Assembly: GCA_964428335.1 (NCBI GenBank)
Contig: CAYRXW010000003.1
Coordinates: 54,246-118,245 of the forward strand
Reading direction: 5' to 3'
Source of the DNA: an uncultured Methanosarcinales archaeon
Lineage (GTDB): Archaea > Nanobdellota > Nanobdellia > Woesearchaeales > GW2011-AR15
DNA: 64,000 bases
Below, piece after piece: positions 1 to 64,000 of this stretch; within the stretch, counting starts at the first letter, position 1, and each line of letters begins with the position of its first letter. Below the pieces are notes generated by a model. It had not been told where the DNA came from. It saw only the letters and a list, made by a program, of their open reading frames with translations, and searched no databases. A program made the translations under genes and the position numbers.

Positions 1-618
1 TTTCCTAAGGCAAGCTTGTCTTTTTTCATGCCAAGCTTTATCTGAGCAACAGCATATGTAATCTTTCTTGTCACAAAATTTAGCCCCCTTCTTGGACTCT
101 CATGGTTGTAAAGAATGCCGTTTACTGCATACATGCCGTATGCTTTCCTATAAAGCTTCACCATGTTATATGCATAATGCTTTGCTATTGCATAAGGTGA
201 AGTAGGATTCATCGGAGAATTCTCATTTTGAGGTGTTTCTACCGGATTTCCGTAAAGCTCGCTTGTCGATGCCTGGTAAAATTTTATCTTCTGGTTATAC
301 TTCCTTATGCTTTCTAAAATCCTTGCGACACCTAAACCCGTCACATTGCCTGTAAGGACAGCTGATTCAAATGACAGCCCTACATGCGATATTGCACCAA
401 GATTATAGACTTCATCTGGATTTGATTCAATTAAGGCATTTAATACATCAGTATCTGAAAGAAGGTCACCATAGATAAGATGTACCTTATTTCTTATATG
501 CCTGATATTCTCATCAGATTCAATAGGTCTTGAAAAACCAAAGACTGTATAACTCTTACTTAATAGAAACTCTGCAAGATAGCTCCCATCCTGTCCGCAA
601 ATGCCTGTAATTAACGCT
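1..618 (-). CDS. gmd: GDP-mannose 4,6-dehydratase, N-terminal part (gene continues beyond window start)
   Basis: Reverse-complement translation from ATG at 616-618 gives MRALITGICGQDGSYLAEFLL...YQASTSELYG...NHESPRRG, a close match to the Gmd/SDR Rossmann signature. Confidence 0.8.
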
Positions 619-619
619 C

Positions 620-940
620 TCATCTTTTCCCACCTTTATATTTTAAGCCAGCAATGAATATGATGGCCGGAATTAATATGAATACGAATTTTGTAAGCTT
701 GATTTTCAGCACAGAATCAAGAAGCAGGGTAAATGTGCTGTAACTTAAACCAACAAAATTAGCAAGCACGAACTTTTCTATAAATCCTACCTTCATCCTA
801 GCAATAAATATCAAAAATGGCATAAATATGAAAACAAGATATACCAAAGAAAGAAGAATACTCAACAGTCCAATATATGGGAATGTAATCAAAACAATGC
901 TTACAAAAGTCATTATCCCAAGCTTAATTTCATCTTTCAT
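620..940 (-). CDS. small integral membrane protein (hypothetical)
   Basis: 106-aa ORF with three hydrophobic helices; 4-nt overlap with the upstream gene. Confidence 0.35.
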   Translation of the reverse strand: MKDEIKLGIMTFVSIVLITFPYIGLLSILLSLVYLVFIFMPFLIFIARMKVGFIEKFVLANFVGLSYSTFTLLLDSVLKIKLTKFVFILIPAIIFIAGLKYKGGKR

Positions 941-2769
941 TTTCTTAGTACCCTATAACCGTTTTTATTGTATACCAGATTAAATCCTGCCTGTGAAAAC
1001 CTGTAAATGAAAAAATCATTCATCTCTTTTGTTCCAGGTCGCTCATCCATGAAAAAAATATATTTGAAATCATAGATTGAAACATTGCTGCTTGGATCAG
1101 GAACCCTTTGGTATTTCCACCAGTTAAGCTCTATTATATTCGATCTTGGTGTTGAGCCTCCCCAGCCGGATATCTCAAATTCCAAAGGAACATTAGTATC
1201 TGATATTGTCTCTAAATAATTCTGAAAATTCTCATGAGCAAATATCCCATTTACCCTTTTTACATAAAGCCCTTCACTCTGGTCATGAGAGCCAAAAAAC
1301 AACACCTTATCCTCTTTAGTTGAATCTTTCTGGATAAATTTGTAAGCTTCCCATTGGCTCAATGAAACATGCTCATACCTCATCATATCAACATTGCTCT
1401 TATATGAAGGATAGGCAGAGAACACTATAAAAAATAAAACTGCAAAAACAATAATGTAATCAAAAATATCCTTATTTTTTTCAAAAAAAGCAGATGCTTT
1501 TTTCTTATTCTCTGAACTGTTTATGGATACAGCGCTAACCAATACTGCAGATGCTTTCATTACAATATATATTCCATATGCTAAAAATGGGTAAAGCAGA
1601 TATGGCTGAAGCGCTCTCATCCTTCCGATATAATATGGCTTATAGAGGAAATATTCACAGTAGTAGAGGAAAATGAAAAAGTAGATTACAAAATAAAGCC
1701 AATTAAGGCTAAAAGAATCTGTTTTTTTACCGACCAGTTTTGTGTTCTTATCAGTTTCAATAGAAAATGCATACGGATAAAACCTGAATGCTATCAATGC
1801 TAAAATCCCTATGCATATAAAAATAATCTGCCATAATGGTATGTTTGAGAAATGCGGGAAAACCTGGTTTGCAACAGCATTAACAGGGTCAAACATGCTT
1901 GTTTCTGGTTTAAAAAATCCAGGAAGGTAGGAAGCTCCGTCAGGGTTTGAATATCCTCTCCAGACAAACAGGAATTTCGGTAAAAGTGCGAGCATTACAA
2001 TAAATGGGATAAGGCCGAAAAGCAGGCTTTTTTTAACAAGCTTTGAAAAATCATTATTTTTGAAATAGTCAAAAAGAAGGCTAAATCCAATAAACAAAGA
2101 CGGCAAAAACAGAATATAAATATCTGCAGTATGCGTCATAATTAGGGAAACAATAGAAATTCCCATGAACATAAGTGTCCAAGGCTCCTTTGTCCTGAAA
2201 TATCTTAAGAACAGCCAAAAATACAAAAGCATGATCGAATAGCCGCATACCTGGATCCATATGCCAATATAAGTAGGATAAAGCCAAACAGAGACAGGCA
2301 AAGGAAGAATTGTCAGTCCAGCGGCAAGCAGGGATATTTTATCATTATCAAACATCTCTTTTGTAATAAGATAGACAAGCAGCACAAAAAAAGCCTGCGA
2401 AAGGCAGACCAATAGATAAAACGTTGCCCAGGCAGGAATGCCTGAAAACATGGTGAGGATTGCAGCATTGGTGTAATAGAGCGGTGGCTGCACTGTAGAC
2501 ATGTTAGAAATCCCGGCAGAAAGATAGAAATCATCATAGTTCCATTGCTTTGTATCTATTACTTTCTCTACAGCCAAAACATGCGCAAAAGTATCAGATG
2601 CCTTCAAATTTCCAGGATGGGTCAAGGGTAATTTGTCAAAATTGATGTATAATATTGATGCTATTATAAAAAAAGCAATCACAAGATATTCTGGTTTAAG
2701 GAATTTTTCCAAGTCTTTCTTCTTTATAGTAAACTTTAAATCCTCCCCCATCCATATGACAAATGCCAA
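937..2769 (-). CDS. GT-C fold membrane glycosyltransferase (PMT/ArnT-like), multi-TM with soluble C-terminal domain
   Basis: 610 aa with many TM helices in the N-terminal two-thirds, then a large hydrophilic C-terminal domain; sits in a glycosylation cluster. Confidence 0.45.
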   Translation of the reverse strand: MAFVIWMGEDLKFTIKKKDLEKFLKPEYLVIAFFIIASILYINFDKLPLTHPGNLKASDTFAHVLAVEKVIDTKQWNYDDFYLSAGISNMSTVQPPLYYTNAAILTMFSGIPAWATFYLLVCLSQAFFVLLVYLITKEMFDNDKISLLAAGLTILPLPVSVWLYPTYIGIWIQVCGYSIMLLYFWLFLRYFRTKEPWTLMFMGISIVSLIMTHTADIYILFLPSLFIGFSLLFDYFKNNDFSKLVKKSLLFGLIPFIVMLALLPKFLFVWRGYSNPDGASYLPGFFKPETSMFDPVNAVANQVFPHFSNIPLWQIIFICIGILALIAFRFYPYAFSIETDKNTKLVGKKTDSFSLNWLYFVIYFFIFLYYCEYFLYKPYYIGRMRALQPYLLYPFLAYGIYIVMKASAVLVSAVSINSSENKKKASAFFEKNKDIFDYIIVFAVLFFIVFSAYPSYKSNVDMMRYEHVSLSQWEAYKFIQKDSTKEDKVLFFGSHDQSEGLYVKRVNGIFAHENFQNYLETISDTNVPLEFEISGWGGSTPRSNIIELNWWKYQRVPDPSSNVSIYDFKYIFFMDERPGTKEMNDFFIYRFSQAGFNLVYNKNGYRVLRK

Positions 2770-2812
2770 GAGATTTAAAAATCTAGCGTATTAGAACTGA
2801 AAATATAAGGTA

Positions 2813-3511
2813 CTATTTTGCATTTCTTGCAACAACATTCACATGTGTCCCGAAGTCAAAAATGCTGCAGATGAAGCTGCTTAAAAACCTTGGGACCAGA
2901 AGCATTGAGTGGGTCTCGTATTTTAGGACTTTAAACCCATGGATTTTTGTGAATTCCCTTAATGCTTTTCCTGTAAATACTGATTTATGTCCATACAATG
3001 GATTACTTCCTTTCTTTTTCATCAGCGTTCCTAGAATATGAGTTGAAGGGTGAAGGCAGTTTGGCATGAAACCAAGGAATAAAAGCGTCCTTGAATGAAG
3101 CGAGGCAAGATTTGTTGTTGATAAGATCAGTATGCCTTCAGGCTTTAGTACCCTTCTTAATTCTTCCATAAACCTGTCTGTAAAATAAAGATGCTCAATA
3201 ATCTGGTTTGCAATGATATAATCAAATGAATTATCCCTGTACGGGAAGTTATTGTTCAGGTCAAATGAATTAACTTTGTAACCAAGTTTTTTTAACCTTT
3301 TAACATGCACGTCTTCCAGTTCAACGCATGAAATATCTTTTGCATTTATGGATCTGGCTATCCTTGAAATCAGGATTCCGTCACCTGATCCTACATCAAG
3401 CACACCAGGATTTTTTTTTGTGAAATATCTTTTTGCAAGATAAGAGATACGGTCATGGTTCTCAATAGTCTCATCACACAGCGCTTTCCTTACTGAATTT
3501 GGGACAATCAT
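2813..3511 (-). CDS. class I SAM-dependent methyltransferase
   Basis: Motif I VLDVGSGDGIL and post-II motif LKPEGILILST. Confidence 0.7.
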   Translation of the reverse strand: MIVPNSVRKALCDETIENHDRISYLAKRYFTKKNPGVLDVGSGDGILISRIARSINAKDISCVELEDVHVKRLKKLGYKVNSFDLNNNFPYRDNSFDYIIANQIIEHLYFTDRFMEELRRVLKPEGILILSTTNLASLHSRTLLFLGFMPNCLHPSTHILGTLMKKKGSNPLYGHKSVFTGKALREFTKIHGFKVLKYETHSMLLVPRFLSSFICSIFDFGTHVNVVARNAK

Positions 3512-3576
3512 TGGTTTCCTGTAATTACTGGATGTTTAATAGGTTTATGGAAAAACCATTATCATAACTTATATTA

Positions 3577-4683
3577 ATGAAACAAATATCACCTAAATAT
3601 ATGAAAATAGGGATATATGCAAGAGGCCTTTCTGAGAAATCCGGCGGAACAAAAAGGATGATATATGAATATACCAAAAGAATAATCAGTCTAATTCCTG
3701 ATGAGGATGAGCTTTATATCTTCCATAACTGCGAAAATAATGTATTTAATTCAAGGAAGCATAATGTGCATGAAATCATAATAAAGGCAAAAAACAAGCT
3801 GTTATGTGACTATATCCTTGGCCCAAGGGAAATAAGGAAAAGAAAGCTTGAAAGTGTCTGGGTTTCAAAAACATTAATACCTTTGTTTTATGGCTGCAAA
3901 ACAGTAGTTTCAATAACTGATCTGGCAAGCTTTTATGACAAGTTCAATTCGCATCCTTACATATTGCGGAAATACATGAATTTTATAAAATTTTTTTCAG
4001 CAAAATATGCAACAAAAGTTCATGCAATATCAGACGCAACAAAAGATGACATAATAAGATTTACAAGAGTAAAAAAAGAGAAAGTAAAGACAATCTACCT
4101 TGCAGCAGATGAACATTTCCAGAGAGTAACAGATAAGATAAGATTGGAAAATGCAAGAAAAAAATATGCTCTTCCAAAAAAATTCCTGCTTTTTTTTGGC
4201 ATGGTCTCACCAAGGAAGAACATAAAAAACCTCATCTTGGCATTCCAGAAACTAAACTCGAATTACCATTTGATACTTGCGGGCGGGAAGGGCTGGAATG
4301 ACAGTGAAGAATTCAGGATGATAAAGGATTCAAAGACAATAAGGCATATAGGAAAAGTAGATGAGGAAGACATGTCTGCAGTATATTCATTAGCAACAGC
4401 TTTTGTCTTTCCTTCTTTTTATGAAGGTTTTGGACTTCCAATAATTGAGGCACAAAGCTGCGGATGCCCTGTCATCTGCTCAAAAACAAGCTCATTATAT
4501 GAGATAGGAAAAAATTCTGCTGTGTTTTTTGATCCTTATGATGTAAATGACATGGCAAAAAAAATAGATGAAGTTATGTGCAGCCAGAAACTAAGGATCA
4601 GGCTGAAAAAAGCAGGCCTTGTGAATGCAGGAAAGTATGATTGGGATAAATATTCAAAAGAGCTTTTGAATCTGATAAAATGA
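3577..4683 (+). CDS. GT4-family glycosyltransferase
   Basis: C-terminal EGFGLPIIEAQSCGCPVICS (GT4 E-x7-E region), about 370 aa. Confidence 0.75.
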   Translation: MKQISPKYMKIGIYARGLSEKSGGTKRMIYEYTKRIISLIPDEDELYIFHNCENNVFNSRKHNVHEIIIKAKNKLLCDYILGPREIRKRKLESVWVSKTLIPLFYGCKTVVSITDLASFYDKFNSHPYILRKYMNFIKFFSAKYATKVHAISDATKDDIIRFTRVKKEKVKTIYLAADEHFQRVTDKIRLENARKKYALPKKFLLFFGMVSPRKNIKNLILAFQKLNSNYHLILAGGKGWNDSEEFRMIKDSKTIRHIGKVDEEDMSAVYSLATAFVFPSFYEGFGLPIIEAQSCGCPVICSKTSSLYEIGKNSAVFFDPYDVNDMAKKIDEVMCSQKLRIRLKKAGLVNAGKYDWDKYSKELLNLIK

Positions 4684-5612
4684 AGAAAATCTACCTGAAC
4701 ATATTAAGAATCCTTGGAACCTTGCTGTTTATTGCGTTAGTCCTGTCAAAAGCTGACATAAAAAGCATCATGCCAAGCCTGAAAAACATACAGGTCATCG
4801 GCCTTATATTCTCTTTTGTTATTTTCTTTGCAATCCAGATATTAAGCACATTAAGATGGCACATATTGCTTTCTATAAATGAGCTGAAAATAAGATTCCA
4901 GTATTTATTCCATGCAAATGCAGTATCAATGCTTTCAGGCCTTTTTTTCCCTACAAATTTTGGAACAGACCTAGTCAGGCTTATCTATGCAGCAAAAGAA
5001 AAAGGAGTCAGCAAAAGAAAAGCGGTAGTAGGAACAGTTGGAGACAGGTTATTTGGGATGACTACTATGAGCATCATGTTTTTTTTTGGATTATTGCTAT
5101 CTGATTACTTAACAAAAAACCAGAAGATGCTGCTTTCTTTTCTTCTTTTATTTTTATTCACATTTGCAGTTTTTGCATTAGTCATGAGAAAGATAATCCT
5201 AAGATACATGATGAAAAAATCAGCAAAGCTGCCTTTTGGGAAACTCATTAAAAAAGTACTTGCTGATCTTGAATCATTCAGCGGGAAGGATATAATGCTG
5301 CTGCTTTTCATATCTATACTAATTAACCTGGCAAGCATCTATTACAATTACCAGCTTTTTAAAATCCTTGGAGTGAATGTAACATTCCTTATGATATTCA
5401 TAGCATACCCAATAAAAAGGTTCATTAACCTTTTGCCGATAAGCATAGGAGGGCTTGGGGCAAATGAAGTGACAATGTGGGCGCTTTTAAGCCCATTTGG
5501 AATTACAATTGAGCAGGTGATTGCTTATTCAGGGCTAAGCTATCTTGTCCTAATCTTAAGCAGCCTGATTTACCTAATCCCAGGATTATTCTCAAAACAT
5601 GAAAGCAAATGA
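4680..5612 (+). CDS. flippase-like / UPF0104 (LPG-synthase TM-type) membrane protein
   Basis: 310 aa, about 8 TM helices; overlaps the upstream GT4 stop (ATGA); my family assignment is by resemblance only. Confidence 0.4.
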   Translation: MKKIYLNILRILGTLLFIALVLSKADIKSIMPSLKNIQVIGLIFSFVIFFAIQILSTLRWHILLSINELKIRFQYLFHANAVSMLSGLFFPTNFGTDLVRLIYAAKEKGVSKRKAVVGTVGDRLFGMTTMSIMFFFGLLLSDYLTKNQKMLLSFLLLFLFTFAVFALVMRKIILRYMMKKSAKLPFGKLIKKVLADLESFSGKDIMLLLFISILINLASIYYNYQLFKILGVNVTFLMIFIAYPIKRFINLLPISIGGLGANEVTMWALLSPFGITIEQVIAYSGLSYLVLILSSLIYLIPGLFSKHESK

Positions 5613-5920
5613 TAGGGACATATACAGCTAAAACAGAAGATTTCCTAATAGACATAAATTCAGATTTTGCAAAAAAGAGTTTTACAGGATATGAATTAGA
5701 TTACTGCTATAAACGAACAAGGCCACAGATACATCTTGCAGGGATATACTGTGCAAAAAGAGCACTGCTGGAATTAAACGCTGTGAACTTAAATGAGGTT
5801 GAGATAAAGCATGAAAAAAGCGGAAAACCAATAGCTTTTATAAGGAAAAAAAAGTTTTCAGGTGATATAAGCATCTCGCATACTGAAAAACTGGCGATAG
5901 CAATAGCAGTAGACCAATGA
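5609..5920 (+). CDS. 4'-phosphopantetheinyl transferase, AcpS-like
   Basis: FTGYELDYC...HLAGIYCAKRALLE...EVEIKHEKSGKPIAF...ISISH...AIAIAV resembles the AcpS core; the N-terminal GIDIVEI motif is degenerate. Confidence 0.5.
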   Translation: MIGTYTAKTEDFLIDINSDFAKKSFTGYELDYCYKRTRPQIHLAGIYCAKRALLELNAVNLNEVEIKHEKSGKPIAFIRKKKFSGDISISHTEKLAIAIAVDQ

Positions 5921-7596
5921 AAGACAAAAAGAAGATAAAAATAGCAGTACTTAGCTCTTATACAGCAAATAACATAAAAGAGCCTCTGGCAAAGTACCTT
6001 GATGAATTTGGTTTTTTCCCAGAAATAAGATTTGGAGGGTACAACCAGTTTAATGAGGAGTTTCACGATGACTCTTCCTGGCTGAATGAGTTTAACCCAG
6101 ACATAATATTTGCATTATTCAGCACAAGGACTTTTTTCCCAGCAATTTTTGACAAATTGAATGATTATGATAATTTAATTAGCGAGGCAAAGGAAAAAAT
6201 AGATTTGTTTTTTGAAGCAGCAGGCCAGTATCTTGGACATGGAAAGATTATTGTGACATCTTTTGATTATCCTTTATCAACACCTTTAGGGATAATGGAC
6301 ATAAATTCAAGAAAAAGCGTCCATAGCTTTGTTACTTTTGCAAATGAGATGCTGCTTGACTATTCCACTGAAAATCAGAGGGTTTCAGTACTTGATTTTG
6401 ACAGAATCTGTTCAATTGTCGGAAAAAATAAAATTACTGATAATAAGATGTTCTATCTTGGAAAGATAGTTCTTTCAAAGGAAACTGCAGATAAACTTGC
6501 TGAAGAGATGTCAGTATTTGTGAATGCAGCTTTTGGGAAAATAAAAAAAATAATAGTCACAGACCTTGATAACACCTTATGGGGAGGGGTTATCGGTGAG
6601 GATGGTGTTGAGGGAGTAAAAATAGGGGACACAAATATAGGCAAAATCTATTCTGATATCCAAAAAATCCTTCTGAACTATAAGAAACTGGGAATTGTGC
6701 TTGCGATTTCCTCAAAAAATAATGAAGAAGATGTCATGCCAGTTTTCCAAAAAAAAGAGATGATACTAAAAAGCCAGGATTTTGTCTCTATGAAAATCAA
6801 CTGGAAGCCAAAATCTGAAAATATTATCGAGATTGCAGAAGAGCTGAATCTTGGGCTTGACAGCTTCCTGTTCCTGGATGATAATCCTTCTGAACGGCTT
6901 GAAGTCAAGACAAACATACCAGAGATTGAAATCATAGACTTTCCAAACGATGTCTCAAACCTGCCTGACATACTTATGGGAATAAAATCACTAAAAAAAT
7001 TAGAACTTACGGCAGAGGACAAAAAAAGACATGAAATGTATTCAAAAGACCGGGAAAGAAGCGAGCTTAGGAAAAAAATACCTATTGAGGAATACCTAAA
7101 AAAGCTTGACATATCAATTGAAGTGAAAATAAATGATGCCAATTCAATAGACAGGATAACGCAGCTCATAAATAAGACAAACCAGTTCAACGTAAGGACG
7201 CAGAGGTATTCAAAAGAACAAGTTATAAGTATGATGAATTCGAAGGAATATTTAATCAGCAGCGTAAGTGTCTGGGATAAATTCGGGGAGCTTGGACTTA
7301 CTGGGATAATAATACTAAAAAGAGAAAATGAAATTTACTTCATTGATACCTTCCTTATGAGCTGCAGGGTGCTTTCCAGGGGGATTGAAAAGCAGTTTTT
7401 CTATGAGACTATAAAAAAGATTGAAAATGGAAAATTAAAAGCTGAGTTCATAAAGTCTCCAAAAAATTCTGTATGCATGGATTTTTATGAATCAATTGGC
7501 TTTACAAAAACTGAAGAAAAGGAAAATATAAAAAAATATGAGCTTGATTTAAAGAATTACCAGTTCAAGGATCTGGATTACATAAGGGTGAAATGA
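5917..7596 (+). CDS. FkbH-like HAD-IIIC domain protein with C-terminal acyltransferase-like domain (ACP loader)
   Basis: IIVTDLDNTLWGGVIGEDGVEGVKIGD is the FkbH/HAD-IIIC signature; 559 aa; immediately followed by an ACP gene. Confidence 0.7.
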   Translation: MKDKKKIKIAVLSSYTANNIKEPLAKYLDEFGFFPEIRFGGYNQFNEEFHDDSSWLNEFNPDIIFALFSTRTFFPAIFDKLNDYDNLISEAKEKIDLFFEAAGQYLGHGKIIVTSFDYPLSTPLGIMDINSRKSVHSFVTFANEMLLDYSTENQRVSVLDFDRICSIVGKNKITDNKMFYLGKIVLSKETADKLAEEMSVFVNAAFGKIKKIIVTDLDNTLWGGVIGEDGVEGVKIGDTNIGKIYSDIQKILLNYKKLGIVLAISSKNNEEDVMPVFQKKEMILKSQDFVSMKINWKPKSENIIEIAEELNLGLDSFLFLDDNPSERLEVKTNIPEIEIIDFPNDVSNLPDILMGIKSLKKLELTAEDKKRHEMYSKDRERSELRKKIPIEEYLKKLDISIEVKINDANSIDRITQLINKTNQFNVRTQRYSKEQVISMMNSKEYLISSVSVWDKFGELGLTGIIILKRENEIYFIDTFLMSCRVLSRGIEKQFFYETIKKIENGKLKAEFIKSPKNSVCMDFYESIGFTKTEEKENIKKYELDLKNYQFKDLDYIRVK

Positions 7597-7599
7597 AAA

Positions 7600-7848
7600 T
7601 TGGACAAACCTGCAAAAAATGACATAATAAGGACAATCAATGAAGTTATGGGGCTGGATATCAAGAAGATAGATGAAAACAGGAAGCTTAGTGAGATAAG
7701 CGAATGGGATTCTTTCAACAACCTGATGCTCATATCACGGTTCCAAGATGAGTTACATATAGAATTCACAGCTGTTGAGATAGAGGATGCACAGACAGTC
7801 AAGGACATTTTCTCTCTTTTGGAGAAGAAGCTAAAGGTAAAGTTTTAA
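7600..7848 (+). CDS. acyl carrier protein
   Basis: 82 aa, acidic, LSEISEWDSFNNLMLISRFQDE with the phosphopantetheine Ser in the DSF(L) motif. Confidence 0.7.
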   Translation: MDKPAKNDIIRTINEVMGLDIKKIDENRKLSEISEWDSFNNLMLISRFQDELHIEFTAVEIEDAQTVKDIFSLLEKKLKVKF

Positions 7849-7870
7849 ATACAAAAATTTTCTTTTTCCT

Positions 7871-9259
7871 ATGCAGCTGACATCATTACTTTTTTTTGGA
7901 TTCCTTTTAGTTTCATTATTTTCTTTTTATCTTGCCCCAAAAAAGTTCAGGAACTATATCCTGCTTATATCCAGTATCCTATTTTACCTCAGTTTTGGGA
8001 TAAAGCATCTTGCAATAGTAATGCTGATTACATTAATAGGATATGCTTTTTCATTCCTTGCCTATAAAAAAAAGCAATATTCCTATCTTGGGATATCTCT
8101 TCTTGTTCTCTCTTTATTTTATTTCAAATATTATCTTTTTTTCACAGAACTAGTAATGGATTTTGCAAGGCTCCCTGTTTTTGAGATATTGCTGCCTTTA
8201 GGGATATCCTTTTACACATTCCAGATAATCGGCAACCTGCTTGACATATCAAGAGGCAAGGCAAAGCCTGAAAAAAATATCCTCATCTATTCACTAAGCA
8301 TCTTATTTTTCCCGAAAGCTGTTTCAGGACCTATTGAAAGAACAGGCTTTGCCAGCCAGTTCCAGCATAATAACAATTTAGAGCAGGAAAATATAAGATC
8401 AGGACTTACCCTGATGCTTATAGGATATTTCAAGAAAATAGTGATTGCTGACAGACTGGCAGTAGTAGTCAACCAGGTGTTTGGAAACCTGCCATTATAT
8501 ACAGGGATTCCATTGATACTTGCAGGCATCTTCTACCTTTTCCAGCTATACTGTGATTTTTCAGGATATACTGATATTGCAAGGGGGATTTCAAAATTAT
8601 TTGGAAAGGAACTAACGATAAATTTCAAAAGGCCATTCCTTTCAAAAAATGTGAGTGAGTTTTGGAGAAGATGGCACATTTCTCTCTCTACTTGGTTCCA
8701 GGATTACATGTTCAATCCACTTTACTTATGGCTATCAAAAAAAATAAAGATAAATCAGAGCATAAACCACATAATCAATTTCACGATTGCAATACTTATT
8801 GTTGAAACACTTCTTGGGATATGGCATGGCGCAAACCTGACCTTTGCGTTTTTTGGACTGTACTTTGGCATTTTGATTTCACTATATTATATTTCCAGGA
8901 AATATTATGACAGGCTTACGTCGGCTATTCAGATAGGGATTAACTTTTTAGCTTTAGTAATAGGGATGATTATCTTCAGGAGTGGAAGCCTAGCAGAAGC
9001 ATCATACATATTTTCAAACATTACAGATATAACTTTACTGATTCAGGGAATACACCTGAATGTTTCATGGGCAGGCCTAATTATAAACATTTTATTGATA
9101 GCTGGCCTGTTAACCTACGAAATCCTTGTTGAGTTTTTTGGATTTGATTTTTCAAAGCTTAGTGAGCCGGCAAGATTAATATGCTATTCAATACTTTTGG
9201 TAATGATAGCTGTTTTTGGTGCATTCAACCAGGTGAATTTCCTTTACTCGCAATTTTAA
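7871..9259 (+). CDS. MBOAT-family membrane-bound O-acyltransferase (DltB/AlgI-like)
   Basis: 462 aa multi-TM; FWRRWHISLSTWFQDYMFNPL contains the conserved MBOAT His. Confidence 0.8.
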   Translation: MQLTSLLFFGFLLVSLFSFYLAPKKFRNYILLISSILFYLSFGIKHLAIVMLITLIGYAFSFLAYKKKQYSYLGISLLVLSLFYFKYYLFFTELVMDFARLPVFEILLPLGISFYTFQIIGNLLDISRGKAKPEKNILIYSLSILFFPKAVSGPIERTGFASQFQHNNNLEQENIRSGLTLMLIGYFKKIVIADRLAVVVNQVFGNLPLYTGIPLILAGIFYLFQLYCDFSGYTDIARGISKLFGKELTINFKRPFLSKNVSEFWRRWHISLSTWFQDYMFNPLYLWLSKKIKINQSINHIINFTIAILIVETLLGIWHGANLTFAFFGLYFGILISLYYISRKYYDRLTSAIQIGINFLALVIGMIIFRSGSLAEASYIFSNITDITLLIQGIHLNVSWAGLIINILLIAGLLTYEILVEFFGFDFSKLSEPARLICYSILLVMIAVFGAFNQVNFLYSQF

Positions 9260-9260
9260 A

Positions 9261-10211
9261 ATGAAAAAAATAAAAAAAATGATATGGCAGGGAATCTTTA
9301 TCATTGGACTATTTACTGTCCTTTTTCTTGTCCTTAATTTCCTTTATACAGAAACCGTGATAAAAAAGACAGTAACATACAGGAAAAACCAGGAATTCAA
9401 TAGTTTCATAAAAAATGAGACAGTGATAAAATATGCTTTTTTTGGAGGAAGCCATGTTGAAAATAGCATCAATCCAAGATATATCAATGGCGCATATAAT
9501 TTTGCAGGTGGAGCAAAAACTTATTTTGAAGTGTATCTTGACCTAAAAAACCTTATTGAAAAAAACATATCAGTAGAATATGCCTTTTTAGAGCTTGACA
9601 TGCATACTTTTTCATCATACCTTTTTAATTTTGAGCGTCCAGTTCTTGTAAACATATGGCATTACAGCAGGATAACAGATATAGATGAGATACATGAAGC
9701 AACAAAAATCCCTTATATGAAGCTTTTCATAGATTCAAGGTTTCCAGTCTTTGGGAACGGGGAGAATTTTTTCCTGATCAAAAAAGAAAGCGAGATATAC
9801 AATGGCTATGCAAAAAGATACGGAAATTTTTCATATGAAAATGCAGAAGATCTTACAAAAAGAAGGATAGGAAGGCAGTTTAGAAACCAGGAAATGATAT
9901 CAAACCTTACCATGGGCTATTTCATAAAAACATTAAGGCTAGCAAAGGAAAACAACATAACAGTGGTCCTTGTAAAATACCCTGTAACAAAGATATATGA
10001 TGAGACTTTAAGCTCAGTGGTCTCAAAGAAGGACTATTATGAAACTATCCTTTCAAAAGCAGGGAATGAGACAGATGATCTATACATCCTGGACTATTAT
10101 GATATTTATTTTGATAATCTGGAGTACTTTGATGATGCTGACCATATGAACCATATAGGTTCTGAAGCTTTTTCAAAAAAAGTAAGCAAGGATATAGCTA
10201 AATTTAAATAA
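9261..10211 (+). CDS. DltD/AlgX-like SGNH-fold protein, N-terminal membrane anchor
   Basis: N-terminal TM, FFGGSHVENS near the N-terminus and DADHMNH (DxxH) near the C-terminus; operon position after MBOAT. Confidence 0.5.
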   Translation: MKKIKKMIWQGIFIIGLFTVLFLVLNFLYTETVIKKTVTYRKNQEFNSFIKNETVIKYAFFGGSHVENSINPRYINGAYNFAGGAKTYFEVYLDLKNLIEKNISVEYAFLELDMHTFSSYLFNFERPVLVNIWHYSRITDIDEIHEATKIPYMKLFIDSRFPVFGNGENFFLIKKESEIYNGYAKRYGNFSYENAEDLTKRRIGRQFRNQEMISNLTMGYFIKTLRLAKENNITVVLVKYPVTKIYDETLSSVVSKKDYYETILSKAGNETDDLYILDYYDIYFDNLEYFDDADHMNHIGSEAFSKKVSKDIAKFK

Positions 10212-10234
10212 GAGCAGGATAATTTAGATATGGG

Positions 10235-12007
10235 ATGGGGGGAACCAGAAAAAAACCAGCAAAGGAAAATAAAGAGGACTTGGCTGAGGTTTCTTTTGAT
10301 TTCAAGAACATAAAAAAACTTCTTCCGTTTCTAATCTTAGGGATAATCTTAGTGATTGGCGTATACCAAAGGTTTTATCATATAAATTATCCTATGGTCG
10401 GGTACCATAACTGGAAATCTGCGCATTATTTAACTGAAGCAAGGAATTTTGCAAATGAAGGTTTTTTCAAGCATGGCTTTTTTGTCCCGATGAGGGATAC
10501 TATGGAAAGGAGCAATGAGCCCAGCGATGGCGCGCATGGGGATACTTTTCCGACAACAGGGATAATCATAGGGTTCTTGTTTAGAATCTTTGGCGAGAGC
10601 TTAGTTTTGGCAAGGATAGTAAATATTGTTTTTTCAGTCGGTTATATAATAGCAACATACCTTTTAATAAGAAAATTGTTTGAGCGTGAGGACCTGGCTT
10701 TGCTTACAGCATTCCTTACAGCAGTAAACCCGCTTTATGTATTCTTTAGCCATAATATCCAGATGGACACGCAGGGATTATTTTTTATGGTCTTAGGCCT
10801 TTACTATTATGTCTGCTGGATTAAGAACCAGGAAAAATTCTCAAGCCTTTATCTTGCAAGCTTTTTTATCATGTTTGCCTCAGTCACAAAATACAGCTTT
10901 GCTGTTGCAATAATACCTATAATGATAACATTTCCTTATGCAAAGTTTTTGAAAGACTTAAAAAAATACATAAAACCTCTGGCAATAACAGGGTTTATAT
11001 CAATGATGTTCCCGGCATGGCTTTATTATTCCCAGTATGTAATCAAGAAAACAATCTATGAAGTTAACATCATTGAAACGCAGAGGACAACTTCAGGAAT
11101 TAAGGGACTGCTAAGTTCCATTGACCTAAGCATTGTGTTTGATTCTAATTTCTGGAATGTAATGAAAAGCTATGTTGCTGATAATTATTCACTTATAGGA
11201 ATGAACTTCGCATTCATTGGAATGCTTGTCTTCATGTTCTTGTTTTTAACAAAAAATAGGAAAGAGTTCAGCTATAGATTCACTTTTGGCACAATAATTG
11301 GGATGGTTGCATTCCTGTTCATCATGGGACAGAAATTAAACGGGCACAATTACCACCAGTTCCCTGTTGCACCTTTCATAATCTTTTTTATCTCGTACTT
11401 ATTTGTCGTAATAGGAAGGAACATCGCGTCTTTTTTCAAGGATGATTATGTTAAGTCTATTGTGATTGCATTAGTTATTTTAATAATGCTTTTTGTCTTC
11501 CCAGGCCCAGAAAAAAGCGTATATGCACAATCCATGCAGGGTAAAGACAGGATGTTCAATACACAATTTCCAGGCCTTGATGTTGCAGGGTATTATATCA
11601 GAGACCATTCGCTTCCAAATGAAAGGATACTACATAGCTCCCACCAGAGCTTTGGAGTGCTTTGGCATGCAGGAAGGAAAGGCTACAAGCCACCAAACAC
11701 ACTTGAAGAACTGAAAGAGAATGAAGCTAATTTTAATGCAACGTACCTGTTTGCATACCAATGGGGGATAAATTCATATTTTGGAAATAAGGAAATACTT
11801 GACTATGTTAAGCAGAATTACAGACTGGTGCAGTTTGCATATGTCCAGAACGGGCAGCAGGCATCACCATTGTATTTTGTTTTCAGGAAGGGCGGGACTT
11901 TTGATGATTCAAAACTTAACGAGATACTTGCAAATAAGCCTGTAAAGAAAACAACATACCATTATACAAATGGACCATATGATATATATTCAATAGACCT
12001 TGAATGA
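10235..12007 (+). CDS. GT-C fold membrane glycosyltransferase (PMT_2/ArnT-like)
   Basis: 590 aa, multiple TM helices, acidic first extracellular loop (RDTMERSNEPSDGAHGD), soluble C-terminal domain. Confidence 0.5.
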   Translation: MGGTRKKPAKENKEDLAEVSFDFKNIKKLLPFLILGIILVIGVYQRFYHINYPMVGYHNWKSAHYLTEARNFANEGFFKHGFFVPMRDTMERSNEPSDGAHGDTFPTTGIIIGFLFRIFGESLVLARIVNIVFSVGYIIATYLLIRKLFEREDLALLTAFLTAVNPLYVFFSHNIQMDTQGLFFMVLGLYYYVCWIKNQEKFSSLYLASFFIMFASVTKYSFAVAIIPIMITFPYAKFLKDLKKYIKPLAITGFISMMFPAWLYYSQYVIKKTIYEVNIIETQRTTSGIKGLLSSIDLSIVFDSNFWNVMKSYVADNYSLIGMNFAFIGMLVFMFLFLTKNRKEFSYRFTFGTIIGMVAFLFIMGQKLNGHNYHQFPVAPFIIFFISYLFVVIGRNIASFFKDDYVKSIVIALVILIMLFVFPGPEKSVYAQSMQGKDRMFNTQFPGLDVAGYYIRDHSLPNERILHSSHQSFGVLWHAGRKGYKPPNTLEELKENEANFNATYLFAYQWGINSYFGNKEILDYVKQNYRLVQFAYVQNGQQASPLYFVFRKGGTFDDSKLNEILANKPVKKTTYHYTNGPYDIYSIDLE

Positions 12008-12074
12008 TTTTTTTATCATACTTCATCATACTTTTTCATAATCTTTAAATAAGCACAGCTTTTACTCTTGGTTC

Positions 12075-12908
12075 ATGAAGGAACGGCTTACAATAACGCT
12101 TAATTCAGGCACGCTTGAAGAGATTGACAAGCTGATTGATGGCAATAAAATAAAGAACAGGAGCCATGCTATTGAGGTAACCTTAGGAAGGATACTCAAT
12201 AACAGGCCAAGAAAAGCACTTTTACTGCTAGGTGGGAAAGGCACAAGGTTTAGGCCGATAACATATGAGATGCCAAAGGCGCTCTTGCCGGTCCAGGGAA
12301 GGACAGTACCTGAACATATGATTGACCTGCTGAAAAAATATGGGATAACAGACCTTGTTTTTTCCATAGGTTATCTAGGTGATAAGATAAGGGATTATTT
12401 CAGCGATGGAAGCAGGTTTGGGGTTAATATAACATATGTCAAGGAAAACGAGCCAATGGGAAGCGCAGGAGCAATAAAGCTAGCTTCAGGCTTACTTAAA
12501 GACCCATTCGTTGTTACAAATGGAGATGAATTAAAGAACATAAACCTTGATGAGATGTTTGAATTCCACAGGAAAAACAAGGCCTTAATCACAGTTGCCT
12601 TAACAACAGTAGAGAACCCTTCTTTTTATGGAGTTGCAAAGCTTGAAGGAAACAGAGTTCTGGAATTCATAGAAAAGCCACCAAAGGAAAAAGCGCCCAG
12701 CAATTTAGTCAATTCAGGCCTTTCAATATGGGAGCCGGAAGTATTAAAATACATCCCTAAAGGATTCTCAATGTATGAAAAGGACCTATTTCCGATACTT
12801 GCAAGGCAGGGGAAGCTATATGGATATGTATTTTCAGGGCAGTGGTTTGATACAGGAACTCCAGAAAGATATGAGATTGCGATAAAGAACTGGAGAGGGA
12901 TAAACTAA
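12075..12908 (+). CDS. sugar-1-phosphate nucleotidyltransferase with N-terminal ribbon-helix-helix domain
   Basis: LLLGGKGTRFRPITYEMPKALLPV is the NTP-transferase G-rich loop; the N-terminal 45 aa (LTITLNSGTLEEIDKLI...NRSHAIEVTLGRIL) has an RHH beta-alpha-alpha pattern with no intervening start codon. Confidence 0.7.
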   Translation: MKERLTITLNSGTLEEIDKLIDGNKIKNRSHAIEVTLGRILNNRPRKALLLLGGKGTRFRPITYEMPKALLPVQGRTVPEHMIDLLKKYGITDLVFSIGYLGDKIRDYFSDGSRFGVNITYVKENEPMGSAGAIKLASGLLKDPFVVTNGDELKNINLDEMFEFHRKNKALITVALTTVENPSFYGVAKLEGNRVLEFIEKPPKEKAPSNLVNSGLSIWEPEVLKYIPKGFSMYEKDLFPILARQGKLYGYVFSGQWFDTGTPERYEIAIKNWRGIN

Positions 12909-12959
12909 TTCAAACATTTTGATTTCTAGAAGTATAGAAATTACTTCACTTCAAAGAAT

Positions 12960-13013
12960 TGATTTAAACCCTCGAAGGGCCCCCCGAAAGAGACCCTCCT
13001 AGGGAAAAAGAGG
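12960..13013. ncRNA. GC-rich structured intergenic element flanked by direct repeats TGATTTAAAC (candidate small RNA or terminator)
   Basis: ccctcgaagggccccccgaaagagaccctcctagggaaaaagagg is strongly GC-rich in an AT-rich gap and forms hairpins CCCT-cga-AGGG and CCTC...GAGG. Confidence 0.25.
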
Positions 13014-13112
13014 TGAACATGATTTAAACACATGTTGAATTGCTCAACATTTGTTATCATTTTGGAATAGAAACATTATATTTAAAGCTTTCGGATATGA
13101 CTTAATTTTAAA

Positions 13113-13631
13113 GTGGTGACATATTCTTTTTTAAATAGTAAAGTTCTTCGCTTCAGTATGGATATGCACCAGGCAAAAAAAAGGATCCAGAAGGAATTAA
13201 GGCTGAACAAGCTCTTGAAGAAAGGAGATGATGTTACAGTTATAGACGATGATTCAACAGAGGCAAAAATATCCTTGTATTTTCTTAAGAATTCAAACAT
13301 CCCTCTTAACATCAGTGTAAAGAAACTAAAATATAATATAGAAAACAAGATAAAGGCAAAAAAAGCCATAATACCCTGGAATGCTGATATGGAAGGGGAG
13401 CAATTCCTGAAATCAATCTTTGAAGGGAAAAAGCCGGAATTCTTAGGACATTTTACATTAGATAGTACCAAATACATCAAGCTTCTGATATCCTTCAATT
13501 CAAAAGAGATTGAAGAATTAGCAAAATGCCTGAAACTTGAATATAAAAAGAGGGATTCTATCCTTGAAGCTTTGGATGAATACCCTGAGATCAGGCATAG
13601 CCTGCTTCAGAGTTCAAAGCAGTTTAGGTAA
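13113..13631 (+). CDS. hypothetical protein
   Basis: 172-aa ORF, no recognisable motifs. Confidence 0.3.
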   Translation: MVTYSFLNSKVLRFSMDMHQAKKRIQKELRLNKLLKKGDDVTVIDDDSTEAKISLYFLKNSNIPLNISVKKLKYNIENKIKAKKAIIPWNADMEGEQFLKSIFEGKKPEFLGHFTLDSTKYIKLLISFNSKEIEELAKCLKLEYKKRDSILEALDEYPEIRHSLLQSSKQFR

Positions 13632-14861
13632 TCAGCCCAGTTTTTTAGATATTATTTCAGCTGCAAGGACATTTCCCCTGGTGTTCCAGTGCCCGTCATA
13701 TTCCCAGTGCAGCCTTTCTGTGCTGTTCCTGAAATATGGAAGAAGGTCAAGGTAATCAATATCAATATCTTCTGAAAAATTCATCAATATCCTATTAGGC
13801 TTATCCGTTTCATAGCTATAATCTTTCAGTTCAGGGTAAGTATCTTTTAACCTGTCCCAGTCTTCATCATATACCTGCTCAACAGAAGTAGCAGATACAA
13901 GCAAAAATTTTGCATCATTGCTTTCGCTCAGATTTTTAATCTCTTCAATATACCTTAATTCATCATCCCATCTGCCTTTCCAGGTATCGTCATAATCTTC
14001 TACATAGATTTCATAATTTGTAATATGCTGGTTCCTGTACTTTTTTTCCATCCCCTTGTTTAATACCCTATCTCCAAGCATGCTTGCCTTCTGTATGAAA
14101 AAATCCACAGTTCTTATCTTTAAAATCTTATCCAGGAAAAATCTGCTTTTGCCTGATCCATATTTTTCATATCTAATATTATCTATAATGTCATTTTGCG
14201 CCTGGAAAAGAAGGATGACTTTTTTAGGGTGATAAATGGATGAATAATGCTTCAGAATAGCAAGCTGATCCCTTGTTCCATATCCTCCGACACCGAAATT
14301 ATACACTTCTATTCTTTCATCCTTTTCCTTTAGGCTTTCTTCCAGCTTTACATGCATACAATCTGAATAATTCACATGAAAGCATTCAGCAAATGAATCA
14401 CCTAAAAGGAAAACAACCTCTGAATCGTTTGATGAAAATGCATCATCCAAAAATCCTTCGCTGTTTGATTCCCTGTAAAACCTTGGCCCATCCTTTAATT
14501 CAAAGCAGTGCGTCATTTCTGGAATGAACTTGAACTGCACATCACCAAAAAAATGCTCTTTCTTTGCGGTGCAGCCAAGCAGATTCAAAGAGAGTTCAAA
14601 TATGAATATGCATAATAAAAAAGATAAAATCATAATGGAAATCTCTTTCCTTTTCCTGTATATGAGCCTTGGCCTGATGATAAGGAAAAGGCCTATTAAT
14701 ATTATTATCATATCAACAAAAACTATTGCAAAAAACATCCCAACCCCAGTTATCCTGCTATCAACACTTAAAACCTTACCAACAGTGATAGGATTTAATA
14801 TGAATGCAGAAATTACAACAAGAAAACCAAGAAACCTTATTGCTTTAGGAAAATTCATCAA
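13632..14861 (-). CDS. membrane-anchored SGNH/GDSL-like hydrolase or acyltransferase (AlgX/DltD-like)
   Basis: N-terminal TM; VVFLLGDSFAECF (GDS block I) and C-terminal YDGHWN (DxxH block V). Confidence 0.5.
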   Translation of the reverse strand: MMNFPKAIRFLGFLVVISAFILNPITVGKVLSVDSRITGVGMFFAIVFVDMIIILIGLFLIIRPRLIYRKRKEISIMILSFLLCIFIFELSLNLLGCTAKKEHFFGDVQFKFIPEMTHCFELKDGPRFYRESNSEGFLDDAFSSNDSEVVFLLGDSFAECFHVNYSDCMHVKLEESLKEKDERIEVYNFGVGGYGTRDQLAILKHYSSIYHPKKVILLFQAQNDIIDNIRYEKYGSGKSRFFLDKILKIRTVDFFIQKASMLGDRVLNKGMEKKYRNQHITNYEIYVEDYDDTWKGRWDDELRYIEEIKNLSESNDAKFLLVSATSVEQVYDEDWDRLKDTYPELKDYSYETDKPNRILMNFSEDIDIDYLDLLPYFRNSTERLHWEYDGHWNTRGNVLAAEIISKKLG

Positions 14862-14910
14862 TCTAAGATTACCAAAAAGCTTATTTAATAACCTTACTAA
14901 TTAAATCAAA

Positions 14911-15696
14911 ATGAAAAAAGCAATCTTCCTGTTCCTTATTTTTTTAACTGCATGCACTATCACAACAAACGTTATATATGAACCAAAATCAGACATTGAA
15001 GTACATTTCTGCCCCAGGGATATGTGCATGGAGAACCTGATTGAATTGATTGATAAAAGCACAGAGATAAAATGCGCATTCTATGAATTGAACCTGCCTG
15101 AACTGATAGAAGCGTTAAATAAAAAAAATGCAGATGTTGTCATAGAAGACAGCGAATTTGAGGATGAGATGCATGAAGGTTACCATACAGGATATTCATT
15201 TGCCCTCATGCACAACAAGTTCTGTGTTTTTGACAGGAATACAGTATGGAGCGGAAGCTTTAATCCAACTGAGAGAGGAAACTATTATAATAATGAGAAT
15301 GCAATAATGATAAAATCCAGTGCGCTAGCGGAAAATTACCTGGAAGAATTCTATGAGCTGAAAGAGGATGTTTATGGGGAAGGAAGCAAGGTAAAAACTC
15401 CTGTTGTTTATAACGGGGAAATAAAGATAGAGAATTATTTCTGCCCTGAAGACAACTGCAAGCTTCATGTCCTTGAAACACTGAGAAAAAGAAACAGCTC
15501 AATCTATTTCATGACATTCAGTTTTACAGATGAGGACATCGCAAACTTACTTTGGAATTCATACCATGAAGGAATAGAGGTTAAAGGCGTATTGGAAGAA
15601 AGACAGCTTAGCGAACATTCGCAGTATGATACACTAAAAAAATTCTCAATAATTGATACAAATCCTTTCACGATGCACCAAAATATTGCTTTATGA
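14911..15696 (+). pseudogene. two-HKD (PLD-family) secreted nuclease, 5' fragment interrupted by the mobile element
   Basis: Lipoprotein-like N-terminus (FLTACTITT); first HKD motif MHNKFCVFDRNTVWSGSFNPT; ORF ends ...NPFTMH-QNIAL* exactly where the second HKD motif should begin. Confidence 0.7.
15674..15680. repeat. 7-bp direct repeat TGCACCA, left copy (att core/overlap or target-site duplication)
   Basis: Identical heptamer at 36079-36085; both abut the terminal inverted repeats. Confidence 0.7.
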
Positions 15697-15703
15697 ATAC
15701 TTT
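15681..15703. repeat. left terminal inverted repeat AAATATTGC-TTT-ATGAATACTTT
   Basis: Reverse complement of 36056-36078 (AAAGTATTCAT-ATC-GCAATATTT); 20 of 23 positions match and both 9-nt and 11-nt arms are perfect. Confidence 0.7.
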
Positions 15704-15765
15704 ATTCTAGTTAGATGCGAATTTTGGCTAAAATCCTATAAATAAACTAAGTAGAGGTATTCATC

Positions 15766-17073
15766 ATGACTGTTACTAAAGAAATGCTATTCAAATATTC
15801 AAAAAATGGAAAGCTTCATACTGTGAATGAAAAGGCAATAAAAGAGCTAGAACTTGAAAATAAGTGTGTAGCTTATTATTCTAGTTCAAACTTAAATCCT
15901 GAACAAAAAAGCCTTCTAAAGGGTTATTATGAGCATTTACAGGGTACTAGGGATAAAGTTACCAGTATGAAATCCATCTATAATGAGATGATTAATATAT
16001 ATCAGGTCTTACGAAAGGTCAATATTCCTGTTAAATCTATAACTAGAACAGATATTGATAGATATTATGCTAATGCTAGGGATTTGAAAGCTAAATTTGA
16101 GAAAAAGCTCTCTCATTCATCTATAATTCACAGGAATGTGGTTTTTAAGAAGTTTATGAAATGGTATTATGAAACAAAGCTTCGGAAGAAATTCTCAAAA
16201 GATGAATATCCCGCTTGTGTAAACCATCTATCTACTAAAAGAATGGCAAGGGAACTTAATTTAAGTGATTTACCTACAAGATTGGAAACCTTTGAACTAG
16301 TAAAGGTTGCTGATAACCTTAGAGATAAGTTAATTCCTAAGTTTTTAAGGGAAACAGGAGCAAGATGTGGTGAAGTTATTAATCTGAACATTAGTGATGT
16401 TACAGTCCAAGATAAATATGCGGATGTATATTTATATGGAAAGGGTCAGAAGGGAAGAAATATTGTGATTGTGGAGTGTGTTCCTGATATCAAGGAATTT
16501 CTAAATTCACATCCTTATGCAGATAATCCAAATGCTCCTTTTTTCTTGAATATTAGCTATGGATTTTATGGTAGAAGATTACTTTATCTAGGATACTTAG
16601 AAGTTGTTAAAAGATTAGCTTCTAGGGCTGGATTAAAGAAAAATATATCCCCTCATATGTTCAGACATTCAAGAGCTACTGAATTAGCAGCTTTAGGATG
16701 GACTGAACCAATGCTTAGAGAGTATTTTGGATGGTCTAAAACATCCAGAATGCCTACACTTTATGTTCATCTCGGACAATCCGATGTTAAGAAGAAAATA
16801 CTTGAAATGCATGGTCTTCTTAACAAGGAGGAGAGCAAGCAAGACAAGGATGAAAGAAACGCGTTAAAACCTAGGTCTTGTGTTCTATGTAATAAGGAGA
16901 ATCCTTCTGATAAGGTATACTGTGAATGTGGTGCACCACTAGACCTTAAGACAGTAATGCAGGAAAGGAAGAAGAAGGAAGAAACAGAGAACAAGCTTAC
17001 TGAGTTGTTCAGGGATGAAGGATTCCAAGGCTTAGTCTTGGACTATCTAAAAAATAAACAAAAGGTGATGTAA
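15766..17073 (+). CDS. tyrosine recombinase/integrase (XerC/D-like) with C-terminal zinc ribbon
   Basis: Catalytic region HMFRHSRATELA...LYVHLG (R, HxxR, Y); C-terminal CVLCNKENPSDKVYCECGAP. Confidence 0.8.
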   Translation: MTVTKEMLFKYSKNGKLHTVNEKAIKELELENKCVAYYSSSNLNPEQKSLLKGYYEHLQGTRDKVTSMKSIYNEMINIYQVLRKVNIPVKSITRTDIDRYYANARDLKAKFEKKLSHSSIIHRNVVFKKFMKWYYETKLRKKFSKDEYPACVNHLSTKRMARELNLSDLPTRLETFELVKVADNLRDKLIPKFLRETGARCGEVINLNISDVTVQDKYADVYLYGKGQKGRNIVIVECVPDIKEFLNSHPYADNPNAPFFLNISYGFYGRRLLYLGYLEVVKRLASRAGLKKNISPHMFRHSRATELAALGWTEPMLREYFGWSKTSRMPTLYVHLGQSDVKKKILEMHGLLNKEESKQDKDERNALKPRSCVLCNKENPSDKVYCECGAPLDLKTVMQERKKKEETENKLTELFRDEGFQGLVLDYLKNKQKVM

Positions 17074-17074
17074 A

Positions 17075-17623
17075 ATGAGAATTGGGATACTAGTAAATGA
17101 TTGTCTAATAGGTGCACTAAATCTGGAGACAATAAAGAAAATGACAGATAAACAAAAAAAACAAATTAGGTTTAGCAAAGACAAACTTATAAAAAAATAT
17201 GGAAAAAGAAATTATAATTTTGTAAGTAAGACTATACTTAATTCAGAACCAAAATTCTACTTACTAATAGATGGAAGAATTATAATAGGGAATATGCATC
17301 GGTTAAATAATCAACACTTACCTTTACTTCTAGAAATTTACTCACTTTTAAAACTAAGAGAGATTGGTTATAAAATAAAAGATATTAGAGATGCAAAGGT
17401 TGGTTTTCAATGTTTACCTATAGGGATGTTGGATAAAGAGAATCATTTTAAACCAAATATTAGAAATATTAATAGGATTAGAAAAGCAGACAAGAAAGAT
17501 GGTGAATCACTAAAGATAATAAGTTTTCATGTAATTAGGGAAGCAAATAAGAAAATAGAAAATAAAAAAATATTGAAAGAGGATAAATTAAAGCCACAGA
17601 AATCAACTTATGCAAATTTATAA
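17075..17623 (+). CDS. hypothetical protein (element cargo)
   Basis: 182-aa ORF starting 1 nt after the integrase stop. Confidence 0.35.
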   Translation: MRIGILVNDCLIGALNLETIKKMTDKQKKQIRFSKDKLIKKYGKRNYNFVSKTILNSEPKFYLLIDGRIIIGNMHRLNNQHLPLLLEIYSLLKLREIGYKIKDIRDAKVGFQCLPIGMLDKENHFKPNIRNINRIRKADKKDGESLKIISFHVIREANKKIENKKILKEDKLKPQKSTYANL

Positions 17624-17978
17624 CTGTTGCAAATTGGAGAGATAATGAGAAAATCTTGAACAATTCAATTTATACCTTAATTTTTTTAATTACTCTATCT
17701 TTGGACAGATTCAAATAAATAATTGAAAATACCTAATGTACCTTTGTTGTATCTTATGAAATTGACTGTAAAATTTATTGATTATTCTGTTTTTACATTT
17801 ACATCTATAAAGTGTTAAAGATGCTTTCTATCATTAAAGTATTGGATAGATTTCAATGAAAATTGGGATAGATTTTTAAAATATTTAGTGAAAGATGTTG
17901 CAAGTCTTGGATTAATTTAGTTCCATGACTTTCACAAATAGATAATTTGATAAAGTAGTGTAGGAAAAAAACTTGAGG

Positions 17979-18242
17979 TTAGAATTTCACTTTACTTTTT
18001 TCCTTTGGTTTTGGTAGCTTTTTGAGAGTTCTTTTAGTGTATTCTTTTAAAATAATATCAACCATTTTACCAACATTATCAAATGCTATCATCTTTGACT
18101 GTTTCTTTTTATTAAATTCATCATAAACCTCAATTCTACCGTAAGTTCTTGCAACATTCTTTCTAAGTATCTTATATGAATCATCTAATGGTAAATACAA
18201 ATAACCTGTAAATTTTAGACATCTTTTTTCATTAATCATCAA
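17979..18242 (-). CDS. hypothetical small protein
   Basis: 87-aa ORF, basic C-terminus. Confidence 0.3.
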   Translation of the reverse strand: MMINEKRCLKFTGYLYLPLDDSYKILRKNVARTYGRIEVYDEFNKKKQSKMIAFDNVGKMVDIILKEYTKRTLKKLPKPKEKSKVKF

Positions 18243-18347
18243 ATCACCTTTATTTCTTATTTTCTCTAAAGTAAGAGATTAAAGGTATATTAATTTCACT
18301 CTTTCTAATAATAACCTTTTTAATTTGTTATAGTTTAATCAACTTCA

Positions 18348-18896
18348 ATGGCAATAAAACCACTACCTATCCATCTTGATAAAAGACGTAAAGTATCAGA
18401 TGAAGATGCTGATGAGATGAGATTACTACATAGAAAGGGTTTAAGCTATGAAAAGATAGCTGATATTTTTGGAGTAACCGATTCTACTGTCAATTATTGG
18501 GTAAATCCTGAATGGAGAAGGAAAAAAATTGAATTATCTAGTAATGATTCTTATGAGAGATATCATTTTGAACCAGAATATAAATTAAAACATAAAGAGG
18601 CTCAGAAGAGAACAGAAAAACGACATGGAAAGAGATTAAAATTATTAAAAGAAGAATATAGAAAACTACATCCTGAAAAAGTAAATGAGGCAAGTAAGAA
18701 TTGGAGAGATAAGAACAAAGAAAAAATAAAACAACTAAATAAACAATATTGGAATGACTATAAGGAAAGGAAATACTATAGTAAAATGATTTGGACATGG
18801 AAAATAAAATTAAGACAAGCTAAAACAAAGAATAGATTAAGGTATTGTAGAGAAAAAATCAAGCATTATCAAACCTTGAAATTTAAGAACCAATAA
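18348..18896 (+). CDS. HTH DNA-binding protein with basic coiled C-terminal region
   Basis: LSYEKIADIFGVTDSTVNYWVN is a sigma70-region-4 or transposase-type HTH; K/R-rich tail. Confidence 0.45.
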   Translation: MAIKPLPIHLDKRRKVSDEDADEMRLLHRKGLSYEKIADIFGVTDSTVNYWVNPEWRRKKIELSSNDSYERYHFEPEYKLKHKEAQKRTEKRHGKRLKLLKEEYRKLHPEKVNEASKNWRDKNKEKIKQLNKQYWNDYKERKYYSKMIWTWKIKLRQAKTKNRLRYCREKIKHYQTLKFKNQ

Positions 18897-18897
18897 G

Positions 18898-19392
18898 TTA
18901 CGGAAAGTATATTTTTATCGTTTCATATATTAGAAATATAATAAGTCCCATTATTATGACAATAGGGATAATAAAAAGTTGATTATCTTTTTGTTGACCT
19001 AAATAGTTAAAAAGAGTTACAAATGCAACAGCAAATCCCGTCAAAGCAATAACTTTATTTATTTTAACTTGTGAATGTTGGATATTCGTCTGTTGTTCCA
19101 TCAATTTAAGTTGATTTTCTGCAATAGTTGTTTGTACTTTTAATAAGTTCATTTCTAATTTATCTTTTATTTTTCTTCTAGTATTATCAGCAAGTTTTCT
19201 AATATTCTCAATAGGATATTCTATACGAGATTCACCTTTTCTAAAGGTTGGTTGAACTTCTGAAACAATGTTTGTTAAATTTTGTTTTGAAATAACAGAT
19301 TTTAAATGTGGTGGTATCTGACCTTGAGATTCAGGATATTTAAGCCAATATTCTAATAATGCTAATCTATGTTCATCTGAAACTGGTTCCAT
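18898..19392 (-). CDS. coiled-coil protein with C-terminal TM anchor
   Basis: 164 aa; C-terminal hydrophobic stretches FAVAFVTLFNYL and IIPIVIIMGLIIFLIY. Confidence 0.35.
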   Translation of the reverse strand: MEPVSDEHRLALLEYWLKYPESQGQIPPHLKSVISKQNLTNIVSEVQPTFRKGESRIEYPIENIRKLADNTRRKIKDKLEMNLLKVQTTIAENQLKLMEQQTNIQHSQVKINKVIALTGFAVAFVTLFNYLGQQKDNQLFIIPIVIIMGLIIFLIYETIKIYFP

Positions 19393-19444
19393 GCACGAAG
19401 AAAAGTTGTTTCTATATATATAGATTTAGTCTACTATCTTACAA

Positions 19445-20365
19445 TTAGTTAGTGTCTTTATTCGTATAAAATTCTACCATAATCGGATAATGGTCTGAAA
19501 CATCAACAGTTAACTCACTGTCTAGTTCATATTCTTCATCGAATCTAAATATCCTATACTTACCAACATAATCCTCCATTGTTTCTTTTGTAACAATAAT
19601 TCTATCATATGTGCAATCTGTTGATTTTGTTGTTGTGTCCTCATCATTAGGTATTAATTGAATGTAGGTTTCTTCATCTAATGGAATATTATCTTCATCT
19701 AAATAAGTACAATCAGCATTTAGGTCACCTAGTATAATGTAATCTTCTTCACCTTCAAAATGAGTTCTAGCATCATTTACTACTTCATCCAGAACAGCAA
19801 TTTCATTTTCTGCATCCTCTGGTTTGATGTGATTGTTAATCATAACGAAGTCAAAGCTGCCTGATTTAAATTGTGCAACTAATGGCTCTCTTTCAAAGTC
19901 ATCATTGGTATCTTCATATACATAAGCAGAATCTTCAATATACTGTATGTTATTTGTCTTATAGATGATTGCATAATTTTCTTTGCTACTACTTCTTCCT
20001 AATCTTGGACTCATAATAAAATCATAAGTGGAGTTTTCACACAGTCCATTAATGGCATCTACATATATTTCAGCAGTTGTTTCTGTATCATCTCTTAGTT
20101 CTTGGATAGCCAATACATCAAAGTTACATGCGATGTTAGTTAAAATATCCATAACGTCTTCTTTTTCTCTTTTACTTTCACCAAATATTTGAATGTTAAA
20201 ACTACCAACTATAATGGTTTTATTAGATTGAGTCTTATTCGTTTCAGCAACAACATTGCCATTATATGGTTCAGGTTGTGAATAATAAAAAAAGGCTGCA
20301 ATTATGAGTATGAGAATAATTAGTATAAAAAAGATAATAATTAACCTTTTGGTTTTCTTACGCAT
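19445..20365 (-). CDS. secreted/membrane-anchored endonuclease-exonuclease-phosphatase (EEP) family nuclease
   Basis: N-terminal TM; VGSFNIQIFGESK, DVLAIQEL, GDLNAD, SDHYPIMVEF are the EEP catalytic blocks. Confidence 0.7.
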   Translation of the reverse strand: MRKKTKRLIIIFFILIILILIIAAFFYYSQPEPYNGNVVAETNKTQSNKTIIVGSFNIQIFGESKREKEDVMDILTNIACNFDVLAIQELRDDTETTAEIYVDAINGLCENSTYDFIMSPRLGRSSSKENYAIIYKTNNIQYIEDSAYVYEDTNDDFEREPLVAQFKSGSFDFVMINNHIKPEDAENEIAVLDEVVNDARTHFEGEEDYIILGDLNADCTYLDEDNIPLDEETYIQLIPNDEDTTTKSTDCTYDRIIVTKETMEDYVGKYRIFRFDEEYELDSELTVDVSDHYPIMVEFYTNKDTN

Positions 20366-20425
20366 GATAGTATATTCAGTTAGCCAAGTTTATATAAATT
20401 TCTGAAAGAAAGATAGTTTAATAGA

Positions 20426-20767
20426 CTAATATTCTTCTGGTAACATTAAAGTAAATCTTCCTGTGGAATTCTGAGCAATGAACATCTTTTGTTTTTCTCC
20501 ATTTGGAAGCTCAATAATACCACTATAGAACCAATCTTCCTTGTTGGCTTTTTTAACTATTATACCTGCTTGATTTATCAAATCAATTAGATTAGGTATG
20601 CTGACTTTATCTTCCTTTACATAGCCTAGATTAATGAGTCCGATGGTTGCGTAATTAAACATGCAATCTTTCCATTCTTTCCTAATTGCTAACAAATCAA
20701 CTAAAATCCCATCTTCTACTGCATCTTTTTCTGTATATTTGTAGATATAATCATCGTCGCTAAACAT
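20426..20767 (-). CDS. hypothetical protein
   Basis: 113-aa ORF. Confidence 0.3.
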   Translation of the reverse strand: MFSDDDYIYKYTEKDAVEDGILVDLLAIRKEWKDCMFNYATIGLINLGYVKEDKVSIPNLIDLINQAGIIVKKANKEDWFYSGIIELPNGEKQKMFIAQNSTGRFTLMLPEEY

Positions 20768-20848
20768 ACTAATTATAATCCCTAGCTTATATATAAAACG
20801 TTTGAGAAAATATGCAACTTTATCGTCTAAAACAATGAATAATATATC

Positions 20849-21115
20849 TTACTCAGAAAGTTTCTTTAAGATTTCCTTACCTATATCAGTAGCAATATAC
20901 AATCTTCCTCTTTTTTGAGAAGGTGTAAGGCATTTAATAATCTCTTCCTCTTCAAGTTGAGACAATGCTCTAGAAATATTGGAATCTGATTTTTTTAATG
21001 CTGTTACAATCTCTTTAGGTGTTTTTTCATTTATTAAAAGCTTCAAAACCTCAGTCCTATTAGGTGAGCTAATTACATAGGAGTATTTTTCCCAATTCAT
21101 ATCCTTGTAAGCCAC
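20849..21115 (-). CDS. winged-HTH transcriptional regulator (ArsR/MarR-like)
   Basis: 88 aa, LKLLINEKTPKEIVTALKKSDSNISRALSQLEEEEII. Confidence 0.5.
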   Translation of the reverse strand: MAYKDMNWEKYSYVISSPNRTEVLKLLINEKTPKEIVTALKKSDSNISRALSQLEEEEIIKCLTPSQKRGRLYIATDIGKEILKKLSE

Positions 21116-21165
21116 AAACTATAAATATACATTTACCTATCATTTAATTATCATATATTTATCAG

Positions 21166-21534
21166 ATGAAGAAAGAACTACTATACTTCGGATTAGGTAT
21201 CTCTGTTTGTATAATAATAATATTTTTTATTGCTATTTTTTCAAATACAACTGGCAAATTTATTGGGAATCCTGAAATTCCAAATAATCAACCTAAAAGC
21301 ACAAAAGTATGTGAACCTTTTAGAGAAACAATTGGATTTTCTTGTAATGCAATGAATCCATGTCCTATTATAGGATATCAGCCTACAGACTGTAAAAGAG
21401 TTTTATATCAAGAGTGCTTAAACAATCAATGTGTCACAAAAGCACTTGATGTTTTATGTAATTTTCCTTCTGATTGTACTAGTAGATATTGTATTACAGA
21501 TTCAAGTAATCCAAGGAATAATAGATGTTCCTAA
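21166..21534 (+). CDS. secreted cysteine-rich small protein
   Basis: Signal/TM at the N-terminus, 12 Cys in about 90 mature residues. Confidence 0.4.
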   Translation: MKKELLYFGLGISVCIIIIFFIAIFSNTTGKFIGNPEIPNNQPKSTKVCEPFRETIGFSCNAMNPCPIIGYQPTDCKRVLYQECLNNQCVTKALDVLCNFPSDCTSRYCITDSSNPRNNRCS

Positions 21535-21543
21535 ATTTATAAT

Positions 21544-21795
21544 TTACTCAAATCGATTCCAACATTTTTCAGAACAAAAAGCATTAGGTTTCATATCATC
21601 ATCTATAAGAATAATTTTTTCATTATTTAGTTTCTTTTTACATATCTTACATTTCCTTATCTTATCTCCTTTAAGGCTTAAACTTTTGATTTCTTCAATA
21701 ATCTTATTATAACAAACCGCATTACATACAATAAGACCTCTGTAAGCATACGTTCTACTCAATTTTCTTTTGCAAGAGCCACATTGATATTTCAT
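21544..21795 (-). CDS. zinc-finger (CxxC x2-3) small protein
   Basis: CGSCKRK...CNAVC...CKICKKK...CSEKC. Confidence 0.4.
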   Translation of the reverse strand: MKYQCGSCKRKLSRTYAYRGLIVCNAVCYNKIIEEIKSLSLKGDKIRKCKICKKKLNNEKIILIDDDMKPNAFCSEKCWNRFE

Positions 21796-21810
21796 TTTAA
21801 ATAGAAAAAA

Positions 21811-22062
21811 TTACTTAGAAGGTTGTTCTAAGTTCAATGAAAAGTAAATACCATCTTCTTTCTGTTCCCTAACTAACAAGCTTCGCTTGGTTAAATGGTA
21901 ACAATATGGTCCATAATTAGCTCCAAGCTCCTTTGCTATAGCGTTTCGTTTGACTGTATTTCCTTTCTTGGCAATGAATTCTATCAATTCTTGCCCTTTT
22001 TTAGAGACCTTGATGGGTCTTTTTAGCTCTTTGCTAAAACTCAATTTTTGGTTTGTTTTCAT
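21811..22062 (-). CDS. small HTH DNA-binding protein
   Basis: 83 aa, ELIEFIAKKGNTVKRNAIAKELG. Confidence 0.4.
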   Translation of the reverse strand: MKTNQKLSFSKELKRPIKVSKKGQELIEFIAKKGNTVKRNAIAKELGANYGPYCYHLTKRSLLVREQKEDGIYFSLNLEQPSK

Positions 22063-22214
22063 GCTTCATACCTCGTTTAGTTTTATTTACTTATAAGTAA
22101 TAAATACCCAGAAACCATTTATATAGTTGTAGGTCTTTCAAGAGATAGAATGTAAGATGTAGAGAGAAATCAAATACCCTAAACTATAAATTTGCACTCA
22201 AATTACACTGCCAT

Positions 22215-23159
22215 ATGGAACCAAAAATAGATGATACTTATGATGATGTAAAAGAAATTGATACTATCAATACTAAAAGAACCATCGACCCTTCAACTAT
22301 TGATGCATATATTAAGACTTATAATTTAATAGGTCAAAGGGTAAATGATAAGGAAGTAGTTCCAGAACTAGCCAAAGAGGTAATTATAAGTGAATGGATT
22401 TCCATTAGAAACTGGATGATGATTCCACCTAAGGATTGTACTACTAAAGACCAAGCAATGAAGTCTCCTTATCCAAATATTTGGTTTTCAATATATAATG
22501 ACATGAAAGAAATGAATTGTGGGTTACATTGGGCACAAAGTCCTTCTGTTAATAATTTTCTTAACTTGTTAGATTCCTTAAACTCTAGTTATAGGGATAA
22601 GTTACAAAAAGTATTTTCTCAATTTAAAAATGATTATGATATAACTACAGAAAAAAAGTTTCTAAAAAAAGGAATGAATCCAAGTGCACCAGCAGAGTTT
22701 ATCACCGTAGATAAATGGAAATTAAGTGATTTTGGAGATAATGTTGTAAAGGAATTACTTATCTCTATAGAAAAAATAAGAATAGAAGGTAAGAACATGA
22801 GATTAATGAATGAGGTAGAGTGGTGTGTTCCTACAATAGAAATTGCAGGTAAGTCCATGAATGCAAATGATTACGAGACCTTAATCTCTCACATACAAGA
22901 TTTTATTGCAATACAAAGAATTACACATGAAACACTTACAGTAACACAACTTAATAAGATAAGAAGAAATTTAGAAAAAGAATTTGATTATGATGGGATA
23001 AAAAAAAGATATGACCAACTTATTCTACTTTATAATTTGAAGAAGCTGACTTCCGAGTTATTTTCAATGAAAGTTGAAGAGATTAATGTGGAAATTACAA
23101 ATTATAACCTAGCCTTCAATAAAAATTATCCATTATTGGAAGTAAAAGTACCTGAATAA
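22215..23159 (+). CDS. hypothetical protein (element cargo)
   Basis: 314-aa ORF, no motif recognised. Confidence 0.35.
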   Translation: MEPKIDDTYDDVKEIDTINTKRTIDPSTIDAYIKTYNLIGQRVNDKEVVPELAKEVIISEWISIRNWMMIPPKDCTTKDQAMKSPYPNIWFSIYNDMKEMNCGLHWAQSPSVNNFLNLLDSLNSSYRDKLQKVFSQFKNDYDITTEKKFLKKGMNPSAPAEFITVDKWKLSDFGDNVVKELLISIEKIRIEGKNMRLMNEVEWCVPTIEIAGKSMNANDYETLISHIQDFIAIQRITHETLTVTQLNKIRRNLEKEFDYDGIKKRYDQLILLYNLKKLTSELFSMKVEEINVEITNYNLAFNKNYPLLEVKVPE

Positions 23160-23229
23160 AGAAAAGCTTGTAATTGTGAAAGAAATCTAGAAGCAAGATT
23201 TATAAAGAAAAAGGTTTATATGAGTTCAT

Positions 23230-23376
23230 ATGGGGCGAAAGACGGTAGCTTTAAGCGTAAATGCTGAAATCTATGATATGTACAAGGCATTCTGTGAAGA
23301 GAATTCCATAATACTTTCTCGTAAGTTTGATGCTTTTATGAAAAAGGAATTACAGAAGGCAGGTAAACATGAATAA
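23230..23376 (+). CDS. small ribbon-helix-helix protein overlapping the hsdR start (candidate controller of the RM operon)
   Basis: 48 aa [48 protein letters not shown]; RHH-like beta strand plus two helices; stop overlaps hsdR ATG by 8 nt; below the 60-aa track cutoff. Confidence 0.45.
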
Positions 23377-25699
23377 GAAAGACCTAACTGAAACAGACAT
23401 ATGTACAAAATACATTACGCCTGCAATAGTTCATGCTGGATGGAATTTGCAAGGTCAAATACGACAAGAAGTATTTTTTACAAATGGAAGAATTATAATT
23501 AATGGAGATAAGGTCACGAGAGGAGAAAAGAAAAGAGCAGACTATATTCTCTACTATAAACCAAACATACCTATCGCAATTATTGAAGCAAAAGACAATA
23601 ATCACTCTGTTGGTGCAGGTCTTCAACAAGGGTTAGGTTATGGTGAAACATTGGACTTACCTTTTGTTTTTAGTTCTAACGGAGATGCTTTCATAGAACA
23701 TGATAGAACTGGAACTTCAAAAAAGGTTGAAAAAGAATTGTCTTTAACAGAATTTCCTAAACCCGAAGAGCTTTGGGAAAGATACAAAAAATGGAAAGGA
23801 ATAAGCACAAAAGAAGAGACTATTATTACTCAAGATTATCATATGGGTGCTACAACTAATAAGCCAAGATATTATCAAGAAATAGCAATTAACAGAACTG
23901 TTGAAGCAATAGCAAAAGGTCAAGATAGAATTTTATTAGTTATGGCAACAGGCACAGGAAAAACATTTGTTGCATCACAAATAATCTACAAGTTATGGAA
24001 ATCTAAAGCTAAGAAAAGAATATTATTTTTAGCCGATAGAAATATTCTTATCGACCAAACAAAGAATAATGATTTTAAGATTTTCAAAGGAGCTATGACT
24101 AAGATATCCCATAGAAAAATCGATAAATCATACGAAATTTATTTAGCTCTTTATCAAGGAATGACTGGAGAAGATGATTTGAAAAATATCTATAAAGAAT
24201 TCTCAAAAGATTTCTTCGACCTAATAGTAATAGATGAGTGTCATAGAGGAAGTGCATCTGCGGACTCTGCATGGAGAGAAATATTAACCTATTTCAAAGA
24301 TGCTACGCAAATAGGATTAACTGCGACACCTAAGGAAACAAAAGAAATATCTAATTCAGATTATTTCAGAGAACCAATTTACACATACTCGCTAAAACAA
24401 GGTATTGACGACGGATTCTTAGCACCTTATAGAGTTATCAGAATATCTTTAGATAAAGATGTTGAAGGATGGAGACCAACAAAAGGTAAAAAGGATAAAT
24501 ACGGAAACCTAGTTCCTGATAGAGTTTACAATTCTAAAGATTTTGATAGAGATTTAGTTATTGACGAAAGAACGACCCTTGTCGCTAAAAAAGTAACTGA
24601 ATTCTTAAAAAATACTGATAGAATGGACAAAACTATTGTGTTCTGCATAGATATAGACCATGCTGAAAGAATGAGGATGGCACTAGCAAATTATAATTCT
24701 GATTTAGTTTCAAAAGATGTTAGGTATGTAATGAAGATTACAGGTGATGATGATATTGGCAAAAAACAATTAGACAATTTCATAGACCCTTCTAGTAAAT
24801 ATCCTGTGATTGCAACAACTTCCAAATTAATGACAACGGGTGTTGATGCACAAACTTGTAAACTGATAGTTCTAGATTCAAATATTCAATCGATGACAGA
24901 ATTTAAACAGATAATTGGAAGAGGAACAAGAATAAGAGAAGATTATGGAAAATACTATTTTACTATCATGGATTTTAGACAAGTAACAAATCTATTTGCA
25001 GACCCTGATTTCGATGGAGACCCAGTTCAAATATACGAACCAGACCCTGATGAAGTTCTAAAACTACCAGAGATTAATGAAGCTGAAAAGATTTACGCTT
25101 TACCTATTGACCAAATAAAGATTTCTGAAGCTAAAGAAACTCCACGAAAATATTATGTGAATAATGTTCAAGTTTCAGTCTTAAATGAGAGAATACAATA
25201 TTATGATAAGAATGGAAAATTAATTACTGAATCTTTGAAAGACTTCAGCAAAAAATCAATCAAGAAAGAATACTCTTCACTTAATAACTTCATTCAGAAA
25301 TGGAATAGCACTGATAAAAAATCAGTAATTATAGATGAATTAACCAATCAAGGCGTATTACTTCACGAACTTAAAAAAGAAGTTGGAAAAGAGTTTGATG
25401 AGTTTGATTTGATATGTCATGTTGCTTTTGATAAGAAACCATTGACGAGAAAGGAAAGAGCAAACAATGTCAAGAAACGAAACTATTTCACAAATTATGG
25501 TGAAAAAGCAAAAGCAGTTCTAAACGCACTTCTAGATAAATATGCAGATGAAGGACTGGAAAATATCGAAGATATAAGCGTATTAAAAGTAAATCCTTTT
25601 ACGAAGTTTGGAACTCCGATTGAGATAATCAGAGCGTTTGGTGGAAAAGAGAAATACCATGACGCATTAATAGAATTAGAGCAGGAATTATATGCTTAA
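23369..25699 (+). CDS. hsdR: type I restriction enzyme R subunit
   Basis: VMATGTGKT Walker [11 protein letters not shown] (DEAH box), 776 aa. Confidence 0.9.
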
Positions 25700-25708
25700 G
25701 AGGGAAAA

Positions 25709-27139
25709 ATGTCTATATCAGCAACAATAAAAACAATTCAAGACATCATGCGAAAAGATGCGGGTGTAGATGGAGATGCACAAAGAATCTCACAAATAGT
25801 GTGGATGATATTTCTAAAAGTATTTGATGACAAAGAGAAAGAATGGGAATTAGAAGAGAAATACAAATCAGCAATACCAGAAAAATTAAGATGGAGAAAC
25901 TGGGCATCAGATTCTGAAGGAATTACGGGAGAAGAACTGCTTGACTTTATAAATAATGAATTATTCAAAAAACTCAAGAATCTTTCTATAACAAAAGAAG
26001 ATAATCCAAGAGGATTTATTGTTAGAGAAGTTTTTGAAGATGCTTATAATTATATGAAATCCGGCACTTTAATAAGACAAGTAGTCAATAAATTAAATGA
26101 AGTAGATTTTAACAAAACAGAAGACAGACACCTATTCAATGATATCTATGAAAATATTCTAAAAGACTTACAAAGTGCAGGAAATGCGGGAGAATATTAC
26201 ACACCAAGAGCTGTAACTCAATTCATAGTTGATATGGTGAATCCTAAACTAGGAGAAAAGATTCTCGACCCTGCATGTGGAACTGGTGGATTTTTAATCT
26301 GTAGTTTAGAACATTTAAAAAAACAAATAAAAAATATAGATGATAGAAAAAAAGTTCAAAAGAATCTAAATGGTATTGAAAAAAAGCCATTACCTCATTT
26401 ACTATGCACTACTAATTTGATATTGCACGATGTAGAATTGCCAAATATAAGGCACGACAACTCTTTAGCAAGACCCTTGAGAGATTATAACTCTTCAGAT
26501 ATGGTTGATGTGGTTGTAACGAATCCTCCTTTTGGAGGAGCAGAAGAAGAAGGAATTGAATTTAACTTCCCTACTGGTTTTAGAACAAGAGAAACAGCTG
26601 ATTTATTTTTACAACTAATAATGAAACTTCTTCGTGATGGAGGTAGATGTGGCATTGTATTGCCTGATGGCGGTATTTTATCAGGTGATGGTGTTGAAAA
26701 AAATATTCGAGAGAAATTATTAAATGAGTTTAACCTTCATACTATTGTAAGATTACCAAATGGTGTCTTTAATCCATATACGGGTATTAAAACTAATCTT
26801 TTATTTTTTGAAAAAGGAAAACAAACTAAAGATATTTGGTATTTTGAACACCCACTGCCTGAAGGATATAAAACATACAATAAAGGGAAACCAATTCAAA
26901 TCAAAGAATTTGATTTAGAAAAGGAATGGTGGAATAATCGAACTGATGAGAAATTTAGCAAATATTGTTGGAAAGTTAGTGTAATTGATTTAAAAAATTT
27001 CAATCTTGATATTAAAAATCCAAATTTCACAGTAAAAAGTCATGATATGACTGCTTCAGAAATTATTTCTGCTTTAATAACTTCATTTGACAAAAGTAAA
27101 GATTTGGTAAACAAGATTAAAGGGGAAATAAGACGATGA
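25709..27139 (+). CDS. hsdM: type I restriction-modification M subunit (N6-adenine MTase)
   Basis: DPACGTGGFL motif I and VVTNPPFGG motif IV. Confidence 0.9.
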   Translation: MSISATIKTIQDIMRKDAGVDGDAQRISQIVWMIFLKVFDDKEKEWELEEKYKSAIPEKLRWRNWASDSEGITGEELLDFINNELFKKLKNLSITKEDNPRGFIVREVFEDAYNYMKSGTLIRQVVNKLNEVDFNKTEDRHLFNDIYENILKDLQSAGNAGEYYTPRAVTQFIVDMVNPKLGEKILDPACGTGGFLICSLEHLKKQIKNIDDRKKVQKNLNGIEKKPLPHLLCTTNLILHDVELPNIRHDNSLARPLRDYNSSDMVDVVVTNPPFGGAEEEGIEFNFPTGFRTRETADLFLQLIMKLLRDGGRCGIVLPDGGILSGDGVEKNIREKLLNEFNLHTIVRLPNGVFNPYTGIKTNLLFFEKGKQTKDIWYFEHPLPEGYKTYNKGKPIQIKEFDLEKEWWNNRTDEKFSKYCWKVSVIDLKNFNLDIKNPNFTVKSHDMTASEIISALITSFDKSKDLVNKIKGEIRR

Positions 27140-28425
27140 GTACATGGAAAAAGTACAAATTGGGCGATTTGATTACTGAATCTAAGATACTTTCAATTAA
27201 CTCAAACCCTGATAAAAGGATAACCGTTAAGCTAAATCTAAAAGGTGTTGAAAAGAGACCGATATCGAATGATGTGGAAGGAGCTACTAAATATTATATT
27301 AGAAAAAAAGGTCAATTCATATATGGCAAACAAAATTTACACAAAGGTGCTTTTGGAATAATTCCATCAGAATTAGATGGTTATGAATCTAGTGCAGATA
27401 TCCCTGCATTTGATGTAAATCCAAAATGTAGACCTGAATGGATTCTTTATAATTTAAAAAAAGATGACTACTATTTAACTTTAGAGCAATTTGCCATTGG
27501 CAGAGGTTCAAGAAGAATTCATCCTCACCAAATTGAACATTTAGAGATACCCGTTCCACCAATAGCTGAACAAGATAAATTATTATTAAAACTATATGAT
27601 GTTGAAATCTTAAATGCTGAATTAAAAAATGAACAAAATAATCAAATAAAACTAATCTCATATTTTCGTCAAGCAATTATTACTGATGCAATTCTGGGAA
27701 AAATAGTTCCATCTGATTCTAAAGATGAAGATGCAAATGTATTGCTTAAAAAAATTAAGGCTGAAAATAAACTTGAACCTGTTCTTGAAAAAGAAGTGCC
27801 GTATCAAATTCCACCTTCTTGGAAATGGGTTAGATTGGGAGAAATCTGTGATAAAATAGGTTCTGGTAGTACTCCTCGTGGTGGAAAAGAAGTATACAAA
27901 TCAAGTGGAATTAAATTTATTCGTTCACAAAATGTTTACAATGAAGGATTAGTTTTTGAAAATGTGGCCTACATCGATAATTCTATTCATATTAAAATGG
28001 CTGGAACAAAAGTTATTCCTAATGATATTTTATTAAATATAACTGGTGGTTCAATTGGAAGATGTGCTTTAGTTTCTTCTGATTTTGATGAAGCAAATGT
28101 AAGTCAGCACGTTACAATCATTAGACTTAAACAAGGTTTGATAAATCGATTTATACATTTAGTTATTTTATCATCTTACTTTCAGAATAAGATAATGGCG
28201 GTTCAGACAGGTGGGAACAGAGAAGGATTAGCGAAAAAGAATATGCAAATGATGTTGATTCCTCTTCCACCAATTGTTGAACAGCAACGCATTATTAAAA
28301 GAGTAAATCAATTAATGGAATTTTGCGATGAGCTTGAATCTCAAGTTAAGAATAGTCAAAAAAATTCTGAATGGTTAGTAGGTGCGGTCTTAAAAGAAGC
28401 ATTTAATGAGGGGTTTGTTGCATAA
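27136..28425 (+). CDS. hsdS: type I restriction-modification S subunit
   Basis: Two target-recognition domains separated by conserved helical repeats (EQDKLLLKLYDVE... and EQQRIIKRVNQLMEFCDELE); overlaps hsdM by 4 nt. Confidence 0.85.
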   Translation: MSTWKKYKLGDLITESKILSINSNPDKRITVKLNLKGVEKRPISNDVEGATKYYIRKKGQFIYGKQNLHKGAFGIIPSELDGYESSADIPAFDVNPKCRPEWILYNLKKDDYYLTLEQFAIGRGSRRIHPHQIEHLEIPVPPIAEQDKLLLKLYDVEILNAELKNEQNNQIKLISYFRQAIITDAILGKIVPSDSKDEDANVLLKKIKAENKLEPVLEKEVPYQIPPSWKWVRLGEICDKIGSGSTPRGGKEVYKSSGIKFIRSQNVYNEGLVFENVAYIDNSIHIKMAGTKVIPNDILLNITGGSIGRCALVSSDFDEANVSQHVTIIRLKQGLINRFIHLVILSSYFQNKIMAVQTGGNREGLAKKNMQMMLIPLPPIVEQQRIIKRVNQLMEFCDELESQVKNSQKNSEWLVGAVLKEAFNEGFVA

Positions 28426-29375
28426 TGGTTGCCAAAGGAAAATCTTTTGAGAAGCAGACAGAACTGTTCTTTAGAGAGTTCTTTGAAGGAATAGGTTATC
28501 TCGTTGTTGAAATAAGAGTTCAGAAAGCGGGAACTCAATATGGTTTTGATGTTCTAGTTAGAATTTTAGATGAGAATAATGTTGAAAGAAAGATACATTT
28601 AGAATGTAAAGATTACTCTGTCTCTCTTGATTGGAAAGAATTTTTAGATAAAATAGTTCAACTAGACGCATCTGCTTATGTTCCAGATATATTTATAGGA
28701 CTATCTCCCAAGGCAAGCGTAAGTAATGTTAACCATAGCAGTTTAGAAAACTTAAGAACAAAATTAAGATTTCCAATAAGATTATGGTCTCCTGATACTA
28801 AACTTGAAGAACTATTTGCAATAAATGAAACAGTTTATCCATTAATATATGGAACTGCCAAAATTCCAACAGTAGATAAAATTAAACTTCTAAAAGATTA
28901 CAAAGTAATTATTAAAGCATTATTAGATGAAAAATTACTAATGGGTCTTACTAACAAGATAATAATTAACTGTGCAACTAAAGACCCAAAAGAAGATAAA
29001 TTTTTAAAAATTAATTTGGATAAGAAACTAGATGCGGTTTTTGATGAAAAAGACCCTGTCAGGATTGAATATCATAAGTTAAGATGCGATTATAAAATAT
29101 ATCTTGAAGAATTAGAAGATGTCAATAATGAACTCAGGACTAATATTATACGATGGCAAAACGACTTAAGATTAATGGCAGAAAGACTTACGAGAAAATT
29201 TAAAGATGATGTCAATTACACGCCAAAACAGTTTTTTAATGAATTTTTTACAGAAGCTGATAAACGACTCTATGTCTTTTTTAATAACGAGCATTATTCA
29301 GGAGATGTAGAGAAACTGCTTAATGGTATAATTTTCGAATTAGCGGCTGAATGCCCATTGGATTGGAAAAGATGA
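28425..29375 (+). CDS. Mrr-like PD-(D/E)xK nuclease-domain protein (candidate Lamassu LmuA-like effector)
   Basis: N-terminal GYLVVEIRVQKAGTQYGFDVLV...IHLECKDYS fits the restriction-endonuclease D...ExK pattern; start overlaps the hsdS stop (TAATG). Confidence 0.5.
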   Translation: MVAKGKSFEKQTELFFREFFEGIGYLVVEIRVQKAGTQYGFDVLVRILDENNVERKIHLECKDYSVSLDWKEFLDKIVQLDASAYVPDIFIGLSPKASVSNVNHSSLENLRTKLRFPIRLWSPDTKLEELFAINETVYPLIYGTAKIPTVDKIKLLKDYKVIIKALLDEKLLMGLTNKIIINCATKDPKEDKFLKINLDKKLDAVFDEKDPVRIEYHKLRCDYKIYLEELEDVNNELRTNIIRWQNDLRLMAERLTRKFKDDVNYTPKQFFNEFFTEADKRLYVFFNNEHYSGDVEKLLNGIIFELAAECPLDWKR

Positions 29376-29974
29376 TGGATACTCAGATAAATCAACTGAT
29401 AGAACGAATTGGAGAGAAACAACTCACTCCTTCTATTAATTTAGAGAGACCTATTTTTGTTCAACCAGAAGATTTGATTAAATACCGTGCATCAAGAATA
29501 ATCTTAATCTGTGGTATGATAAATACTAAAAATGGATTAAGTAGGGAAATTATATCCTGTGTAGATTTTCTTCTTAGAAATAGCGGATATCAAAAGAAGT
29601 TTATCATTGAGTATTTCAAAGACCAAAAGAACTTATTGGAAAAAATAAATAAATATACACCACAAAATAATGTGGAAACTGATTTTAATATCATTCAATA
29701 CAAAAGTGTGCCTTGGGACTTACGATTTAACGATATGTTTTTATTCTTGTATGTGAGAAAATTAGTACGATTCATGGGAGAAAAATCAAATCTACGAGTA
29801 TTTTTGACAGATACAGGTATGAATTACTTTGAAAATTTAAAAGACGTATTTTTAGATGAAGTTAACTTTTTAGAGATATTTGGCAAAAGATTAGATGAAG
29901 AAAAAACAAAAGAAATAATTACCCAAGTAATACCTAATGCGTATTGGCGAGAAAATGAGAAACTTAATTATTAA
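29351..29974 (+). CDS. hypothetical protein, middle gene of the three-gene module (LmuC-like position)
   Basis: 207 aa; overlaps both neighbours by 25 and 38 nt. Confidence 0.35.
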   Translation: MPIGLEKMMDTQINQLIERIGEKQLTPSINLERPIFVQPEDLIKYRASRIILICGMINTKNGLSREIISCVDFLLRNSGYQKKFIIEYFKDQKNLLEKINKYTPQNNVETDFNIIQYKSVPWDLRFNDMFLFLYVRKLVRFMGEKSNLRVFLTDTGMNYFENLKDVFLDEVNFLEIFGKRLDEEKTKEIITQVIPNAYWRENEKLNY

Positions 29975-38898: not shown

Positions 38899-39396
38899 GT
38901 GCTAAAACAGATAATCCTTAAGGAAAAGATATCAGATACAAATATAGCAGAAAATATGAAAATTTCCCAGCAGGCTGTCAATCAGATAAGGTCAAGATTA
39001 GAAGAATTAGGTGTCATCAAGGGATATACCCCAATAGTAGATTTTGAAAAAATAGGAATCAATATCATTCTCTTAATCGGGATACAACTTAAACAGGTAG
39101 TCTGGGAGCAAAAAAAAGAATGGGAGATTGAAAAAAGCCTAAAAAAGATACCCTTTGTTTTCCAGGCATATAGGGTAGTAGGGCATAATATCTCTCATGC
39201 ACTTATGATGGGATTTCCAGATGGCTTTCACAGGGATAAATTCATAAAAAAACTTGAAAGCGTATATAAAGACCAGATGGATATTAAATGGAGCTATTCC
39301 ATTTCTGCCAAAGACATTATACTGCAGGACCCTATTGGACTTCTATATCAAATCATCGATAAAAAAGAGTTTGAATTCGAAGAACTGTTCTTATAA
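38899..39396 (+). CDS. Lrp/AsnC-family transcriptional regulator
   Basis: N-terminal HTH (ISDTNIAENMKISQQAVNQIRSRLEELGVI) plus C-terminal RAM-like domain; probably GTG start. Confidence 0.55.
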   Translation: MLKQIILKEKISDTNIAENMKISQQAVNQIRSRLEELGVIKGYTPIVDFEKIGINIILLIGIQLKQVVWEQKKEWEIEKSLKKIPFVFQAYRVVGHNISHALMMGFPDGFHRDKFIKKLESVYKDQMDIKWSYSISAKDIILQDPIGLLYQIIDKKEFEFEELFL

Positions 39397-39480
39397 AATA
39401 CTTTTTTAACAATTTTAATCTACATATATCTTGTAGAATACTACAGGCTTCTTATAAACATGAGATACCTTTAATGTAAT

Positions 39481-39687
39481 ATGACAGATGACATTTTAAC
39501 AGGTAATATGGAATCAACCAGAGATATGACTGATCTAGAAAATTCACAAAAATTGTCAGATATAAAATTTGAACATGATGAAAATCCAATCAAAACCTGC
39601 AAGTATTGCAAAAAGGAGTTTGATGGCAATTTTGAGATAAAGGATTTTTCAATAATCTGTCCTTATTGCAAAAAACCGCAATCATAA
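39481..39687 (+). CDS. zinc-ribbon small protein
   Basis: CKYCKKEF...CPYCKK. Confidence 0.4.
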   Translation: MTDDILTGNMESTRDMTDLENSQKLSDIKFEHDENPIKTCKYCKKEFDGNFEIKDFSIICPYCKKPQS

Positions 39688-39957
39688 AAAAATAATAGGG
39701 TGGAAAAAATGCTATATGAAAATAATTTCGGAAAAATTTTATCTCCTGAAGAGGTTGACTCTCTTCCATATTGGAGGTTAGAGGCGATGGAAATTCATGT
39801 TTTTGAAGTGGGACCAGATGAGATGGAAGAATGTTAAATCATCTTCTTGATAATATCAGATGTATATTTACGCCAAAGACTGATAAAATGACAGAAATAG
39901 AATTAGAAAATTTAGGCTTTACATTATATTATTAATTAAATAGGATTGGGAAATAAA

Positions 39958-40062
39958 ATGTTTTATCAAGATAACGCAGGTAAAAGATATACCTTCAATG
40001 AAATAGAAAACTTAACAGATTGGCAGTTCCATGAACTGGGAATAGAGCCAATACATTGTTGA
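39958..40062 (+). CDS. conserved small protein (34 aa), paralogue of 38546-38665
   Basis: MFYQDNAGKRYTFNEIENLTDWQFHELGIEPIHC. Confidence 0.45.
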   Translation: MFYQDNAGKRYTFNEIENLTDWQFHELGIEPIHC

Positions 40063-40194
40063 TGAATCCCTAATAGTGTATTTTAGTGCACTGCAAGTTT
40101 TCTATAAGGAAATGCGCAATATTGCTAGAATTCATACTTAACAATATTCCAACATAATATTGTAATGTAAATATAAAACCATGAGGTGGTTTAA

Positions 40195-40890
40195 ATGGAT
40201 AAAAAATCTGAGTATCATAAAAAGGATGAATATCATGGAGAGCGAGAATCTAGTGATAAAACATCAGGTCTAGTATCAATGATTATTGCAGCTCTGCTTA
40301 TAATAATCATTGCTGGCTTTAGCTGGAATTATATGGCATCACAAAAGCAAGCATTTGAGATAGAATCTTTAAAGCAGCAGATAGATAAATTTGACAGTGC
40401 TCCAGTTGCAGTAAAGCCAGAACCTGTTGTTGTCAAGCCAATACCTGAGAAGGTAAAAATTACTGATACATTACGACCTACAATTTTATATGTATCACCT
40501 GCCAATAATCAGCAAAGCATTGAAACCAATATTACTTTAACAGTAAGATTTAGCGAGCCAATGTCTTCTGATACTATCAATAAAAACACTTTTACAGTTT
40601 ACCAAAGGACAACCCCAAGTGTTGGTTCACCAAATTCTGACTATCGTTCAACACAGGTTGAAGGAAATGTGAAATATAGCGGTCTCGTAGCAACATTCAT
40701 ACCAAAGATAACAGATAGTCATAATCCATTTCAGCCAAACCAGCAATATGGAAATGTATTTACAGCGACAGTTACAACAGGAGCAAAGGATGCTGCAGGC
40801 AATTCTCTTTCACAGAACTATGTATGGAGCTTTACCACTGGAGAAGAAGACTTCAATACAGGAACTACAACATCGCAAACAGGTGGATAA
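40195..40890 (+). CDS. membrane-anchored protein with extracellular Ig-like (SbsA_Ig-type) domain
   Basis: N-terminal TM; TILYVSPANNQQSIETNITLTVRFSEPMSSDTINKNTFTV...WSFTT. Confidence 0.45.
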   Translation: MDKKSEYHKKDEYHGERESSDKTSGLVSMIIAALLIIIIAGFSWNYMASQKQAFEIESLKQQIDKFDSAPVAVKPEPVVVKPIPEKVKITDTLRPTILYVSPANNQQSIETNITLTVRFSEPMSSDTINKNTFTVYQRTTPSVGSPNSDYRSTQVEGNVKYSGLVATFIPKITDSHNPFQPNQQYGNVFTATVTTGAKDAAGNSLSQNYVWSFTTGEEDFNTGTTTSQTGG

Positions 40891-41266
40891 GATGAGAACA
40901 AGCCTAATAATGTTCGGTGTGATTTTTTTAGTTATCGGAGGGTTGCTGTATTTTTTACCAATGCAGGAACTTAAAGCGAGCACCAGTACAGTACGTCCTG
41001 GAGATATAGACAATAGGACATCAACAACCAGAATAACTGTTCCAGTAGAGTGGGCGTATGCATCTGCAATAATTGGTTTAGTTTTATTGATTCTAGGTAT
41101 GGCGATTCCAGATCCAATTGTAAGTAGAAACCTAAAAAAGGATTCAAATGAGTCTTATGACAGAGTAGTTGAGTCGAAAGAGAATATTGAGATTGGCGAA
41201 GGAAACAAAAAAAAGATTGTCAAGGAACGGACTGAATCACATAAATCAAGCAAGGATAATGATTAA
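40891..41266 (+). CDS. membrane protein (hypothetical)
   Basis: ATG at 40891 (MRTSLIMFGVIFLVIGGLLYF...), in frame within track ORF 40748-41266. Confidence 0.35.
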
Positions 41267-41291
41267 CAAAAATAAAATAGGAGGAAAAAAT

Positions 41292-41411
41292 ATGGCAAAA
41301 ATAAGCAGAGGCGGAAGAATGACCGCAGCGAAGAATAGGGCAGCAAAGACCCCAGGCGGAAAAGGCAAAGTAAAAGATAGGCCTGCTGGAAAAAAGATAA
41401 TGAAGACTTAA
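41292..41411 (+). CDS. small basic protein (39 aa)
   Basis: Strong SD AGGAGG 7 nt upstream of ATG; MAKISRGGRMTAAKNRAAKTPGGKGKVKDRPAGKKIMKT. Confidence 0.4.
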   Translation: MAKISRGGRMTAAKNRAAKTPGGKGKVKDRPAGKKIMKT

Positions 41412-41437
41412 TAGCTCAGCTAGCAAGGCTTATTAAT

Positions 41438-41479
41438 TCAAGAAAGCAGATAATTGATGCTAACATCAAGCTTTCTTGA
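41438..41479 (+). terminator. hairpin (10-bp perfect stem TCAAGAAAGC/GCTTTCTTGA with nested 6-bp stem) followed by TTTAT
   Basis: Read directly; lies 27 nt downstream of the small basic gene. Confidence 0.35.
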
Positions 41480-41561
41480 TTTATGAAAACTTCAACTGTG
41501 TCTTTTTCAGCAGATTCATCAAGCACATAGACAATTTTTTTTCAAGATTATTATATTTAAT

Positions 41562-41930
41562 TTGAAAATTAATCAATCAAGGAACGGAGGTGTTCAAAAA
41601 ATGGCATATACAGGAATATTATTAGGATTTTTGGTAAGCATGGTCATATCCGCACTTATCATCTATATAGCAGCAAAATTATTTGGAGAAAAAGAAGGAT
41701 TTGGCACAGCGTTAATGACAGCGTTGACAGGAGCAATAATATTTGCGCTGGTATCATTTTTCATAGGCATAGGATGGATTGCATCCTTAATTGGTGGATT
41801 AGCATGGCTTATTGCTCTAGGTAACCTTTACAATATCGGATGGCTGAAATCTTTTGTCATCGCTGTCGTAATTTGGATCTTTGCAAACATTGTAAGCGTT
41901 GTTCTGCCGACAATAGCAGGGCCGCTTTAA
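41562..41930 (+). CDS. membrane protein (hypothetical)
   Basis: 122 aa, 3-4 TM helices. Confidence 0.35.
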   Translation: MKINQSRNGGVQKMAYTGILLGFLVSMVISALIIYIAAKLFGEKEGFGTALMTALTGAIIFALVSFFIGIGWIASLIGGLAWLIALGNLYNIGWLKSFVIAVVIWIFANIVSVVLPTIAGPL

Positions 41931-41946
41931 AACTGAGGATTTCAAG

Positions 41947-42165
41947 ATGTTATACGGATCAATATGGGGAATCTTGGCAGTTCTTGCTGCCATCTGGGTA
42001 ATATATGATGTTATAAAATACAACAAGGGACTATCAGATGGCATGAAAGTGCTTTGGATAGTATTTGCTGTACTTTTCAGTATAATAACAGCAATCGTAT
42101 ATTATTTCATCGGAAGGAATGGGCAAAATGATTTGTTCAGAAGAAATAGCAAAAAATTCAGATAA
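41947..42165 (+). CDS. PLDc_N-type small membrane protein
   Basis: WVIYDVIKYNKG...LWIVFAVLFSIITAIVYYFIGR matches the PLD-nuclease N-terminal (PF13396-like) pattern. Confidence 0.5.
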   Translation: MLYGSIWGILAVLAAIWVIYDVIKYNKGLSDGMKVLWIVFAVLFSIITAIVYYFIGRNGQNDLFRRNSKKFR

Positions 42166-42186
42166 AATATCAAGGAGACAATCAAA

Positions 42187-42702
42187 ATGGAAAGCGAAAT
42201 ATTAGTTGAAGAATCAAAAGAAGATAAGCTCAAGGAAATAAAGAACTGCATAAACAAAAAAGACAGCCTTTATTGCATTCCTAGAAATGAAGTTGAAGAC
42301 TTTGAAAAAAGCTGTGAGAAAGAAGGAAAGGGAGTTATTCCAATAATGACTTATGGTGAATACATAATCTATCTAAAAGCTGAAGATTCACCTCTTCCAA
42401 ATATCCCTCTATCTAAATTCAATTACACATCAGGGACGTTTGAGAAAAAATGGGGACCTGAACATAAGACAATCGTGCTCACACCAAGGCATTCAAGCAT
42501 AAGGAAAGTTGAGATTGAGATCCAGGGTCTTGATATACATAAGATGAGGTTGTTGCCAGATAAAACAGGCGATGTAATCGAGGATACTGCAAAGATAAAG
42601 ATAACAAGGCATTATAGGTTCTTGGAAGGAGATACTGAGAATAAGAAAGACACAGATAAGGCATCTCCTGGAGAAACAGAAGCACTTCAGACCGGAGTAT
42701 AA
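42187..42702 (+). CDS. hypothetical protein
   Basis: 171-aa ORF. Confidence 0.3.
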   Translation: MESEILVEESKEDKLKEIKNCINKKDSLYCIPRNEVEDFEKSCEKEGKGVIPIMTYGEYIIYLKAEDSPLPNIPLSKFNYTSGTFEKKWGPEHKTIVLTPRHSSIRKVEIEIQGLDIHKMRLLPDKTGDVIEDTAKIKITRHYRFLEGDTENKKDTDKASPGETEALQTGV

Positions 42703-42712
42703 GTGAGAAAAA

Positions 42713-42943
42713 ATGATGGAATACTATGATATTGGACTGGTTGGATTTTTTGTTTTCATGTTCATGGTTCTATTAGGGACAGTAGTAATATTTTTGTTAG
42801 TCTGGTTTGTAGAAAGGAAAGTCAAACAACCGACCGCTTATTTATCGAAAACACCTTTGGAGATACTTAAAGAAAGATATGCAAGAGGAGAAATCTCAAA
42901 AAAGGAACTAGATGAAATGAAAAAAGAATTATCAAGAGACTAA
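42713..42943 (+). CDS. SHOCT-domain membrane protein
   Basis: TM followed by LKERYARGEISKKELDEMKKEL. Confidence 0.5.
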   Translation: MMEYYDIGLVGFFVFMFMVLLGTVVIFLLVWFVERKVKQPTAYLSKTPLEILKERYARGEISKKELDEMKKELSRD

Positions 42944-42947
42944 AACA

Positions 42948-43280
42948 ATGGCTGAACAAGAAAAATCAAATGGATTTATGGATATGATAAAAGACGGACT
43001 GAGTTATATCCCTCAAATAATCTCTGCAAGCATATTTACACCAATATCAGAAGGGACAGATATGGTCATGAAGACTATTGAAAATAGGATGATAAAAATT
43101 GAAAATAGGATTTTCAGAAAGATATCTTCTTTTTTAACGATATGGTTTGGAATGATATTCATGGCTTTTGCGTTTTTTTTCTTCCTGATAGAATTTTTCA
43201 GATGGAACTACGCTTCTGCATTTTTTACAGTAGGGATAATTATTTTTATGATAGGTCTTCTGCTCAAAGCAGGGGAATAG
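42948..43280 (+). CDS. membrane protein (hypothetical)
   Basis: 110 aa, two TM helices. Confidence 0.3.
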   Translation: MAEQEKSNGFMDMIKDGLSYIPQIISASIFTPISEGTDMVMKTIENRMIKIENRIFRKISSFLTIWFGMIFMAFAFFFFLIEFFRWNYASAFFTVGIIIFMIGLLLKAGE

Positions 43281-43294
43281 GAAAGGTGAAAAAA

Positions 43295-43561
43295 ATGACA
43301 AATGAAAAAAATTCTACAGGCATATCTGACATAAGGAAAAAAACCCACGAAAGTGTTGATAAAATAATGGACAATGCTGAAAGCATCAGAGATAGCAGCA
43401 ATGAAAAGATTGCACATATGAAAGATAAGGCGCATATGATGAGAGAAAATGTCGATGGCTATATCCAAAAAAATCCTGAGACATCTGTACTCATTGCAGC
43501 AGGTGTTGGAGCAATCCTTGGTGGAGTGCTTACAGCAGCCATAATGAGAAGGAGACATTAA
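43295..43561 (+). CDS. DUF883/ElaB-YqjD-like C-tail-anchored protein
   Basis: ATG at 43295; ...YIQKNPETSVLIAAGVGAILGGVLTAAIMRRRH. Confidence 0.5.
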   Translation: MTNEKNSTGISDIRKKTHESVDKIMDNAESIRDSSNEKIAHMKDKAHMMRENVDGYIQKNPETSVLIAAGVGAILGGVLTAAIMRRRH

Positions 43562-43632
43562 TTTTCTTTCATTTATTTAACATTTGATAGTTAATGAAAT
43601 TAGAGGTTTCATAAAATATTTTTTCAATCAGG

Positions 43633-43914
43633 GTGAAATTAATGAAAGCAAACAAAAAATTTACACTGGGAGAGGCAAAAGCAATTGGCATCAAACTTGG
43701 AATAAAATGGGATAAATTTGATATTAATCAATTTAAAATTGGCATGAATGTTGAATTAGAACATGGAAAAAGAAATACAGATACCAATGTAACCAATGAC
43801 GATAAGATTACTACCGCAAAAATTGCTTTAGCACATCTAAATGAGTTTCCAGATTATTATGAAAGATTAGAACGGATGGAAAAAGAAGCAGTTGAATTTC
43901 GGAGTAAAAAATAA
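43633..43914 (+). CDS. hypothetical protein
   Basis: 93-aa ORF. Confidence 0.3.
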   Translation: MKLMKANKKFTLGEAKAIGIKLGIKWDKFDINQFKIGMNVELEHGKRNTDTNVTNDDKITTAKIALAHLNEFPDYYERLERMEKEAVEFRSKK

Positions 43915-44998
43915 TAGAATTTACACAATGGCAATACCTAATAATCCTTATGAAAAAATAGTGCCTTTTATCATATTCATACTTGCACTTCTTCTCTTCT
44001 TTAAACTAATCCAACCAATGATAACTATCCTTCTAGGCAGCATCCTTTTTGCATATGTTTCTTTTCCTGTATATAAATTCCTAATTAAAAAAATATCAAT
44101 CAAGCCTTTATCAATCATTTTATCTTTATTATTTGTCTTAATAATTATATTAATTCCATTCACTTTTTTAGCCTTTGAAATCACAACTGAAGGATATTCA
44201 TTCTATAATTCGTTATCAAACAGATCTGTGAAAGGAGAACTGTTCGGGTTAGGATGCAGAAAGTTTGATTCTAAGATTTGCTTACTTCTTAATCAAGCAG
44301 AAAAATTTAACAAAGAACATCTATCAACGTTTGGGTTGGATGAAATCATCCAAAAGATCCTTCCGCTCCTTAAAGAAAAAATAATAAATTTCATGCTGAC
44401 TATACCCATCATAATTGCACAAGTTTTCTTAACTCTTATCATATCATATCTCATTCTAAGTGATTGGGAGAATCTTTTAAAAAGTATAGTCTACATTCTT
44501 CCCTTAAGGACAAAGACAACAAATAGGCTTGTCAGAGAATTTGGGAATATAACCCATACAGTAATCTATGCACAATTATTTGTCGCATTAGTACAGGGAG
44601 CCATTGGAGCTATAGGATTCTATATCTTTGGCGTGCCTTTTCCTTTATTCTTAGGTGTTGTGATGGCATTTTGCGCATTGATTCCTGCTGTAGGAACGAC
44701 TATCATATGGATACCCGCGTCTTTATGCCTTATTTTAAGCGGTTACTTTTCAAATAATAACTTAGTATTAGGAAAAGGGATAGGCTTATTTTTATATGGT
44801 TTTTTGATAATCAGCACAATTGATAACATCCTGCTCACACAGATAGTCCATGCGAAAGCTAAAGTAAATCAAATAATAGTCATTGTAGGCGTAATTGGTG
44901 GAGCTGCGATGTTTGGACCTATGGGAATATTTATCGGCCCAGTATTATTACCTTTGCTCATGACCTATTTTGAAACATTTAAAGAAAGATTTTTGTAA
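43892..44998 (+). CDS. AI-2E family (PerM-like) transporter
   Basis: About 8 TM helices, conserved C-terminal G-rich segment; probable start at 43928 (MAIPNN). Confidence 0.5.
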   Translation: MNFGVKNNRIYTMAIPNNPYEKIVPFIIFILALLLFFKLIQPMITILLGSILFAYVSFPVYKFLIKKISIKPLSIILSLLFVLIIILIPFTFLAFEITTEGYSFYNSLSNRSVKGELFGLGCRKFDSKICLLLNQAEKFNKEHLSTFGLDEIIQKILPLLKEKIINFMLTIPIIIAQVFLTLIISYLILSDWENLLKSIVYILPLRTKTTNRLVREFGNITHTVIYAQLFVALVQGAIGAIGFYIFGVPFPLFLGVVMAFCALIPAVGTTIIWIPASLCLILSGYFSNNNLVLGKGIGLFLYGFLIISTIDNILLTQIVHAKAKVNQIIVIVGVIGGAAMFGPMGIFIGPVLLPLLMTYFETFKERFL

Positions 44999-45421
44999 AC
45001 AATGAATTTGGCCAGTTGATAGCATTTTGGATTTATATTCAAAACATATTATCAAGCTCTGGCGTATGCTACAAGCAAATGCAGAAAATAACAGCTAGTT
45101 TACTAGATTGAAATTATATACTTAAACGACATACCTTATACATACAACGATAAGTAATCAAAAGAGGTGATCGGGATGGCATATATAATTAACCTACAAG
45201 ATTACAACAAAGCGGCGTATTGGGAATGGAATGACTAGCCGGTAGCAGCTATCCCTCTGATAGCATCAGCCTGTACAAACCGGCTGATTTTCATATCGCC
45301 CCCAAAATATCCCAACATAATGAAGTATACTATTTTCCAGCTGCCCAGCAGACTAGGTTTTAGTGCTTCGTTGGGATTTTTCTTTATATTTTTATATTAG
45401 AACCTGAAACTTTAGGAAAAA

Positions 45422-45769
45422 ATGACAAGCTCGCAGTTTGAATTAGGAAGGAGAGAGAACTTTAAGATGGATTATCATAAAAATAGATATGACTGGGGTG
45501 ATAGAAGTGATAGATCATTTTTTCCAAGATCAACAAAATTTGAATATATGCATTCAACAGAAACAACAGAGACAAATGAAGGATTTGAGTTCAGGATACC
45601 GCTGTCAGAGATATCATTGGAAAACCTTAAAATTTTTGTTCAGATGAACTATGTAATTGTGCAGTCTAATAAAAAGACGATATTCATAAGCTTAGATAGG
45701 AAATTGAAATCTGAAACCCTTGAATCGATAATTACTCAGGACATGCTGGTAATTAAGATAAAAAAATGA
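45422..45769 (+). CDS. possible Hsp20/alpha-crystallin-domain small heat-shock protein
   Basis: FEFRIPLSEISLENLKIFVQ...TIFISL...DMLVIKIKK resembles the ACD strand pattern. Confidence 0.3.
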   Translation: MTSSQFELGRRENFKMDYHKNRYDWGDRSDRSFFPRSTKFEYMHSTETTETNEGFEFRIPLSEISLENLKIFVQMNYVIVQSNKKTIFISLDRKLKSETLESIITQDMLVIKIKK

Positions 45770-45972
45770 AGGTTAATATAGGGAAATAACAAGGAATGTC
45801 CACTGGACACACTGGACATTTCTCTGTGAGGTATTTAAACAAAGCATGCGTAAATATTCTTTATGAGGTGCATGTTAAGATGGTAATAATAGGCGTGATG
45901 GCATACACAATGATATTCATTTACTTGAGGAAAGAAATCAAGGAGATTATGGCAGACAGGAGCCTTAGATAG

Positions 45973-46281
45973 TCATTGATATAATTTTGAATATATTATC
46001 TTTCCAGTAGATTTTCTTTCTCCTTTTTCAATATAAATTATGTAAGCGCTATTGGCCTTTTGGGACTCATGTGCAAATAGCATGTCTGAATTACTAAGTC
46101 TTATTGCTTCAGGGATTACACTAAGAAGAGAGCCATTTTTTGAAAGGCCATAAACTCTTAAATTGCTCTTTTTATCAATCGTTATTGTAGGGTCTCCTGA
46201 ATCATAAACTGTCAGAAAGCATTCAACTATTTTTTCAGGTTTTTCAAGCTTTGTCTGCAGATAATAAGTTTTTTTTATCAC
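45973..46281 (-). CDS. hypothetical protein
   Basis: 102-aa ORF. Confidence 0.3.
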   Translation of the reverse strand: MIKKTYYLQTKLEKPEKIVECFLTVYDSGDPTITIDKKSNLRVYGLSKNGSLLSVIPEAIRLSNSDMLFAHESQKANSAYIIYIEKGERKSTGKIIYSKLYQ

Positions 46282-46322
46282 AATCCCTTCTAAATTTTTT
46301 GCGCTTATAAAACTAACTGCTA

Positions 46323-47342
46323 TTATTTCTCCAAAACAGTCGGAATCTTTGGCAGTCCACAGAAATCTGTAGTAAAATTATAAGCTCCTGCATTCAAAAA
46401 GACAATCTTATCCCCAATTTTTGGTCTTTTTAAGTAAACCTTATACCTTAATATATCAGCAGAATCAGGGGTGCAGCCTTTTACTGTGAATGCTTCCCCT
46501 TCTTCAAGTTCTCCTTCTATCATTAGTCTTATGTTTGCAATCCATGTATCAAGCGCAGAATTGAATATCGAGCAGTCAAGGACAATATTATCATCATACA
46601 TGTTTATTATTGCAGCTTCAAGCTTTACAGAAGGTGCTGCAATAAACCTTCCAGGTTCAATTATAAGCTTCACATTTTTTGAATTGAGCCAGGATTTCAG
46701 GTCATGTATCTTTGAGAATACATAATCAATGACAGATACCCTGAAATTCTTGTATTCAGCCGGAATTCCTCCGCCGATATTTATGAAATCAATCTTATCC
46801 CAGCATTCGACGCTTTCTTCAAGTTCTTCTCTAAGTGACCATTCGCTCACATTCTGTGTCTTCCTATGCATGTGTATTCCAATCTTTTCAAAATATTTTT
46901 TATCCAGTTTTGAGATTATCTCATTTACAGCAGTTGAATACATCCCAAAGACAAAATGCTTTCCTGTATGGATTGTATGCTCCTTTAATTTCATCCTTAG
47001 AAGCAGCCATGCTTTTTTCTTTGATTTCTTCAGGAAATCTTCCAGCACTTTCAGATCATTTACATTATCAATAACAAACCTTGTTACATCCTTCTTAAAC
47101 AGCTCTTCAACGTCTTTTGCATTCCATGACTGAGGGAAATACCATATCCTTTCTGAGTCAATATGAGAAAAATCCTCTGTGCTGTGTATGCTGAAAAAAG
47201 AATCAGTCATCTCATGCAGAACTTTTCCGACTTCTATATTTGTCTTGTTGCTGTATGACACAGTATCAGCATACTTCTTGATTTTTTTATACTGCTCAAC
47301 AGCTCTTGATTTGGACAGCACAAACCTTGCTCTTGAAATCAT
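46323..47342 (-). CDS. PLP-dependent decarboxylase, Orn/DAP/Arg (alanine-racemase-fold) family, compact form
   Basis: VSYSNKTN (PLP Lys), IGGGIPAEY glycine loop, KGCTPDSADIL Cys region; 4-nt overlap with upstream DHS. Confidence 0.55.
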   Translation of the reverse strand: MISRARFVLSKSRAVEQYKKIKKYADTVSYSNKTNIEVGKVLHEMTDSFFSIHSTEDFSHIDSERIWYFPQSWNAKDVEELFKKDVTRFVIDNVNDLKVLEDFLKKSKKKAWLLLRMKLKEHTIHTGKHFVFGMYSTAVNEIISKLDKKYFEKIGIHMHRKTQNVSEWSLREELEESVECWDKIDFINIGGGIPAEYKNFRVSVIDYVFSKIHDLKSWLNSKNVKLIIEPGRFIAAPSVKLEAAIINMYDDNIVLDCSIFNSALDTWIANIRLMIEGELEEGEAFTVKGCTPDSADILRYKVYLKRPKIGDKIVFLNAGAYNFTTDFCGLPKIPTVLEK

Positions 47343-48277
47343 CTGAGCATGCCCTCTTCTTCCAATAGTTCAAGGACCCTAATCATAATCAAAGGAAATG
47401 TGAATGTCACATCCCCAATAACAGTTGCAACATCAGAATCATCCTTTACTTTTCCCCAGGATTTTGCCTCTTCTGTAGTAGCTCCGGACATGCTTCCTGA
47501 ACTTTGGTGCGCAGTTGTCAAGTAAACAGCATAATCAAGCCCTCCATTAAGAAGGCAGGCAAGTATGGCGTGATGCTTTGAGATGCTTCCTCCTAGTGAA
47601 ATAAGGCCTTTCTTGTCATCATGCGTTGTTGAAAAAAGTATGTTTGCAAAATCCTTTACAACATCCACTACAAAATCAGGATGTTTCTGCTGTAACATGA
47701 AAAGATGAAAACCAAAACTTCCATCTGTTATCCCAGGGCAGAATATTGGGACATTATGCTTTGCTGCCTGGTACAATATCGAATTCTTATCGTCAAGCTT
47801 TTGCCCAAGTTCCCTGATAAGATCAGATACAGGCCATCTTGGCTGCTTTTTATAGCATTCCAGAAGCATCTTTCCAATAGTATCTTCAAATTTAAGATAG
47901 GACTCATTCCTTATGAATAAATTACCTACCCTATTTACGCCTTTCTCATAAAGCTCGACATCATCAGTCTTGAAAGTGCCAATCACAAAGTCCTCGCCTT
48001 TTGCCTTCATGATATCTTCTTCTATTGCTCCGACAGTTGTAACTATCACATTCACCATGCCAAGCTCAATCAGCTGGGCAAAGAAGCCCCTAAGGCCGGA
48101 TGTCACCATATTAGATGTAAACGTAAGGTAAATCTTAGAGCCGTCTTTCTTCATCTTAAGGATTGCTTCAACAGCCCTTTTCATCTCAGTGCTCTGGAAC
48201 CCAACACTGCCAAGGCCTGCAACTAGCTCACTGACCTTTAGTCCTTTTTTCCACCTGAAATCTTTAACTTTTTCCAT
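47339..48277 (-). CDS. dys: deoxyhypusine synthase
   Basis: 312 aa; GGSISKHH and LTTAHQSSGS blocks. Confidence 0.7.
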   Translation of the reverse strand: MEKVKDFRWKKGLKVSELVAGLGSVGFQSTEMKRAVEAILKMKKDGSKIYLTFTSNMVTSGLRGFFAQLIELGMVNVIVTTVGAIEEDIMKAKGEDFVIGTFKTDDVELYEKGVNRVGNLFIRNESYLKFEDTIGKMLLECYKKQPRWPVSDLIRELGQKLDDKNSILYQAAKHNVPIFCPGITDGSFGFHLFMLQQKHPDFVVDVVKDFANILFSTTHDDKKGLISLGGSISKHHAILACLLNGGLDYAVYLTTAHQSSGSMSGATTEEAKSWGKVKDDSDVATVIGDVTFTFPLIMIRVLELLEEEGMLR

Positions 48278-48403
48278 TTTTTAGTATCACCTGAAAGCTT
48301 AGAGAATATCCTAACTAGCAAAAAGAAAACTATGCGCCTTTTTCCCTTACAAGGTCGTGCATAATATCTGGTAGAAAAGTGGTATTTAAAAAATTAATCA
48401 AAT

Positions 48404-49015
48404 CTATAGCTTTTCTTCTTCCTTATCTTCTGGATCTTCTTCCTTATCTTCATCCTTATGCCTTAAGTGCTGGCTGAAGTCCTCTTCGTATTCCCTTCTT
48501 TTTGTTTCCCTTTTCCTTCTTTCAAGCCACTGGTAGACATTTGAATGAGGGCTGCCTTTTATGAGCATTTCGACAGCTTTTCTTGCAAGGTGAAGCGTAT
48601 CAACCTGTCCTATGAATGCAACAGTCTTTCCATATACAGAGATATATGTTTCAGTAAACTCTTCAATAAGCCTTCTTGACTTCCCGTCTTTCCCTATTAC
48701 CCTTCCTTTAATCCTTAAAAACTGGTTTGGGTTCTCGAAATCAGGCAGGTTGATTATATCAAATGCATAATCCTGCTTTAAAAGCAGCATTGCTGTTTCA
48801 GGATTGAAACCACGGGCAATTGCTTTGATTATCTCCCTGGTTGAATACAGGCTTAGGGCGTCGTCTCCTGAAACATTGACTTCCCCTTCATTAGAATCAA
48901 TATCAAGCTTTGTTTTTGTAGCATCGCAAAGCATCTTTTTTGTCTCGCCATTCTTCCCTATAAGCACAGCTATCCTTTCCTTAGGAACTTTTACCTGATA
49001 GGCGAATTCTTTCAT
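48404..49015 (-). CDS. KH-domain RNA-binding protein (aDim2/Pno1-like) with acidic C-terminal tail
   Basis: Two KH-like GxxG loops (IGKNGETKK, IGKDGKSRR). Confidence 0.6.
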   Translation of the reverse strand: MKEFAYQVKVPKERIAVLIGKNGETKKMLCDATKTKLDIDSNEGEVNVSGDDALSLYSTREIIKAIARGFNPETAMLLLKQDYAFDIINLPDFENPNQFLRIKGRVIGKDGKSRRLIEEFTETYISVYGKTVAFIGQVDTLHLARKAVEMLIKGSPHSNVYQWLERRKRETKRREYEEDFSQHLRHKDEDKEEDPEDKEEEKL

Positions 49016-49121
49016 ATGTGGTCGGAATTTAGTGTTGTTTTTAAAGTTTAGTGTATAATATAATGAAGCAATTGAACAACCAAAGGAAAATTAAGCATTA
49101 ACTATATAAAAAATCATCCTT

Positions 49122-49805
49122 TTGAAAAACAGTATGATCGGGAAGATAATCGGGATAAAGAATGAAACAAAGAGTGTCAAGACCATAAAATTTGACTTGG
49201 CATTTGGTTTTATACCAGGGCAGTTTGTCTTCATCCATGCAGACATCAATGGAGAGAAAGTAAAAAGAGCATATTCAATAGCTTCTGCACCAAATGAAAA
49301 TCTTGAACTTACAATTGAGCTTACACCTGGCGGGAAACTGACGCCTTACCTGCACGATTCCTTAAAAATCGGAGATTCTCTTGAAATAAGCGAGCCTATT
49401 GGCAAATTTACGTTAAATGATGAAAAAAAGATAGCACTTATTGCAGGGGGTTCAGGGATTGTTCCTTACAGAAGCATGATAAAGCACGCAGCAAAAACAA
49501 ACAGCAATGTGGAAATTGTTGTGTTTTATAGCGTAAAAAAATTTGAAGATATAATCTATTACCATGAACTTAATGAAATCCAAAAAGAATTCAGCAACCT
49601 AAGGGTAGTTTATACATTGACAAGGGAAACTCCAGAACACTGGAAAGGAAAAACAGGAAGGCTTAATGTTTCAACTATGCTTGATGAGCTAAACGGTTAC
49701 AAAGATTTTGTCTTTTATATCTGCGGCCCAGTTGAGATGGTAAGATTCTTTTCAGATGAACTAAAACCTCTGGGAGTCAAACTAAAAAGAGAATTATGGG
49801 GCTAG
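49122..49805 (+). CDS. FNR-like FAD/NAD(P)-binding oxidoreductase (PyrK-like)
   Basis: RAYSIAS (RxYS), GGSGIVP, CGP. Confidence 0.65.
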   Translation: MKNSMIGKIIGIKNETKSVKTIKFDLAFGFIPGQFVFIHADINGEKVKRAYSIASAPNENLELTIELTPGGKLTPYLHDSLKIGDSLEISEPIGKFTLNDEKKIALIAGGSGIVPYRSMIKHAAKTNSNVEIVVFYSVKKFEDIIYYHELNEIQKEFSNLRVVYTLTRETPEHWKGKTGRLNVSTMLDELNGYKDFVFYICGPVEMVRFFSDELKPLGVKLKRELWG

Positions 49806-49868
49806 ATTTTCAATTAAAGCAAACCTTTATAATTTCTCTATAGCTTTTGAAAACAGGTGATATAACTT

Positions 49869-50291
49869 ATGGTTACGGCTAAAAAAACATCAAAATCACA
49901 AGCAACAAAGGCAGTGAAAAAAACAACTTTAAAACCAGCAGTAAAATCAGCAACAAAAAAAATTGAAGCTAGCATTATCCTTACAGAGGAAGCAGCAAAA
50001 AAAGTCAAAGAACTCCAAAAGCAGGAAAAAAAAGAGTCTTATGGGCTCAAGCTTTATGTATTTCCTGGAGGATGCTCAGGATTCCAGTATGGGCTGGATT
50101 TTGAAAAATCACCTGAAAAGACAGACATAGTTTCAGAACAGCACGGAGTAAAGCTTTTTGTTGACAAGGAAAGCGCATCAATGCTCAAGGGCACAAGGAT
50201 TGACTTTGTAGATTCATTAAAAGGATCAGGATTCAAGATTGATAACCCTAATGTGGAGCATTCATGCGGATGCGGAAAAAGCTTTTGCTGA
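49869..50291 (+). CDS. IscA/SufA/HesB-family Fe-S assembly protein with Lys/Ala/Thr-rich N-terminal tail
   Basis: C-terminal SCGCGKSF plus upstream Cys; about 50-aa K-rich extension. Confidence 0.7.
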   Translation: MVTAKKTSKSQATKAVKKTTLKPAVKSATKKIEASIILTEEAAKKVKELQKQEKKESYGLKLYVFPGGCSGFQYGLDFEKSPEKTDIVSEQHGVKLFVDKESASMLKGTRIDFVDSLKGSGFKIDNPNVEHSCGCGKSFC

Positions 50292-50332
50292 TTCCATTAA
50301 CTTTATTATATTAATTCTATTGTTTTTCTATT

Positions 50333-50563
50333 ATGTTTGAAAAGCTAATATTTGGAAAGCTAGGCTGGAAGGGAAATAGGTGGAGATATGGCTTTTTTTA
50401 TGCAACAGCTTACACTATCTTATTTTTTCTAATAATAAATCTCTCTGATATAATTCTTGGCAAAAAATCATTCCTTACAAACACAGTTTATTCCATTGTA
50501 TTTTTTATCCTGATGTTTTTTGTCTATCAGGTAAAGCACTATGCATATGAGAAAAAATTTTAA
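50333..50563 (+). CDS. small membrane protein
   Basis: 76 aa, two TM helices. Confidence 0.3.
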   Translation: MFEKLIFGKLGWKGNRWRYGFFYATAYTILFFLIINLSDIILGKKSFLTNTVYSIVFFILMFFVYQVKHYAYEKKF

Positions 50564-50588
50564 ATGAATTAGTGTTTCTTCTGCCTTT

Positions 50589-51653
50589 ATGGAACTAGCT
50601 TTTTTAAACGGGACATTTTTTGGCAATACAATACTTCAGTACCTTATATTCTTCGGATACATTGCAGGAGCAGTAATCCTTGGAAGAATAGTGTATTACT
50701 TTTTTAAGACAATAGCAAGGGCTGTAACATCAAAGACAAAGACAGATTTTGACGACATCTTAATTGATATCATTGAAGAACCGCTGGTTTTCTTGCTTGT
50801 GGTTTATGGATTTTACCTGGGATATCACCAGCTGACCTTGCCTGAGAAGGTTTTCAGTTTTTTTAATCAGCTAGACCATAACCTTATAATCATTGGGCTT
50901 GCGTGGTTTGGAATAGCTTTCATTGAGAAGATGATAACCCATTATCTTGCTCCATTGACATCAAAGACCCATACTGACCTTGATGATCATTTGGTTCCTT
51001 TGATAAGAAAGCTTGTAAAAACAGTCCTTATACTCTTGACCATACTAATTGTCATTTCAAACTTTGGCTATAATGTTTCTTCAGTCCTTGCAGGACTTGG
51101 TATAGGAGGCCTGGCATTTGCACTGGCAGCACAGGACCTATTAAAGAATTTTTTTGGAGGTATTGCAATACTTACAGACAAGCCATTCAAGCTTGGGGAC
51201 ATCATTGAAGTTGACAAGTATACCGGTTCAGTTGTTGAGATAGGACTTAGGTCAACAAGGCTAAAGACAGGTGCAGGGGATTTTGTCACTATCCCCAACA
51301 TGAGGATTATGGAAAACAGCACAGTAAACCTAAAGAAATACCAAAATAAGGCGATAAGTTTTGTGCTCGGCTTAACTTATGATACCAGCTCTGAAAAAAT
51401 AAGCAAGGCAAAAAAAATAATAGAGGATATTGTGAAAAAGAACAAGCACACAGTCAAGGATACTGTTGTCTCAAATTTTGTTTCATTCAATGCTTATTCG
51501 CTTGATATAGATGTAAGATTTGAAGTCAATACAAATGACGGTGGAATAATCAAGCAGATTAGGGATAGCATCAATCTTGAGATAAAAAAGCAGTTTGACA
51601 AGGAAAAGATAAGGCTGGCTTATCCAACCCAGACAATCGAATTAAAAAAGTAG
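50589..51653 (+). CDS. MscS-family mechanosensitive channel
   Basis: TM helices plus DKPFKLGDIIEVDKYTGSVVEIGLRSTRLKT...VTIPN. Confidence 0.75.
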   Translation: MELAFLNGTFFGNTILQYLIFFGYIAGAVILGRIVYYFFKTIARAVTSKTKTDFDDILIDIIEEPLVFLLVVYGFYLGYHQLTLPEKVFSFFNQLDHNLIIIGLAWFGIAFIEKMITHYLAPLTSKTHTDLDDHLVPLIRKLVKTVLILLTILIVISNFGYNVSSVLAGLGIGGLAFALAAQDLLKNFFGGIAILTDKPFKLGDIIEVDKYTGSVVEIGLRSTRLKTGAGDFVTIPNMRIMENSTVNLKKYQNKAISFVLGLTYDTSSEKISKAKKIIEDIVKKNKHTVKDTVVSNFVSFNAYSLDIDVRFEVNTNDGGIIKQIRDSINLEIKKQFDKEKIRLAYPTQTIELKK

Positions 51654-51708
51654 ATTTATGTATACCAGTATAGAAAAATATATATAGTCTTTTTTTATAT
51701 CTTTATTT

Positions 51709-52278
51709 ATGAGACAAGGAGTTTTGTTTGTTCTAGTACTGACTTCACTGTTTTTTGCAAGTTATTTTTATTTCTCGGTAATTTCCCCTGTTTTTGCACT
51801 AAAACCCGAGGTTGAGGCGCCAAAAGGCAGCCAAATTGAAGATTCCCATATAATCTATTTTCTAAATGAGGTTGAAGCTTACAGGCTTCATGAGAACCCT
51901 TTAAATTCAGAGCCTGCAGTAATAGAAATGCACTTAGATGGAAAGATAGAAAGGTTTGCAGTTGAGAATTTCACATACATAAAAACGACAGCTGAGCCAG
52001 ACGTACTAATATATACTTCAAAAAAAGATTTTTTAATGCTGCTTTCTGAAAGTGATTTAAAAAAAGAACTAAATAAAATGAGCACAGAAGGCAAAATTAA
52101 GATTGAATCCCTGAATGACGATAAGTCTCTTGCCTTGAAAGGTTATAAGGTTATTTTTGACAGCTTTTCTGCCAATGATATAACCGGAAATGTTGTGCTT
52201 CCCATCACAAACAGTTTTAACATGCTATTCTTGCTGCTGGCATTTGCGTTAATAAATGTAGTAAAAGAAAAAATTTAG
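51709..52278 (+). CDS. secreted/membrane-anchored hypothetical protein
   Basis: N-terminal TM, 189 aa. Confidence 0.3.
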   Translation: MRQGVLFVLVLTSLFFASYFYFSVISPVFALKPEVEAPKGSQIEDSHIIYFLNEVEAYRLHENPLNSEPAVIEMHLDGKIERFAVENFTYIKTTAEPDVLIYTSKKDFLMLLSESDLKKELNKMSTEGKIKIESLNDDKSLALKGYKVIFDSFSANDITGNVVLPITNSFNMLFLLLAFALINVVKEKI

Positions 52279-52703
52279 TTCTTCTTGATTAGGTTATTCT
52301 TCTCAAGAAGTGCCTTAATCCTTTTGTAGTCGTCAGATTCCTTGAATTCCCTTATTGTCTTTGAAGGAAGTTTTGAAAGCCATTTGTTCTGCAGCTTCAG
52401 GACTTCTTTTATATCTTCGTTCACTGCTGAGGCAGGCTGCTCTTCTGATTTTTCAAATTCTTCTTCATCTGAATCATTATCGTCAAAGCTAAGCCACTGC
52501 TTAATCTTTGAAAATACTCCTTTTTTAGGCTGTTTTTCATATTCTTCTTCGAACTTTTCTTCATTAGTCTCTTCCACTTTTGTCTCACCATGCATGAAGT
52601 TTAGGAATTTTTGGGCAGAGTTATTTTGTTTTGAGCTGCTGACTGGAACATCTTTTTTTCTCCTTGTGAGATATGCATCCATTTCAGAGTTAAAACTCCC
52701 CAT
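52275..52703 (-). CDS. acidic hypothetical protein
   Basis: 142 aa, E/D-rich. Confidence 0.3.
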   Translation of the reverse strand: MGSFNSEMDAYLTRRKKDVPVSSSKQNNSAQKFLNFMHGETKVEETNEEKFEEEYEKQPKKGVFSKIKQWLSFDDNDSDEEEFEKSEEQPASAVNEDIKEVLKLQNKWLSKLPSKTIREFKESDDYKRIKALLEKNNLIKKN

Positions 52704-52829
52704 ATAGTTTTAATTATTTAGTGACTATTTAAAGTTTTGGTAAAAGCACCCAAACAGGGGTTATCGTAGCTAAAACTGAGCTAAAAACTAATATTTTAAA
52801 TAATCAGCTTAATTTTCAAGTAGGTAAAA

Positions 52830-53522
52830 ATGGTCCCAAAGCACATAGCTATTATAATGGATGGCAACAGGAGATTTGCCAAAAGGGTTATGGCAAAGCC
52901 ATGGAAAGGGCATGAATGGGGCACAAAGAAGCTTGAACAGGTCCTAGAATGGTGCCAGGAATACGACATAAAGGAAATTACGCTTTATACTTTTTCCATG
53001 CAGAATTTTGATAGGCCAAAGGAAGAATTTGATTACTTAATGAACCTTTTTCTGCAGGGCTTTGAGAAGCTAAAGGAAGACAAGAGGCTTTATGAGAACA
53101 AGATTAGGGTAAACATAATTGGAAGAATCTGGATGTTTCCTGAAAATGTACAGAAAAAAATGAATGAAATCATGGAAAAGACAAAAAAACATGATAAATA
53201 CACAATAAATTTTGCCATGGCATATGGCGGACAGGAAGAAGTGGTGGACGCTGCAAGGAAAATTGCAGAAGACGTAAAATCAGGAAAAATTGATGTAAAG
53301 GAAGTTAATGGTGAATCTTTCAGGAATTACCTATATCTAAAAGGCGAGCCGGACATGATTATAAGGACTGGAGGAGAGAAGAGGACATCTAATTTCCTGG
53401 CTTATCAGGGAGCTTATTCTGAGTATATGTTCATTGAGAAGATGTGGCCTGAGTTTGAAAAAGAAGATTTCTTATCCTGTCTGGATGAATATGCAAAAAG
53501 AAAAAGAAGGTTTGGAAAATAA
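52830..53522 (+). CDS. uppS: cis-prenyltransferase / undecaprenyl-diphosphate synthase
   Basis: HIAIIMDGNRRFAKR near the N-terminus, RTGGEKRTSNFL, 230 aa. Confidence 0.85.
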   Translation: MVPKHIAIIMDGNRRFAKRVMAKPWKGHEWGTKKLEQVLEWCQEYDIKEITLYTFSMQNFDRPKEEFDYLMNLFLQGFEKLKEDKRLYENKIRVNIIGRIWMFPENVQKKMNEIMEKTKKHDKYTINFAMAYGGQEEVVDAARKIAEDVKSGKIDVKEVNGESFRNYLYLKGEPDMIIRTGGEKRTSNFLAYQGAYSEYMFIEKMWPEFEKEDFLSCLDEYAKRKRRFGK

Positions 53523-53523
53523 G

Positions 53524-53997
53524 TTAATTTACAGTTGCCCTGATTTTTCCTGTTGATGTTCTTTTTATGTCGCTTCCAACAGTGTAGAACCCTATTGTTA
53601 CTATTCCTGATATCTTCTTCCCTACAGGCACTTTTATTTCGCATGGTATCTCTACAACTTCACTCATGACACCATTGACTAATGTGTCTGTATATTGATA
53701 TTCATCGCAGTTCCAAAGTCCTTCATTATCTGCTTCGCCTTCTATATCTATCGTGAAATTGGCTATATTCTTGCCAAGTGTGTTCCTTAGTTCAAGCTGG
53801 ACAGCGGTTGTTGAAACACCATAGTTCTCGCATTGAAAAGCACTGGATATCTCGCAATTATCTGGAAGAAGCCTTCCTAAGTCTATCACTCCAAATCCTA
53901 TAAGTGCTCCGATTGCAAGCATGACGATAAGTATTGTAACTCCGTAGATAAGCAGTGTTTCTACAGCTGCCTGTGCTCTTTTATTAAGAATTTTCAT
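53524..53997 (-). CDS. archaeal type IV pilin-like protein (class III signal peptide)
   Basis: MKILNKRAQAAVETLLIYGVTILIVMLAIGALIGF: short basic leader then hydrophobic helix. Confidence 0.55.
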   Translation of the reverse strand: MKILNKRAQAAVETLLIYGVTILIVMLAIGALIGFGVIDLGRLLPDNCEISSAFQCENYGVSTTAVQLELRNTLGKNIANFTIDIEGEADNEGLWNCDEYQYTDTLVNGVMSEVVEIPCEIKVPVGKKISGIVTIGFYTVGSDIKRTSTGKIRATVN

Positions 53998-53999
53998 TT

Positions 54000-54590
54000 T
54001 TATCCTCCCTTTAACTTTGATGCAATATTTGAAAGCTCATTAACATTTTCAGAAAATACAGGAAGAACCTTTGAAAACACTTTTTCCATTGCCTTAATCT
54101 CGCTTCCTACCTCCTGTATATGCTTATCATAATCATTCACTTTCCCTATTACAGCGCGCTGCAAATCAGAGAAATTTTCCCTAAGGTTATCAAGCTTAAT
54201 CTCAGCTTCAGAAAGCCTGCTTTCAACTTTGTTTTTCCATTCAACAATCTTATTTATGTCCCTTAAAATCTCCTGCCATTTCTCCTCTATTATTGTTTCA
54301 ACTAACTCCTCTATCTTCACATCATTCTGAGGATCAGAAAAAACTTCCCTCATCTGACTTCCCGGGCTGTTTGTTACCTGTATCTCAGGCTGAGCAAATA
54401 CTTCCTGCGAAAAACTTTCACCTACTGGTTGCATACCTTCCACCGCCATTTTTGTATCAGCCTGGTTCATTGCATCAAATATCTGGGTATTGGAATAGCC
54501 TGATCTTTGCAATGTCTGGATAATCTGGTTATTAGACAGACCCTGTCCGCGCATCTGCATTATATCATTTATTGGAGAACCATCTGGCAT
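54000..54590 (-). CDS. coiled-coil protein in pilus locus
   Basis: 196 aa, heptad-rich C-terminal half. Confidence 0.3.
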   Translation of the reverse strand: MPDGSPINDIMQMRGQGLSNNQIIQTLQRSGYSNTQIFDAMNQADTKMAVEGMQPVGESFSQEVFAQPEIQVTNSPGSQMREVFSDPQNDVKIEELVETIIEEKWQEILRDINKIVEWKNKVESRLSEAEIKLDNLRENFSDLQRAVIGKVNDYDKHIQEVGSEIKAMEKVFSKVLPVFSENVNELSNIASKLKGG

Positions 54591-54639
54591 AAATAATAAT
54601 CATTAAAAAACAGCTATAAATAACTTTCGATATAATCGC

Positions 54640-55050
54640 CTATATTTTGCTTTTAAGTTCCAAAAGCATTTTTTCAGCTTCCTTTTTTGTGATAAAGCTC
54701 ATAGGCTGCCAGTAATTCATATACTTTACAAGCACATTGAACTCAGATTTATTCACAGCGTTCTTAATCTCTTCTGCCAATTTTGCCATCTTCTCGCTCA
54801 AATCAGAAATTTCGTTCCTAAGTTCAGACATGTTCTCATTTAAGTCCCTAATATCACTATTAAGATCTTTTACATCCTTAAGCATGCTTTGCTCAGTGAA
54901 CTGTGTCTTTTTCCTAAGGCCGGAAAAACGCTCTTCAATAAGCCTAAGCCTTCTCATAACCTCATGAAAATCATTAGTTACTCCTTCTGGCACATCAGAC
55001 ACAGGAACTTTTTTTTCAGGCAGAGGCATTTGCTGCGCAGGTTTATCCAT
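54640..55050 (-). CDS. coiled-coil protein in pilus locus
   Basis: 136 aa. Confidence 0.3.
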   Translation of the reverse strand: MDKPAQQMPLPEKKVPVSDVPEGVTNDFHEVMRRLRLIEERFSGLRKKTQFTEQSMLKDVKDLNSDIRDLNENMSELRNEISDLSEKMAKLAEEIKNAVNKSEFNVLVKYMNYWQPMSFITKKEAEKMLLELKSKI

Positions 55051-55089
55051 AGCAATTTTTTTAAACTAGTAAGTATATAAAAGTTCCTC

Positions 55090-57357
55090 ATGGATGATGT
55101 TTTTTTCTCTATTGAAAGAGTGGCTGAAGATACAGTTTTAAAGTGTGATTTTTCAAAAAGCACTCTTCCCCCATCAATTGAAGACAGTCCTATAGTGATG
55201 TCAAAGGTAATAGAGAACCTATCAAAAAACAGGGGAGTTACAAAAATAGCATTATATCAAAAGAGAGAATATGAATATGATTACCAGCAAACCTTGCTTT
55301 TGACTGAGATATCATTAATGTTTTCAAGGCTTTCAAGGGAAAATGACAGATTCAGTGTAGCAGCACTTGGGAAAATAAAGTGCCAGAAATTTGCAGATAC
55401 ATGGTATACCCAGATTAAGGATATCACTTCAAACCTTCTTCTTAAAGACCCTCTTGGAGCTTATGTTGAACTGCGAAGAGCAAGAAGGCATGAAAAGATA
55501 ATCCAGGAAAAGACAATAGATGAGGATTCTACTGAATGCATCCAGCACTATATAGAAATTTTGGACTACCTTACAGGGCTTTTGGAAGACACTAAACTAA
55601 TAGTCATAGCAAAACCATATCTTGCAGGATATGAGATGGGAAACAGGGACGCATACAGGAAAATCTTTAACCCGACAATAAAGCCAGATTTCATGTATAC
55701 AAAGCTTATGTCGGCCTATCCAAAAAACGGGGAAGAGATAGATAGTTTTTCAATTGGGGAAACAGAAGTCACGGTATTCAGGATGCCAGATACTGTCCAG
55801 ACATTATACCACCTAATGCCACCAGAGTTTAAACTTGATGAAGAGAAATATGAACTTTTGGATGTTGCAAGAAATATCATGGCGGAACATAAGCCACAGA
55901 AAGCTGATTTTGTAGACCCAAAAAGGATGAGGGAAGTTTTCTTTAATGTTGGAAAGGACCTCATTGAGGAGCTTGCAGCTTACAGGAAAATACCTATGAA
56001 GGAATCTGAGATAGAAGAACTGACAAGAATCCTTGTCAGGTATACTGTAGGATTTGGGTTGATTGAGGTTCTTTTGACAGATGATGAAGTACAGGATATA
56101 TCAATAAACAGTCCGATGGGAAGGATTCCTATATTTATTGTGCATGGGAAATATGACGATTGCATAACAAACATAATCCCAACGCCACAGGAAGCAGAAA
56201 GCTGGGCATCAAAACTAAGGATGATTTCAGGACGTCCATTAGATGAGGCTAACCCAATCCTGGACACAGAACTGGAGCTTCCTGGCGCCTCAACAAGAGT
56301 TTCAGCAATAAACCAGCCATTAAACCCGACAGGAATTGCTTTTTCTTTCAGAAGGCATAGGGACAAGCCGTGGACATTGCCCTTGTTTATGAAATACAGG
56401 ATGATAAATCCTCTGGCAGCAGGCCTCTTGAGTTTTCTTGTTGATGGAACAAGGACAATGATGGTATGCGGGACAAGAAGCTCTGGAAAGTCTTCTTTTC
56501 TCTCTGCTATAATTGTTGAAATCATGAGAAGATACAGAATCATTACAATTGAGGATACTTTGGAACTTCCTGTTCCACAGCTTAGAGACTTAGGGTTTAA
56601 CATCCAGTCAATGAAGGTAGCCTCATCATTAACGCAGACAGGAAGCGAAGTTGATGCAACAATAGGTATCAGAGCAACACTTAGGCTTGGAGATTCATCA
56701 CTTATTGTTGGAGAAGTAAGAAGTAAGGAAGCTGTTGCTCTTTACGAAGCAATGAGGGTAGGCGCAGCAGCAAATGTAGTTGCAGGCACAATCCATGCGG
56801 ATTCGCCTTACGGATTATATGACAGGGTAGTAAATGACATAGGGGTTCCAAAGACAAGCTTCAAGGCAACAGATATTGTGATAATTGCAGCTCCAATAAA
56901 ATCAGCAGACGGACTTCATAAGTACAGAAGGGTAACCCAGATAACTGAAGTTCAGAAGCACTGGGAAAATGATCCAATGACTGAAAAAGGTTTCATAGAT
57001 CTGATGAAATATGACGCAAAGAAAGATGAATTAGTTCCTACAGATGACCTGATTAACGGTGAATCTGATGTATTAAAAACAATTGCCGGAAAGATCTCAG
57101 ATTATTCTGGGAGCTGGGATGCTGTCTGGCAGGATATCCTTTTAAGGGCGCAATACAGGGAAACCCTTACAAACAAGGCAATCGAATTAAAAGACAATGA
57201 TATGCTTGAGGCGCCTTTTGTAATATTATGCAATGACATGTTCCATATCTTCTATGAAAAAGTAAAAAAGAAAACAGGGAAGCTTGACCACAAAAGGATA
57301 TATATGGAATGGGAGAACTGGTTCTTGCAGGAAATAAGGAGAAGGAAGGGAAGATAA
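55090..57357 (+). CDS. FlaI/TadA/VirB11-family type IV filament assembly ATPase with about 300-aa N-terminal extension
   Basis: MMVCGTRSSGKSSFLSAI Walker A, SLIVGEVRSKEA Asp box, AGTIHADSP His box. Confidence 0.75.
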   Translation: MDDVFFSIERVAEDTVLKCDFSKSTLPPSIEDSPIVMSKVIENLSKNRGVTKIALYQKREYEYDYQQTLLLTEISLMFSRLSRENDRFSVAALGKIKCQKFADTWYTQIKDITSNLLLKDPLGAYVELRRARRHEKIIQEKTIDEDSTECIQHYIEILDYLTGLLEDTKLIVIAKPYLAGYEMGNRDAYRKIFNPTIKPDFMYTKLMSAYPKNGEEIDSFSIGETEVTVFRMPDTVQTLYHLMPPEFKLDEEKYELLDVARNIMAEHKPQKADFVDPKRMREVFFNVGKDLIEELAAYRKIPMKESEIEELTRILVRYTVGFGLIEVLLTDDEVQDISINSPMGRIPIFIVHGKYDDCITNIIPTPQEAESWASKLRMISGRPLDEANPILDTELELPGASTRVSAINQPLNPTGIAFSFRRHRDKPWTLPLFMKYRMINPLAAGLLSFLVDGTRTMMVCGTRSSGKSSFLSAIIVEIMRRYRIITIEDTLELPVPQLRDLGFNIQSMKVASSLTQTGSEVDATIGIRATLRLGDSSLIVGEVRSKEAVALYEAMRVGAAANVVAGTIHADSPYGLYDRVVNDIGVPKTSFKATDIVIIAAPIKSADGLHKYRRVTQITEVQKHWENDPMTEKGFIDLMKYDAKKDELVPTDDLINGESDVLKTIAGKISDYSGSWDAVWQDILLRAQYRETLTNKAIELKDNDMLEAPFVILCNDMFHIFYEKVKKKTGKLDHKRIYMEWENWFLQEIRRRKGR

Positions 57358-58047
57358 TTATCCTATAAGCGAAATTATGTTTCCCCTGCCCTGCTTTATC
57401 TTCTTTACTTTTCCCATGTGCTCAAGCTCAGCGATCATAAGGGATATCTTAGCTTCTGAAACAGGGAACTCTTTCCTAATCTCCCTCTGTGTCATCCTGC
57501 CCTGATTTTTTTTAAGGATTGCAATAATCTTTTCAAGGTCTGAAGATACAGCATTAATTGATTTCGCATTATTTTTATTTTCCACTTTTTTTCTAAAAAA
57601 TATATAGCTGAAAACAATAAGCAGTCCAAATACCATAAGGATAAAAGGAAAACCAAAATAGTTTTTCCTCTCAAATTCTGGCTCATCAATTTCAAAATCA
57701 ATATCCATGTATAGCTTATCAGTCTCATCAATGCTTGGATACAAAAAAAGATCAAGGACATAGCTTCCGTCATTTTCAATGCTTATGTTTTCAAATGCAG
57801 CCATGACTTCCCCATTTTCCTTCAAGTACGCTGATAGCATATAATTCCCATCAGGCACATCAAAACTATAGCTGCCGTTCACAGCCAGGAATCTTTGGTT
57901 TGGCACAGTATTTATTTCAACTATGGAATTAGAGGCCTTCATGAAAGACAGATCATAGATGCTTCCATGAATGTTTGCAGCAAAATTATATGGCAGTATA
58001 ACTATTGATAATATAACCAGAAAAAACACAAAAACTTTTTTCCTCAT
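57358..58047 (-). CDS. bitopic membrane protein: extracellular beta-sandwich domain, TM, cytoplasmic C-terminal winged HTH
   Basis: Signal/TM, TM YFGFPFILMVFGLLIVFSYIFF, then MTQREIRKEFPVSEAKISLMIAELEHMGKVKKI. Confidence 0.45.
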   Translation of the reverse strand: MRKKVFVFFLVILSIVILPYNFAANIHGSIYDLSFMKASNSIVEINTVPNQRFLAVNGSYSFDVPDGNYMLSAYLKENGEVMAAFENISIENDGSYVLDLFLYPSIDETDKLYMDIDFEIDEPEFERKNYFGFPFILMVFGLLIVFSYIFFRKKVENKNNAKSINAVSSDLEKIIAILKKNQGRMTQREIRKEFPVSEAKISLMIAELEHMGKVKKIKQGRGNIISLIG

Positions 58048-58272
58048 CTTAGAAGGGATAAGATATTTGGTTTATATAAGTTTCTTAATGAAAAAAACAG
58101 AAAATAAAGATTATTTTCTTAAAATAATTAAAAATATACTTTATTTTTCTAAAATAAAGAAATATAAAGCTTTAAAATACTTAATTTTAAAGTTTATTTA
58201 TAAAGTTCATCGCATTACCAAAACACAGCTACTTCAATACTCAAAAAAGGAAAAACAAGGAGGAAATTAAAA

Positions 58273-60117
58273 ATGAATAAGGCAATATTAATTGCGCTGA
58301 TGCTGATTATTAGCATATTTACAGCAGCTGCGCAGGAAACAGAAATTGGAATCAATATAGAAAATGAGGTATCTGTGCTTTCAGAAGACAAATGCATAGA
58401 AAGACTTGGAAATTACCTTGAGGATCAGGGCAAGGATGCAGATGAAAGAAAAGTAAAGAATCTATGCCAGATGCTAAGGCAAAAAGCTAGGATGAACATA
58501 AAGACAAGGGAAGAAGGAGAAAAGCTTAAGCTTGAATTAAAGGAAAGAATTGAAAAGAACTTTGACAAATTATCAAAGGAAGACCAAAAAAAACTTCTTG
58601 AGATAGGCAAAGACAGGCTTGAGAACTGCGAAGGCAATGAAACTATAGGAGAATGCCTGAAGGATTACAGGATAGTAAGATTTGCAAACAAGGCAGACCT
58701 GTTTAGGCAAAGGACTGTAAACGGATGGGAAAAAGCAAGGGAAAGATTTGAGGAACTACAGGAAAAATTCTCAGAGATAAAAGTTGATTTAAACGAAGAG
58801 AGAAATGCATTTAGAGATGCCATAAAATCAGGAAATGATGAAGCTGCAAAAGATCATGCAAAAGCATACCTTTCAAATGTTGCAGATGTTGTAATAAACA
58901 ATCTTGAAAAAATCAAGGCAAAAGTAGAGGAAAATGATGACCTTACAGATGAAGAAGCATTAGAAATCACAGCTAAGATAGATGCAAAAATCGAAGCTAT
59001 GCTTGATGCAAAAGAAGAAGTGAATGACGCAGAAACAAAAGAAGAAATAAAAGCAGCTGGAAAAGAGATAATAAGCCAGTGGCAGAAAATGAAAAATGAA
59101 GTAAAGGAACATACTGCTAGTCTTGTCAAAGCAGCAACATTCGATGTCATGAAAAGGGCAGAGTTCCTTGAAAGGAAGCTTGAAAAGGCACTTGAAAAGC
59201 TTGATGAAAAAGGATATGATATAAGCTCAGAAGAAGAACTGCTAGAAGGATATAAGGATTATCTTGACAGCGCAAAAGAAAACTACAATCTTGCAAAAGA
59301 AAAATTTGCAGAAGCAAGAGAGACAAAAGGAAATTCATCTGAACTTATTGAGGATGCAAAGGAATACCTTAATGCAGCAAACGAGGATATGAGAAAAGCA
59401 CACGAAGTATCAAAAAGCATAATCCAAAACATCAAGAGGATTGCAAAAGATGACGCAAATGAGCTATTAGATGAAACAAGCGAAGATTATTATGAAGTAA
59501 AGAATCTACATGATGACCCAGATGATGATTCAGATGATGATGATTCAGATGGAATAAATTTTGAAGCTGAAGCAGATGTCTTTACAGATGTGACCCTAGT
59601 AGAAGTGGAATACAATGATAAGAAGACAGAATTTGAGACAGACGCAGACACAAGGGAAGAAGTGATAGATGAGATAGTAGAGAGATATAATGTTTCAAGG
59701 GACATGGTAGATGATGCATTGGACTTTGAGATTGAAGACAAATCATCAGAAGAAGATAGCAAAGATGATTCAGATGAGGATTCAGATTTAGATGATGACT
59801 CAATGGGTGATGATTCAAATGAAAATCAGTTTGAAGCTGAGGCAGATGTCTATACAGATGTAACCCTAGTAGAAGTGGAATACAATGATGAGAAGACAGA
59901 GTTTGAGACAGACGCAGACACAAGGGAAGAAGTGATAGATGAGATAGTAGAGAGATATAATGTTTCAAGGGACATGGTAGATGATGCATTGGACTTTGAG
60001 ATTGAAGACAAATCATCAGAAGAAGACAGTAGTGGTTCAGGCAAGGATGATGACTCAGATGATGACAGCCTAGAAGCAGAAGTAAACGCTTCAGGAAAAG
60101 TCAAAGTTGAAATCTAA
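58273..60117 (+). CDS. secreted acidic coiled-coil protein with internal tandem duplication
   Basis: Signal peptide MNKAILIALMLIISIFTAAA, long helical region, two 90-aa repeat units. Confidence 0.5.
   Translation: MNKAILIALMLIISIFTAAAQETEIGINIENEVSVLSEDKCIERLGNYLEDQGKDADERKVKNLCQMLRQKARMNIKTREEGEKLKLELKERIEKNFDKLSKEDQKKLLEIGKDRLENCEGNETIGECLKDYRIVRFANKADLFRQRTVNGWEKARERFEELQEKFSEIKVDLNEERNAFRDAIKSGNDEAAKDHAKAYLSNVADVVINNLEKIKAKVEENDDLTDEEALEITAKIDAKIEAMLDAKEEVNDAETKEEIKAAGKEIISQWQKMKNEVKEHTASLVKAATFDVMKRAEFLERKLEKALEKLDEKGYDISSEEELLEGYKDYLDSAKENYNLAKEKFAEARETKGNSSELIEDAKEYLNAANEDMRKAHEVSKSIIQNIKRIAKDDANELLDETSEDYYEVKNLHDDPDDDSDDDDSDGINFEAEADVFTDVTLVEVEYNDKKTEFETDADTREEVIDEIVERYNVSRDMVDDALDFEIEDKSSEEDSKDDSDEDSDLDDDSMGDDSNENQFEAEADVYTDVTLVEVEYNDEKTEFETDADTREEVIDEIVERYNVSRDMVDDALDFEIEDKSSEEDSSGSGKDDDSDDDSLEAEVNASGKVKVEI
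59560..60030 (+). repeat. tandem direct repeat, period 270 nt, two copies, about 96% identical with a 125-nt perfectly identical stretch
   Basis: TTTGAAGCTGA...GAAGAAGA(T/C)AG at 59560 and 59830. Confidence 0.85.
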
Positions 60118-60122
60118 AACGG

Positions 60123-60374
60123 GTGGGAAAAATGAATAATATAAAACTACAGCTCGTTGCTTTGATTTCAATTCTGGCCATTACAGCACTACTTACAAGC
60201 TGTACAAAAACCCAGATTCAGGCAGATGATTTAGCAAATGGGCAAAATGGAAACATAAATGAAGCACCAGCAACACTTCCAACAGAAGAAGTTGCAAATG
60301 TTGACAGCTCATTAAACCAGGAACCTATAGATTCAGAAATTTCTGATCTGGAAAATGACCTTGAAAACTGGTGA
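60123..60374 (+). CDS. small acidic lipoprotein-like protein
   Basis: LLTSC lipobox-like, 83 aa. Confidence 0.35.
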   Translation: MGKMNNIKLQLVALISILAITALLTSCTKTQIQADDLANGQNGNINEAPATLPTEEVANVDSSLNQEPIDSEISDLENDLENW

Positions 60375-60390
60375 TTTTTTATTTTTTTAT

Positions 60391-61152
60391 TTAGATTGTT
60401 ATAATATTATTTTTTAGTTTTGAAATAGAATATTCTGCAATTTTTTTCAGGTTAATCACATCTTCCTCATTATACCTTACCAGCAGCTCAAGATAATGCC
60501 TGTCTCCAGAGCCTTTATACATCTTCCAAAGTTTTATCGGGTCCCCGCTAAAAATTTTTTCAACATCTATATAATCTCGTTTTATCCCCAGCTCTTTTTC
60601 AATCTCCTTAAGGCCTCCTCTTAGTCCAGCCTTTCCTGCAAGAGTTCTTATGTCAATATGCGGTACATTAGGAAGAAGACCTGGATAAGCTTTATTCAGG
60701 TAAGGCAGGTCAAAGGAGCTTCCGTTAAACGTCAGCATTATCTTATAATTTTTTAGCTCTTTTCTTAAGACAGCGATATCAAGATTAACATCTTTAACCA
60801 TTATTTTAGTATCAATTCCATTAAACAGCCCAACCACAGTAAGGTAAGACTTACTTTTTGAGGCATTAGAAGTTTCTATATCCAGGAAAATAGCATCTTC
60901 CTTAAAATACTCATATATTCTCCATGTTTCAGTGCTTGGAAGCTTTTTTGCAAAATAAGAAGAATCCTCATCTATAAGCGCTTTTTTTGCAAGGATTATG
61001 AGCTTATCATAGGCTTTTTTTGAGCTTTTTGAAATTCCTTTAATCATATCGGCCTTAAGAAAATCGTCCCAAATTTTTATACCCTGCTTCCATATTGCTT
61101 TTTCTTTTGCAGCTTTTATTTTCGGAAGGAAAACGAACGAGGATTTTATCAT
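60391..61152 (-). CDS. RNase H-like/DEDD 3'-5' exonuclease domain protein (YprB-like)
   Basis: FLDIETSN (Exo I) and FNGSSFDLPYL (Exo II). Confidence 0.5.
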   Translation of the reverse strand: MIKSSFVFLPKIKAAKEKAIWKQGIKIWDDFLKADMIKGISKSSKKAYDKLIILAKKALIDEDSSYFAKKLPSTETWRIYEYFKEDAIFLDIETSNASKSKSYLTVVGLFNGIDTKIMVKDVNLDIAVLRKELKNYKIMLTFNGSSFDLPYLNKAYPGLLPNVPHIDIRTLAGKAGLRGGLKEIEKELGIKRDYIDVEKIFSGDPIKLWKMYKGSGDRHYLELLVRYNEEDVINLKKIAEYSISKLKNNIITI

Positions 61153-61194
61153 TTAAACTAAGTCTTTTTTAAAATTTAAATTGATTTTGGAAAA

Positions 61195-61602
61195 CTAGAT
61201 TATCCCTAATTCCTTAAACAGCTTTATAGAAGGTACACATAAATCTAGGTCTTTTATCTTGTCCTTATGCATCCATTTTAGTTCCATTATATCGTCTCCA
61301 GGCTTTTCATCCCCTTTTTCATAATCAGCAATAAAATTAAGAAAAATAAAATGCGTCATCGCTCCTTTCTTCTCACAGAAATCTTCAGCAAATCCAATTT
61401 TTTTTATGTTCTTAATATTTATATTTGCTTCTTCCATCACTTCCCTTTTTAGTGCATCTTCCAAGGATTCATTTCCCAGATTAACTCCCCCACCAATTAT
61501 GAGCCACTTGTCAGGATAAGGGCCAATACCTTTTGCTTTTTTCCCGAAAAGATAGAAATCACCTTTTTTTATTATGGAGCTTACAGCCACCCTATAGTTC
61601 AT
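61195..61602 (-). CDS. Nudix hydrolase
   Basis: GGGVNLGNESLEDALKREVMEEANI is a Nudix box. Confidence 0.75.
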   Translation of the reverse strand: MNYRVAVSSIIKKGDFYLFGKKAKGIGPYPDKWLIIGGGVNLGNESLEDALKREVMEEANINIKNIKKIGFAEDFCEKKGAMTHFIFLNFIADYEKGDEKPGDDIMELKWMHKDKIKDLDLCVPSIKLFKELGII

Positions 61603-61628
61603 GAATCTTTTATTAAATTAGGAATATA

Positions 61629-62579
61629 TTAAACTATTGATACCTTTTCTTCAGCTAAAATGCCATATTTTCCTGTAAAATTAGCTTTTGTTTCTATTAC
61701 ATATCTTGAGGGAGCATTTGGAGGGTAAAGCTCGCAAGGCTCACTAGCGCATGGTGGTACATCAGCATATATTGTTATTATCCTGAAACTTTCATCAAGA
61801 AAAATAATATCTATAGGAAAGTTCATGTTTTTCATATAAAACTTATAATACCCAGGCTTTTCAAATATGAACAGCATCCCTTCATCTTCAGAAAGGCTTT
61901 CCTTAAACATAAGCCCCAGTGCCCTTTCAGACTCATTATCAGCCACATCCAGGGATATGCATTTTCCTTCAAAACATGCCTTTTGGTCTTTTGGCATCAT
62001 GAAAAGCATACTTGATGCAAGAATGAAGACAAGAAAAAAAGCAGCCTTATTTTTACTGTTAATTATCATGAATATCTTATTAGTCGTGCTGTAAAACATT
62101 ACTGTTGCATAAATATAGGTTATCAAAGGGATGTAATAAAACAACATTGAAAAAATCACAATCGGGAAAATAACTGCAGCAATGTTTGAAGGTATGTTCC
62201 TTATGAAAATCTTCTTTTTCTTTAGCACTAAGCTTATCACCTGAGAGACAAAATAATATGCATAGACAAGCAGGAAAACCCTGATATCTCTCAGCCTGCC
62301 TAATAAGAATAAAGATAAAAATGCGCACAGCACAACAACCTTGTCTGCAGTTATGTCAAGCTTTTTCCCAAATTCACTTACTTTTTTAAGCTTTCTTGCA
62401 AGATAGCCATCAAGGATATCTGAAACTATGCTCAGTATGTAAAACAGCGAGAACAAAAGAATATTGTTATTTAATGCAGAAATGACCATAAATATCCCAA
62501 GGAAAAACCTAGAGAACGATAGGGTATTTGGATTCATCAAAACCATTGAAAAGCACAGTAACCTTTTTAAATTAACCAT
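61629..62579 (-). CDS. CDP-alcohol phosphatidyltransferase fused to C-terminal DUF192 (COG1430) domain
   Basis: DILDGYLARKLKKVSEFGKKLDITADKV is the CDP-OH_P_transf motif; the C-terminal 110 aa (ALGLMFKESL...MLFIF...MKNMNFPIDIIFLDE) is DUF192-like. Confidence 0.55.
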   Translation of the reverse strand: MVNLKRLLCFSMVLMNPNTLSFSRFFLGIFMVISALNNNILLFSLFYILSIVSDILDGYLARKLKKVSEFGKKLDITADKVVVLCAFLSLFLLGRLRDIRVFLLVYAYYFVSQVISLVLKKKKIFIRNIPSNIAAVIFPIVIFSMLFYYIPLITYIYATVMFYSTTNKIFMIINSKNKAAFFLVFILASSMLFMMPKDQKACFEGKCISLDVADNESERALGLMFKESLSEDEGMLFIFEKPGYYKFYMKNMNFPIDIIFLDESFRIITIYADVPPCASEPCELYPPNAPSRYVIETKANFTGKYGILAEEKVSIV

Positions 62580-62593
62580 TCTTCCAAGGATTT

Positions 62594-62768
62594 TATGTCA
62601 AAAGATAAAATCAATATGCCGATGAGCTCAGCAGGCATCACAAGATATTTTGATGATTATAAATCAAAGATTGAATTCAAGCCAGGTCATATTGTGTTTT
62701 TGGCAGTTGTTGTTATACTTATGGTTATCCTTCTGAACATGTTCGGAAGCACATGGTTTGGGTTTTAG
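62594..62768 (+). CDS. secG: Sec61beta/SecG preprotein translocase subunit, apparently frameshifted in a T6 run (62696-62701)
   Basis: The ATG frame gives MSKDKINMPMSSAGITRYFDDYKSKIEFKPGHIV (Sec61beta signature); after the T-run the +1 frame gives LAVVVILMVILLNMFGSTWFGF* (TM anchor); with 5 Ts this would be a clean 57-aa ORF. Confidence 0.5.
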
Positions 62769-62872
62769 CCAGGTTGGTGTTCTGGTTTTTTATGTCTTAT
62801 TAGCTATCTTCCTTCTATAGAAACATTTAAAAGAGCAGTCATATCTTATTCTAATTAAAAAGAGGGGTTAAT

Positions 62873-64000
62873 TTGGAGAGCAAAGCACTAGATTCATATT
62901 CAATTACTTCTGATAATATTCCTTTGCAGATTCATATCTATACAAGTGAAGGGCATCCAGTACCTTTCTACCATCTTTCCTTATTAAACATAACACCTGA
63001 GACAAAAAGAATAATTGAGCGTATACGAGAAGATATAATCACAGGACTTAGCTTTAACATAGCAAGCAAGAAAGCAAAAGACGGAGAGGCAGAGATAAAA
63101 GAGCAATTCAGGCTAAAGCTTAGGGAGATAGTAAAAAGTCAGTTCTCAGACCTTGACAAGGATACTACAGATATGATTACGAATTATATCATCACAACAA
63201 GCCTTGGCCTTGCTGAACTTGAATTCCTGCTTGAAGACCCGGAACTAGAGGAAATTGTGATAAACGGAGCTAATTCCAATGTATGGGTCTACCACAGAAA
63301 ATATGGATGGCTAAAGACAAACGTGTCTTATGATGATGAAAACAAGATAAGGCATTTTGCAACCCAGATAGGAAGGAAAGTTGACAAGGGAATAAGCATT
63401 CTTCAACCGTTACTTGATGCAAGCCTGGATTCAGGAGACAGGGTGAATGCAACACTAGCCCCTATAACCACAATGGGAAACACCTTAACAATAAGAAAAT
63501 TTTCCAAGACCCCGTGGAGCGTCACAACCTTCCTGAAAAACAAAACAATTGATTTTAGCTCTGCTGCAATAATCTGGCAGGCAATACAATATGAGCTTTC
63601 TGTTTTAATTGTAGGGGGAACAGGATCAGGCAAGACATCTTTTATGAACGTACTTGCAAATTTCTTCCCTCCAAATCAAAGGATAATTTCAATTGAGGAT
63701 ACAAGGGAACTTAGGCTTCCAAATACCCTGCACTGGGTAGCAATGCAGTCCAGGCTTGCAAACCCAGAAGGAAAAGGGGAAATAACAATGCTTGACTGCA
63801 TGATAAACACTTTGAGAATGAGGCCAGACAGGATTATTGTAGGAGAAGTAAGAAAGGAAAAAGAGCTAGAGGTAATGTTTGAAGCTATGCACACAGGACA
63901 TAGCGTCTACAGCACATTCCACGCTAGCAATGTGAATGAAGCAATCGCAAGATTAACCAATCCGCCAATCAATCTTCCAAAGCAGCTGCTTTCTTCTCTA
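62873..64000 (+). CDS. second FlaI/TadA/VirB11-family ATPase (partial, runs off window end)
   Basis: TTG start after SD AGAGGGGT; VGGTGSGKTSF Walker A, RPDRIIVGEVR, HTGHS. Confidence 0.7.
   Translation, partial: MESKALDSYSITSDNIPLQIHIYTSEGHPVPFYHLSLLNITPETKRIIERIREDIITGLSFNIASKKAKDGEAEIKEQFRLKLREIVKSQFSDLDKDTTDMITNYIITTSLGLAELEFLLEDPELEEIVINGANSNVWVYHRKYGWLKTNVSYDDENKIRHFATQIGRKVDKGISILQPLLDASLDSGDRVNATLAPITTMGNTLTIRKFSKTPWSVTTFLKNKTIDFSSAAIIWQAIQYELSVLIVGGTGSGKTSFMNVLANFFPPNQRIISIEDTRELRLPNTLHWVAMQSRLANPEGKGEITMLDCMINTLRMRPDRIIVGEVRKEKELEVMFEAMHTGHSVYSTFHASNVNEAIARLTNPPINLPKQLLSSL

Follow-up and report, generated by a model that had tools for sequence, protein, structure and literature searches.

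A candidate carrier-fed O-acylation system with a degenerate AcpS-like protein in a variable surface-glycan cassette of a DPANN-type archaeon

The region at ∼4.57 to 12.0 kb of the window (the whole 64 kb stretch of DNA analyzed here) is a variable, serotype-like surface-glycan cassette in a DPANN-type archaeon, and its core encodes what we read, with confidence only a little above even, as a carrier-fed transmembrane O-acylation machine. From our analysis of the encoded proteins, its most likely function is extracellular O-acylation of a surface glycan with a glyceryl-type unit. The core comprises five ORFs, all on the + strand (5609–5920, 5917–7596, 7600–7848, 7871–9259, and 9261–10211), the first two overlapping by 4 bp and the others following at spacings of 3, 22, and 1 bp; ATGA overlaps join the first, an AcpS-like gene, to both adjoining genes. 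The ORFs match exactly the five genes of the original prediction, their identities are borne out by profile searches and fold matches, and the motifs quoted there were located at residues 217–233 of the FkbH-type loader (LDNTLWGGVIGEDGVEG), residues 265–276 of the MBOAT (WRRWHISLSTWF), and residues 37–39 of the ACP (DSF). The archaeal host that had been proposed is confirmed by a match to TIGR03665, a universal archaeal KH domain protein, at 213 bits (cutoff 114), and by encoded deoxyhypusine synthase and FlaI-like ATPase, and the predicted setting among GT4 and GT-C glycosyltransferases likewise holds. The divergent cassette opens with a flippase-like membrane protein bearing an MprF/LPG-synthase transmembrane domain (4680–5612, + strand; PF03706 at 117 bits and TIGR00374, ‘flippase-like domain’, at 81 bits against a cutoff of 43.2) and closes with a GT-C-type (PMT_2/PMT) membrane glycosyltransferase (10235–12007, + strand; PF13231 at 51 bits and PF02366 at 40 bits). 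We found no paper describing this cassette.

The FkbH-type loader (5917–7596, + strand, 559 aa) consists of an N-terminal FkbH_N-like domain, a HAD-IIIC phosphatase domain (DLDNT, residues 216–220), and a C-terminal domain with an invariant Cys483. It matches TIGR01686 at 310.9 bits (cutoff 146.65) and the HAD-IIIC model TIGR01681 at 82.9 bits (cutoff 35.75), while residues 36–354 match Bacteroides fragilis BF1531 (PDB ID: 3slr, E 1.5e-40). An alignment of 18 sequences (A2) has 57 invariant columns, D216, D218, and C483 among them, and the loader keeps all 57. The next gene encodes a stand-alone acyl carrier protein of 82 aa (7600–7848, + strand; PF00550 at 25.1 bits against a cutoff of 20.8), so that both assignments pass the profile checks. 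Its predicted phosphopantetheine-attachment serine is Ser38, within the DSF motif (nt 7708–7716), and a D-S-(L/M/F/I/V) motif is present in 66 of 70 FkbH-linked ACPs.

The MBOAT (7871–9259, + strand, 462 aa) also passes its profile check (PF03062, 55.3 bits against 27) and is nearest to DltB, with 163 bits to TIGR04091, which is under the equivalog cutoff of 375, and with PDB entries for DltB (6bug and 8jem) matching at E 5e-27 in an alignment that covers both His motifs. The conserved histidines are His269 (WRRWHISLS) and His319 (WHGAN). The C-terminus is FLYSQF (Tyr459; nt 9239–9256), an FxYxxF acyl-shuttle motif, and a motif census found this type of C-terminal end in 12 other FkbH-linked MBOATs. 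In DltX and PatA, the motif carries an acyl-Tyr intermediate (PMC12148441). The Dlt reading of the original prediction had overlooked this fused shuttle, and the system is not simply Dlt-like: the proposed pathway would combine the carrier-protein donor of Dlt with the fused shuttle of PatA into a Dlt/PatA hybrid. The fused motif is of the PatA type, and characterized systems with it use acetyl-CoA, not a carrier protein, an observation that runs against our main reading.

Directly downstream lies a membrane-anchored, DltD-like SGNH acyltransferase (9261–10211, + strand, 316 aa) with an N-terminal transmembrane anchor at about residues 8–30 and predicted catalytic residues Ser64 (GGSH) and Asp292/His295 (DADH); G62-x-S64 and D292-x-x-H295 are invariant in an alignment of its family (A3). 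A DltD/AlgX relationship had been proposed. The protein alone gave no significant SGNH profile match (DUF1574, E 0.0018), and within its family DUF1574 was detected in 6 of 11 members (best E 1.7e-11) and DltD, weakly, in 2 of 11, but its AF2 model (pLDDT 84.9) has DltD as the best structural match, with the top 10 PDB matches in Foldseek being DltD, at modest TM-scores of about 0.42, then SGNH esterases. The ‘second SGNH paralogue’ of the original prediction, a membrane-anchored GDSL/SGNH protein of 409 aa (13632–14861, − strand), does belong to the superfamily (PF00657 at 24.8 bits against a cutoff of 23.6; NF047474, E 3e-8) but is not a close paralogue, the HMM of the 316-aa protein's family giving no match to it. 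It has no counterpart in the sister loci described below, but in L084, an archaeal locus, the GDSL genes next to the second MBOAT are weakly similar to it. It could possibly be an accessory esterase or transferase, with an uncertain place in the system.

The AcpS-like protein (5609–5920, + strand, 103 aa) has an AcpS fold and a degenerate active site, as judged by three alignments (A1, A5, and A6), a residue census, and an AF2 model. Its profile matches are sub-threshold only (NCBIfam acpS models, E 4e-5 to 4e-3); homology to AcpS is nevertheless secure, because the protein is 33 to 38% identical to syntenic, PF01648-positive orthologues and because the model (pLDDT 97.4) best matches AcpS structures in Foldseek (1f7l and 1f80, TM about 0.8). 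Tyr5, Arg51, and Glu55 replace Asp8, Glu58, and Lys62 of Bacillus subtilis AcpS, which the census finds kept in 14/14 syntenic orthologues and in 94 to 99% of 141 relatives. In AcpS, Asp8 and Glu58 bind metal and pyrophosphate, and Lys62 is catalytic (PMC3447402). Fold, length class, and several conserved motifs are common to the protein and AcpS, and active-looking orthologues open the same operon in related archaea, but with these replacements the catalytic definition of the group I 4'-phosphopantetheinyl transferases no longer applies, and the protein is very probably inactive as a phosphopantetheinyl transferase. No second PPTase is encoded within the 64 kb window. The module was originally described as complete; with all three catalytic residues missing, it is probably not a complete, self-sufficient ACP system. 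With the adjoining PPTase looking dead, holo-ACP formation lacks an explanation within the 64 kb, which also speaks against the main reading.

The variable nature of the cassette is apparent from a sister strain, in which the flanks are 84 to 98% identical to the window and the cassette core 46 to 64%. At the upstream boundary, identity is 87% for the GT4 and 48% for the flippase-like protein, and at the downstream boundary it is 64% for the GT-C and 98% for the adjoining NTP transferase, so that allelic cassette replacement between close relatives is demonstrable. The sister loci (L086 and L087) keep genes for the degenerate AcpS-like protein, the MBOAT, and the SGNH protein, and have only a 30-bp gap with no FkbH loader or ACP gene; the two sub-modules are separable. 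Of 82 FkbH loci, about 76 have an ACP within 6 kb of FkbH, mostly directly adjoining, and 17 have an MBOAT within the same distance, across unrelated phyla, a linkage that is not due to chance; the remaining 65 FkbH-ACP loci have no nearby MBOAT, which, like the sister allele, counts against the main reading. Synteny was found in related genomes, the order AcpS-FkbH-ACP-(tailoring)-MBOAT-DltD-like recurring in DPANN archaea (L001, L002, and L084), and FkbH-ACP-MBOAT-DltD-like occurs in unrelated bacteria (Methylomonas L051, Christensenellaceae L060, and Lachnospiraceae L062).

We propose that the loader, through its HAD domain and Cys483, picks up a C3 hydroxyacyl unit, for which glyceryl derived from 1,3-bisphosphoglycerate is the likeliest candidate, and links it by a thioester bond to the phosphopantetheine on Ser38 of the ACP. 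The MBOAT (His269/His319) would accept the acyl group at the cytoplasmic face and pass it to Tyr459 of its own FLYSQF motif at the outer face, from where the DltD-like protein may take it on Ser64 (with Asp292/His295) and esterify a surface-glycan hydroxyl. Two co-varying membrane proteins, the flippase-like protein and the GT-C glycosyltransferase, probably carry out the extracellular synthesis or extension of the acceptor glycan. The ACP may be activated by an enzyme other than the AcpS-like protein, or the carrier branch may be being lost, as in the sister allele. An FkbH/HAD-IIIC loader implies a hydroxyacyl unit and not D-Ala, although ‘glyceryl’ is an extrapolation, as we found no characterized FkbH-like loader outside polyketide pathways in the literature. 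Since MaoC, SDR, and cassette methyltransferase genes are all absent from the window, the unit should go on untailored; in relatives with such genes, lactyl- or O-methyl-type variants would result. The cassette also has no hexapeptide, GNAT, or KS gene to take the acyl group from the ACP and, with the MBOAT gene 22 bp after that of the ACP and no other acyltransferase, the acyl group appears to have no alternative outlet.

The Dlt/alginate-type logic of the original prediction, in which a cytoplasmic thioester donor feeds an MBOAT and then an extracytoplasmic SGNH transferase, is retained. In the Dlt pathway (DltA, DltC, DltB, DltX, and DltD; D-alanylation of teichoic acids in Firmicutes), a cytoplasmic loader likewise charges a small carrier, an MBOAT (DltB, which is the best PDB and NCBIfam match of the cassette MBOAT) carries the acyl group over the membrane to the Tyr of FxYxxF, and a membrane-anchored DltD-type SGNH protein forms an ester on a surface polymer. 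However, the loader here is FkbH/HAD-IIIC and not the adenylating DltA, the MBOAT itself carries the shuttle motif in a cassette without a DltX microprotein, the MBOAT and ACP score far under the DltB and DltC equivalog cutoffs, and the archaeal host has no teichoic acids. The O-acetylation systems PatA/PatB, AlgI/AlgJ/AlgX, WssH/WssI, and PatA1/PatB1 have an MBOAT ending in FxYxxF and a separate SGNH transferase, and two extra C-terminal helices on the MBOAT are a further likeness. These systems use acetyl-CoA and ‘lack a similar carrier protein’ (PMC12148441), whereas the cassette MBOAT gene is immediately preceded by genes for a dedicated loader and ACP; the sister allele fits this class better. 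With the FkbH/OzmB/tetronate glyceryl-ACP synthases, the loader has in common the FkbH domain, HAD DxDxT motif, conserved Cys, and adjoining stand-alone ACP, but it carries an extra N-terminal domain like that of BF1531, the cassette has no polyketide synthase, FabH-like, or FkbI/K/G oxidation-methylation enzymes, and its product is predicted to decorate a glycan and not to enter a polyketide. The Campylobacter jejuni flagellar glycosylation locus contains the FkbH-domain gene cj1302, and the glycan has 2,3-di-O-methylglyceroyl-pseudaminic acid. That cj1302 produces the glyceroyl group is our suggestion and not that of the C. jejuni papers. An FkbH-domain gene in a hypervariable surface-glycan locus and a glyceroyl-type acyl group on a glycan are points of likeness and serve as a precedent for our reading, but in C. 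jejuni the acyl group is attached to the nitrogen of a nucleotide sugar inside the cytoplasm and no MBOAT-SGNH step is involved, an arrangement nearer to that of L083, a close relative, than to the window.

We considered whether the carrier arm is non-functional or decaying, with an apo ACP, an MBOAT-SGNH pair that O-acetylates in PatA/PatB fashion from an acyl-CoA, probably acetyl-CoA, and FkbH and ACP as relics already lost from the sister allele. The lost PPTase residues with no other PPTase in the window, the AcpS-like-MBOAT-SGNH arrangement of L086 and L087, and the PatA-type fused FxYxxF all favor this, yet we think it unlikely: the loader retains all 57 invariant family residues, the ACP retains its Ser and exceeds the Pfam cutoff, both ORFs are intact with an ATGA overlap or 3-bp spacing, alleles of 46 to 54% identity are anciently diverged alternatives rather than one freshly decaying copy, and a PPTase could be encoded outside the window, on the rest of the 228-kb contig or in another part of the genome. 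Somewhat less likely still, FkbH-ACP and MBOAT-SGNH may be independent decoration systems that are neighbors through a common glycan locus, the ACP-bound unit going to a cytoplasmic acceptor (for example in amino-sugar N-acylation) and the MBOAT-SGNH pair O-acetylating from acyl-CoA. In L083, the genes after AcpS-FkbH-ACP encode a methyltransferase and a hexapeptide acyltransferase, with an adjoining DegT aminotransferase and no MBOAT; an MBOAT is likewise missing near most FkbH-ACP loci, MBOAT-SGNH stands by itself in the sister allele, and the C. jejuni group is N-linked on pseudaminic acid. Independence would, however, leave the window cassette without a soluble acyltransferase to unload the ACP, and it sits poorly with the exact FkbH-ACP-MBOAT-DltD-like order in distant bacteria and archaea and with a neighbor-joining tree (without support values) in which MBOAT-linked bacterial FkbH genes form their own clade, suggestive of co-evolution with the MBOAT.

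We regard as improbable that the AcpS-like protein is still an active PPTase through non-canonical residues (e.g., Glu10/Asp11, downstream of the lost GxD), which would make the module complete. The protein fully keeps the AcpS fold and also other AcpS features (K50, the G72-K-P74 loop, and the S-I-S-H91 motif), acidic residues lie near the N-terminus of both degenerate copies (window and sister allele), and the intact ORF appears to be translationally coupled and has been retained in both alleles, which share only 46% identity. But all three metal, pyrophosphate, and leaving-group residues are replaced, two with opposite charge (E to R and K to E), at positions that relatives almost always keep, and the copy in the sister allele persists without an adjoining ACP gene.

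Horizontal acquisition, proposed as a recent bacterial import, was not borne out: the G+C of the module matches that of its flanks, and the loader belongs to a deeply branching clade in which every named member is a DPANN archaeon. Archaeal FkbH-like genes are polyphyletic, which means that FkbH has at some time moved between domains, in one direction or the other.

The five core genes of the cassette lie on the forward strand at 5609-5920 (AcpS-like), 5917-7596 (FkbH loader), 7600-7848 (ACP), 7871-9259 (MBOAT) and 9261-10211 (SGNH), where the original prediction had placed them, and every motif that it quoted is present; its interpretation, a complete and horizontally acquired ACP-dependent O-acylation module, holds in part only. 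ATGA start/stop overlaps tie the AcpS-like gene to both of its neighbors, and the later intergenic gaps within the core are 3, 22 and 1 bp.

The loader matches the NCBIfam FkbH profile TIGR01686 at 310.9 bits (curated cutoff 146.65) and the HAD-IIIC profile TIGR01681 at 82.9 bits (cutoff 35.75), which confirms its predicted identity. Its HAD motif I (DxDxT), DLDNT at residues 216-220, is invariant in an alignment of 18 FkbH sequences, as is the C-terminal Cys483, which we take from the OzmB/FkbH literature to be the acyl-enzyme site. The 82-residue protein encoded 3 bp downstream of the loader is likewise an ACP as predicted, matching PF00550 at 25.1 bits (gathering score 20.8) with the attachment motif DSF at Ser38; the Asp-Ser motif is kept in 66 of 70 homologs. 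FkbH members of polyketide pathways convert 1,3-bisphosphoglycerate to glyceryl-S-ACP (PMC7489565).

The MBOAT assignment also stands (PF03062, 55 bits), and DltB is its closest relative in both NCBIfam and the PDB. It scores 163 bits against TIGR04091 (DltB), under the equivalog cutoff of 375, and aligns with the DltB structures 6bug and 8jem at E 5e-27, with His269 and His319 falling on the DltB His motifs. The extreme C terminus of the protein is FLYSQF (residues 457-462). In MBOAT-SGNH pathways such as Dlt and PatA/PatB, the acyl group passes via the tyrosine of an FXYXXF 'acyl shuttle' motif, which is carried in Dlt by the microprotein DltX and in acetyl-CoA-dependent systems is fused to the MBOAT C terminus after two extra helices; the latter systems, in the authors' words, 'lack a similar carrier protein' (PMC12148441). 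Twelve more FkbH-linked MBOATs, 470-590 aa long, share this C-terminal motif. Seven comparison loci (L024, L045, L056, L059, L065, L066 and L079) have FkbH-linked MBOATs of a second class, without a C-terminal FxYxxF; its members are mostly ∼390-415 aa long, with an outlier of 529 aa in L045, and may depend on a separate microprotein resembling DltX or act on another type of acceptor.

The SGNH gene starts 1 bp past the MBOAT stop codon. By itself the 316-aa product matches only DUF1574, and weakly, and a PDB sequence search gave no match; with four matches from a first homolog search, the analysis turned to a family profile and a predicted structure. The motifs G62-x-S64 and D292-x-x-H295 are invariant in the family alignment, syntenic orthologs included. 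Within this family, DUF1574 is matched by 6 of 11 members (best E 1.7e-11) and Pfam DltD weakly by 2 of 11, GDSL_2 matches are also weak, and a profile search with the family recovers AlgX- and GDSL_2-domain proteins as well. The AlphaFold model (pLDDT 84.9, pTM 0.84) shows residues 2-32 as an N-terminal helix, and its ten best Foldseek matches in the PDB are DltD without exception; SGNH esterases come next and, lower, PatB. TM scores are modest (∼0.42). Together, the family invariants, profile matches, model and structural matches support the predicted assignment as a membrane-anchored, DltD-like SGNH protein. Beside the class-A MBOATs of five bacterial loci (L063, L070, L073, L075 and L078), the DltD-like HMM found no partner; partners there, if present, are too divergent or of another type.

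A second SGNH gene had been described as a paralog of the first. The 409-aa protein at 13632-14861 on the reverse strand is a GDSL/SGNH family member with hydrophobic N-terminal segments, but it is not a close paralog, since the HMM of the 316-aa family does not detect it. It bears a weak resemblance to GDSL genes next to the second MBOAT of locus L084. The gene has no counterpart in the sister loci, where an unrelated gene for a 379-aa protein lies on the opposite strand, which marks 13632-14861 as another variable spot of the locus.

The model of the AcpS-like protein (AlphaFold2, pLDDT 97.4) superposes on the AcpS structures 1f7l, 1f80 and 1fte with a Foldseek TM score of ∼0.8, and in related archaea the corresponding operon opens with PF01648-positive genes, to which the protein shows 33-38% identity. 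The fold and homology proposed for it are thus borne out, but it has no PF01648 match at E<0.01 and reaches only 20.7 bits against TIGR00516 (cutoff 59.8), all AcpS profile matches being sub-threshold, and three catalytic residues are replaced: Asp8, Glu58 and Lys62 of Bacillus subtilis AcpS correspond to Tyr5, Arg51 and Glu55. In AcpS, Asp8 and Glu57/58 hold the CoA pyrophosphate via an essential metal and a conserved lysine protonates the leaving group (PMC3447402). All three residues are present in 14 of 14 syntenic orthologs, and they are kept in 133, 134 and 139, respectively, of 141 short relatives from an exhaustive search (619 matches). No second PPTase is encoded in the 64-kb window. 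Given the loss of three residues conserved in relatives, and with no other PPTase in the window, the protein is very probably not an active PPTase, and the claim of a complete ACP system is unsupported as written; that the protein is still catalytically active despite the replacement of all three residues seems very unlikely to us.

Only one close relative of this degenerate protein was found, P0149, an AcpS-like homolog 46% identical to it and encoded in L086 and L087, which together represent the sister allele. It is degenerate too, with the GxD motif gone and Glu58 replaced by Lys. Two further degenerate homologs were set aside as uninformative: P0202 sits in a bacterial housekeeping setting, with genes for ribosomal protein L27 and for a carbohydrate kinase adjoining it, and the contig that carries P0244 is 623 bp long. 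An intact degenerate ORF in two long-diverged alleles argues for selection for some function. We speculate, at low probability, that the protein is a conserved, repurposed pseudo-enzyme that would have given up phosphopantetheine transfer and would, without catalysis, bind the 3',5'-ADP/phosphopantetheine moiety of acyl-CoA, or the carrier, and present the thioester to the MBOAT funnel, the FkbH-ACP-fed MBOAT-SGNH system then forming a third donor mode. Such a role would explain why, in both alleles (∼46% identical), the ORF upstream of the MBOAT has stayed intact and seems to be translationally coupled, and why it persists even in the allele that lacks ACP and loader. If true, this would be an undescribed donor mode for transmembrane glycan acylation common to bacteria and archaea; in any case, a degenerate PPTase kept beside an MBOAT is a concrete, testable puzzle.

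L086 and L087 are syntenic with window positions 620-15696. Protein identity to the sister allele is high in the left flank (DUF6541 94%, methyltransferase 94%, GT4 87%) and the right flank (NTP-transferase 98%, PLD-like 84-96%) and low in the core (flippase-like 48%, AcpS-like 46%, MBOAT 52%, SGNH 54%, GT-C 64%). At the nucleotide level, window positions 1-4565 align at 89%, 4566-9200 are essentially unalignable and 9201-13632 align at 74%. The pattern is that of a variable cassette of the O-antigen or capsule type, exchanged between conserved flanks. Conserved flanks around a divergent core show cassette swapping to be a means by which ultra-small archaea alter their surface chemistry, in parallel with bacterial O-antigen and capsule loci, plausibly driven by viruses or host-cell contact. 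In the sister allele the MBOAT gene lies 30 bp past the AcpS-like gene and the FkbH and ACP genes are absent, so the loader-carrier arm and the MBOAT-SGNH arm are separable.

Envelope acylation by MBOAT-SGNH pairs is currently pictured in two forms: Dlt, which combines a carrier protein with a Tyr shuttle on a separate microprotein, and every other known system, with acyl-CoA and a fused shuttle. Like Dlt, the cassette has an SGNH transferase of the DltD type, anchored in the membrane at its N terminus. Dlt differs in its DltA-type adenylating D-alanine ligase, where the loader here is an FkbH/HAD protein and no AMP-binding enzyme was detected among the Pfam/NCBIfam-scanned genes at 3577-12908; in its DltB equivalog, where the MBOAT here is sub-equivalog, though DltB is the closest solved relative; and in the placement of FxYxxF on DltX rather than on the MBOAT itself. 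PatA/AlgI systems share an MBOAT with a conserved His and a C-terminal FxYxxF and an adjacent SGNH-fold partner, but use an acyl-CoA donor and no carrier; the loader and ACP genes immediately upstream in the window speak against that donor mode here, and the sister allele lacks both genes. With the FkbH family the cassette shares the whole-domain profile, DxDxT plus Cys, and a dedicated stand-alone ACP; with AcpS its AcpS-like protein shares the fold, but neither the curated profile match nor the three catalytic residues. As the MBOAT ends in FLYSQF while FkbH-ACP is encoded upstream, the window system is a hybrid of a Dlt-like carrier-protein donor and a PatA-like fused shuttle, with the adenylating loader replaced by an FkbH-type enzyme, a combination from which esters of the glyceryl or lactyl type would be expected on surface glycans. 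In Campylobacter jejuni, surface glycans carry a glyceroyl-type decoration and the flagellar glycosylation locus holds an FkbH-domain gene; we infer a link between the two. The literature on FkbH and on MBOAT/DltB/AlgI gene neighborhoods yielded no description of the cassette.

We lean, with moderate confidence, towards a swappable cassette in which the MBOAT, with its Tyr shuttle, and the SGNH protein O-acylate a surface glycan outside the cell, drawing in this allele on FkbH-ACP. FkbH-ACP would supply a glyceryl-type unit to the MBOAT Tyr shuttle, and the SGNH protein would then esterify the glycan. The sister allele also speaks for two other accounts. Because it runs AcpS-like-MBOAT-SGNH without FkbH or ACP, the carrier arm of the window could be orphaned and the pair could run on acyl-CoA, as in PatA/AlgI systems, which have no loader or ACP genes of the kind encoded immediately upstream here; we consider this unlikely. 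Its possession of the MBOAT-SGNH arm without the loader-carrier arm could also mean that the two arms are functionally independent neighbors, a doubtful proposition in our estimation beside the full FkbH-ACP-MBOAT-DltD-like order found, among sampled loci, in Methylomonas, Christensenellaceae, Lachnospiraceae and DPANN.

DH-KR-FkbH logic generates lactyl units in bryostatin biosynthesis. Four comparison loci (L001, L002, L083 and L084) have genes for a MaoC dehydratase, an SDR and a methyltransferase interspersed with or flanking the module genes, additions that resemble this logic by analogy. The window lacks equivalents of the tailoring genes of these relatives (MaoC, SDR, methyltransferase and hexapeptide-transferase), and an untailored glyceryl-type unit is therefore predicted for the cassette. 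L083 (8563-13517; NCBI GCA_964351975.1) and L084 (8547-14464) share the same MaoC-SDR-AcpS-FkbH-ACP supply unit. In L083 it is followed by genes for a methyltransferase and a hexapeptide acyltransferase, next to a DegT aminotransferase gene, an arrangement implying N-acylation in the cytoplasm; in L084 it is wired to an MBOAT and a DUF1574 protein, implying O-acylation outside the cytoplasm. Coupled to different transferases in close relatives, the supply unit has the look of a plug-in module.

More than 7,900 FkbH-like homologs were found at E<=1e-10, and the nearest named ones (47-56% identical) are from DPANN archaea. Genomes of many bacteria carry this core, and so do DPANN, Asgard-related and thaumarchaeal ones. 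Taxon counts refer to a sample among the matches listed (600 genome stretches), from which the closest DPANN relatives are absent. Within 6 kb of the loader, ∼76 of 82 sampled loci have an ACP, mostly in the adjacent position, and 17 of 82 have an MBOAT (3 archaeal, 14 bacterial). An AcpS gene adjoins FkbH-ACP in 7 of 10 archaeal versus 4 of 72 bacterial sampled loci (Fisher p = 9e-6). The four bacterial cases, among reference loci L003-L082, come one each from CPR Staskawiczbacteria, Acidobacteriota, Acidiferrobacteraceae and Dehalococcoidia. This bias fits archaea that lack a housekeeping PPTase, and the cassette seems to supply the PPTase in hosts that probably lack one; in archaea it is one of few settings that encode an ACP together with its own PPTase.

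In a rough neighbor-joining tree of FkbH proteins, without support values, the window loader falls in a deep clade in which every named member is from DPANN. Archaeal copies from other groups (Asgard, Thaumarchaeota, Micrarchaeota and another Nanoarchaeota) branch elsewhere among bacteria, and the bacterial MBOAT-linked loaders form a clade of their own. Inter-domain transfer has therefore taken place more than once, but the window module itself is not a recent import, as its G+C content of 0.34-0.35 is the same as that of the flanks and its clade is deep and DPANN-named; a recent foreign island was ruled out on the former ground. An archaeal host is affirmed by the universal archaeal KH protein TIGR03665 (213 bits, cutoff 114) and by genes for deoxyhypusine synthase and a FlaI-like ATPase, and a bacterial or CPR host was ruled out by these markers; together with the affiliations of the nearest module homologs, they are the basis for the label 'DPANN-type'.

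A true low-GC island (0.25-0.31) does occur downstream of the cassette, as a 20.4-kb integrated element at 15684-36078. It interrupts a PLD-like gene (PLDc_2-PLDc_2-LTD) that is intact in sister locus L087 and is split here into fragments at 14911-15696 and 36078-36605. The element is bounded by 27-nt terminal inverted repeats (15679-15705 and 36054-36080, 93% complementary), with a short 'TGCACCA' duplicated at both junctions, and no tRNA or Rfam match was found anywhere in the window. It encodes a tyrosine integrase (15766-17073), a complete type I restriction-modification system (hsdR 23369-25699, hsdM 25709-27139 and hsdS 27136-28425) and an SMC_N-like ATPase (29937-31946). Farther along, the reverse-strand gene at 61629-62579 encodes a CDP-alcohol phosphatidyltransferase domain fused to a C-terminal DUF192.

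Follow-up and report, generated by a model that had tools for sequence, protein, structure and literature searches.

The window, by which we mean the whole 64-kb stretch of DNA that was analyzed, contains a segment whose two ends carry inverted repeats, each abutted on its outer side by the same heptamer, TGCACCA. The question raised by this locus is what kind of chemistry put the segment there, as ends of this geometry can be described either as the recombination core of a tyrosine recombinase or as the terminal inverted repeats (TIRs) and target site duplication (TSD) of a transposon. We consider it highly probable that positions 15681 to 36078 represent a defence island integrated in the genome of a Woesearchaeota-like DPANN archaeon, and that the island was inserted by its own Xer-like tyrosine integrase via conservative site-specific recombination. 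The direct observations behind this conclusion are the geometry of the ends, an empty site in a relative, the integrity and kinship of the integrase, a 7-nt target that recurs, and the lack of any detectable transposase.

Ends of the element

The features that make up the two ends are as follows.

15674-15680, forward strand: left heptamer TGCACCA, the presumed overlap (crossover) of attL, spanning ATG CAC CA in the second HKD motif
15681-15703, forward strand: integrase-proximal (left) arm, with inner box AAATATTGC (15681-15689), spacer TTT, and outer box ATGAATACTTT (15693-15703); the predicted integrase-binding half-site
36056-36078, reverse strand: integrase-distal arm, an inverted copy of the left arm, with outer box at 36056-36066, spacer at 36067-36069, and inner box at 36070-36078
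36079-36085, forward strand: right heptamer TGCACCA, the overlap of attR

In the forward reading, the right end consists of AAAGTATTCAT (36056-36066), ATC, and GCAATATTT (36070-36078), followed by the heptamer. A preliminary description of this DNA had reported 9- and 11-nt arms that are perfect reverse complements of each other, together with a repeated TGCACCA, and the sequence at both ends agrees with that report. The two boxes pair perfectly, so that 21 of the 23 arm positions are matched, and the differences are confined to the 3-nt spacers (TTT versus GAT, in the same reading). As the bases adjoining it differ on either side, the direct repeat has a length of exactly 7 bp.

The 23-nt arm occurs exactly twice in the 64-kb window, on opposite strands and both times at the element ends; the chance expectation for the window is 0.12 matches with 3 or fewer mismatches. 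Neither the 9-mer nor the 11-mer box was enriched elsewhere in the window, and further arm-type repeats sought near the element ends were not found. Had the TIR been present in many copies at loci that lack an integrase, an insertion sequence or a MITE would have been indicated, as the preliminary description had noted, and such copies were not seen in the window, in 220 other loci, or in IMG/VR. The window ends were the only TIR copies in the window, the 220 loci yielded none, and an exact search of IMG/VR gave a single match, located within an ORF of a higher-GC phage and judged to be due to chance. Integrase loci were also scanned with a score that combines a 7-bp direct repeat and a 26-nt inverted repeat, with a maximum of 33. 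The window ends score 30/33, and real and control scans of approximately 180 unrelated loci peak at 24 to 25/33. The same scan of approximately 180 other loci of the integrase family found nothing above the control level.

The interrupted gene and its empty site

The element spans 20,398 bp, with a GC content of ~0.29 inside versus ~0.35 in the flanks, and it lies between two parts of a single host gene.

14911-15680, forward strand: 5' part of the host gene, encoding a lipoprotein-like signal, a complete first HKD domain (Pfam PLDc_2), and a second domain up to Met-His-(His)
36079-36605, forward strand: 3' part of the host gene, encoding the remainder of the second HKD domain (HHKVFIID...; Pfam PLDc_2) and a lamin-tail domain (Pfam LTD)

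When positions 14911-15680 are joined to positions 36086-36605, the result is an uninterrupted 429-aa protein with the domain order PLDc_2, PLDc_2, and LTD, and the break in this gene, a nuclease-like member of the phospholipase D (PLD) family with a lamin tail, falls within the second HKD motif (M-H-H-K). The reconstructed protein is 88% identical to P0094, an intact protein of 430 aa. The contig carrying the P0094 gene (L220) is colinear with the window on either side of the element, with L220 positions 10098-10770 corresponding to window positions 15005-15677, and L220 positions 10767-11674 corresponding to window positions 36079-36992. At the point of insertion L220 has an empty site with one heptamer, ACGA-TGCATCA-TAAGG. 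The presence of a single heptamer in the intact L220 gene indicates that the insertion in the window was exact.

The attB sequence that had been predicted, CCTTTCACGA-TGCACCA-TAAGGTTTTC, is thus found in a relative, L220, with 3 substitutions. The view that the target is a protein-coding gene and not a tRNA gene was likewise borne out, as the PLD gene is split, its ORF is restored by joining the two parts, and L220 has the empty site. Searches of the window for tRNA and Rfam features found none. The first HKD motif of the gene reads TGCACAA and was not used as an insertion site. In the window, the interrupted PLD gene is not restored by the element. The PLD protein and the integrase both have their homologues in Woesearchaeota and other DPANN archaea.

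The integrase

One gene next to the left arm encodes a protein of the type expected to act on such ends.

15766-17073, forward strand: tyrosine recombinase (integrase) of 435 aa, with the core-binding and catalytic domains of a Xer-like protein, to which a zinc ribbon (CxxC...CxC) and a helical tail are added at the C terminus

The ORF is intact, and its start lies 62 nt inward of the left arm. The protein matches PF00589 in Pfam (2.3e-21), and the catalytic set R200, K226, H297, R300, W323, and Y333 is invariant or nearly so in alignments of 31 and 39 sequences. The zinc ribbon cysteines, Cys372/375/386/388, are also conserved in the integrase family. A profile of the family (alignment A1) compared with PDB sequences gave XerA as the best match (4a8e, 1e-35; 5hxy), followed by XerD, XerH, and IntI4. 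A structural model built with AF2 has a mean pLDDT of 89, and its top Foldseek matches were XerA (5hxy/4a8e), XerH-difH (5jjv/5jk0), and IntI4. The modeled fold is the two-domain C-clamp composed of a core-binding and a catalytic domain.

We rejected the possibility that this is a chromosomal XerA orthologue. Its score with NF040815 (recomb_XerA_Arch) is 98.9 bits versus a cut-off of 220, its gene lies in the low-GC insert, and it has the extra Zn ribbon. The integrase is the only recombinase detected in the element, and scans of the element ORFs with Pfam, PHROGs, NCBIfam, and PADLOC, covering those of at least ~110 aa plus two shorter ones, detected neither a transposase nor Cas1 nor a serine recombinase.

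Related elements at the same site

Six independent insertions were found at the same 7 nt of the PLD HKD codons, namely, those of the window, L003, L225, L226, L227/L228, and L233. The flanking heptamer is constant in all six, reading TGCAYCA, on either strand, in the same codons. The integrases of the five other elements are 33 to 42% identical to the window integrase, and the six show about 34 to 46% identity to one another, except for the close L226/L227 pair (79%). In a rough UPGMA analysis, the PLD-linked integrases cluster together, apart from their tRNA-adjoining relatives. The arms of L003, L225, L226, L227, and L233 have the same 7+9+3+11 register, with a conserved outer (T)TA-ATGAA box, and the int gene lies beside one arm in all six elements. 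Both ends were seen in two of the six (the window and L003). The repeat scan gave no right end for L225, L226, L227, L229, or L231, where the element exceeds the 10-kb flank or the contig stops.

The closest integrase in the initial search, P0002 (42% identity), adjoins a PLDc_2 fragment that starts at MHHK in L001 to L003. When genome, metagenome, and viral sequences were scanned with the broad integrase alignment, most of the matches were distant relatives, and among the matches listed only L001 to L003 had a PLD gene beside int. A search for TTTATGAATA gave only chance matches beyond these three. The L003 junction is identical in three independent assemblies (L001 to L003). Its left junction reads CTTG|TGATGCA|TATTAGTGA-TTT-ATGAATATAAT, and its right junction reads ...TTATTAATA|TGATGCA|TATTGGCAGG. 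The L003 ends have TGATGCA as the direct repeat and 20 of 26 arm positions paired, with a score of 28/33 versus a null of 24. The N-terminal part of the L003 host gene and its displaced C-terminal part align without indels with intact PLD proteins, and the L003 element apparently re-completes the PLD gene with a substitute gene end.

Further clade members came from a second protein search, seeded with P0002. In L225 (contig JBDRLT010000040.1), the integrase (P0215) adjoins a PLD fragment that is cut at (M/V)HHK and lies on the opposite strand, and the same arrangement was seen for the integrases of L226 (P0216) and L227/L228 (P0220; L227 is SUTE22-1 scaffold_326). In L233 (P0219), the N-terminal part of a single-HKD PLD gene is on the integrase's strand, as in the window, and the junction reads TGCACCA|CAAGTTTGG-TTA-ATGAACTACAT. 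Relative to the PLD gene, the window and L233 elements are oriented one way and the other four the opposite way. The proteins P0222 and P0226 (34 to 36% identity) and P0221 are not encoded beside PLD genes, and approximately 30 of 180 more distant relatives of the integrase family adjoin a tRNA gene.

Cargo of the element

The remainder of the element contains the following genes.

18348-18896, forward strand: small HTH_7 or resolvase-type helix-turn-helix protein (Pfam HTH_7, 2.8e-7; PHROGs transcriptional regulator and DNA-binding families)
19445-20365, reverse strand: endonuclease/exonuclease/phosphatase-family (EEP) protein (Pfam PF03372), membrane anchored or secreted, with an N-terminal hydrophobic segment in the translation
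23369-28425, forward strand: type I restriction-modification (R-M) genes, hsdR (23369-25699), hsdM (25709-27139), and hsdS (27136-28425), from Pfam
28425-31946, forward strand: Lamassu-like three-gene block, with a 316-aa no-match gene in the effector position, followed by genes for an LmuC-like protein (29351-29974) and an LmuB-like SMC/ABC ATPase (29937-31946)
32302-33951, reverse strand: 549-aa protein with no match in any library, dissimilar to the large protein encoded by L003
35041-36057, forward strand: 338-aa protein with no assigned function, with a stop codon that runs into the start of the right arm

The HTH_7 protein may be a regulator or a directionality factor. The type I R-M system is complete, and PADLOC called its genes as REase_I, MTase_I, and Specificity_I; within the Lamassu-like block it gave scores of 2e-59 for LmuB and 1e-5 for LmuC. 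About 40% of the ORFs of the window element are without annotation. T4SS and conjugation genes were sought in the element by Pfam, and none were detected.

The related elements carry other genes. The L225 cargo includes a type I R-M system with an HsdR that is 65 to 80% identical to the window HsdR, and a terminase is encoded in L227 and, from gene calls alone, in the P0217 contig. The L003 cargo is unrelated to that of the window, the integrase being the sole protein common to both, and a BLASTP comparison of the large unannotated proteins of the window and L003 elements showed no homology. As the cargo differs so widely between elements, the integrase and its sites constitute the module that is common to different elements.

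Proposed mechanism of integration

Tyrosine recombinases perform a conservative strand exchange in which no DNA is synthesized. Sites for this enzyme class have, as their standard core, two inverted binding sites separated by a 7-bp overlap, and sites of exactly this form are used by the nearest relatives of the integrase, XerA and XerH. With the integrase as the agent, the circular element must therefore carry an arm, the heptamer, and an arm. In the free circle, the ends would abut as a 53-bp near-palindromic attP, AAAGTATTCAT-ATC-GCAATATTT / TGCACCA / AAATATTGC-TTT-ATGAATACTTT, with AAAGTATTCATATCGCAATATTT-TGCACCA-AAATATTGCTTTATGAATACTTT as the predicted circle junction. The attP-like inner palindrome so predicted was used to search IMG/VR, and the 3 matches were all unrelated hairpins.

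Integrase protomers would bind the inverted arms on either side of the 7-bp overlap, and the attP complex would pair with an attB made up of TGCAYCA and adjoining bases, which encode Met-His-His-Lys of the PLD HKD motif. Y333 would cleave at both edges of the 7-bp overlap, strand exchange would proceed through a Holliday junction, and the resulting insertion would split the PLD gene. The inverted repeats would then be the two halves of the attP core, and the element may still be mobile. Because a conservative exchange proceeds without DNA synthesis, the two heptamers of the 7-bp "duplication" would derive from attP and attB, one from each. The direction of the asymmetric overlap relative to the symmetric arms would set the orientation of insertion, and the overlap, of the form TG-NNN-CA, may face either way from one lineage to another. 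A transposase indifferent to orientation would likewise account for insertions of both kinds.

The preliminary description had offered two wordings for this locus. The Xer-type one, with an arm, a 7-bp overlap, and an arm, is supported by the Xer-like integrase 62 nt inside the element, the absence of a transposase, the empty site in L220, and the five like elements. The other, a TIR plus a 7-bp TSD, describes the same geometry correctly, but the chemistry that it implies is wrong.

Alternative explanations

The alternative that survives best, which we nevertheless hold to be improbable, is a "tyrosine transposon" resembling TnPZ, for which the heptamer TGCAYCA and a loose context would suffice. 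Many loci would be open to such an element, and its recurrence in PLD genes would reflect sampling. The geometry is identical to that of the Helicobacter pylori TnPZ/ICEHptfs elements (PMC2731543), both orientations are found here too, and the attB flanks are little like the arms, which they resemble weakly (roughly YAA..TT, on the C-terminal side). Yet the junctions of the six independent elements all map to the same PLD codons, in different hosts and with diverged integrases, whereas the host portion of the window (43.6 kb) contains 15 further TGCAYCA sites, none of them occupied. Moreover, the clade neighbors at 34 to 36% identity are at other loci, such as TctA, that lack the TGCAYCA heptamer context.

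A cut-and-paste or replicative transposon is a still more doubtful explanation, and we regard it as very improbable. It would make the TIRs the binding sites of a transposase and the heptamer a TSD formed by a staggered cut and repair, with the integrase reduced to cargo or a resolvase. A TIR with a flanking direct repeat of fixed length is the textbook signature of such elements, and ~40% of the ORFs are unannotated. The library scans, however, detected no DDE, HUH, Cas1, or serine enzyme, and the supposed TSD is constant in sequence and position over six independent insertions, with the integrase gene fixed beside one arm in each. Extra TIR copies were absent from the window and the fetched loci, with the one chance match in IMG/VR, and it is the integrase alone that the window and L003 elements have in common.

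There is an even slighter chance that the element integrated in the manner of an IMEX, with the host XerA acting on the palindromic ends as a mimic of dif and the element's integrase being dispensable. The core layout, with inverted arms and a 6- to 8-bp center, is that of dif sites, and the nearest relatives of the integrase are Xer proteins. An IMEX is by definition without a recombinase, though, and this element has a complete one of its own, which scores far under the cut-off for XerA orthologues. Furthermore, the target is not dif but a coding motif that recurs with the integrase clade, and from one integrase lineage to the next the arms change in step. That the pattern is accidental or stems from misassembly is a negligible explanation: the element comes from a single metagenome-type assembly and no second assembly of exactly this element was found, but far less than one such match would be expected by chance, joining the two parts of the gene restores it precisely, an empty counterpart exists in L220, and the same architecture recurs in L003 with a junction common to three independent assemblies.

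Some known classes of element were considered and rejected. An SSV-type ("suicidal") integrase has attP within the int ORF, and here int (15766-17073) is intact, with the att core ending 62 nt upstream. A casposon would have Cas1 and a family B polymerase between its TIRs, together with a TSD, and no Cas1 or PolB matches were found. A DDE/IS transposon or a MITE was rejected as the four libraries yielded no match to a transposase family, the TIR is present only at the element ends in the window, and the heptamer is constant.

Comparison with known systems

The closest geometric precedent for the window element, which we take to be the product of its own integrase, is TnPZ/ICEHptfs with its XerT recombinase. 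In H. pylori, these elements have a 7-bp direct repeat that is single at empty sites, and they insert in either orientation (Kersulyte et al. 2009, PMC2731543). Their terminal inverted repeats are 13 to 14 bp, they enter many chromosomal loci having only AAGAATG in common, and they carry a type IV secretion system (PMC2731543). Like TnPZ, the window element has its own Xer-family recombinase, a 7-bp repeat, and terminal inverted repeats, and its clade inserts in either orientation. Unlike TnPZ, it resides in a DPANN host and has no detected conjugation genes, and the six known insertions are all in PLD HKD codons.

The inverted arms flanking an asymmetric 6- to 8-bp center that sets directionality are shared with XerA/dif, XerH/difH, and Cre/loxP. 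In contrast to those systems, the window integrase has the extra zinc ribbon and tail and is not a dimer-resolution enzyme. The sites differ as well from the Xer/dif type, in that the window arms are 23 nt with two boxes each and attB does not repeat the palindrome.

Protein genes are integration targets in other systems too, further examples being phage 21 and e14, which insert in icd. In being dedicated to one conserved protein-gene site, the integrase clade resembles the dusA-specific integrases (PMC4482086). It is also similar to protein-gene-targeting integrases in that a substitute gene end is brought by the element in at least one relative (L003). The differences from the dusA type are that identity is limited to 7 bp, that the target is a set of catalytic codons in the middle of the gene, that the gene in the window is unrestored, and that both orientations occur.

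Non-partitioning archaeal integrases of the pNOB8 type are another point of comparison, since in both cases int stays intact beside the att site, and the tRNA-adjoining members (~30/180) of the window integrase's family extend that likeness. The tRNA targets are said, by Williams in 2002, to offer a 7-nt loop between inverted stems. Unlike the pNOB8 type, the window clade targets a protein gene and not a tRNA gene, and its direct repeat is 7 bp versus tens of bases.

Novelty and significance

The element is thus of a known kind, in which an integrative element encodes a tyrosine integrase specialized for a conserved site within a protein gene. As the mechanism is conventional tyrosine recombinase chemistry, the conceptual surprise is modest. 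What appears to be new is the target, the catalytic codons of the PLD HKD motif, along with the DPANN hosts and the use of both orientations with only 7-bp identity. We found no description of PLD- or HKD-targeting integrases in DPANN archaea in the literature searched, which is no proof of absence.

Taken jointly, the data leave room for a wider reading, which is quite possible and which we put forward tentatively. An undescribed clade of archaeal Xer-like integrases may have switched from tRNA genes to the TGCAYCA (Met-His-His) HKD codons of DPANN genes for secreted, nuclease-like proteins of the PLD family. In that joint reading, one integrase clade would be used by unrelated cargoes, both R-M/Lamassu islands and terminase-encoding proviruses, with a minimal, near-palindromic attP that has 7-bp identity to attB. 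The quasi-symmetry of the overlap (TG-NNN-CA) would permit insertion in either orientation. Some members would bring a substitute PLD C terminus and so re-complete the gene, and window-like members would knock out the PLD gene and bring a different secreted nuclease. This suggests that control of an extracellular nuclease belongs to the interplay between element and host.

Knowledge of the mobile elements in DPANN archaea is sparse, and the exact boundaries, the target rule, and the integrase clade described here help to delimit islands and proviruses in MAGs. The system is compact, with a protein of ~435 aa, a predicted 53-bp attP, and a short attB located in a coding motif that is widely conserved, and it could perhaps be put to use as an uncomplicated tool for integration in archaea. 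For the organisms themselves, the finding means that defence genes (type I R-M and Lamassu) travel on such islands in Woesearchaeota, and that integration inactivates a secreted PLD-type nuclease-like gene, which one relative of the element apparently re-completes.

Second PLD C-terminal fragment in the L003 element

At L003, a locus where another element with a related integrase cuts a PLD gene at the same 7 nt as the window element, the following PLD fragments are present.

L003 19083-19299, minus strand: second PLD C-terminal fragment (LHHKVFVIDNK...ARNH*), just within the integrase-distal arm of the element
L003 9739-9912: displaced PLD fragment

The N-terminal part of the host gene and the second C-terminal fragment lie in the same frame and are joined via a linker encoded by the arm. 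Compared to intact homologs, this chimera carries an insertion of 18 amino acids, and Pfam recognizes in it a single full PLDc_2 domain. The second fragment may serve as a module by which the target gene is made complete again. A second att core at this fragment was rejected, because the equivalent there of the heptamer (TGCAYCA), the inferred 7-bp overlap, reads TTCATCA. No counterpart of the second C-terminal fragment was found in the window element. In that element, a TTG (36078-36080) made up of the right arm's final T and the initial TG of the heptamer could act as the site where translation of the displaced C-terminal PLD/LTD fragment (175 amino acids) starts.

Surroundings of the site and apparent targets of the wider family

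Directly upstream of the window PLD gene is a GDSL-lipase-like open reading frame (13632-14861, minus strand), and the matching position in L220, a syntenic relative with an intact PLD gene, holds an unrelated 379-aa gene (8861-10000, plus strand). The position upstream of the PLD gene is a second point of variation next to the integration site. Within the element's own hsdR, at 23971-23981, there is also a longer string resembling the target, TGCATCACAAA (TGCAYCAYAAR), which is probably incidental.

In the wider integrase family, the common target seems to be a tRNA gene; at about 30 loci of more distant members among L006-L157 (e.g., L107, L132, L090, L156, and L043), the end of a same-strand tRNA gene is no more than about 25 nt from the start of the integrase gene. 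A TctA-family gene may be another protein-coding target, as an integrase lies directly downstream of it in two assemblies (L231 and L232, 9103-11692). That integrase is 27% identical to the window integrase and 34% identical to P0002, the L003-type integrase; no element ends were found within 10 kb.

Cargo genes

The window element, which itself breaks a secreted PLD/lamin-tail nuclease-like gene, carries a gene for a membrane-anchored endonuclease/exonuclease/phosphatase-family protein (PF03372; 19445-20365, minus strand). This gene could be a functional substitute for the broken PLD gene or a counter-measure. Window positions 23369-31946 constitute a defense island, in which a complete type I restriction-modification (R-M) system (hsdR/M/S) is directly followed by a Lamassu-like block with the gene order unknown 316-aa gene, LmuC-like, and LmuB-like. 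The 316-aa gene, in the Lamassu effector position, had no match in any library searched.

Other elements of the integrase clade carry the following.

L227 10001-21563: element with a PLD-targeting clade integrase at its end; likewise L228 and the P0217 contig (gene calls, no DNA)
L225 11218-16308: type I R-M cargo of a Woesearchaeota element

Genes for a large terminase subunit (Terminase_6N), HNH endonucleases, and LemA are present in the L227, L228, and P0217-contig elements, and these terminase-bearing elements probably represent proviruses of the tailed type in DPANN archaea. The R-M gene order in L225 is inverted relative to the window. The HsdR proteins of the two elements are about 65 to 80% identical, though their PLD-targeting integrases share just 34% identity, which suggests that R-M cargo has been swapped between elements.
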